Positions 1 through 32,000 of a DNA stretch of 32,000 bases are shown piece by piece. The DNA is taken from positions 30,001-62,000 of the forward strand of contig NZ_CP080507.1 of assembly GCF_019464535.1 (NCBI RefSeq), written 5' to 3'. The notes beneath the pieces were generated by a model, which was not told the DNA's origin, did no database searches, and worked only from the letters and a program-made list of their open reading frames with translations. Numbering within the stretch: position 1 is the first letter of the stretch; the number at the start of each line of letters is the position of its first letter. Made by a program: the position numbers and the translations under genes. This stretch comes from Horticoccus luteus (GTDB lineage: Bacteria; Verrucomicrobiota; Verrucomicrobiia; Opitutales; Opitutaceae).

Positions 1-2
1 TA

Positions 3-1130
3 ACGAAGGCGCAGCGCTCGATCCTGGAGAAACGCTACCTCGCGGCGTTACGCCTGCACCTCGACGCGGACAACTCTGCGGACCGTCGTCGCGCGCGAGC
101 GCTGGGCAAAAAAATGCTCGCCCATGGATTTTGCCCGCTCGAACTCGCCGCCCTCCACCACCGCGCAATGATGGCGTTGCCCGATTCCACTCAGGCGCGT
201 CCGGCCATGATGAAGGCCGCCGGGTTCTTTTTCGCTGACGTGCTGGTGCCGCTCGGCAGCGGTCAACGCCCCGTGCGCGAGGCCACTCGGCAATTGTTGC
301 AACGCAATCGGATGTTGGAGCGGCACACGGCGGCTTTGAGGCGAAGCAACCGCAAGCATGAGTTGGAGATAGCGCGGCGCAAAGCCGGTGAAGTAAAGAT
401 CGAGCAGGCGAGGCGGCGTTACCGAAGTCTCTTCCTGGAGTCGCAGATCATGCAGCACAAGCTGCGACGTCTGACCCGGCAGATCATCGCGGCTCAAGAG
501 GAAGAGCGCAAACGCATCAGCCGGGAGCTGCATGATGAAGTCGTGCAGACGCTGGTTGGCATCAATGTCGAACTAGCGGCCTTGGGCCACGGGGTGTTCG
601 GGAATACTCAAATTCTGAAGCAAAAAATCGCCCGCACTCAACGGCTGGTGGCGCATTCCGTCAGCGCAGTCCACCGGTTCGCCCGCGAACTGCGACCGGC
701 GGTGCTGGATGATTTGGGGCTGATCCCCGCGCTGGAGTCCTTCAGTCACCGCTTGGCGGCTCGGAAGAAGATGACCATCAAGATTACGGCGTTTAGCGGT
801 GTGGAAGCGCTGAGCATTGCACGGCGGACGGTGTTGTTTCGGGTGGCTCAAGAAGCACTGAACAACGTGGCCCGCCACGCTGAGGCCACGGCCGTCCGCC
901 TCGATATCTGGCCGTCGGCGGACCTCATCCAGATGGAAATCAGCGACAATGGAAAATCGTTCCCCGTGAAGAAAACGCTGCTCGCTCGAAACAATAAGCG
1001 GCTGGGCTTGGTGGGCATGCGAGAACGCATTGAGATGATCGGTGGGCGCCTCGTGATCGAATCCGCTTCCGGCACCGGAACCACGGTCCATGCCGAGATT
1101 CCGTTCAAAACCCAACTTCCCAAACCATGA
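3..1130 (+). CDS. Sensor histidine kinase, HisKA_3 + HATPase_c type (partner of NarL-class regulators); 5' end lies outside the window
   Basis: The frame is open from the window edge, with no stop between nt 3 and the ATG at 114. The upstream peptide 'ILEKRYLAALRLHLD..' looks like part of the same N-terminal helical (RsbU_N-like) domain. H-box 'ELHDEVVQTL', N-box 'EALNNVARHA', G-boxes 'DNGKSF', 'GLVGMRER', 'SGTGTTV'. No obvious TM segment in the visible part. The stop overlaps the next start (ATGA, 1127-1130). Confidence 0.85.
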   Translation, partial: TKAQRSILEKRYLAALRLHLDADNSADRRRARALGKKMLAHGFCPLELAALHHRAMMALPDSTQARPAMMKAAGFFFADVLVPLGSGQRPVREATRQLLQRNRMLERHTAALRRSNRKHELEIARRKAGEVKIEQARRRYRSLFLESQIMQHKLRRLTRQIIAAQEEERKRISRELHDEVVQTLVGINVELAALGHGVFGNTQILKQKIARTQRLVAHSVSAVHRFARELRPAVLDDLGLIPALESFSHRLAARKKMTIKITAFSGVEALSIARRTVLFRVAQEALNNVARHAEATAVRLDIWPSADLIQMEISDNGKSFPVKKTLLARNNKRLGLVGMRERIEMIGGRLVIESASGTGTTVHAEIPFKTQLPKP

Positions 1131-1810
1131 TCCCTGTCCCACCCACTCGTGTCCTCCTCGCGGAAGATCACGCCATCGTGCGCCAAGGCCTCTGCGCACT
1201 CCTCAACTCCGACGGGCGTTTCATCATCGTGGGCGAGGCCCGGACCGGCCGGGAAGCGGTCGAGATGGCGCGCGACCGCCTCCCCGATGTCATCCTGATG
1301 GACATCGCGATGCCGGTGCTCAACGGCCTGGAGGCCACGCGGCAAATTTTGTCGGCGAACCCGGCGGCCAAGGTGATCATCCTCTCCGCGCACAGTGACG
1401 ATGCCTACGTCGAACGTGTGACCGAAGCCGGCGTCGTCGGATTTTTGGAGAAACAGACCTCGGCCGATGTCCTCACCAAGGCGATCTGCGAGGTCGCCCA
1501 AGGCGCCACCTTCTTCAGTCCGGCGATTGCACGCCGCCTCACCGCCATGAAGCCGGCGCCGAATCGTGACGGCGTGGTGCGACCGCGTGCCCACCGCCTC
1601 ACGGCGCGCGAATCCGAAGTCCTGCAGCTCGTTGCCGAGGGCTCGACCAATAAACAGATCGCGGCCCGACTCGCGATCAACATCAAGACCGTGGAGAAAC
1701 ACCGCGAGCACCTGATGACGAAACTCGCCATCCATGACACCGCCGGCCTCACTCGCTATGCAATTTCCGCGGGCGTCATCGAAAGCAGTGTACAGTTAAC
1801 GATCACATGA
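1127..1810 (+). CDS. Response regulator, NarL/FixJ family (REC domain + LuxR-type HTH)
   Basis: REC motifs 'VLLAEDH' and 'VILMDIAMP'. C-terminal 'LTARESEVLQLVAEGSTNKQIAARLAINIKTVEKHREHLMTKL' is a classic GerE/LuxR HTH. ATGA overlap with the upstream kinase gene. Confidence 0.9.
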   Translation: MIPVPPTRVLLAEDHAIVRQGLCALLNSDGRFIIVGEARTGREAVEMARDRLPDVILMDIAMPVLNGLEATRQILSANPAAKVIILSAHSDDAYVERVTEAGVVGFLEKQTSADVLTKAICEVAQGATFFSPAIARRLTAMKPAPNRDGVVRPRAHRLTARESEVLQLVAEGSTNKQIAARLAINIKTVEKHREHLMTKLAIHDTAGLTRYAISAGVIESSVQLTIT

Positions 1811-2357
1811 GGCGCAGGGCTGGCCGGGCTCCGGCCCGTCCGCCCCGTGGGGGCAAATTGGGGGACGCAGCTCCGCGTGGAACAAACGGTGGTTCGTTGA
1901 GCGCGGGCACTCCGCAGCCAGTCGTGCGCAGGGCCGAGGGCTGCCGGTGAGTCCGCGCCGCGAGGCTCACTCACGCTGCTGCGACCTCAGCTTTCCGGTT
2001 TCACGTTTCGGCCTGTAGGTTCGTGCCGCTCCGTGCGGCCGGCACCTAACGCGCCGACGTCTGTGTGAACAGGATGGTACACACGTTTCGCATGTAGGTG
2101 GTGGCCCGCGACGACGACCGCGTTGAGTCCGATCTTATCCACCTGTACACCGGAGAGCGCCGCGCTCGGCGCGCGCCTGGAGGAATGAGGCGCGCGGTGG
2201 CCTGCCCGTTGCTCCTGCGCACGGGCGGGCGGGTAACACCTAATAGAAGCTTCCCCCGATTTGTGCGACTCTGCGGCTGGGTTGCGCAGTGGGGCCACCC
2301 CTTTGGGCCCGCTCCACTCCGCTGGCCGCACTCCTTCCTCAACTAGAAAATACTTTC

Positions 2358-5141
2358 ATGAAATTCAGCACCATCGTACTCGCGGCCCTTGCAGGCTTCT
2401 CAGCCGTCACGGCCCGGGCCAACAATATGGCGTCCATCGCCATCGCGCCCTCCACCGGCGCTGTCACGCTCACTCCTCGGTGGGCCATCGGCGGCAACCT
2501 CGCCGGCTTTCATGCGATGGCCCAGGATCTGTCGCTCGGCGGCGGCGCCAACCAATTCTACTCGATCAAGAGCACGGCGATTCCTGCCGGCGGCGATATC
2601 GCCGCCTTCACGCACTACATCGCCGCAAGCGGCGCGGCGACCAATCACGCGGATATCGGCAGCAAGCTCACGCCGGATTCCTATTCGGCCCTGACCTCGG
2701 CCGATCCCGACATCGGCTATGGCTCGGTCAATTTCTACCTGATCCATCACAAAGTATCCGGCGACTACTTTACAGTGATTGTGCCTAGTTCGGGCACCGC
2801 CTCGGCCGTGACGGACCTCAAGCCCATGTCCGGGCCCGGTGGGCCGGCAACATTGGGCGCGAGCGGTTACTTCGGCCTGACCTACGCGGCCAGCAATCTG
2901 GGCTATGGCCTCAACCGCTTTTACTACCTCCGCACCGATTCGGTCACGGGCTTCGCCACCTTCGGCGTGCTCGATCCCGCGTTGCTCGGCACCTCCGCCG
3001 ACAAGTTCGACCTCGGCGCCCCCGGCTATAATGCCCTGACCTTCACCGGCAGCGACGTCGGCTACGGCGTGGACAAGATGTATTACCAGCGACTGGATCC
3101 GATCACGGGCTTCACCATCATGGGCACGCTCGACCCTTTGACGGGCCGCACGGCGGACATCGCCAATCTCGGCAGCGTTTACTCGACGCTCGATTTCGTC
3201 CCGGGTGACCTGGGCTTCGGCAGCGGTGATTTCTACGCGACCGGCGCGATCAACCCGACCTGGCAATCCGTGAGTTTTGCCGCGATCGCCGATCGTCTGA
3301 TCAGCGCTGGTTCGTTTACGGTCCAGCCCTCGACCAGCTCCACGCTGCCGATCGCCCTCACCGTGGTGCCCGGCTCCATCGGCGCCGCGTCGATCAGCGG
3401 CCCTGTGGCCGGTGTCTTCACGATCACGCCCACCGCCCCCGGCCTCATCACGCTGCAGGCCACGCAAGCCGGGCAACTCGCGCCGATCGCCTACGAGTTC
3501 AACATGCTGCGGCAGAGTTTCACGATCACCGGCGCGGCGATCCTCGCAATCACCACGCAGCCGACTTCGCAAAGTGCCGTCACGGGCACCACGGCCAATT
3601 TCTCTGTCACCGCCAGCGGCACGACGGCGGTCACCTACCAATGGCGCAAAGCCGGCGCCAACATCACCGCCAATACGTCGGCCACCACGGCGACGCTCGC
3701 GCTGACCAATGTGCAGGCCACCGATGCGGCGAGTTACGACGTCGTGGTTTCGAACCAGTCCGGCTCGATCATCAGCAATGCGGTGACGCTCACCGTGGAC
3801 TCGCCGGCCCCCGTCATCTCGAATAATCCGCTGACAGCGGCCGGCACCGTCGGCACGCCGTTCAGCTTTACGATCACCGCTTCGGGGTCGCCGACCAGCT
3901 ACACCGCCGCGCCCTTGCCGGCCGGCATGAGCATCGCCGCCGCGACCGGCGTGATCACCGGTTCACCCACGGCGGCCGGCACGACCAACGTGCTGCTGGG
4001 CGCCACCAACGCGATCGGCACGGGCCACGCCACGCTGACGATCACCGTCGCCGCCGCGGGCGTCGCCCCGATCATCACCAGCGCAACCACCGCTGCGGGC
4101 GAGGTGGGGACTTCTTTCGTCACCTACTTCATCGCGGCGACCGGGTTGCCGACGAGTTACTCTGCCACCGGACTGCCTGCAGGATTAACGCTCGACCACC
4201 TCACTGGCGCGATCAACGGCACCCCGACGGTCGCGGGCACAGCCGTCGTCACGCTTCAAGCCACCAACAGCGTCGGCACCGGCACGGCTGTCCTCACAAT
4301 GGTAATCGATGCCGGAGCTTCGAGCCGGATTGTGAATTTCTCCGCGCGTGCCATCTCCGGCCCCGGCGCCCAAACACTCATTGTGGGAGTCGTCGTGGCG
4401 GGTGGCGCGAAGCATGTTCTCTTGCGCGGCGTCGGACCGGCCCTGGCCGCCTATGGCGTCACCAACACCCTCGCGGACCCGATGCTTGCGCTCTATGACG
4501 CCAGCGGTGTCGTGGCTTCGAACGACGACTGGCAGATCAATCTCAACGGTCTGCCCAACGGACCCCTGATCGCGTCCACCGCTCTCGAACTCGGCGCGTT
4601 TCCGCTGCCCAATGGAAGCAAAGACTCGGCGCTCCTTGCCACGCTTACCGCCGGCGTTCACACGACGAGCATGGTTCGCCCGAACAGCACCACGGGCGTC
4701 GCCCTCACGGAAATTTACGATACCGACACGGCCCTTGGTTCCCGTCTGGTCAACGTCTCCGCGCGCATGAATGTCGGTCTGGGCGAAGGCTCCCTTATCG
4801 CCGGTCTGGTGATCGCTGGCAACGCGCCGAAAACCGTCCTGTTCCGCAGCGTCGGCCCGACCTTGTCCACCTTCGGCGTGGCGGGCGTGCTGGCCGACCC
4901 GATGATTGCGGTTTACGCGAACAACGTACTGGTCGCCAGCAATGACAACTGGGACGCCGGCGGCCTCGGCGTCGCGCAGATCATCGCGACGTCGGCGCAG
5001 GTGGGTGCCTTCCCCTTGGCCGCGGGCAGCAAGGATGCCGTGCTCCTCCTTACGCTCGCCCCCGGCTCCTACACGGTGCAAGTCACCGGCGTAGCGGGCA
5101 CCACGGGCGTCGCACTCGTCGAAGTGTACGACGCGCAATAA
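2358..5141 (+). CDS. Secreted multi-domain Ig-repeat (adhesin-like) protein
   Basis: The ATG at 2358 gives a signal peptide 'MKFSTIVLAALAGFSAVTARA'; the track ORF starts earlier, at 2289. An Ig-like module ('ITTQPTSQSAVTGTTANFSVTASGTTAVTYQWRKAG...ASYDVVVSN') is followed by two putative-Ig/dystroglycan-type modules ('PFSFTITASGSPTSYTAAPLPAGMSIAAATGVITGSPT' and 'YFIAATGLPTSYSATGLPAGLTLDHLTGAINGTPT'), then a duplicated C-terminal domain. Confidence 0.85.
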   Translation: MKFSTIVLAALAGFSAVTARANNMASIAIAPSTGAVTLTPRWAIGGNLAGFHAMAQDLSLGGGANQFYSIKSTAIPAGGDIAAFTHYIAASGAATNHADIGSKLTPDSYSALTSADPDIGYGSVNFYLIHHKVSGDYFTVIVPSSGTASAVTDLKPMSGPGGPATLGASGYFGLTYAASNLGYGLNRFYYLRTDSVTGFATFGVLDPALLGTSADKFDLGAPGYNALTFTGSDVGYGVDKMYYQRLDPITGFTIMGTLDPLTGRTADIANLGSVYSTLDFVPGDLGFGSGDFYATGAINPTWQSVSFAAIADRLISAGSFTVQPSTSSTLPIALTVVPGSIGAASISGPVAGVFTITPTAPGLITLQATQAGQLAPIAYEFNMLRQSFTITGAAILAITTQPTSQSAVTGTTANFSVTASGTTAVTYQWRKAGANITANTSATTATLALTNVQATDAASYDVVVSNQSGSIISNAVTLTVDSPAPVISNNPLTAAGTVGTPFSFTITASGSPTSYTAAPLPAGMSIAAATGVITGSPTAAGTTNVLLGATNAIGTGHATLTITVAAAGVAPIITSATTAAGEVGTSFVTYFIAATGLPTSYSATGLPAGLTLDHLTGAINGTPTVAGTAVVTLQATNSVGTGTAVLTMVIDAGASSRIVNFSARAISGPGAQTLIVGVVVAGGAKHVLLRGVGPALAAYGVTNTLADPMLALYDASGVVASNDDWQINLNGLPNGPLIASTALELGAFPLPNGSKDSALLATLTAGVHTTSMVRPNSTTGVALTEIYDTDTALGSRLVNVSARMNVGLGEGSLIAGLVIAGNAPKTVLFRSVGPTLSTFGVAGVLADPMIAVYANNVLVASNDNWDAGGLGVAQIIATSAQVGAFPLAAGSKDAVLLLTLAPGSYTVQVTGVAGTTGVALVEVYDAQ
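2682..3245 (+). repeat. Intragenic protein-level repeats (about 45 aa) with the signature Y..LT....(L/V)GYG...FYY.R.D..TGF...G.LDP
   Basis: Four recognisable units: 'YSALTSADPDIGYGSVNFYLI', 'YFGLTYAASNLGYGLNRFYYLRTDSVTGFATFGVLDP', 'YNALTFTGSDVGYGVDKMYYQRLDPITGFTIMGTLDP', 'YSTLDFVPGDLGFGSGDFYATG'. Confidence 0.6.
4320..5135 (+). repeat. Tandem duplication of a C-terminal domain of about 135 aa within the adhesin-like gene
   Basis: Copy A begins 'SSRIVNFSARAISGPGAQTLIVGVVVAG..LLRGVGPALAAYGV..LADPMLALYD...SNDDW...GAFPLPNGSKDSALL..L..G...TTGVALTEIYD'. Copy B (from 4737) begins 'GSRLVNVSARMNVGLGEGSLIAGLVIAG..LFRSVGPTLSTFGV..LADPMIAVY...SNDNW...GAFPLAAGSKDAVLL..L.PGSYT...TTGVALVEVYD'. Confidence 0.8.
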
Positions 5142-5158
5142 AATCACTCGGCCAACGA

Positions 5159-5186
5159 CGGGCTCGCGATATTCGCGAGCCCGTTT
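5159..5186 (+). terminator. Probable intrinsic terminator of the adhesin-like gene
   Basis: Perfect hairpin 'cgggctcgcga-tat-tcgcgagcccg' starts 18 nt after the stop and is followed by 'ttt'. A second hairpin, ggcgga/tccgcc (5190-5207), and a T7 run (5219-5225) follow. Confidence 0.55.
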
Positions 5187-5544
5187 GCCGGCGGATCTCG
5201 CTCCGCCAGCCGTTCGACTTTTTTTCTAGAGGCTCACCTGCGACCATCGATCGAGCGACTGGCGGCAGGTCCATCTTCTCCCGGCTTGGAGGCCGGCGAT
5301 CAGGGTGAAGACTGTGGCCAAGCTCCTCAGCGAAGCGGCGGCCGAGGGTCGGAAGTCGGCGAAATCTCGACTTCGACAAACCGATTGGGAGACATTGAGG
5401 CAGGGAGTGCGATGTTGGTTATGCCCGTCCATGGCGAATTGACCGAACCCGTGAATTGGGACGGCGGGGATTAAGGGCTCGGCGGTGGAAATTGAGAACC
5501 GTGCTTGACCCGGTGCGCTTGATTGACGGCCTTCGTCCGATGCT

Positions 5545-5573
5545 TTGAATCGGCCGGCCGACTTTGATATAAA
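5545..5573 (+). promoter_or_regulatory. Candidate sigma70-type promoter for the LuxR-family gene
   Basis: TTGAAT (5545-5550), a 17-nt spacer, then TATAAA (5568-5573), 15 nt upstream of the ATG at 5589. Sequence match only, and it implies a very short leader. Confidence 0.3.
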
Positions 5574-5588
5574 AGCGCCGCGTCGCTG

Positions 5589-6350
5589 ATGCCGATCGAC
5601 CCCAACACTTGGCAGCAATTACTCCACACGGTGTTCGAAATGAATGCCTCGGGGTGCCGCACGGCGTTTAGCGAGACGGTGGTCACGGGGCTGAGCGAGA
5701 TGATCGCAGCGGACGTGATTGTCTTCCACGTCCTCGATACGAAGTCGCAGCGCATCCTCACGCACATGAGGCCGCCCTCGCCTTATACCGACGAGGAGAT
5801 CGCTTATTACGCGGCGCATTCCGGCGAACATCCCATCGGAGCCCACTACCTTCGCCACCCCGAGGCCGGGGCGCTGCGCGTTTCCGATGTCATCGGCGAG
5901 GAGGAATGGCTGGCGAGTGAGTATTACCGCACGTGTCTCCAGCGTCTGGGACTCGTTCACAGCCTGGTGCTGCCGGTGAAGATCGACCGTTCCGTCGTCG
6001 TGGCGTTGTCCTTCAGTCGTCGCGCGCCGGATTTCACGAAGGAGGATTGTGTGCTGCTCGATGCGTTCGGCCCGCATTTGCGCCTCGCGTGGCGGCAGCA
6101 CGAAAACCCGTGGGCCGACCGCCGCGAGTTGAAATGTCGCCGGCGCCTGCAGGATCTCGGCCTCTCGCCGCGCGAGAGCGAGGTGCTCTTCTGGATGACC
6201 GAGGGCAAGGTGAACCGGGAGATCGCGACCCTGCTCGGACTCAGCCTCGGCACGGTGCAGGATTACGTCTCGTATATCCTCGCCAAACTCCAGTTGGAAA
6301 ACCGGCACGCCGCGACGGTCTTTGCCATCAACCGCCTCCGGCCGCAGTAA
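5589..6350 (+). CDS. LuxR-family transcriptional regulator (N-terminal sensory, GAF-like domain + C-terminal HTH); no partner kinase adjacent
   Basis: C-terminal 'LSPRESEVLFWMTEGKVNREIATLLGLSLGTVQDYVSYILAKLQLENRHAA' is a GerE/LuxR HTH. The N-terminal 180 aa have no REC motifs. Confidence 0.8.
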   Translation: MPIDPNTWQQLLHTVFEMNASGCRTAFSETVVTGLSEMIAADVIVFHVLDTKSQRILTHMRPPSPYTDEEIAYYAAHSGEHPIGAHYLRHPEAGALRVSDVIGEEEWLASEYYRTCLQRLGLVHSLVLPVKIDRSVVVALSFSRRAPDFTKEDCVLLDAFGPHLRLAWRQHENPWADRRELKCRRRLQDLGLSPRESEVLFWMTEGKVNREIATLLGLSLGTVQDYVSYILAKLQLENRHAATVFAINRLRPQ

Positions 6351-6426
6351 GCGCAACGAGCTCACGCGGGGGGGCGTTATCCGCGCGCGACGCGAGGGCG
6401 CATTCGGCTCGGCGCGCTCGGTCTTG

Positions 6427-9207
6427 CTACTTTGTGGGGAAGCGTAACACCACGTCGGCTTCGCCGGTGAAGTTTTCCAGGCGGACGAGTTCGCGGGCGG
6501 CGTCGTAGGTGCCGCCTTCGACGCTCGTTGCGCGGGCGCCGGTGGGATGCGGGAGGCGGAACTCGACGTCGCGCGGATGGCGGGGGCCGGCGCACGTGAC
6601 GTGCGCGCGGATCACGCCGTGGGCGAGGTCGGAGTCGACGCGGAAGGAGAGCGGGCCGAAATAGCTGCTCACGTTTTCCACGGAGATTGTTTTTCCGTCG
6701 GCGAGATAGTCGCGCGGCACGGTGGCGAGGAGGTGCAGGGTGTCGCCGTCTTCGAAGTAAAGCATCCAGCGCGTCTGCATCAGGAACCAGGCTTCTTCGT
6801 GCGTCTTGTGGTCGCTCGCGGGGAAGAAGTGTTCGGTGAACGTATAGGTGCTGCGATCGGCGAGCGCGGCGACGGCGTTGTAGTAAGCTTTGAGGAACGG
6901 CTTCACTTCACCGCGGTGGAGATGAACCCACGGGTGGCGGCTATAGTAAGGTTGGGAAAACGCGACGTTGTCGGCCAGCATCAGCTCGCTGTTGACGTGC
7001 AGCAGCGCGGTCGTGACGGGCTCGTCGGGGGCGAGCACTTCCTGGAACGCGAGGTAGAGCGGTCCGAGGAGGGAGTCGCGCGCGGTCATCGTGCCGTGCG
7101 TGAACACCGGTGCGCCGTCCACGTGCAGCATCATCACGCCGCGGTCTTCCGTCCATGGCGGGGCGGTGCGGGACCAGGTGCCGTCGCCGAGCGGGACGAC
7201 GGGTGAACGCGCCATCGATTCGGCGAGGGCGGTGCGGAGGTCGGCGCGCAGGCTGTCGGCTTCCGCGCGCCAGCGGGCGCTGGCGGCGGGGTCGATGGCG
7301 ACGAGCATTTCGGCGGCGCGGGCGAGGCCGAGGTAGGCGTAGCCGCTGAGCATGAAGGAGTGAAACGGATCGTCGGGATCGGCGACTTTGCCTTCGAGGA
7401 GGCCGTAGCCGTGGCCGCGAAGGGCTTCCGTGCGGTTGCGGGCGCGCCACGCGGCGAGAAACTCGCAGGACTTGATCACCTTCGGCGCGACTGCGCGGGC
7501 CCAGGTGTCGTCGTGCGTATAGCGATAGTGTTCGCCGATGGTCCAGAGGGCGGCGCCGGTTTCGAGCATATAGCCGTTGAAGTTCTGGATGAAGCCGTCG
7601 GCGTGTTGCTTATCGAGGAAGTAGTTGATCGCGCGGCGGGCGGTCTCGTGCCAGCCCATCGAATCCATGAACTGGATGATGGGTGCGCTTTCGGAGCCGA
7701 TGGGGCTGTAGATACCGATCGTCGGGGCGAGGGTGCCATGGGGCTCGAGGCCGTAGTTGATCAAATCTAGGTGAAGCAGGCCGGCGCGCATCATTTCATC
7801 CATCCGCGGTTCGGGCAGGTGGAGGCGCGCGGCGGAGGCGAGCTTGCCGCGCCAGAAAGCCCGAGCTTCGGCGAGGCGCATGTCGAAGGACTGCGTGGCC
7901 AGGGCCGCCGCGCGCGCGGCGGAGATCGGCGAGTGGGGGACGAAGAAGTCGAAAGTGACGCTGGCGCCGGGTTGGAGGAGGACGGATTTCTCCGGCAGGT
8001 CGAGCGGACCGTCGGCGGTGCGCGACACCGCGAAGACGCGGCCGGTGGGAAACACGCCGAAGCCCGTGGCGCGGTCGAAAGTCCACGCGGGCGGCTTCAT
8101 CACGGGCGGGAGCGTGGGCGAGACGCTTTTAAAGAGCGCGTAGGCGGGCGTGGCGCCGCGGTTGGTCGCGACGACGCGCGCGTAGAGGACGGTTTCCTCG
8201 GGCTGGTCGAGCTCGGTTGGACGGAGTTTCTCCAACTCGGCGCTTTGCTCGGGGGTGAACATGTGGCCGTGGCTGTAAGCGTCGGCGACGAGGTAGTGGG
8301 TGCCGCGGAGGTGAGCAGCGTCGAAGGGGGATTTTTCGTAGCTGGCGAAAAGTGTGACGTCGTAGACGAGCGCGTCATCGACGGTCTCGGCGTGGAGAAT
8401 GGGGAGATCGCCGTCGTCGAGGCGGCGGGTGATGTGATCGGCGGGGCCCCAGCCGCGGCCGACGTTGAAGAGGTAGATGGGTTGTTGATCGCTGGTCTCG
8501 GGAAGCTTGAGGTCGAAACCGCTGCGTGTGGGCTGAATCGAGGTGGCGCGGGGGTCGATGCGGAAGATGCGCATGTCGCGGCTGAGGCCGAGCCATGTCT
8601 GGACTTTTTGCTCGCGGGTGTGAGTAGCGGCGTCGGGAAAGTTTTCCTCGGGTTCGCGTTCGTAGCGTTGGAGTTTGGTCAACGTGCCGCGGGCGTGCGT
8701 GGCGGCGGCGATTTGGGCGTAGGCGCGCGGGTCGCTGGCGAGGGTGATGGCAACGCCTTCCGCGGGCAGGAAAACGGGAAACTCGGTGGTGACATCGCCC
8801 GCACGGACGGTGAACGCCCAAGCGGGCGTGCGGAGCGTGACGAGGACGTCGGCGGCGGAGGCGGCGGCGGGAGGTTTTGCGGTGACGAGGAATTCGACGC
8901 GGTGCGGCGACGATGAGGCCGGGGCGCGGGGTGAGGGCACCCCGCCCACAGTGGAGGGGGCGGGCGTTCCGTCGGCAATGCGGGGTGAGAGCACCCCGCC
9001 AACAGTGAGAGGGAGGACGGCGACGGTGCCGCGGTCGGCGGTGAGTTCGAGCGCGGAGAGATCGGCGGGGGAGACGGCGGCGAGCCGGAGGGGCGTGGCG
9101 CCGGCGGAGGGCTCGGTGGAGGTTAGGGGCGCGGTCGGCTCGGATTGCGCGGAAAGCGAGAAGGCGGCGGAGACTATGAGGGCCATGACAAGAGGGAGAC
9201 GGATCAT
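6427..9207 (-). CDS. Secreted large protein with a possible (alpha/alpha)6-barrel glycosidase-like C-terminal half; function unknown
   Basis: Uninterrupted 926-aa ORF. ATG at 9207 with signal peptide 'MIRLPLVMALIVSAAFSLSAQ'. The helical-repeat region 'FMDSMGWHETARRAINYFLDKQHADGFIQNFNGYMLETGAALWTIGEHYRYTHDDTW' resembles six-hairpin glycosidase folds by eye only. Confidence 0.6.
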   Translation of the reverse strand: MIRLPLVMALIVSAAFSLSAQSEPTAPLTSTEPSAGATPLRLAAVSPADLSALELTADRGTVAVLPLTVGGVLSPRIADGTPAPSTVGGVPSPRAPASSSPHRVEFLVTAKPPAAASAADVLVTLRTPAWAFTVRAGDVTTEFPVFLPAEGVAITLASDPRAYAQIAAATHARGTLTKLQRYEREPEENFPDAATHTREQKVQTWLGLSRDMRIFRIDPRATSIQPTRSGFDLKLPETSDQQPIYLFNVGRGWGPADHITRRLDDGDLPILHAETVDDALVYDVTLFASYEKSPFDAAHLRGTHYLVADAYSHGHMFTPEQSAELEKLRPTELDQPEETVLYARVVATNRGATPAYALFKSVSPTLPPVMKPPAWTFDRATGFGVFPTGRVFAVSRTADGPLDLPEKSVLLQPGASVTFDFFVPHSPISAARAAALATQSFDMRLAEARAFWRGKLASAARLHLPEPRMDEMMRAGLLHLDLINYGLEPHGTLAPTIGIYSPIGSESAPIIQFMDSMGWHETARRAINYFLDKQHADGFIQNFNGYMLETGAALWTIGEHYRYTHDDTWARAVAPKVIKSCEFLAAWRARNRTEALRGHGYGLLEGKVADPDDPFHSFMLSGYAYLGLARAAEMLVAIDPAASARWRAEADSLRADLRTALAESMARSPVVPLGDGTWSRTAPPWTEDRGVMMLHVDGAPVFTHGTMTARDSLLGPLYLAFQEVLAPDEPVTTALLHVNSELMLADNVAFSQPYYSRHPWVHLHRGEVKPFLKAYYNAVAALADRSTYTFTEHFFPASDHKTHEEAWFLMQTRWMLYFEDGDTLHLLATVPRDYLADGKTISVENVSSYFGPLSFRVDSDLAHGVIRAHVTCAGPRHPRDVEFRLPHPTGARATSVEGGTYDAARELVRLENFTGEADVVLRFPTK
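8926..8949 (-). repeat. REP-like hairpin element, copy 1 (minus-strand reading: GTGG-GCGGGGTG-CCCT-CACCCCGC)
   Basis: 8-bp perfect stem gcggggtg/caccccgc with a 4-nt loop, flanked by a GTGG head on the minus strand. Lies inside the 926-aa ORF and encodes 'TVGGVPSP'. Confidence 0.7.
8980..9003 (-). repeat. REP-like hairpin element, copy 2 (minus-strand reading: GTTG-GCGGGGTG-CTCT-CACCCCGC)
   Basis: Same stem as copy 1, loop agag, head GTTG. Exactly 54 bp from copy 1, in the same orientation and reading frame, encoding 'TVGGVLSP'. Confidence 0.7.
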
Positions 9208-9414
9208 GCGCGGATAGGTGAGGGGGCTTTGTCGCCCGGCGTCGAGGCTGGTTCAACTTGATTGTCAGCGCGACGGAGGGCGGGCGTTAACTGGAATGCG
9301 AAACGCCCGCTCACTCTGCGCTGGCGCTGGGGCGAGGCGAGGCGTTGAGTGCGGGCGCCGCGTTGCTTTGCGCCGGCGAGTGCGCGCCCCTTCTCAACTT
9401 ATCCGCCTTTTCGC

Positions 9415-10329
9415 ATGAGTGCTCCCATCAAGTTCGGCCTGATCGGCCTGGATACGTCGCACGTGCTCGTTTTCAGCGACACGTTTAACAACGCGGAGGG
9501 AAAGCAGTTTCTTCCTGGCGCGCGCGTGGTGGCGGCGTGGCCGGGAGGTTCACCGGATCTTGAGTCGAGCCGCAGCCGCGTGCCGGGCTACACGGCGGAG
9601 GTGCGGGATAAATTTGGCGTGGAGATCGCGGACTCAATTGAGGACGTCGTGGCGGCGAGCGATGCGATTTTGCTGACGTCGCTCGACGGGCGGGTGCATC
9701 GCGAGCAGTTCGCGCGCGTGGCGGCGGCGGGGCCGGGCAAGCCGGTGTTTCTCGACAAGCCGTTCGCGCTGACGGAGGCGGACGCGCGGGCGATTTTCGC
9801 GACGGCGAAGGCGCATGACGTGCCGTTGTTCTCATCGTCGTCGCTGCGGTTTACGGGTGCGCTGACGCGGGTGGTGACGGCGGAGACCAAGCGCACGGTC
9901 AGAGGCGCGGACTTTCATGGGCCGGTGGCGCTTGAACCGACTAATCCGGGTTTCTTTTGGTATGGGATTCACGCAGTCGAGATGCTTTACGCGACGATGG
10001 GGCGCGGGTGTGGGAGTGTGCGTTGCGTGACGACGGAGCATTACGATCTCGTCACGGCGACGTGGGCGGACGGGCGGATCGGGACGGTGCGCGGCAATCG
10101 CACGGGCAACTACGAATTTCACGGGCTCGTGCATTTCGAGAAACACAGTGCGCACGTGAATGTGCAAACGGAGACGAAAGGCTTTTTCACCTGTCTGGCG
10201 GAAGCGGTGCTGGAGTTTGTGCGGACGCGGCAGGCACCGGTCGATCCGGAGGAAACGATCGAATTGGTGCGGTTTATCGTGGCGGCGAACGAGAGTCGGG
10301 CGAACGGCGGGCGGGAAGTGACCCTATGA
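9415..10329 (+). CDS. Gfo/Idh/MocA-like oxidoreductase family protein
   Basis: The ATG at 9415 gives 'MSAPIKFGLIGLDTSHV..', a Rossmann-like N-terminus. 'AILLTSLDGRVHREQF' and 'VFLDKPFALTEADA' (the 'EKP'-type motif region) follow. The track ORF start at 9349 adds an implausible Arg/Pro-rich leader. Confidence 0.6.
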   Translation: MSAPIKFGLIGLDTSHVLVFSDTFNNAEGKQFLPGARVVAAWPGGSPDLESSRSRVPGYTAEVRDKFGVEIADSIEDVVAASDAILLTSLDGRVHREQFARVAAAGPGKPVFLDKPFALTEADARAIFATAKAHDVPLFSSSSLRFTGALTRVVTAETKRTVRGADFHGPVALEPTNPGFFWYGIHAVEMLYATMGRGCGSVRCVTTEHYDLVTATWADGRIGTVRGNRTGNYEFHGLVHFEKHSAHVNVQTETKGFFTCLAEAVLEFVRTRQAPVDPEETIELVRFIVAANESRANGGREVTL

Positions 10330-10363
10330 GCACGGCACGACGGAGCGGGAGCGCAATCGGCCG

Positions 10364-10963
10364 ATGAGCAACGACGGGCCATTGCCGGGGGAGCCGGCGT
10401 TTTGGGATCAGCGTTACGCGGCGGAGCGGACGCCGTGGGACGCGGGCGGCGCCGCGCCGCGGCTGGTGCGTTTCGCCGCGGAAAACGCGGGGCCGGGGCG
10501 CGCGTTGATTCCGGGCTGCGGCCGCGGCTACGAAGTGGCGGTGTTGGCGCGGGCGGGTTGGGACGTGAGCGCGATCGACTTCTCGGCGGTCGCGGTGGAA
10601 CGCGCGCGGCGTCTGCTCGGGCCGGGGCTCGGGGAGCGCGTGCGCGTGGGAGATTTTTTCCAAGGAGGACTGTCGGCGGGGACCTTCGATCTCGTTTACG
10701 AGCGAACGTTTTTCTGCGCGCTTTCGCCCCGGCAACGAGAGGCGTATGTGGCGCGCATGGCGGAATTGCTTCGCGCGGATGGGCGGTTGGTGGGATTTTT
10801 CTACACGGGCGACGAACGCGACGGCCCGCCCTATCAACTCAGCGCGGCGGACGAAGAAGCGCTGTTCCGGCCGCGATTCGAACTCGTCCGCGAAGAGGTG
10901 GTGCCAGAATCGATGCCGCTTTTCGAAGGGCGCGAGCGGTGGCGGGAATACCGGCGACGGTAG
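10364..10963 (+). CDS. SAM-dependent methyltransferase, thiopurine/halide methyltransferase (TPMT)-like
   Basis: 'FWDQRYAAERTPWD' N-terminal motif and SAM motif I 'ALIPGCGRGYEVAVLARAGWDVSAIDFS'. Lies 34 nt downstream of the oxidoreductase gene. Confidence 0.7.
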   Translation: MSNDGPLPGEPAFWDQRYAAERTPWDAGGAAPRLVRFAAENAGPGRALIPGCGRGYEVAVLARAGWDVSAIDFSAVAVERARRLLGPGLGERVRVGDFFQGGLSAGTFDLVYERTFFCALSPRQREAYVARMAELLRADGRLVGFFYTGDERDGPPYQLSAADEEALFRPRFELVREEVVPESMPLFEGRERWREYRRR

Positions 10964-11103
10964 CGTTCGGCCGCTGTCGGCGTGATGAAACGCGAAAACG
11001 TGGCGTGCGACGCGCGATGGTTCGTTGCGGCAGGCACAGAGGCTTTGGGTCAGCGACTTGCGGGCAGTGAGGCTTTTTTCTCGATCTCTAGGCAATTCAC
11101 CCC

Positions 11104-11862
11104 ATGTTTCGCCGTTCCATGTCATCCCCATCCCGCTGCGGAGTTCTGCTTTTTATCGCTTCGCTCGCATTGACGGGCGTCGGCCGCGCTCAGGTGCTGA
11201 CGGCGGACACGCTGGGAGCGAGTCAGGCCAGCTTTTATCCGGAAAACTTCACGTTTACGCAGACGTTCTCACAAGTCAGCCAGATCGAATCGCTGACGTT
11301 CCGCTTACTGGCCGGTTCGAACGACTTCTCGGCTTCGACGTTAAATTACTATTTCAGCGAGTGGAATCCGATCACGGGACTGGCCACGGGGACCGCTCTG
11401 GCGCAGGGGACATTGGACATTGATGCTGGCGCGGCCTGGCAGCACGCCGCCATCTACAGCGGTGTGTATAACTATTTCGATGCGACCTTGGATTTGAGCT
11501 CCGTGGCGAGCGGCCTCACTCCGTCCGCCACCTATGCCATCAGTTTTTATGGGTCGATGACAGGAGTTCCCGGGGGAGTGTATGCCCCCGGGCTCGCCCT
11601 TTCTTCCAGTCTTTATGCAGATGGCGGAACGTTCATCTTGGATCCCAGCGTCACTGACGGAAGCCAACTGACCACCAACGCCAGCGGAAACTACGCAGGG
11701 AACTACGACCTGCTCTTTTCCGCCGGGCCTTCGTCGCTATCGCCCGTGCCCGAGGCGGGGACGACGGCGGTGGTTTTGGCCGGTTTGTTCGTGAGCGGTT
11801 TGGTAGGTTGGCAGATTCGTCAGCGCCGGCGAGCGGTCGGCGTGTCCGCCGACGTGGTTTGA
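11104..11862 (+). CDS. PEP-CTERM-type sorting-domain protein (VPEAG variant); mature domain of unknown function
   Basis: Signal peptide 'MFRRSMSSPSRCGVLLFIASLALTGVGRA'. The middle is rich in Ser/Thr/Gly/Tyr. The C-terminus 'SPVPEAG-TTAVVLAGLFVSGLVGW-QIRQRRR' shows the motif, TM helix and Arg cluster typical of exosortase substrates. Confidence 0.8.
   Translation: MFRRSMSSPSRCGVLLFIASLALTGVGRAQVLTADTLGASQASFYPENFTFTQTFSQVSQIESLTFRLLAGSNDFSASTLNYYFSEWNPITGLATGTALAQGTLDIDAGAAWQHAAIYSGVYNYFDATLDLSSVASGLTPSATYAISFYGSMTGVPGGVYAPGLALSSSLYADGGTFILDPSVTDGSQLTTNASGNYAGNYDLLFSAGPSSLSPVPEAGTTAVVLAGLFVSGLVGWQIRQRRRAVGVSADVV
11743..11832 (+). other. C-terminal exosortase sorting signal (PVPEAG motif, hydrophobic helix, RQRRR)
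   Basis: Codons 214-243 of the 252-aa ORF. The tripartite architecture is read directly from the translation. Confidence 0.75.
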
Positions 11863-13685
11863 TGCAACTGATGGCGGGCCGCCGGCAATCCCGGCGAGTC
11901 AAAGCCCTGCGTATCGCGGGCAGCGCGTTACTCCTTCTGCTCGTGGCCGGCGGTTGGTGGAGCTACCGGCCGGCGGTCACGCGTTACCATCATTGGAAAC
12001 AGCGGCGCGCGCTTACGCAGGCGCGGGATTTTCTGGCGCAGAAAAATTTCACGAGCGCGAAACTGGCGCTGGATGTCGCGCTGGAGGCGGTGCCGGGCGA
12101 TCCGGACGCCTTGCGGGTGGCCGCCGATTTGCTGGATTCCGTGGGCCTGCCGCAGGTGATGCCGTTGCGCCGCCGGCTGGTGCAAATGGCGCCCGGTTCG
12201 GTCGAGGATCGGGCGGCGTTGGTCGCCAGCGCGTTGCGGTTTCACGATCTGAACGCCGCGCGCGATGCGCTGAGCGAAATGACACCGGAGCAGGCGGAGC
12301 AGCCGGCGGCGTTGAAGGCGGCGCTGAGCTTTGCGTTGGCGACGAATAATAAACCCATCGCCGACCTGCTGTATGATCGGTTGCAGAAGGCGGAACCGAC
12401 AAATGGAAACCTCAAGGTGATGCACGCGTTGCTGCGGCTGCAGAGTCCGCAACCTGCCACCGTGATCGCGGCGCGACAGGAGTTGGAGGTGTTGGCCAAG
12501 GACCCGCGCAACAGTCTTTTCATTCACCGCGAAATGACGGTCGAGGCCATGGCCCGCCATGACGCCCAGGAGGCGGCGCAGCAGGCGAAACGGGCGGTTG
12601 CAGATCCGCGCTCGACGTTGGAGGACCGTCTGCACCTCGCGAATATCGAACTGAATTTCGAGCGACGCCCGTTCGGCGACGTCTGGGCCGAAGTGGTCCC
12701 GCACGCGCAAGGCACGGCCGCGGATGCGGCGGCGGCGGTGCGGTGGTTGATCGTGGTCGGCGAGGCGGCGCGGGTGCCGGCGTGGATCGAGGGTTTGCCG
12801 GCGGCGCTGCGGGCTGATCCTGCGGTGGTGGCGGCGCAGGCCAACGCGCTGGCGGCGGCAGAAAATTGGGACGGCCTGCAGCAGATGATCGAGTCCGGGG
12901 CGTGGGGCAAAGTGGACCACGACGCGGTCGGCCTGGCATTCACGGCGCGGGTGGCCGGGGCGCGTCAAAATGCGGAGCTGCAACGCAAGGTGTGGGATGA
13001 AGCGCTGGCGGCGACGGGCAATTCGCTGACTGAGCTGAACGTGCTTTACCGGCTGGCGACTCTTTGGCGGTGGGATGCGCCGGTCGAGCGCACCTTGTGG
13101 GCGATCGTGAAGGGGCATCCGAACGAGGGGTGGGCCTCGCAGGCGCTTTTTAGTCATTACCGGGAGCAAAAGGATACCAGCGGCATGCGCCAGTTGATGG
13201 ATTCGTTGCGCGGATCCGACCCGACGATGCCGCGCTATAAATACGACTGGGCGTTGTTGTCGCTGCTTTGCTCGCCCAGTGCGAATTGGACGTCGCCGAA
13301 GGAAACCATGCGCACGCTCTACGCGGGGGAGCCGAACAACGCCTCGTATGCGACCGGTTATGCCTTCGCGCTGGCGCAATCAGACAAGGCAGACGAGGCG
13401 CTCGCGGTGACGGGAAAATTGTCGGCGGACGCCCTCGCGCTGCCCGCGCGGGCACCGTATCTCGCGTATATCTACGGCGTGGGCCGGCAAAAGGAGGCGT
13501 TTGGTAAATACGCCAGCCGGCAAGCGGACCTGACGAATTTGTTGCCGGAAGAAACCGCGTTGTTTTCGCAGGGGCGCGCCGCGGTGAATCGGCCGGCGCC
13601 GGCGAAGACGTCAGCGAGCGACAAGCCGACCAAAACGGAGAAGACGCCGGTGGCGACTTCACCCGAGCCGTCGGCGAAGCCCTGA
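11862..13685 (+). CDS. Signal-anchored all-helical / TPR-like repeat protein with a Pro/Thr/Lys-rich tail
   Basis: The ATG at 11862 overlaps the upstream TGA by 1 nt (TGATG). The N-terminus 'RRVKALRIAGSALLLLLVAGGWWSY' is a single TM anchor. Long Ala/Leu-rich helical repeats follow ('ARDFLAQKNFTSAKLALDVALEAVPGDPDAL...'). Alternative TTG start at 11808. Confidence 0.7.
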   Translation: MQLMAGRRQSRRVKALRIAGSALLLLLVAGGWWSYRPAVTRYHHWKQRRALTQARDFLAQKNFTSAKLALDVALEAVPGDPDALRVAADLLDSVGLPQVMPLRRRLVQMAPGSVEDRAALVASALRFHDLNAARDALSEMTPEQAEQPAALKAALSFALATNNKPIADLLYDRLQKAEPTNGNLKVMHALLRLQSPQPATVIAARQELEVLAKDPRNSLFIHREMTVEAMARHDAQEAAQQAKRAVADPRSTLEDRLHLANIELNFERRPFGDVWAEVVPHAQGTAADAAAAVRWLIVVGEAARVPAWIEGLPAALRADPAVVAAQANALAAAENWDGLQQMIESGAWGKVDHDAVGLAFTARVAGARQNAELQRKVWDEALAATGNSLTELNVLYRLATLWRWDAPVERTLWAIVKGHPNEGWASQALFSHYREQKDTSGMRQLMDSLRGSDPTMPRYKYDWALLSLLCSPSANWTSPKETMRTLYAGEPNNASYATGYAFALAQSDKADEALAVTGKLSADALALPARAPYLAYIYGVGRQKEAFGKYASRQADLTNLLPEETALFSQGRAAVNRPAPAKTSASDKPTKTEKTPVATSPEPSAKP

Positions 13686-13746
13686 GTGCGGCCATGGAGC
13701 GGCGGCGGAGAATGCGGCGGAGTCAGGGGCAATCCCGGGCGAGCTC

Positions 13747-15321
13747 ATGAGTGGCGTGCGTCAGGCGGATCCGGCTTTTGCGGGCAGGGTGTTGTGGCTG
13801 GTCGCACTCGCAGCGGCCGCGTTGCTGCTGGGGCCGTTGTCGCGCGCATGGGCTTTGGCGCCCGATCTGGGGCACGGGTGGGCGGCGCCGATGTTGATCG
13901 CGTATTTGTGGTGGGAGCGCTGGCCGCAGCGGCCGGGCTTGAGGGCGGCGCGGGCGGTGGGTGCGGGGAGCTGGGTGGCGTTGGGAGTGTGCCTGATGGT
14001 GGCGTTGGCGCTGCGCTTGCTGCTCACGCCTTATCCGCTCTGGCCGGTGGCGGTGATTGTTTATACGGCGCTGTTGATCGGGCTGGCACTGGTGGCGGCG
14101 GCGCAGGTGGCGGGCGCGGCGGGCGTGCGCTGGCTGGGTGGGCCCTTGCTGGTGTTGATCGCGGTGTTGCCGTGGCCGGGGGCCGTGGAACGCGCGCTGA
14201 TTCTGCCGGTTCGCGAGGCGATCGCATCGCTCGTGGCGGAGATCAGCAACCTCGCGGGCCATCCGGCGTTGGCGGCGGGCACAAGTGTGCGGCTGGCTGG
14301 CGGGTGGGTGGGCATCGACGAGGCGTGTGGTGGCATTCGTTCGCTGCAAGCGGCGGTGATGACGGCGTTGTTTTTTGGCGAGTGGCTGCGTCTGCCGTGG
14401 CGGCGGCGGGTGGTATTGATCGCGGCGGGGGGGATGGCGGCAGTCGTGGGTAATTTCGGGCGCGTGCTCTTCCTGTCGTGGCGGGCCGAGAGTGGGGATT
14501 TGGCGCGCTGGCACGACGGCGCGGGCTGGGTCGCGTTGGGCTTTTCGCTCGTGGTGACGGGGTTGGTGGGCTGGCGGTGTCGCTCGCGTGCCGGGCGCAA
14601 GGCGGAGGCTGGGAAGCCGGGTGCGGCGACGATGAAGGCACAGCCTCCGGCGCCGGTCGTGAGCAAGAGTGTGCCGACGGGGATACTCATCTGGATGGTG
14701 ACGGCGGTGGTGGTGTTGGGCGGGATCGAGGCGGGCACGCGTGCCTGGTATGCGCGGGGCAAGGCGCGGTGGCGCACGACGGTGCCGCAATGGACGGTGC
14801 GTTTTCCGGAGGCGAATCCGACGTTGCGGCACGTGCCTTTAGGCGAGAGCGCGCGGGAGATGCTGCGGCCGGACGTGTTTGCATCGGCGTCGTGGCGCGA
14901 ACGCGATCAAGCGGAGCGCAGCGCAAATTATATCGTGTGGCGCACGGGTCAGGTGGCGCGCTCGGCGCCATTTTTGCATAACCCGACGATTTGCCTGCCT
15001 TACTCCGGTTGTGAGTTGGAAGAGGAATTGGGCGTGATCAACGTGTCGTGGGCGCACGGTGAAATCCCGTTTCATACGTATATTTTCCGGCGCATGGACG
15101 ATACTCTGCTGGTGGCGTTCGCGTTGTGGGATCCGGGGCGGGGCGGGCCGCTGCAAAGCCGCGGCGGGGGCTGGATGGGGTGGTGGCGCGACCAATGGCG
15201 CGATGTGCGGGAGGCCCGCCAGGATCAACCGGCGCAGCTTTTTTCCTACGCGATCGCCGGCCGCGGCGGTCGGGACAGGCTGGCCAAGGATTTGAGCGCA
15301 CTCATTCGGCCGGTGGAGTGA
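13747..15321 (+). CDS. Exosortase (EpsH/Xrt family) fused to a C-terminal EpsI-like domain
   Basis: Polytopic N-terminal half with 'DLGHGWAAPMLIAYLWW'. Catalytic-type motif 'IDEACGGIRS' (Cys194 at 14326-14328, Arg198) and 'WHDGAGWV'. A linker and one TM ('ILIWMVTAVVVLGG') follow. A soluble domain then carries 'FLHNPTICLPYSGCE', resembling the EpsI 'H.P..CLP..G' signature (His411, Cys416). Confidence 0.85.
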   Translation: MSGVRQADPAFAGRVLWLVALAAAALLLGPLSRAWALAPDLGHGWAAPMLIAYLWWERWPQRPGLRAARAVGAGSWVALGVCLMVALALRLLLTPYPLWPVAVIVYTALLIGLALVAAAQVAGAAGVRWLGGPLLVLIAVLPWPGAVERALILPVREAIASLVAEISNLAGHPALAAGTSVRLAGGWVGIDEACGGIRSLQAAVMTALFFGEWLRLPWRRRVVLIAAGGMAAVVGNFGRVLFLSWRAESGDLARWHDGAGWVALGFSLVVTGLVGWRCRSRAGRKAEAGKPGAATMKAQPPAPVVSKSVPTGILIWMVTAVVVLGGIEAGTRAWYARGKARWRTTVPQWTVRFPEANPTLRHVPLGESAREMLRPDVFASASWRERDQAERSANYIVWRTGQVARSAPFLHNPTICLPYSGCELEEELGVINVSWAHGEIPFHTYIFRRMDDTLLVAFALWDPGRGGPLQSRGGGWMGWWRDQWRDVREARQDQPAQLFSYAIAGRGGRDRLAKDLSALIRPVE

Positions 15322-15361
15322 TGCGCCGACGGGTGCGGATGGCGCTCCGCGCGAACGCGTT

Positions 15362-17014
15362 TCAGAGCGGCTCGGTGGGTGGAACGAAATTCCAACGGGT
15401 AGCGGAGAAGAGGCCGCGGTCGCTGAGTTTCAGATCGGGGATCACGAGGAGCGCCATGAAGGAGAGCGTCATGAAGGGAGCGTCGAGTTTTGAGCCGAGG
15501 CGTTTCGCGAGGTGATCGAGCGCGGTGTAGCGGCGCGCCACGGTGCGGCCGTCGCGGTCGGACATGAGCCCGGCGATCGGCAGCGGCAGCACGGCACGGC
15601 GCCCGCGGCCGACGACGCTGAGGCCGCCGCGGTGGGCGATGACGAGGTTGACGGCGGCGGCGAGCGAGGCGTCGTCCGCGCCGACCGCCACGATGTTGTG
15701 CGAGTCGTGGGCGACCGAGGAGGCGAGGGCGCCGGCGCGGAGGCCGAAGCCGCGGATGAAGCCGATCGCGAGGGGAGCGCGCGGCGTGTAGCGGTTGACG
15801 ACGGCGATTTTGAGGAGGTCGCGCGGGAGGTCGGTGACGGCGTGGCCGGCGACGACGCGGGCGGGTTCGCGGAGATGACGGGAGATGAGCTGGCCGTTAA
15901 TGGCTTCGATGATGTTCAACGTCGTGCCGGCGGCGGCGGGCACGGCGAAATCGGCGGCGGTGCGCGCGCGGGCGCGAAACTGATTCGGCGTCGCAGAGGG
16001 TTGGCGCGGGAGGCGCGAGCGGCCGGCGGCGGCGACGAGTTCGCCGCGCAGGTAAGTGCGGCGGACGCGGAACGAGCGCCAGTTGTCCACGACGATGAAG
16101 TCGGCGGGATCGCCGGCGCGCAACAGGCCGACGTCGAGGTCGTAGTGCTCGACGGGGTTGACGCTGGCGCAGCGGAGCACGTCGAAACGATCGGCGCCGG
16201 TGGCGAGCGCGCGGCGGACGTGTTCGTCGAGGTGGCGGCGGATGAGGAGGTCGGGGTGGAGATCGTCGCAGCAGAACATCACGCGGTCGGGGTGCGTGCG
16301 CAGGAGCGGCGCAAGGGCGGCGAAGTTGCGCGCGGCGGAGCCTTCGCGGATGAGGATCTTCATGCCGGCGGCGAGTTTGTCGTGGGCTTCTTCGAGGGTG
16401 AAACACTCGTGGTCGGTGGTCGGCCCGGCGGCGGCATAGGCGGCGGCTTGCGCGCCCCGCAGGCCGGGCGCGTGGCCGTCGATTTGTTTCCCGCGGGCGT
16501 GAGCGGCGGCGATCATCGCGCGGAGCGAAGGATCGCCGGCGAGGACGCCGGGGAAGTTCATCACCTCGGCGAGGTAGCGGATGTCGCGCCGCGCGAGGAG
16601 GCGGGAAACCGCAGCGGCATCGAGCGTGGCGCCGGCGGTTTCGAAGGTGGTGGCGGGCACGCACGAAGGCGCGCCGAAGTTGAACTTGAAGGGCGTGCGT
16701 TGCCCATCGCGGATCATGTAAACGACACCGCGCGGGCCGAGGACGTTGGCGATTTCGTGCGGGTCGGAGACGGTGGCGACGGTGCCGTGGACGACGGCGA
16801 GGCGCGCGAACTCGGCGGGTGGCAGGAGGGAGCTTTCGATGTGGATGTGCGCATCGACGAAGCCGGGGAGGATGAGGTGGCGTTCGCGAACGGCCGGGTC
16901 GGCAACGAGGCGCGTGATGCGGCCGGCGCGCCATTCGACGGTGCCGGGATAAGTGCGACGGGCGTGGACGTCGACGATCTGGCCGGAGAGGCGGCGCAGG
17001 GGCGATGCGGGCAT
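15362..17014 (-). CDS. ade: Adenine deaminase
   Basis: Amidohydrolase metal motif 'GFVDAHIHIESSLL', with 'GVVYMIRDGQ', 'GFIRGFGLRAGALASSVAHDSHNIVAVG' and 'PFMTLSFMALLVIPDLKLSDRGLF', all typical of Ade. An ATG at 17014 is preferred; the in-frame ATG at 17101 adds 29 atypical residues. Confidence 0.85.
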   Translation of the reverse strand: MPASPLRRLSGQIVDVHARRTYPGTVEWRAGRITRLVADPAVRERHLILPGFVDAHIHIESSLLPPAEFARLAVVHGTVATVSDPHEIANVLGPRGVVYMIRDGQRTPFKFNFGAPSCVPATTFETAGATLDAAAVSRLLARRDIRYLAEVMNFPGVLAGDPSLRAMIAAAHARGKQIDGHAPGLRGAQAAAYAAAGPTTDHECFTLEEAHDKLAAGMKILIREGSAARNFAALAPLLRTHPDRVMFCCDDLHPDLLIRRHLDEHVRRALATGADRFDVLRCASVNPVEHYDLDVGLLRAGDPADFIVVDNWRSFRVRRTYLRGELVAAAGRSRLPRQPSATPNQFRARARTAADFAVPAAAGTTLNIIEAINGQLISRHLREPARVVAGHAVTDLPRDLLKIAVVNRYTPRAPLAIGFIRGFGLRAGALASSVAHDSHNIVAVGADDASLAAAVNLVIAHRGGLSVVGRGRRAVLPLPIAGLMSDRDGRTVARRYTALDHLAKRLGSKLDAPFMTLSFMALLVIPDLKLSDRGLFSATRWNFVPPTEPL

Positions 17015-17347
17015 GCGCGGGTTATGAGCGAGACGCGGCGGTTGGCAACGCTGGGTGGCGACGAGCGCGACGCGCCAAACGGGATCGAACGTGACGAGCA
17101 TTTGTCACGGAGGGGACGGAACTCGGACACAGAGGCGGAGGGAGAGCGCGAGGATTTGGGCGGGGTGGACGGCGGATCGATGGGAAAGGACCGAGGTGCG
17201 AACGAAGCGAACTTTGTTTGGCTGGCACGGTTGCGAGACGATGATTTTTGCTGGCCGGAGATTCGTTCGCGGAAAGAACGGCGTTGCCGCGCGCCGCGGA
17301 GTGACTTCGGGCTGGATGCGGGCGAGAGGCGGGCTAGGTTGCGCGGC

Positions 17348-18409
17348 ATGGTTGCGGTCCGGCTATTTTGCGTGGTGTTGGCCCTCGGCGTGAGCGCTGC
17401 GGCGACGACGTGGGCGGGAGAGTCCATCTCGCGGGCGACGCCGCAACGACCGGCGCGGGCGGCGGCCGGCGGGGCGGTGGCGTGGCAAATCGCCGGCAAG
17501 ACGTTGAATGGAGTCGATTACGTGGACCTGGCGTCGGTGGCGGAAGCGCTGGGGCTCAAGTGGGCGTGGAATGCGGCGGGCTCGCGCGTGGTGCTGTCGG
17601 GCGAGGGCGCGGAGGCGGAGCTCGCGCCGAACGCGCGCGAAACCGTGATCAACGGGATGCGCGTTTTTCTGGGGCAACCGGTGTTGAGCGGCCATGGGAA
17701 ATTATTTGTGAGCCGGACGGACTTCGAAAAAAACCTGGCGCCGTTGCTGCGTCCGGGTGCGGGCGTGGCGCGGCTGGCGCGGCCGCGGGTGATCGTGCTT
17801 GATCCGGGGCATGGCGGGCGCGACCACGGCACGAGCACTTATGAGAAAACCTATGCGCTCGACGTGGCGCGGCGGGCGAAACCGTTGCTCGAAGCGGCGG
17901 GGTTTCGCGTGGTGCTGACGCGCACGGAGGATGCTTTTGTGAGTCTGCCGGAGCGCGCGGTCATCGCCAACACGAGTCACGCGGATGTGTTTGTAAGCAT
18001 CCATTTCAACGCGCTGCCGAAGGACACGAAGACATCGGGCTTGGAAATTTTCACGTTTGCACCGGTGGGCCAGCGTTCGACGGATTCGTGGAGTCCGGGC
18101 AAGGCGGATGATCGGGAGGATGAGGCCTCGCCGGGCAACCGTTGCGACTACTGGAACAGCGTGCTGGCGCATGCGCTGCAGAACCGGATGAGCAAGGATT
18201 TGAAGACCTTCGATCGCGGAAAAAAACAGGCGCACTGGAGTGTCCTGCGGCCGCTGCATTGCCCGGGAGTGCTGGTGGAGTGCGGGTTTCTCACGAGTGC
18301 GACCGAGGCGAAAAAGATCGGCACGGAGGCCTATCGGCAACGGCTCGCCGAGACCTTGGTGGCGGGCTTGGTGGATTACGCGGCGACCGTTGCGCCGGCG
18401 CGGCGGTGA
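17348..18409 (+). CDS. N-acetylmuramoyl-L-alanine amidase (Amidase_3) with an N-terminal targeting domain
   Basis: The ATG at 17348 gives signal peptide 'MVAVRLFCVVLALGVSAAATTWA'. Catalytic-domain motifs are 'VIVLDPGHGGRDHGT', 'DVFVSIHFNA' and 'PGVLVECGFLT'. The 965-aa track ORF (15512-18409) is real only in this 3' portion; the rest is antisense to ade. Confidence 0.85.
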   Translation: MVAVRLFCVVLALGVSAAATTWAGESISRATPQRPARAAAGGAVAWQIAGKTLNGVDYVDLASVAEALGLKWAWNAAGSRVVLSGEGAEAELAPNARETVINGMRVFLGQPVLSGHGKLFVSRTDFEKNLAPLLRPGAGVARLARPRVIVLDPGHGGRDHGTSTYEKTYALDVARRAKPLLEAAGFRVVLTRTEDAFVSLPERAVIANTSHADVFVSIHFNALPKDTKTSGLEIFTFAPVGQRSTDSWSPGKADDREDEASPGNRCDYWNSVLAHALQNRMSKDLKTFDRGKKQAHWSVLRPLHCPGVLVECGFLTSATEAKKIGTEAYRQRLAETLVAGLVDYAATVAPARR

Positions 18410-18600
18410 GAGGGAGGCGGTCGCGGGGCGTTGAGGGATGCGGGCGACGATGGATGGAGCGCAGGGGTGGGCACACGCGGGACGCGCGTTGATGAAGCGC
18501 GCAGACGCATTCTGAACTGGATCAGGTGGATCGTGCGCTCCGCGCGCGGTGGCTGGTCGAGCGATGCGGTGCGTGAGCCGCGCGGCGGAGCACACGGCCC

Positions 18601-18648
18601 ACCCACCAGTCAGTCCACCCAGCAGTCTGTCCGCCCGTCAGTCTGTCC
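18601..18648. repeat. Imperfect tandem repeat, 3 x 16 bp
   Basis: acccaccagtcagtcc / acccagcagtctgtcc / gcccgtcagtctgtcc, in the 368-bp intergenic region upstream of the PhyH-family gene. Confidence 0.75.
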
Positions 18649-18777
18649 ACGCACCGCGATCGCGGACGACGCGTACAAGTTTCCCCGGGGCGATGCGTTC
18701 GGACTCGCGCGCGGTCAGATTCGCCGGGGCGCCAATGCGATTTCCAATTTGCCGCCGCTCTGCTACGGTGGCGGGCA

Positions 18778-19704
18778 ATGAACCCCCGTGCGCCGAACAT
18801 TTACCCCGTGTTGCCTGAGCGTCCCGACGCCGCGATGATCGAGCGTTATCGCGAGGACGGTTATCTGGCGTTTGCGTCGGCGCTGACGGCGGAGGAGGTG
18901 GCGGAGGCGTCGGACGGCATCAACCAGCTCGTGCGCAAATACGCGTTTAACGATGCATTGACGGAGCACGTGGGCGGCGGCGATCGCGAGGGGAGTTATG
19001 GGAAGGCGATCAAGAACGGGCGGGGGATGTTGTTCAAAAGCCGCACGTCGGATTTCCATTTTCAGGTCGAGGGTGGTTACGAGGCGCGGGCGGACCGGTT
19101 GGACGAGCTGGCGGATAACATCCGGAAGTTTCAGTCCTACGACATGGAGCTGCCGATCTACGATTATCTGGCGCACCGGCACCCGAAGTTGCGCGCGCTG
19201 CTGGGGGCGGTGCTGGGCGAGGACTACGCGGCGTATTCGAGCATGGCGTTGTGCAAGCCGGCGGGCGGCGGGGCGGAAAAGCCGTGGCATCAGGATTTGG
19301 CGTATTTTGCGGTGAACCGGTTCGACGGAGTGGCGGGCGTGTGGATCGCGCTCGACCGGGCGATCGTGGCGAACGGTTGCATGCACGTGATCCCGGGCGG
19401 ACATCGGCGCGGGCCGCGGAAGCACGAGTGGAGTCGCGTGGACTGCGAAATCACGACGGCGGAGATCGATCCGGCCGAGGCGGTCGCGATCGAGCTGCCG
19501 CCGGGTGGGGTGCTGCTCTTCGACGGCCTGCTGCCGCACGAGACGCCGGCGAATCAATCGCCGCTCCGCCGCCGCGCGCTGCAATTTCACTACCGGAGTG
19601 CGGCGACGCAGGTCGTGCCGCGCGAAGAATACCAAAAGAAGTTCACCGGCCCGGAGGGGATTTTCATCGGCTGCGATTACTCGAAGCTGGCGACGAAGGA
19701 GTAA
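18778..19704 (+). CDS. Phytanoyl-CoA dioxygenase (PhyH) family Fe(II)/2-oxoglutarate oxygenase
   Basis: 'EKPWHQDLAYF' (HxD facial-triad region), a distal His in 'LFDGLLPHETPAN', and 'RRALQFHY'. Confidence 0.75.
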   Translation: MNPRAPNIYPVLPERPDAAMIERYREDGYLAFASALTAEEVAEASDGINQLVRKYAFNDALTEHVGGGDREGSYGKAIKNGRGMLFKSRTSDFHFQVEGGYEARADRLDELADNIRKFQSYDMELPIYDYLAHRHPKLRALLGAVLGEDYAAYSSMALCKPAGGGAEKPWHQDLAYFAVNRFDGVAGVWIALDRAIVANGCMHVIPGGHRRGPRKHEWSRVDCEITTAEIDPAEAVAIELPPGGVLLFDGLLPHETPANQSPLRRRALQFHYRSAATQVVPREEYQKKFTGPEGIFIGCDYSKLATKE

Positions 19705-19726
19705 GGCCGCCGGCGGGCGGGAAGGC

Positions 19727-20560
19727 TCACTCGCGGCGAGAGGCGGCGGCGGTCGCGGACTCGAGGGCGCGTTCGCAGCGGCTGCGTTTGCCGCAGCCGA
19801 GGCACCACGGACGAAACTCCAGCGGCTCCGACAGGCGGGCGATATCCACTTCGCGCGCGGCGAGCAAGGGGCGCAGTTGCACTTCGCGTTGGTCGCGGAA
19901 GCCGCAGGCGATTTTATCGCCGTTGGTCGGATTGGAAAAAGTGCCCCACAGTTTATCCCACACCGGCAGATCGGAATAGTTTTTGGCGTGGCGATCGCGC
20001 TGATGGTGAATGCGGTGCGACTCGGGGCGTTGGAAAAAATGACCGATCCAGCGCGGCGTGTGGATATTCCAATGATAAAACATTTCTCCGACGGCGATGA
20101 GCAGCGTGTAGTAAGCGCCTTGGACGGTCGAGCAGCCCATCAACGGGTAAACGATCAACGCGCTGAGGATCGAATTTACGAGAATCTCGAACGGGTGTTT
20201 ATAGAACGAGGTGAGGATTTCGAGGCGGGCGGCCGAATGGTGGATTTGATGGGCGAACCGCCACCAGAAAGGCGACTCGTGGCGAATACGGTGCCACCAA
20301 TAGAAAACGAGCGTGGAAAAAAGATATGCACAAAGCGCGGCTATCCAGTCGGGCCAGCGGGTGGCGTGCAGCAGCGAGAAGCCTTGAAGCCAGTGGTTCC
20401 ATGTGCGTCCGGCGACGATCACGACGGCGATCTGGCCGAGGTTGAGCGCGACAGCCCGCCAGAGCCAGCCTGGCACTTTGGGCAATCGCGTGCCAGGCAC
20501 CACTCGCTCCACCACCATCATTGCAAGCCCGGCGAGGCAGGAGATTAGCAGGGTATCCAT
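19727..20560 (-). CDS. Fatty acid hydroxylase / sterol desaturase superfamily membrane protein
   Basis: Three His boxes, 'WWHRIRHE', 'HQIHHS' and 'HRIHHQRDRH', plus a hydrophobic N-terminal half. The C-terminal tail carries 'CLGCGKRSRC'. Confidence 0.8.
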   Translation of the reverse strand: MDTLLISCLAGLAMMVVERVVPGTRLPKVPGWLWRAVALNLGQIAVVIVAGRTWNHWLQGFSLLHATRWPDWIAALCAYLFSTLVFYWWHRIRHESPFWWRFAHQIHHSAARLEILTSFYKHPFEILVNSILSALIVYPLMGCSTVQGAYYTLLIAVGEMFYHWNIHTPRWIGHFFQRPESHRIHHQRDRHAKNYSDLPVWDKLWGTFSNPTNGDKIACGFRDQREVQLRPLLAAREVDIARLSEPLEFRPWCLGCGKRSRCERALESATAAASRRE

Positions 20561-20666
20561 CTCTTTGGAGCGGTGTGAGGAAATGCGTAACGAACGTCAA
20601 GTAGACCGCTGTCTTGCTGCTGACGGATTGCCGAAGGGCAGAGGCGAGAGGGGAATGAAACGATTA

Positions 20667-21173
20667 TCAATGGCCGAGTTCGCGGTCGATGGCGGCGATG
20701 AGTTGGGCGAACTCGGCGGGTTCGTAGCCGATGGTGGCGAATTTTACCTGGCCGTCGCGGCCGATGAGATAGCAGCGGGGAATATACTCGGTCGCATACT
20801 TTGCGTAGATGGAGCGATCGGGGTCCGCGAGGAACTCGAAGGTGAGATGGTTCGCCTTTTTATAGGCGGCGACTTCGGCGACGGAATGCTCGCGGCCAAT
20901 GGCGAACATCACGAGGCCGCGACTTTGAAAGGGCGCCCAGACTTGCGACTCGAGGGCGGGCATTTCCGTTTTGCAGGGTGGGCACCACGTCGCGAAGAAA
21001 TTCAGCAACACCACCTGGCCCTTGCTGCCGGCGAGGTCGACGTGGCTGCCTTGCGCGGTGGTGGCGGTGAAGGTCGGCGCGATCTGGCCGAGTTTCACGA
21101 TGTCGCCTTCGGCGGCGCGGGTGAGAGCGGGCAGCAAGGCAATAAGCAGAGCGACGAATGCAGAGAGGCGCAT
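20667..21173 (-). CDS. TlpA/ResA-like periplasmic thiol-disulfide oxidoreductase (redoxin)
   Basis: Signal peptide 'MRLSAFVALLIALLPALTRA' and the thioredoxin-fold active site 'FFATWCPPCKTEMP'. Confidence 0.85.
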   Translation of the reverse strand: MRLSAFVALLIALLPALTRAAEGDIVKLGQIAPTFTATTAQGSHVDLAGSKGQVVLLNFFATWCPPCKTEMPALESQVWAPFQSRGLVMFAIGREHSVAEVAAYKKANHLTFEFLADPDRSIYAKYATEYIPRCYLIGRDGQVKFATIGYEPAEFAQLIAAIDRELGH

Positions 21174-21250
21174 GGTGGGTGGGGAGTTGAAAGGCGTGGG
21201 CGGCGCAGGAGGGTTTTGTTTTTGCGAGAGGCGGACAGGCGGCAGGCGTT

Positions 21251-22693
21251 TTATAAACCGAGCGCGGCGGCGGCGTCGGTGACGAGTGGATCGGGAGAAA
21301 GAGGGACGCGGGGGACCGGGACGCCGAGGCGATTTTCGCGGGCGGTGAGGGTGAGCCAGGCGAGGGACGCGAGGGGTGTCGCGGCGGCGACGAGTGGCGC
21401 GCGGTTGGCGGCGGGCGCGTCGGTGGCGGGAATGTTATCGCGGGCGAGCAATCCCTTGTCGGCGAGAAACGCGGCGAGGGAAGCGTCGTGCAGTTCGAGC
21501 CAGGGTTGGGCGGCGGGGGGCGGCGTGTAAGCGAGCGCGCGGGTGTCGGCGGACCATTCCATGAAGGCGCGGATGGTTTCGTGGAGTTGGGCGAGTTCGG
21601 CGTCGGCGGTGGCGGGCGTCCAGCGGGCGACGAATTGTTTACGTTCGCGGAATTTCTTCACCTCCCACACGCGCAGGCTGAGTTCGTAATCGCCCGCGAC
21701 GGCGCGCACGGCGCCGGTGACGACGTAGTCGAGGGGTTCGCTGTGCGTGTCGATGAGCTGGCGGAGGTTGTCGGAGCTCCATTCGGCGGGGAATTCGGCG
21801 AGGCGGCGGCCGCGCGAGGGGTCGTTGAGCGTGCCGACGATGGCGATGGGCGCGTAGTGGGGCGAAAAATAAAATGTTTCGGCGAGCCACGTGGGCACGG
21901 CGCGGGCGAGGCGGGCGACGTCGGCGGGGGCGTCGTTTTCGCCGGCGGCAGGCAGCGCGGCGAGTTGGGCGAAGGCGATGCGGCGAAGGCGGCCTTCCTT
22001 GGGCGGGAGGATGCGCGGCGCGAGGGCTTCGAGGCCGTAGAACCAGATGGGTTTGCTGAGCGTGACGAGGTCGATTTTGGCCGGTTCGGCGGGTGAGGGA
22101 GTTTCGGTTTCGTCGGCGGTCTCGGCTGCGGATGCATCGTCAGCGGGCGAGGAGGGCGGCGCGGGTGGTGCGCCGGCGAGGGGCGATTGGCGGGAGAGGA
22201 GCAGCTCCGCGATGGCGTTGGAAAAACCGTGGAGGCGATCCTCGAGTTCAGGACGGTTGAGCGCGAAAAGGAGATCGAGGACGTGCTGGGCGGCGTCGGG
22301 TTCGCGGAGGGCGAGATAGGCTTGCACGAGATTGACGCCCGTGGCGGGCCCGTGACGGTGCGCATCGTAACGCGGCGCCACGAGGTCGATGATTTCACGG
22401 AGGTAGCCGTTGACGCCGAGGTCGCCGGAAATCGTGACGAGAACGTCGGCGCGATCGCCCGCTTCGGCGAGCACCTGTTCGTAAAGCGCGAGGGCGGCGG
22501 GAAGATCGCGGGCTTCGAGTTTTTCGCGCGCGGCGAGGAGCAGGGGCTTGACGCCACCGGATGTGGCGGGCGACGCGGGGGCGGCGGGTTGAGCGGATGG
22601 CGCAGTGTCCGGGGCGAGGGGCGAGGGCGGCGACGGAGGCAGAGTGGCGTCGGTGCGAGCGGGTTGGGCGCGAAAGCGGTCGAAAAATCCCAT
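21251..22693 (-). CDS. Hypothetical protein (Pro/Ala-rich linkers, TPR-like helical N-terminal region, unknown C-terminal domain)
   Basis: Long ORF with sensible composition. An ATG at 22693 ('MGFFDRFRAQ') is preferred over the track start at 22798, which adds an Arg-rich leader. No motif I can name. Confidence 0.55.
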   Translation of the reverse strand: MGFFDRFRAQPARTDATLPPSPPSPLAPDTAPSAQPAAPASPATSGGVKPLLLAAREKLEARDLPAALALYEQVLAEAGDRADVLVTISGDLGVNGYLREIIDLVAPRYDAHRHGPATGVNLVQAYLALREPDAAQHVLDLLFALNRPELEDRLHGFSNAIAELLLSRQSPLAGAPPAPPSSPADDASAAETADETETPSPAEPAKIDLVTLSKPIWFYGLEALAPRILPPKEGRLRRIAFAQLAALPAAGENDAPADVARLARAVPTWLAETFYFSPHYAPIAIVGTLNDPSRGRRLAEFPAEWSSDNLRQLIDTHSEPLDYVVTGAVRAVAGDYELSLRVWEVKKFRERKQFVARWTPATADAELAQLHETIRAFMEWSADTRALAYTPPPAAQPWLELHDASLAAFLADKGLLARDNIPATDAPAANRAPLVAAATPLASLAWLTLTARENRLGVPVPRVPLSPDPLVTDAAAALGL

Positions 22694-22870
22694 GGCGTTA
22701 CGACAAGGGAGCGCGCGGCGGCTGGCGAATCGAAATCCGCGGGGGTGGCGCGGGCGGTCGGCGGTGCGGAGGAGCCGCGCGCGGAGCGCACGGCGCACCG
22801 TTGAGGTGGCGGCGGATAAGGTTTGTCGCGAAGAGCGGGCGCGGCGCGGATCGCGGGCGCGAGGAAATGC

Positions 22871-23956
22871 TCAGGCGCGAGGAGGCGGGAGCTCGTTGGC
22901 GGGCGTGCCGGTGCGGATGGCGACGAGCGCGCAAACTTTGGGCACATACATGCGCGTTTCGGCGGGAAGCTGGGCGGCGATTTGCGCGAAGGTGTCGCCG
23001 TGTTGCGCGGCGAGGGCGCGGGCGACGCGGCCTTCGCCGGCGTTGTAGGCGGCGAGGGCGAGGGGCCAGGTGCCGAAGCGGGCGTGCAGCGTTTTGAGAT
23101 AACGCGCGGCGGCGTGGGCGGATTTTTCGGGGTCGGTGCGTTCGTCGGGGAGAAAGGTGCTGAGGCCGAGGTGCTTCGCGGTGGCGGGCATCATTTGAAA
23201 CAACCCGCGGGCGCCGGCGGGACTGCAGGCGGCGGGGTTGAGCGTGGACTCGACTTCGGCGAGCCAGGCGAGCTCGGGCGGCACACCTTCAGCGAGAAAC
23301 GCAGCGCGCAGGCGCGGCATGAGTTCCTCGGCGTCGGCGGGCGCGGGACGGTTTTGCACGCGTTTCAACCACAGGTCGTAGTGCGGCACGGCTGGTTGAG
23401 TGGCGGCGGTGGAAGACGGCGCGGGCGGAGTTGTCGGGGAGGCGGGCGCTGTGGCGGTGGGCGGGGTGGGTGCTGGCTCGGCGGAGGGCGAGGGGGCGGC
23501 GGGAGTGGTGGCGGTATCGCTGAGTTCCTTCGCGGCCTGGATGTAATCGAGGCGTTCCTTGAGCCAGTCGGTGTATTCCGGGCCGTCGGGTGAGGTGCGG
23601 AGGGCGGCGAGGGCGTGCAGCGTTTGGGGCTCGTAGCGCGCGAGATCGGCGAGGCTGTCGGACTCGAGGGCGTGTTCGAGATTGCCGACAAAGCCGTCCC
23701 ACTGCGCCTTCGAGGGAAACGCGTATTGTTCCTTGATGTCGGCCGGAGCGAATTGTTCGAAGAGGGACTGGCCGATGTCGTAGAGATCGTCGGGGGTCAC
23801 GGGGTTCTGGGCGGACGTTTCCGCGGGCGGGGCGGCGGGGGTGGACGACGAGGATGCCGGGGCGGTGGACGCGGGCGCGGGCTCCGGCTGCGGCTCGGCG
23901 AAGGCGAGCGGCACGACAAGAAGCACGAGTGGGAAAAGTGAAGGGGCGAGACGCAT
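22871..23956 (-). CDS. Lytic transglycosylase (SLT domain) with N-terminal helical region and Pro/Thr/Ala linker
   Basis: Signal peptide 'MRLAPSLFPLVLLVVPLAFA' from the ATG at 23956 (a GTG lies at 23959). SLT motifs are 'AEVESTLNPAACSPAGARGLFQMMPATA' and 'LALAAYNAGEGRV'. Confidence 0.85.
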   Translation of the reverse strand: MRLAPSLFPLVLLVVPLAFAEPQPEPAPASTAPASSSSTPAAPPAETSAQNPVTPDDLYDIGQSLFEQFAPADIKEQYAFPSKAQWDGFVGNLEHALESDSLADLARYEPQTLHALAALRTSPDGPEYTDWLKERLDYIQAAKELSDTATTPAAPSPSAEPAPTPPTATAPASPTTPPAPSSTAATQPAVPHYDLWLKRVQNRPAPADAEELMPRLRAAFLAEGVPPELAWLAEVESTLNPAACSPAGARGLFQMMPATAKHLGLSTFLPDERTDPEKSAHAAARYLKTLHARFGTWPLALAAYNAGEGRVARALAAQHGDTFAQIAAQLPAETRMYVPKVCALVAIRTGTPANELPPPRA

Positions 23957-24111
23957 CACGGATGTTGCGACCGGCGCGACGGGCGTTGGTCACGGAATTT
24001 CCGGGCGCAGGGCGGGACGAACCCGGGCGAGCGGGTTGAACGAATGCCCGGCCGGGGATACCATGGCGAGGACCGCTGACCGGTCGAAATCACGAACTCA
24101 ACGATAACGCG

Positions 24112-25662
24112 ATGAATACCAGCCTGACAGGGAAAAACTTTCTGGACCGATTTTCCACTTCGGTGACGGAGCACATGAGCGGGTGGCTGAAGCATTGGTT
24201 CGGCCCCGGCGCGGACCAGCGGATTTTCGGTGCGGTGACGTGGGCCGACGTGGGCGTCGCGTTGTGTTTTGTGGTGTTGGTATTGTTCGTGAACCTGGTC
24301 GCGCTGGGCTATGTGCGAGGCAAGTTGCACAAGACGGCGCAGGCGCCGGAGGGAGAGAAGATTTCCCATCACGTTTTTCACGCGCTGGGGAAGCCGTTGT
24401 ATGCGTTGATCTGGATTTACGGGATCTATTTCGCGGCCACCCCGCTGTTGGTGAAAGGAAAGCCGGATGAGAACACATCGGTGCTGCGGGAGGGCTTCGA
24501 CAAGGCGTTTAACCTCGCGGTGTTCGCCGTGTTGTTTTGGGCGTTCTTCCGGTTCACGCGGGTGCTGGAGGCGCGGTTGATGGTGTGGGCGGCGCGCTCG
24601 GACAGCCGGTTCGATGATTTGTTTGTGCCGTTGCTCGGCAAGTGTCTGCGCGTGTTGCTGCCGGTGCTCGGGATCATCTTTGCGCTGCCGCTGCTCAACC
24701 TGCCGCCGGATTACGCGGGCATCCTCGGGAAGGGGACGAGCATTCTGCTGATCGTGGCAGTGGCGGTGATTCTTTTTCAGTCGGTCAACCTGGGCGAAAA
24801 GGCGGTGTTGACGAAGTTCGACGTGAAGGTCTCCGACAATTTGCGCGCGCGGAAAATTTACACGCAGGTCCACGTGATCAGCAAAGTGGCCTACGCCATC
24901 ATCGCGTTGTTCACGATCGCCTCGGTGCTGATGTTGTTTGCGGAAGTGCGGCAGTTCGGGGCGAGCATCCTGGCGTCGGCCGGCGTGATCGGCATCGTGA
25001 TCGGTTTCGCGGCGCAGAAGACGATTTCCAATTTGTTCGCGGGCTTCCAGATCGCGATGACGCAGCCGATCCGGTTGGACGACGTCGTCATTGTAGAGAA
25101 CGAGTGGGGACGGGTGGAGGAGATCACGTTGACCTACGTGATTGTGCACATCTGGGACGATCGGCGGCTGGTGGTGCCGTTAAGTTATTTCATTGAGAAG
25201 CCGTTTCAAAACTGGACGCGCGCCTCGGCGCAATTGCTGGGGTCGGTGTATCTGTGGGTGGATTTCACCCTGCCGCTGGATGAGGTGCGTGCGGCGCTCA
25301 AAAAGATCATCGAACCGCATCCGCTGTGGGATAAACGTTTTTGGAATCTGCAGGTGTCGGACGCGACGGAGAAGACGATGCAGCTCCGCGTGCTGGCGAC
25401 GACGGCGGATTCGTCGAAGGGCTGGGATTTGCGGTGCGCGATCCGCGAACAGCTCATCGCCTATGTGCAGAAAAACCATCCGAACAGCCTGCCGCGGTTT
25501 CGCACGGAGATCGGCGGCCCGCCGGGAGGCTTGTTGCTGGCGCAGCCGGAGGCAGGCGTGGGGCAGGCCACGGTGCCGGGCGGACGTTCCTCGGTTGCTG
25601 GAAGAGAGGCCGCGGACGATGCGAATCACGCGCCAGATAGTCAGGCGCAAGGTGCGGGTTGA
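24112..25662 (+). CDS. Mechanosensitive ion channel, MscS family
   Basis: Several N-terminal TM helices. The pore helix and beta-domain 'GVIGIVIGFAAQKTISNLFAGFQIAMTQPIRLDDVVIVENEWGRVEEITLTYVIVHIWDDRRLVVP' are typical of the MscS family. Confidence 0.85.
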   Translation: MNTSLTGKNFLDRFSTSVTEHMSGWLKHWFGPGADQRIFGAVTWADVGVALCFVVLVLFVNLVALGYVRGKLHKTAQAPEGEKISHHVFHALGKPLYALIWIYGIYFAATPLLVKGKPDENTSVLREGFDKAFNLAVFAVLFWAFFRFTRVLEARLMVWAARSDSRFDDLFVPLLGKCLRVLLPVLGIIFALPLLNLPPDYAGILGKGTSILLIVAVAVILFQSVNLGEKAVLTKFDVKVSDNLRARKIYTQVHVISKVAYAIIALFTIASVLMLFAEVRQFGASILASAGVIGIVIGFAAQKTISNLFAGFQIAMTQPIRLDDVVIVENEWGRVEEITLTYVIVHIWDDRRLVVPLSYFIEKPFQNWTRASAQLLGSVYLWVDFTLPLDEVRAALKKIIEPHPLWDKRFWNLQVSDATEKTMQLRVLATTADSSKGWDLRCAIREQLIAYVQKNHPNSLPRFRTEIGGPPGGLLLAQPEAGVGQATVPGGRSSVAGREAADDANHAPDSQAQGAG

Positions 25663-25811
25663 CCGGCAGAGCACGCACGGCGCGGCGGAGGCGTACCCCG
25701 TAAGGAACTGACGGCGTTGCGCTTCGCGGGGAACGGTGCGCGCGGGGAGCGCGGTGATGGGTTTCCCGTTTGACCCCCGGGCGGGGGCGGGTAGGTAAAA
25801 CCTTTCCGATT

Positions 25812-27236
25812 TTGAACCGCGTCCATATCAAGACCTATGGTTGCCAGATGAACGAGCGCGACAGCGACGCGGTCGCGGCGATGCTGCGTGCGCGTGGCTA
25901 TCGGATCGTGGCGGACGAGAACGAGTGCGACATCCTGCTGCTCAACACATGCAGCGTGCGCGATGCCGCGGAGCAAAAGGCGATCGGCAAGGCCGGCTAC
26001 CTCCAGCGGCGCAAGAAGAAGCAGCCGGACTTCGTCTTGGGGATTCTCGGGTGCATGGCACAGAACCGTGGGGCGTCGCTCCTCGATCAGTTGCCCGACG
26101 TGGACCTGATCATCGGGACGCAGAAGTTTCACCAAGTGCCGGGGTATCTCGACAACCTGCGGGCGGCGCGGGAGGCGGGCCTGCCGGTGGGCGCGAGCAT
26201 CGTCGATATCGGCGAGGAGGCAGGGTCACAAAACACGATCAAAGATCACCTGCTGCCGGAAGCGAACACGAGCGGCGGCGCGGCGAATGGCGAAGGAGGA
26301 GGCGGCGAGGGTGACGTTGAGAGTGAGCGACAGGTGAGTGCGTTCGTGTCGATTCAGCAGGGCTGCAACATGGATTGCGCGTTTTGCATCGTGCCGAAGA
26401 CGCGCGGCGACGAACGTTCGCGGCCGATGGACGACATCGTGGCGGAGTGCCGGATGCTCGCGGCGCGGGGCGTGCGGGAGATCACGTTGCTCGGCCAGAT
26501 CGTGACGAGTTACGGGCGGCGCGACTACGTGCACACGGGCGGGGTGACGCCGTTTGTGCAACTGCTGGAGCGCGTGCACGCGATCGATGGCATTGAGCGC
26601 ATCCGGTTTACGTCGCCCCATCCGCGCGGGTTCAAGGACGACTTGGTGGCGGCGTATGGGCGGCTGCCGAAATTGTGCGGCTACGTGCATCTGCCGATGC
26701 AGAGCGGCAGCAATCGCATCCTGCGCGCGATGAACCGGCCTTACACGCGGGAGCGTTACCGGGAGATCGTGGAGGCGTTGCGCGCGGTGGAGCCCGGGAT
26801 GTATTTTTCGACGGATGTGATTGTGGGTTTTCCGGGCGAAACGGAGGAGGATTTCGAGCAGACGCGGGAGCTGTTCGAGGCGTGCGACTTCGACATGGCG
26901 TATGTGTTTAAATACTCGATCCGCACCGGCACGCCCGCCGCAGACATGGGCGACCAGGTGGCGGATGAAGTGAAGGAACGCCGCAACCAAGTGCTGCTCG
27001 ACGTGCTGGAAAGAAATTCCCTGCGGCGCACGCAGCGGCTCATCGGCGCGGTGGAGGAGGTGCTGGTGGAAGGGCGGGACAAAAGTGGCGCGCGCTTCAC
27101 GGGGCGCACGCGGGGGAATCGCGTGTGTGTGTTCGACGCCGATCCGCGGCTGGTGGGCGAACTCGTGCCGCTGCGGATTGAACGCGCGAGCGTGAGCACG
27201 TTGTATGGGGAGCTCGTGCTGGCGGGGGTGGGGTGA
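25812..27236 (+). CDS. miaB: tRNA-i6A37 methylthiotransferase MiaB (radical SAM MTTase)
   Basis: 'VHIKTYGCQMNERDSD' (N-terminal Cys cluster), the radical-SAM 'GCNMDCAFCIVP', and a TRAM-like C-terminus 'VEEVLVEGRDK..FTGRTRGNRV'. The TTG at 25812 gives the usual N-terminus; the track ORF begins at another TTG (25770), so the start is uncertain. Confidence 0.85.
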   Translation: MNRVHIKTYGCQMNERDSDAVAAMLRARGYRIVADENECDILLLNTCSVRDAAEQKAIGKAGYLQRRKKKQPDFVLGILGCMAQNRGASLLDQLPDVDLIIGTQKFHQVPGYLDNLRAAREAGLPVGASIVDIGEEAGSQNTIKDHLLPEANTSGGAANGEGGGGEGDVESERQVSAFVSIQQGCNMDCAFCIVPKTRGDERSRPMDDIVAECRMLAARGVREITLLGQIVTSYGRRDYVHTGGVTPFVQLLERVHAIDGIERIRFTSPHPRGFKDDLVAAYGRLPKLCGYVHLPMQSGSNRILRAMNRPYTRERYREIVEALRAVEPGMYFSTDVIVGFPGETEEDFEQTRELFEACDFDMAYVFKYSIRTGTPAADMGDQVADEVKERRNQVLLDVLERNSLRRTQRLIGAVEEVLVEGRDKSGARFTGRTRGNRVCVFDADPRLVGELVPLRIERASVSTLYGELVLAGVG

Positions 27237-27239
27237 GCG

Positions 27240-27270
27240 CGTGCTCTTGCTCGTAATCGTGCTCGTAATC
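27240..27270. repeat. Left arm of an imperfect 31-bp inverted repeat flanking the four-helix-bundle gene
   Basis: cgtgctcttgctcgtaatcgtgctcgtaatc. The reverse complement of 27699-27729 is cgtgctcttaatcgtaatcttactcgtgctc, matching at roughly 24 of 31 positions by hand alignment. The arm begins 4 nt after the miaB stop. Confidence 0.65.
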
Positions 27271-27284
27271 TCCTAACTCGTCGC

Positions 27285-27710
27285 ATGTCCAAAATCTATT
27301 TCGATCACGAAAAACTCCGCGTCTATCAGGAGGCCCTGCGGTTTGTCGCGTTCGCCGACACAATTCTCGGAGCCCTCCCAGGCAAGATCGCCGCACGCGA
27401 TCAATTGGATCGCGCTTCCACGAGTATCGTTTTGAACATCGCCGAAGGAAACGGCAAACGCTCACGGCCTGATCGCTGTCGCTATCTCGATATTGCACGC
27501 GGTTCGGCGCTCGAATGTGCAGCGGGCTTGGACGTGCTGGTCGTGAGAAATCAGCTCGACGCAACCAGAGCGGCGGAGGGCAAGGAAGTCTTGGTGGGCG
27601 TGGTCTCGATGCTGATGGGACTATTGGAGACGTTTGGCGGGCAGGTGCGCGAGGAACAGGCCGATTATGAGGAGTTGGCGGAGTCCGGACCAGAGATTGA
27701 GCACGAGTAA
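27285..27710 (+). CDS. Four-helix-bundle protein (23S rRNA intervening-sequence protein / Avd-like family)
   Basis: 'YQEALRFVAFADTIL..LP......DQLDRASTSIVLNIAEGNGKRS..DRCRYLDIARGSALECAAGLDVL' matches the hallmark pattern of this family. Visibly lower G+C than the neighbouring genes. Confidence 0.8.
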   Translation: MSKIYFDHEKLRVYQEALRFVAFADTILGALPGKIAARDQLDRASTSIVLNIAEGNGKRSRPDRCRYLDIARGSALECAAGLDVLVVRNQLDATRAAEGKEVLVGVVSMLMGLLETFGGQVREEQADYEELAESGPEIEHE

Positions 27711-27729
27711 GATTACGATTAAGAGCACG
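27699..27729. repeat. Right arm of the inverted repeat flanking the four-helix-bundle gene
   Basis: gagcacgagtaagattacgattaagagcacg. It overlaps the last codons and stop of the gene ('..IEHE*') and ends 6 nt before the ATG of the next gene. Confidence 0.65.
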
Positions 27730-27735
27730 AATACC

Positions 27736-28275
27736 ATGTCCCTCACCCTTGCCACCCTTTTGCCCGGTCTGGTCCTCTGCGTTTTCGGCGCGGCGCTGCT
27801 GTTCGGCGGCAAGGCCTTCGCGGCGCTCTGCAAAGCGTTTCCCCGTTCGCCGGCGGCGGCGGTGATTTGCTTCGGCGGGGGCGCATTGTGGTTTCTCTAC
27901 GAAGTCTGGCACCTGCCGCAGGCGGACTTCGGCGAATACCACGTGATTCTCACCATCGGTTTCGCGTTGCTCGCGGTGCTGGCGTTCTCGGCCATCCCGG
28001 ATTTTCTCGCCGTGCGCGGGCTCGCCGTGCTGGTGCTGTTAAGCGCGTCGCCATTACTGATGGCGGCTTACATGGAATACGATCATCCGCAGCGACTGTG
28101 CATGGTGACGCTGGTCTTCGTGGCGATCGCGGCGGCGCTTTATCTGGGCGCGTCGCCTTTCCGGTTGCGCGATGCGTTTGAGTGGCTGTTCGCGCGAACC
28201 GCGCGCGTGAAGACGGCCGGCGCGGTGCTGCTAGGTTACGGGGCGCTCCTCGCGGTGGTGGCGTTTACGTATTGA
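27736..28275 (+). CDS. Small polytopic membrane protein, unknown function
   Basis: The ATG at 27736 gives 'MSLTLATLLPGLVLCVFGAALLFGG', followed by about five hydrophobic helices. The track start at 27634 would overlap the previous gene. Confidence 0.6.
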   Translation: MSLTLATLLPGLVLCVFGAALLFGGKAFAALCKAFPRSPAAAVICFGGGALWFLYEVWHLPQADFGEYHVILTIGFALLAVLAFSAIPDFLAVRGLAVLVLLSASPLLMAAYMEYDHPQRLCMVTLVFVAIAAALYLGASPFRLRDAFEWLFARTARVKTAGAVLLGYGALLAVVAFTY

Positions 28276-28293
28276 GGCGCGGAGGGCGAACGC

Positions 28294-28920
28294 ATGACGA
28301 ATTCGCGCGCCGTTGACTCTCCGCCTGTGCTGCTGGTGCTGGCCGGTCCGGCGGGGTCGGGCAAGAGCACGTTGTGCGACCGGCTGGTCGCGGAACACGC
28401 GGGGTTCTCACGGGTGATCACCACGACTACGCGCGCGCCACGGAAGGGTGAAGTGAATGGCGTGCATTATCATTTTTTCACGCCAGCGGAATTCGACGCA
28501 AAAGTGGCGGCGGGAGAATTTCTCGAATGGGCCTGGGTGCACGGCGAGCGACGCTACGGCACGCTCGCGTCATCGGTCGTGGAACCGCTGACCCAGGGGC
28601 GCGATCTCGTGATGAGCGTCGATGTGCAGGGGGTGGAGAGCTTTCGCCGGGTCGCGGAGCGGACGCCGTTGCTGAAGCGCAGCCTGACGACGGTGTTCAT
28701 CGTGGTGGATCACGACCGGCTTCTCGGGCGGATGCGATCGCGCGGGCAGGACGACGAAGCGGAGATCGCGCGGCGGATGGCGACGGCGGAAGCGGAACTG
28801 CGCGAAGCGCGGAAATTCGATTTCGTGATCGAGAGCCGCACGCGCGAGGAAGACTTTGCGGCGTTGCTGGCGATCTTGGAAAAAGCGCGGGCCCGCAGCG
28901 CGGCGGGCGTTGGCCTATAA
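28294..28920 (+). CDS. gmk: Guanylate kinase
   Basis: P-loop 'LAGPAGSGKSTL', 'TTTTRAPRKGEVNGVHYHFFT..EF......GEFLEWAWVHGERRYGT'. Confidence 0.9.
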   Translation: MTNSRAVDSPPVLLVLAGPAGSGKSTLCDRLVAEHAGFSRVITTTTRAPRKGEVNGVHYHFFTPAEFDAKVAAGEFLEWAWVHGERRYGTLASSVVEPLTQGRDLVMSVDVQGVESFRRVAERTPLLKRSLTTVFIVVDHDRLLGRMRSRGQDDEAEIARRMATAEAELREARKFDFVIESRTREEDFAALLAILEKARARSAAGVGL

Positions 28921-29169
28921 ACGCCCGTGCTCATCGGCGAGCGCAGCAGGGAGTGGCAGTGCCGCTGGCAGAATTCCATCGAGACCAACATTCGCGATGG
29001 TGGCGGGGCTGCTCGTGGCGGGCTCAGAGCCGGTTTTTTCCGCCTTCTTGCAATCCGTCGTCCATCGGGTCGGCGCCCGGCGAATAACGCAGAAGCAAAC
29101 ATGGATTTAAAACTGGCAAGCCGCCTTGTTCGCGGCCACCGCCGGCGAATTTGTCACGAGTCAAGATAT

Positions 29170-29205
29170 GAGGTTTTTAATTGAGGGGAGGTTTTGAATT
29201 GAGGG
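29170..29205. repeat. AT-rich tandem repeat, 2 x 18 bp
   Basis: gaggtttttaattgaggg / gaggttttgaattgaggg (one mismatch), immediately 3' of the integrase-like remnant on the minus strand. Confidence 0.8.
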
Positions 29206-29218
29206 CTGCGGGCGCAAG

Positions 29219-29521
29219 CTACTCTTGCATGTGCCGGATGTCGGGTCCGTGCTCCAGCATGAGCATCGCCGGTGTGGGGAAACAGGCGGCGAAGCACGCC
29301 GTTGCCCACCGGGCGACGTAACCGGGGAGGAGCGCCGCCGGAGATTTCACCAGCTTAAATCGCTCGCGCATACGCACGTCCATTGCCCGCAGGCACCGCA
29401 GTGGCTCGTGCAGGTCACGTTGTTCGCGGCCAGCGGTCCGGCCGGTAGATCGCGAGAGATCCTCCGCGCGCGGAATTAAACGATCCTGTCTCGCAGAGAC
29501 GTTTTGATCCCGCGGCGGCAA
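29219..29521 (-). pseudogene. Degenerate C-terminal fragment of a tyrosine recombinase (phage-integrase/XerC-like)
   Basis: The ORF end 'ACFAACFPTPAMLMLEHGPDIRHMQE*' aligns by eye with the integrase box II region '..[25 protein letters not shown]'. The catalytic R and H are lost and a premature stop is present. Only about 100 aa remain and there is no N-terminal domain. Confidence 0.45.
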
Positions 29522-29536
29522 GTGAAGCCGTAGCGG

Positions 29537-31096
29537 CTATGCGGATTCTTCGCTGACGTAGTGGGCGCCGCGGCTTTCGGGGTTGAGGGCGGCGGCGTGG
29601 ACGACGAGGAGGGCGGTCTGCACGGCGTTGCGCAGTTCAATGAGTTCACGCGTCACCTGCCGGTCGCGATAAAAACTCTGAATCTCCTCGCGCAACTCGA
29701 GGAGGATGCGGCGGGCGCGCGTCAGGCGGCGATAGGAGCGGATGATGCCGGCGTAGTTCCACATCGTGTGCTGGATTTGCAGCATGTCCTGGCGCAGAAG
29801 CAGCGGATCGGCGATGCGCGCGGCACTCTTCCATGGGCGGGGTTGCGCGAGGCGGAAATCGCCGCGCGCGAGGTCGGCGGCGTCGGCCTGAGCAGTGATT
29901 TTCGCACTGGTGAGGCATTCCAAGAGGGACGTGCTGGCGAGGCGGTTGGCGCCGTGGAGACCGGTGCAGGCGGTTTCGCCGATGGCGTTGAGGCCGCGGA
30001 TGTTCGTGCGACCGGCGAGGTCGGTGTGCACGCCGCCGCAGGCGAAGTGCGCGGCGGGAACGACGGGGATGCGTTCGCGCGTGATATCCACGCCGGCGGC
30101 GAGGCAGCGGTCATAGATGCTCGGGAAACGTTCGCGCACGAACTCGGGTTTCAGCGCAGAGAGATCGAGGTAGACGCAGGGTTCGCCGGAGGCGGCGAGT
30201 TCCTCGCGGATGGCGCGGGCGACGATGTCGCGCGGGGCGAGCGAACCGAGCGGATGTTTGTCATCCATGAAGCGTTGGCCGCGGCCGTTGACGAGCACGG
30301 CGCCTTCGCCGCGCAACGCTTCGGTGATGAGGAAACGCTGACCGCCGGCGCCGGCGAAAACGGTCGGGTGGAACTGCACGTATTCGAGGTCGATGAGGCG
30401 CGCGCCGACGCGATACGCCATCGCCACGCCGTGGCCGACGCTGCCGGGCTGGTTGGTCGTGTGCAGATAGATTTGGCCGAGGCCGCCGGTCGCGAGAATG
30501 GTTTTCTTTGCCACGATCGCGGCGACTTCGCCGGAGTGGGTGTCGAGGACGTAGGCGCCGAAGCAGGTCAGCGGTTCGTATTTGTCGGCGGGGCTGGCGG
30601 CGTTGTGCGAGAGGGTGAGCAGGTCGACGGCGACCCAGCCGAGGCGGCGGGTGATGCGAGGTGTGGCATCGACGCGCGCGGCGACGGCGGTGAGGATGGC
30701 GTGGCCGGTGGTGTCCTTCGCGTGGATGATGCGGCGGCCGTGGTGGCCGCCTTCGCGGCCGAGATCGAGGTGGCCGGCGGCGTCGCGATCGAAGGGCACG
30801 GCGAGTTCATCGAGGAGCAACTCTTTGACGGCGAGCGGGCCCTCGCGGACGAGTTGCTCCACGGCGGCGGGATTCGAGGTGCCGTCGCTGGCGTCGATGA
30901 TGTCGCGCGAGAGCTGGGCGGGATCGTGCGCGGTTTCGTAGATGATGCCGCCTTGGGCCCAATCGCTGTTGGCGACGAGCGGGCCGGAGAGCGAGAGGAG
31001 TTCGACGGCGTGGCCGGCGCGCGCGGCGTGCAACGCGTAGGCCGAACCGGCGAGGCCGGCGCCGATGACGAGGCAGTCGGTGGAAAAGGTGCGCAT
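29537..31096 (-). CDS. nadB: L-aspartate oxidase
   Basis: FAD motif 'DCLVIGAGLAGSAYAL', with 'WAQGGI', 'VQFHPT', 'LITEALRGEGA' and 'CTGLHGANRLASTSLLE', characteristic of NadB. Confidence 0.9.
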   Translation of the reverse strand: MRTFSTDCLVIGAGLAGSAYALHAARAGHAVELLSLSGPLVANSDWAQGGIIYETAHDPAQLSRDIIDASDGTSNPAAVEQLVREGPLAVKELLLDELAVPFDRDAAGHLDLGREGGHHGRRIIHAKDTTGHAILTAVAARVDATPRITRRLGWVAVDLLTLSHNAASPADKYEPLTCFGAYVLDTHSGEVAAIVAKKTILATGGLGQIYLHTTNQPGSVGHGVAMAYRVGARLIDLEYVQFHPTVFAGAGGQRFLITEALRGEGAVLVNGRGQRFMDDKHPLGSLAPRDIVARAIREELAASGEPCVYLDLSALKPEFVRERFPSIYDRCLAAGVDITRERIPVVPAAHFACGGVHTDLAGRTNIRGLNAIGETACTGLHGANRLASTSLLECLTSAKITAQADAADLARGDFRLAQPRPWKSAARIADPLLLRQDMLQIQHTMWNYAGIIRSYRRLTRARRILLELREEIQSFYRDRQVTRELIELRNAVQTALLVVHAAALNPESRGAHYVSEESA

Positions 31097-31140
31097 GGGA
31101 TTCAGGCGGAAATTGGCGGTGAGGGCGCGTCGCTAAAGTT

Positions 31141-31164
31141 GCGGGGTGAGGGCACCCCGCCTAC
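31141..31164 (-). repeat. REP-like hairpin element, copy 3 (minus-strand reading: GTAG-GCGGGGTG-CCCT-CACCCCGC)
   Basis: Same stem and loop as copy 1, with a GTAG head. Lies in the 82-bp spacer between nadC and nadB. Confidence 0.7.
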
Positions 31165-31178
31165 AGAGGAAGAAGCGA

Positions 31179-32000
31179 TCAGCGGCCGGAGGTGAGCGTC
31201 AGGCTGAGGTCGGCGGCGGGTGCGGAATGCGTCAGTGCGCCGATGCTGATGACGTCGACGCCGGGGAGCGCGTAGTCGCGCAGCGTGGCGAATTTCACGC
31301 CGCCGGAAACTTCCACGCGCGCCGCGCCGGCGATGAGGGCGACGGCGTTGCGCACGAGCGCGGGAGTCATGTTATCGAGCAGGATGACGTCGGCTTTCGC
31401 ACGCAGCGCCTCGCGCACTTCGCCGAGGGATTTGGCTTCGACCTCGATTCGGGCCGTGTGCGGCGCGGCGGCGCGGCAGAGGGCGACGGCTTTCGCGAGC
31501 GAGCCGGCGGCGGCGATGTGGTTGTCTTTGATCAAGACGTGTTCGCCGAGCGAGGAGCGGTGATTGAAGCAGCCGCCGCACCGCACGGCGTATTTTTCGA
31601 GGGCACGCCAGCCGGGGGTGGTTTTACGCGTGTCGACGATGCGGACGCCCGTGCCGTCGACGGCGTCGGCAAACGCGCGCGCCTGCGTGGCGATGCCGGA
31701 GAGACGTTGGAGGAAATTGAGGGCGGTGCGTTCGGCGGTGAGCAGCGCGGCGGTGGGGCCGGCGGTGCGCAGGACGACCGCGCCGGGTTTCAGGCGCTGG
31801 CCGTCGGCGGCGGTGAGTTTGACCTTCAGCGCGGGATCGACGCGGGTGAAGACGGCGGCGGCGACGTCGAGGCCGCAGGCGACGAGCGGTTGCTCGGCGG
31901 AAATGAAGGCGCGTGATTGGTGGCGGCCGGGAAAAATCGCGCGGCTCGTGAGGTCGCCGAGTCCGGCGTCTTCTTCCAAGGCGAGGTCGATGAGGTGCGA
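31179..32000 (-). CDS. nadC: Nicotinate-nucleotide pyrophosphorylase (quinolinate phosphoribosyltransferase); N-terminus outside the window
   Basis: 'LEEDAGLGDLTS', 'TERTALNFLQRLSGIAT', 'VDTRKTTPGWR', 'HRSSLGEHVLIKDNH', 'IEVE', 'ILLDNM' and 'VEVSGG'. The frame stays open to the window end ('SHLIDLALEEDAG..'). Confidence 0.9.
   Translation of the reverse strand, partial: SHLIDLALEEDAGLGDLTSRAIFPGRHQSRAFISAEQPLVACGLDVAAAVFTRVDPALKVKLTAADGQRLKPGAVVLRTAGPTAALLTAERTALNFLQRLSGIATQARAFADAVDGTGVRIVDTRKTTPGWRALEKYAVRCGGCFNHRSSLGEHVLIKDNHIAAAGSLAKAVALCRAAAPHTARIEVEAKSLGEVREALRAKADVILLDNMTPALVRNAVALIAGAARVEVSGGVKFATLRDYALPGVDVISIGALTHSAPAADLSLTLTSGR

What the first reader, a model, noticed from the sequence alone, without database searches (positions are those of the whole stretch)
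11104..15321. Self-contained three-gene exosortase cassette (one substrate, a TPR-like anchor protein, an exosortase-EpsI fusion) with no polysaccharide genes nearby
Seen in the sequence: three co-directional genes are packed tightly, with a 1-nt stop/start overlap and then a 61-bp gap. The first is a 252-aa secreted protein ending in a motif/TM/Arg-cluster sorting signal. The second is a 607-aa signal-anchored helical-repeat protein. The third is a 524-aa exosortase carrying its own EpsI-like domain. Established knowledge: classical PEP-CTERM/XrtA systems sit among exopolysaccharide genes, PrsK/PrsR regulators and the PrsT TPR lipoprotein, and serve many substrates. Small 'dedicated' exosortase cassettes with one adjacent substrate are known for several variant classes. 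Here the flanks are a methyltransferase and adenine deaminase, with no glycosyltransferase, Wzx/Wzy or NtrC-type regulator in 32 kb. Inference: this may be a dedicated sortase-substrate-chaperone module whose cargo domain and TPR partner I cannot assign to any named family. It is the best candidate in this window for an undescribed system.
Basis: partly seen in the sequence, partly recalled or inferred. Interest (0 to 1): 0.7.

Follow-up and report, generated by a model that had tools for sequence, protein, structure and literature searches.

The report
Conserved Opitutaceae exosortase–TPR–cargo gene module
Three adjacent genes in the soil bacterium Horticoccus luteus encode a membrane protein-sorting enzyme (exosortase), a helical-repeat partner and the secreted protein it most likely processes; the trio is conserved across the family Opitutaceae but has no specific name in the libraries searched.

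Summary
Three co-directional genes sit at the stated coordinates: a 252-aa secreted protein with a PEP-CTERM-like tail, a 607-aa membrane-anchored TPR protein and a 524-aa exosortase fused to an EpsI-like domain. The 1-nt overlap and 61-bp gap are as described. No polysaccharide genes lie in the 32 kb.

The window is Horticoccus luteus (Opitutaceae, Verrucomicrobiota). The exosortase carries the family's catalytic motifs but reaches no named Xrt subfamily cut-off. The best is XrtD, at 87 bits against a cut-off of 400.

The trio is a real module:
- The TPR gene sits directly upstream of the exosortase in 36 of 36 related loci with enough flank.
- A cargo homologue is adjacent in 34 of 35, while the surrounding genes differ.
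- Two genomes carry the whole trio twice.

The cargo tail is a variant signal. It often reads PE[A/S] instead of PEP and carries about 10 extra residues. In about 860 kb of related DNA this tail occurs only next to exosortase genes. Scattered canonical PEP-CTERM proteins in the same genomes score far lower.

It is best read as a new, unnamed subfamily of exosortase system with a cognate substrate and a new TPR partner. I could not test whether the enzyme also serves the canonical PEP-CTERM proteins. Interest is moderate.

The parts
11104..11862 (+). Cargo gene: a 252-aa secreted protein (NCBI start at 11119, 247 aa; QYM79064.1, 'hypothetical protein K0B96_00165'). The mature part is about 184 aa, rich in Ser/Thr and free of Cys, and is predicted to be a beta-sandwich.
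   Evidence: The ORF is and the identity to P0121. The family alignment of 36 sequences is A2. The body matches no Pfam or NCBIfam family. The AlphaFold2 model is all-beta with mean pLDDT 71, and Foldseek against the PDB found nothing at E<=1e-3, only weak CBM/jelly-roll-like matches.
11104..11190 (+). N-terminal signal peptide of the cargo. The hydrophobic core is residues 14-32. The family-wide [A/S/G]-Q motif makes the invariant Gln30 the likely first mature residue.
   Evidence: Hydropathy is and the invariant Q30 from alignment A2. The cleavage site is inferred, not predicted with a dedicated tool.
11740..11859 (+). Variant PEP-CTERM sorting signal: SPVPEAG, then the hydrophobic helix TTAVVLAGLFVSGLVGW, QIRQRRR and a 9-residue extension AVGVSADVV.
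   Evidence: The second Pro of 'PEP' is replaced in 26 of 36 family members, and all scorable members carry a 7-15-residue extension after the basic cluster. TIGR02595 matches only 11 of 36 members, and weakly. Cross-validated tail HMMs separate this class (33-75 bits) from scattered canonical tails (6-22 bits).
11862..13685 (+). Gene for a 607-aa TPR / alpha-solenoid protein with one N-terminal TM anchor (residues ~13-31; QYM79065.1, 'hypothetical protein K0B96_00170'). The repeat domain is predicted to be periplasmic.
   Evidence: The ORF is, the exact NCBI match and the single TM. TPR_19 matches 29 of 31 orthologues (best 1.7e-13) and TPR_CcmH_CycH 21 of 31. No PDB relative was found beyond designed repeat proteins. 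It is not PrsT: TIGR02917 matches 4 of 31, weakly. The gene sits directly upstream of the exosortase in 36 of 36 loci.
13747..14670 (+). Exosortase domain (residues 1-308) of the 524-aa fusion protein QYM79066.1. It carries the family motifs C194-x-G196, N236-x-x-R239 and H256-x-x-x-G260.
   Evidence: PF09721 matches at 3e-32 over residues 25-277 and the TIGR04178 signature scores 49.4 bits against a cut-off of 23. All six motif residues are invariant in 21 orthologues. The motifs are as defined in PMC1569441. The best named subfamily, XrtD, scores 86.9 bits against a cut-off of 400.
14671..15321 (+). EpsI-like C-terminal domain (residues ~309-524). It has one further TM helix (309-327) and then a ~190-residue periplasmic alpha/beta domain with the invariant motif H411-N-P-x-x-C416-x-P-x-x-G421.
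   Evidence: PF11984 (EpsI/DUF3485) matches 8 of 21 orthologues and is recorded for further orthologues. In more distant Verrucomicrobiae the same domain is a separate gene next to a ~310-aa exosortase (L044). The AlphaFold2 model has pLDDT 87.9 and pTM 0.83. Foldseek gives weak matches to the PsbP/DcrB/MTC28/Eag-chaperone fold, E 2e-3 to 5e-2.

Best explanation
This is a three-gene protein-sorting module that is conserved across the family Opitutaceae.

Proposed pathway:
1. The 252-aa protein is exported through Sec.
2. Its signal peptide is removed, probably just before the invariant Gln30.
3. It stays tethered in the inner membrane by its C-terminal helix, with the Arg cluster and a ~10-residue tail on the cytoplasmic side.
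4. The neighbouring exosortase is a polytopic membrane enzyme with the Cys/Arg/His motifs. It recognises the variant P-V-P-E-[A/S/P] signal at the outer face of the membrane and cuts off the anchor.
5. It then releases the beta-sandwich protein or transfers it towards the cell surface.
6. The enzyme's own periplasmic EpsI-like domain and the membrane-anchored periplasmic TPR protein act with it, as substrate-handling or hand-over partners.

What is shown: the gene architecture, the catalytic motifs, the domain identities, the conserved linkage of the three genes, the co-duplication of the trio and the distinctness of the tail class.

What is inferred: cleavage of this protein by this enzyme, the periplasmic topology, the roles of the TPR and EpsI parts, and the final location of the cargo.

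My split on scope: about 55% that the enzyme is essentially dedicated to this cargo family, and about 45% that it also processes the canonical PEP-CTERM proteins of the genome.
For: Identity. The window protein is 100% identical to the H. luteus exosortase/archaeosortase family protein. PF09721 and the TIGR04178 signature pass their cut-offs. The CxG, NxxR and HxxxG motifs are invariant in 21 orthologues (motif definition in PMC1569441).

The EpsI-like domain. PF11984 matches 8 of 21 orthologues, and the domain is a separate adjacent gene in L044.

Linkage, starting from the enzyme. The TPR gene is directly upstream in 36 of 36 type-1 loci. A cargo homologue is adjacent in 34 of 35: 32 by tblastn, plus L025 and L041 by clustering. 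The flanking genes differ between loci and include ABC-F, MsrA, GNAT, EamA and DJ-1 genes. Neither the methyltransferase nor the deaminase of the window recurs in any locus.

Linkage, starting from the cargo. For three cargo-family proteins from metagenomes (P0126, P0128, P0129), every contig with upstream context has the order ~600-aa protein, ~517-aa PF09721 protein, cargo.

Gene order. It is rearranged yet the trio is kept. The closest relative (75% identity) has cargo-TPR-Xrt as in the window, but next to cytochrome-oxidase assembly genes.

Co-duplication. L012 and L015 carry TPR1-Xrt1-cargo1 followed by cargo2-TPR2-Xrt2, and cargo2 is a true paralogue (hhalign probability 98.5%, E 2.8e-15).

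Signal class. The tail departs from canonical PEP-CTERM. In two-fold cross-validated HMM searches of 6084 ORF tails (~860 kb), cassette-type tails occur only next to exosortase genes. Canonical PEP-CTERM proteins of the same genomes score 6-22 bits against 33-75 bits for cassette tails.

Cargo family. It is small and uniform: 125 representatives at E<=1e-10 among 1.84 billion proteins. Full-length listed matches are 210-300 aa and align end to end; shorter entries look like fragments.

Precedent. Regular adjacency of sorting enzyme and target is the published hallmark of one-to-one systems (PMC3237569; Haft 2023 preprint).
Against: - There is no experimental evidence for cleavage, localisation or interaction.
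- The tail is still recognisably PEP-CTERM-like, and 11 of 36 members weakly match TIGR02595. Its similarity among orthologues could simply reflect common descent.
- The same genomes encode canonical PEP-CTERM proteins, about 5 in ~700 kb of flanks. These need an exosortase, and a second one was seen near the module in only 3 genomes (L012, L015, L041).
- Other Verrucomicrobia run 21-65 PEP-CTERM proteins on one or two exosortases (PMC3048395; PMC1569441).
- In Verrucomicrobiales loci L045 and L046 a canonical PEP-CTERM gene also lies right next to an Xrt-EpsI fusion. Adjacency alone therefore does not prove exclusivity.
- The whole H. luteus genome could not be scanned.
Confidence: 0.75

Rival explanations
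1. This is the housekeeping exosortase. On this reading the Xrt-EpsI enzyme is the general PEP-CTERM sorting enzyme of Opitutaceae and serves all the scattered PEP-CTERM proteins. The adjacent 252-aa protein is only its most conserved or most abundant client, and the TPR protein is a general accessory factor.
For: - The enzyme is present in every Opitutaceae genome recovered, about 41 species-level genomes.
- Canonical PEP-CTERM proteins exist in these genomes.
- Related Xrt-EpsI fusions in Akkermansiaceae and Luteolibacter lack the TPR and cargo neighbours. Akkermansia is reported to serve 21-23 PEP-CTERM proteins with a single EpsH (PMC3048395; PMC4960237).
- TPR homologues lie near unfused exosortases in more distant Verrucomicrobiae (L044, L054), which suggests a general accessory role.
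Against: - The cassette tail forms a separate class from canonical tails within the same genomes.
- When the enzyme duplicated, the cargo and the TPR gene duplicated with it.
- In published surveys, target genes lie next to the sorting enzyme in one-to-one systems but not in many-to-one systems (PMC3237569).
- At least three genomes have a further exosortase close by.
Confidence: 0.4
2. The 252-aa protein is a component of the sorting apparatus rather than cargo. Examples would be a processed periplasmic or outer-membrane adaptor, or the acceptor to which other proteins are joined. The machine would then have three parts: enzyme, TPR scaffold and adaptor.
For: - It is inherited and duplicated in strict step with the enzyme and the TPR protein.
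- The family has uniform size and a single domain with a few invariant residues: Q30, W87 and Y144.
Against: - It evolves much faster (25-38% identity) than the enzyme (45-60%) and the TPR protein (40-50%). That is more typical of an exposed surface product than of a machine part.
- It has the full architecture of a sorting substrate: signal peptide, Ser/Thr-rich body and tripartite tail.
- No structural match to any known adaptor was found.
Confidence: 0.1
3. The three genes are neighbours by chance or only through shared ancestry, and have no functional link.
For: The 61-bp gap and the lack of a detectable promoter or terminator say nothing either way.
Against: - Linkage survives across about 40 species-level genomes with unrelated flanks and two different gene orders, and it is reproduced in a tandem duplication.
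- The TPR and Xrt genes overlap by 4 nt or are 2 nt apart in relatives.
Confidence: 0.02

Closest known systems
Dedicated variant exosortase systems, for example XrtD with VPLPA-CTERM (TIGR04152)
   Same: XrtD is the best-scoring named model. Its match runs through the EpsI-like region (residues 33-458 of the query against positions 3-417 of 486), so the long fused architecture is shared. The idea of a variant signal paired with its own exosortase is also the same.
   Different: The score is 86.9 bits against a cut-off of 400, so this is not XrtD. The signal is P-V-P-E-[A/S/P]-S-T, not VPLPA. The conserved TPR partner and the cargo family are not part of any XrtD context I can document. My knowledge of typical XrtD context is from memory and was not tested.
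Classical PEP-CTERM/XrtA (EpsH) system with EpsI and the TPR lipoprotein PrsT (PMC1569441)
   Same: The enzyme family and catalytic motifs are the same, and an EpsI-homologous region fused to EpsH is already described there. A TPR protein is associated with the system. The substrates share the signal peptide, Ser/Thr-rich body and tripartite tail.
   Different: XrtA scores 56.5 bits against a cut-off of 208. There is no EPS locus and no PrsK/PrsR. The TPR protein is not PrsT: TIGR02917 matches weakly in 4 of 31 orthologues, and the protein has a TM anchor where PrsT is described with a lipoprotein signal. PEP-CTERM genes of XrtA systems are mostly scattered single-gene units, whereas here the substrate gene is adjacent.
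One-to-one sorting-enzyme/target pairs in general: rhombosortase with a single GlyGly-CTERM protein, and the JDVT-CTERM system (PMC3237569; Haft 2023 preprint)
   Same: The genetic signature is the same. The sorting enzyme and its single target are encoded by consecutive genes and are inherited together.
   Different: The enzyme families are different. Here a third conserved gene (TPR) belongs to the unit, and canonical PEP-CTERM signals coexist in the same genomes.
Verrucomicrobial Xrt-EpsI fusions outside Opitutaceae (Akkermansiaceae, Luteolibacter, Verrucomicrobiales: L043, L045-L048)
   Same: They share the fused architecture and 25-30% identity over most of the length. They also reach no named subfamily cut-off.
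   Different: They have no TPR neighbour and no cargo-family neighbour. The adjacent PEP-CTERM genes in L045 and L046 carry canonical VPEP tails.

Membership tests
Exosortase/archaeosortase superfamily (PF09721; TIGR04178 signature) | The HMM match is above the curated cut-off. | tested here: met
   PF09721 scores 112.5 bits against 25.7, and TIGR04178 scores 49.4 against 23.
Exosortase/archaeosortase superfamily (PF09721; TIGR04178 signature) | The invariant motifs Cys-x-Gly, Asn-x-x-Arg and His-x-x-x-Gly are present (PMC1569441). | tested here: met
   C194-G-G196, N236-F-G-R239 and H256-D-G-A-G260 are present, and all six residues are invariant in 21 orthologues.
Exosortase/archaeosortase superfamily (PF09721; TIGR04178 signature) | The protein is polytopic, with about eight TM helices. 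| tested here: inconclusive
   A simple hydropathy scan finds 6 strong segments in the N-terminal domain plus one before the EpsI-like domain. No dedicated topology predictor was available.
Named exosortase subfamilies scored here (XrtA, B, C, D, J, N, O, T, V, W; cyanoexosortases CrtA, CrtB, CrtC) | The score reaches the curated cut-off of the subfamily model. | tested here: not met
   The best matches are XrtD at 86.9 against 400, XrtA at 56.5 against 208, XrtV at 44.5 against 313 and XrtW at 41.4 against 425. An orthologue (L004), the type-2 paralogues and other verrucomicrobial exosortases give the same result.
EpsI family (PF11984 / TIGR02914) | The HMM matches the C-terminal domain. | tested here: inconclusive
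   The window protein itself does not hit PF11984 or TIGR02914, even at E<=10. However, 8 of 21 full-length orthologues hit PF11984, best E 1.6e-8, and the domain is alignable throughout. It is a divergent member by transitive homology.
EpsI family (PF11984 / TIGR02914) | The domain is encoded next to, or fused with, an EpsH-type exosortase (PMC1569441). | tested here: met
   It is fused here. In L044 it is a separate adjacent gene, cluster c7, with the same HNPTxCLP motif.
PEP-CTERM sorting domain (TIGR02595 / PF07589) | The tail is tripartite: motif, TM helix and basic cluster at the C-terminus. | tested here: met
   The tail is SPVPEAG, a hydrophobic stretch (about 19 residues) and RQRRR.
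PEP-CTERM sorting domain (TIGR02595 / PF07589) | The Pro-Glu-Pro motif is near-invariant and the HMM matches. | tested here: not met
   The window protein reads P-E-A and does not hit TIGR02595 or PF07589 at E<=1. In the family, 26 of 36 members lack the second Pro. Only 11 of 36 hit TIGR02595 weakly and 5 of 36 hit PF07589. Canonical neighbours in the same genomes pass the 16-bit cut-off.
PEP-CTERM sorting domain (TIGR02595 / PF07589) | The domain ends at or near the protein C-terminus, right after the basic cluster. | tested here: not met
   All 35 scorable family members carry 7-15 further residues, median 10.
PrsT (TIGR02917, XrtA/PEP-CTERM system TPR lipoprotein) | The HMM match is at equivalog level and the protein has a lipoprotein signal. 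| tested here: not met
   The window protein gives no hit at E<=1. Four of 31 orthologues hit weakly, best E 3.2e-8, alongside other generic TPR families. The N-terminus is a TM anchor without a lipobox Cys.
Dedicated (one enzyme, one target) sorting system in the sense of Haft | The enzyme and target genes are regularly consecutive or nearby. | tested here: met
   The cargo is adjacent in 34 of 35 loci starting from the enzyme. Starting from the cargo (P0126, P0128, P0129), every contig with upstream context shows the same adjacency. The trio is also co-duplicated.
Dedicated (one enzyme, one target) sorting system in the sense of Haft | The genome holds only one target with the cognate signal. 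| not testable with these tools
   The whole H. luteus genome could not be scanned. Partial evidence: no second cassette-type tail in the 32-kb window or in ~860 kb of related loci outside exosortase neighbourhoods, and no H. luteus paralogue of the cargo in the protein searches.

The most novel reading that the evidence does not exclude
The most novel reading is that Opitutaceae run a strictly one-to-one exosortase system beside their canonical PEP-CTERM pathway. In it the periplasmic TPR protein and the EpsI-like domain form a hand-over device. The EpsI-like domain has a PsbP/Eag-chaperone-like fold and an invariant His...Cys motif. The device would capture the variant tail or carry an acyl intermediate, and deliver a lineage-specific beta-sandwich subunit to a surface structure. 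This would give EpsI and an exosortase-linked TPR protein their first defined roles. It would also provide a minimal system of one enzyme, one partner and one substrate for reconstituting exosortase chemistry.
Probability: 0.2. Interest if true: 0.6.

Novelty: new variant of a known kind. Interest (0 to 1): 0.42.

Why it matters
Exosortases are widespread, yet almost nothing is known experimentally about their acceptor, their partners or the role of EpsI. Most systems pair one enzyme with dozens of unrelated substrates, which makes them hard to dissect.

A compact module with one enzyme, one conserved partner and one cognate substrate offers a tractable model. It is present in a cultured organism (H. 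luteus) and in about 40 related genomes. It could be used to test cleavage-site specificity, the fate of the substrate, and what the EpsI and TPR components do.

For annotation, the results define three unnamed families: an Xrt subfamily, its TPR partner and its cargo with a variant tail. All three are currently labelled 'hypothetical' or generic.

Tried and rejected
Things that led nowhere:
- Protein word-index searches with the cargo, as a single sequence and as a 36-sequence profile, returned only 5 and 11 proteins because the sequence is of low complexity. This limited the depth of the alignment behind the cargo model, whose pLDDT is 71.
- Foldseek of the cargo model against the PDB gave no hit at E<=1e-3. 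The weak CBM and viral jelly-roll matches (TM 0.25-0.36) are not enough to assign a function.
- Foldseek of the EpsI-like domain gave only weak matches to the PsbP/DcrB/MTC28/Eag fold. I keep this as a lead, not a finding.
- Sequence searches of the PDB found no solved relative of the exosortase. For the TPR protein they found only designed repeat proteins.
- The promoter and terminator scan of the cassette was no better than shuffled sequence.
- Literature searches found no paper describing this module or any Opitutaceae exosortase. Haft et al. 2012 was not held.

Things considered and rejected:
- Membership of XrtA, XrtD or any other named subfamily.
- PrsT identity for the TPR protein.
- The FxDxF and MHFG PEP-CTERM families for the cargo, because those hits cover the tail only and fall below the cut-offs.
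- Chance adjacency.

Whether H. luteus has another exosortase could not be resolved.


Full report
**1. Observation**

They are at 11104-11862 (252 aa), 11862-13685 (607 aa from the ATG) and 13747-15321 (524 aa), all on the + strand. The junction reads GTT-TGA-TG, so the first stop and the second start share one base. Sixty-one bases separate the second and third genes, and no earlier in-frame start exists for the third.

GC at third codon positions (0.70, 0.80 and 0.81) supports all three as coding. The first gene has a lower overall GC than its neighbours, 59.7% against 66-68%.

All three proteins are exact or near-exact matches to deposited proteins of Horticoccus luteus (Opitutaceae, Verrucomicrobiota):
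- QYM79064.1, 'hypothetical protein K0B96_00165' (start five codons later than in my ORF);
- QYM79065.1, 'hypothetical protein K0B96_00170';
- QYM79066.1, 'exosortase/archaeosortase family protein'.

**2. Surroundings**

The immediate flanks are a TPMT-type methyltransferase (10364-10963) and an adenine deaminase (15362-17101, minus strand).

The rest of the window holds:
- a HisKA_3/LuxR two-component pair;
- a 950-aa Ig/He_PIG protein;
- a GAF-LuxR regulator;
- a 926-aa secreted protein with no Pfam match;
- a Gfo/Idh/MocA oxidoreductase and a PhyH dioxygenase;
- a fatty-acid hydroxylase and a peroxiredoxin;
- an amidase_3 and an SLT transglycosylase;
- an MscS channel, a MiaB-like enzyme and guanylate kinase;
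- NadB and NadC.

None of the genes I scanned matched a glycosyltransferase, Wzx/Wzy or NtrC-type family. A screen of all ORFs found no other PEP-CTERM-like tail in the window.

**3. The enzyme**

Residues 25-277 match PF09721 (3e-32), and the generic exosortase/archaeosortase signature TIGR04178 passes its cut-off. Haft et al. (PMC1569441) define the EpsH family by three motifs: Cys-x-Gly, Asn-x-x-Arg and His-x-x-x-Gly. All three are present here as C194-G-G196, N236-F-G-R239 and H256-D-G-A-G260. All six residues are invariant in an alignment of 21 orthologues.

No named subfamily model comes near its cut-off. XrtD scores 86.9 against 400, XrtA 56.5 against 208, XrtV 44.5 against 313 and XrtW 41.4 against 425.

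This is not peculiar to the window. An orthologue, two paralogous types and exosortases of other Verrucomicrobia also fail every named model. The lack of a name therefore applies to verrucomicrobial exosortases in general.

**4. The EpsI-like domain**

After a basic linker and one more TM helix (residues 309-327) comes a ~190-residue domain. It carries the invariant motif H411-N-P-x-x-C416-x-P-x-x-G421.

The window protein itself does not hit PF11984 or TIGR02914. However, 8 of 21 orthologues hit PF11984 (EpsI/DUF3485), best E 1.6e-8. In more distant Verrucomicrobiae (L044) a ~310-aa exosortase is followed by a separate ~224-aa gene for the same domain, with the same motif.

Fusion of an EpsI-homologous region to EpsH was already noted in 2006, so the architecture is known.

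An AlphaFold2 model of the domain is confident (pLDDT 87.9, pTM 0.83). Its best PDB matches are weak (E 2e-3 to 5e-2, TM 0.3-0.5). They belong to the PsbP/DcrB/MTC28 fold and to the Eag chaperones SciW and EagT6, which were solved bound to transmembrane segments of effectors. That is a lead for a role in binding a hydrophobic segment. It is not a result.

**5. The TPR protein**

It has a single N-terminal TM segment preceded by basic residues. The ~570-residue remainder is therefore predicted to be periplasmic.

The window protein alone gives only sub-threshold TPR hits. Across 31 orthologues, 29 match TPR_19 (best 1.7e-13) and 21 match the CcmH/CycH TPR domain.

It is not PrsT. TIGR02917 appears weakly in 4 of 31 orthologues, among other generic TPR families such as PgaA, BcsC, PilW and SctY. 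The PDB holds no specific relative.

**6. The cargo**

The protein has four parts:
- a signal peptide;
- a ~184-residue mature region with 26% Ser+Thr, 8.5% charged residues and no Cys in any of 36 family members;
- a tripartite tail;
- a short extension after the tail.

The body matches no Pfam or NCBIfam family. The weak hits to the FxDxF and MHFG PEP-CTERM families cover the tail only.

An AlphaFold2 model built from an 11-sequence alignment is an all-beta sandwich of moderate confidence (pLDDT 71; core blocks 78-89). Foldseek finds no significant PDB match, only weak carbohydrate-binding-module and jelly-roll similarities.

A profile search of 1.84 billion representative proteins finds a small, uniform family. 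There are 444 matches at E<=1e-3, 125 at 1e-10 and 66 at 1e-30. Full-length listed matches are 210-300 aa and align end to end, and the shorter entries look like fragments.

**7. Is the trio a unit?**

A scan of one genome per species for relatives of the enzyme returned 54 loci. Forty-one of them carry the orthologous ('type 1') enzyme.

- The TPR gene lies directly upstream in 36 of 36 loci with enough flank.
- A cargo homologue (25-38% identical over its full length) lies next to the enzyme in 34 of 35. tblastn finds 32, and clustering adds L025 and L041.
- The one exception, L042, is a contig that begins inside the enzyme gene.

In most relatives the order is TPR-Xrt-cargo. The window and its closest relative (75% identity, a JGI metagenome contig) have cargo-TPR-Xrt, and in that relative the module sits beside cytochrome-oxidase assembly genes.

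The genes around the trio differ from clade to clade and are housekeeping genes: ABC-F, MsrA, GNAT, EamA, DJ-1 and a GntR/aminotransferase. Neither flank of the window recurs in any locus.

The same order appears when starting from the cargo side. For three metagenomic cargo-family proteins, every contig with upstream context shows a ~600-aa protein, then a ~517-aa PF09721 protein, then the cargo. The first two genes overlap by 4 nt or lie 2 nt apart.

Two genomes (L012, L015) carry two modules in tandem: TPR1-Xrt1-cargo1 and cargo2-TPR2-Xrt2. Cargo2 is a true paralogue of the family (hhalign probability 98.5%, E 2.8e-15). Enzyme, partner and cargo were thus duplicated together.

**8. Dedicated or housekeeping?**

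Evidence for a cognate, possibly exclusive pairing:
- The tail differs from the canonical domain. The residue after P-E is Ala, Ser or Thr in 26 of 36 members, where canonical tails have the near-invariant Pro.
- Every scorable member has 7-15 residues (median 10) after the basic cluster.
- TIGR02595 matches only 11 of 36 members, and weakly. Scattered PEP-CTERM proteins in the flanks of the same genomes pass its cut-off.
- In a two-fold cross-validated test, tail HMMs gave held-out cassette tails 33-75 bits. Proteins next to the type-2 enzyme scored 32-39 bits, and scattered canonical tails scored 6-22 bits.
- No ORF away from an exosortase gene carried a cassette-type tail among 6084 ORFs, about 860 kb.
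- Published surveys of sorting systems report enzyme-target adjacency as the mark of one-to-one systems, and not of many-to-one systems.

Evidence against exclusivity:
- Canonical PEP-CTERM proteins do occur in these genomes, about five in ~700 kb of flank, and they need an exosortase.
- A second exosortase was seen near the module in only three genomes.
- Akkermansia and Verrucomicrobium run 21-65 PEP-CTERM proteins on one or two enzymes.
- In L045 and L046 a canonical PEP-CTERM gene also abuts an Xrt-EpsI fusion.
- Tail similarity among orthologous cargo proteins is expected from common descent.

I could not scan the rest of the H. luteus genome. I therefore hold the enzyme-substrate-partner module at about 0.75. 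Within it, I put the strictly dedicated reading at roughly 55%.

**9. Mechanism**

The following is inference from family knowledge plus the anatomy above.
1. Sec exports the cargo and the signal peptide is cleaved.
2. [quoted passage not shown]
3. The exosortase triad recognises and cleaves at the P-V-P-E motif at the outer leaflet.
4. The cargo is released or transferred to an unknown acceptor.
5. The EpsI-like domain and the TPR protein act on the periplasmic side, in substrate capture or hand-over.

None of these steps has been shown for this system.

**10. Comparison and novelty**

The enzyme is a member of the exosortase superfamily (tested and met). It belongs to none of the named subfamilies (tested and not met). 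Its tail is a variant of PEP-CTERM that fails two of the three defining features of the canonical domain. Its TPR partner is analogous to PrsT but is not PrsT.

The separate elements are all described: Xrt-EpsI fusion, a TPR accessory, and an adjacent dedicated target. What I found no description of, in the libraries and papers searched, is their combination as a conserved, co-duplicating three-gene unit in Opitutaceae, together with the cargo family itself.

I class it as a new variant of a known kind, of moderate interest. It is useful as a minimal model for exosortase biochemistry and for annotation, but it would not surprise a specialist.

Noticed in passing
L012:2894-11855 and L015:4576-13285: Two Opitutaceae genomes carry the module twice in tandem, as TPR1-Xrt1-cargo1-cargo2-TPR2-Xrt2. 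The second copy is divergent: Xrt about 39% and TPR about 29-32% identical to the window proteins. Its cargo tail is different (SPVPEPAVNG...WRRYGRK).
   Followed up: partly
L041:13408-15033 (minus strand): A third, very divergent Xrt-EpsI fusion (541 aa) lies two genes downstream of the module, convergent with it. Its XrtD-model score (131.9 bits) is the highest among the eight exosortases scored. It might be the enzyme for the canonical PEP-CTERM proteins.
   Followed up: partly
L044:5429-11412; also L050, L053, L054: In more distant Verrucomicrobiae the exosortase (~310 aa) and the EpsI-like protein (~224 aa) are separate genes, adjacent in L044. A GDP-mannose 4,6-dehydratase and a small DNA-binding-like protein lie just upstream. 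A 25%-identical homologue of the TPR protein lies a few genes further up. Here, therefore, the system does sit next to a sugar-nucleotide gene.
   Followed up: partly
window 14671-15321 (model mf360bf6caa85): The EpsI-like domain is predicted with high confidence. It weakly resembles the PsbP/DcrB/MTC28 fold and the Eag chaperones (SciW, EagT6), which bind transmembrane helices. The invariant H411/C416 motif falls in the least confident part of the model.
   Followed up: partly
window 11104-11862: The cargo gene has a clearly lower GC content (59.7%; GC3 0.70) than the TPR and exosortase genes (65.7% and 68.4%; GC3 0.80-0.81).
   Followed up: no
window 6427-9207 (minus strand): A 926-aa protein with an N-terminal signal-like sequence has no Pfam match at E<=1e-3.
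   Followed up: no
window 2289-5141: A 950-aa protein with He_PIG and Ig domains sits between a HisKA_3/LuxR two-component pair (114-1810) and a GAF-LuxR regulator (5589-6350). It has no PEP-CTERM tail.
   Followed up: no
window 21251-22798 (minus strand) and 27634-28275: Two further likely genes (515 aa and 213 aa, with high GC3) have no Pfam match.
   Followed up: no
window 6001-32000: GC skew (G over C on the + strand) is positive in every 1-kb bin from about 6 kb to the end of the window (0.03-0.31). The locus tags (K0B96_00165 and following) place the window near the start of the deposited chromosome.
   Followed up: no
L045:3-509 and L046:3-5978: In Verrucomicrobiales and Akkermansiaceae loci a canonical PEP-CTERM protein is encoded immediately upstream of the Xrt-EpsI fusion. 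In L046 it is longer than 1990 aa and contains autotransporter-type beta-strand repeats. Adjacency to a substrate is therefore not unique to Opitutaceae.
   Followed up: partly
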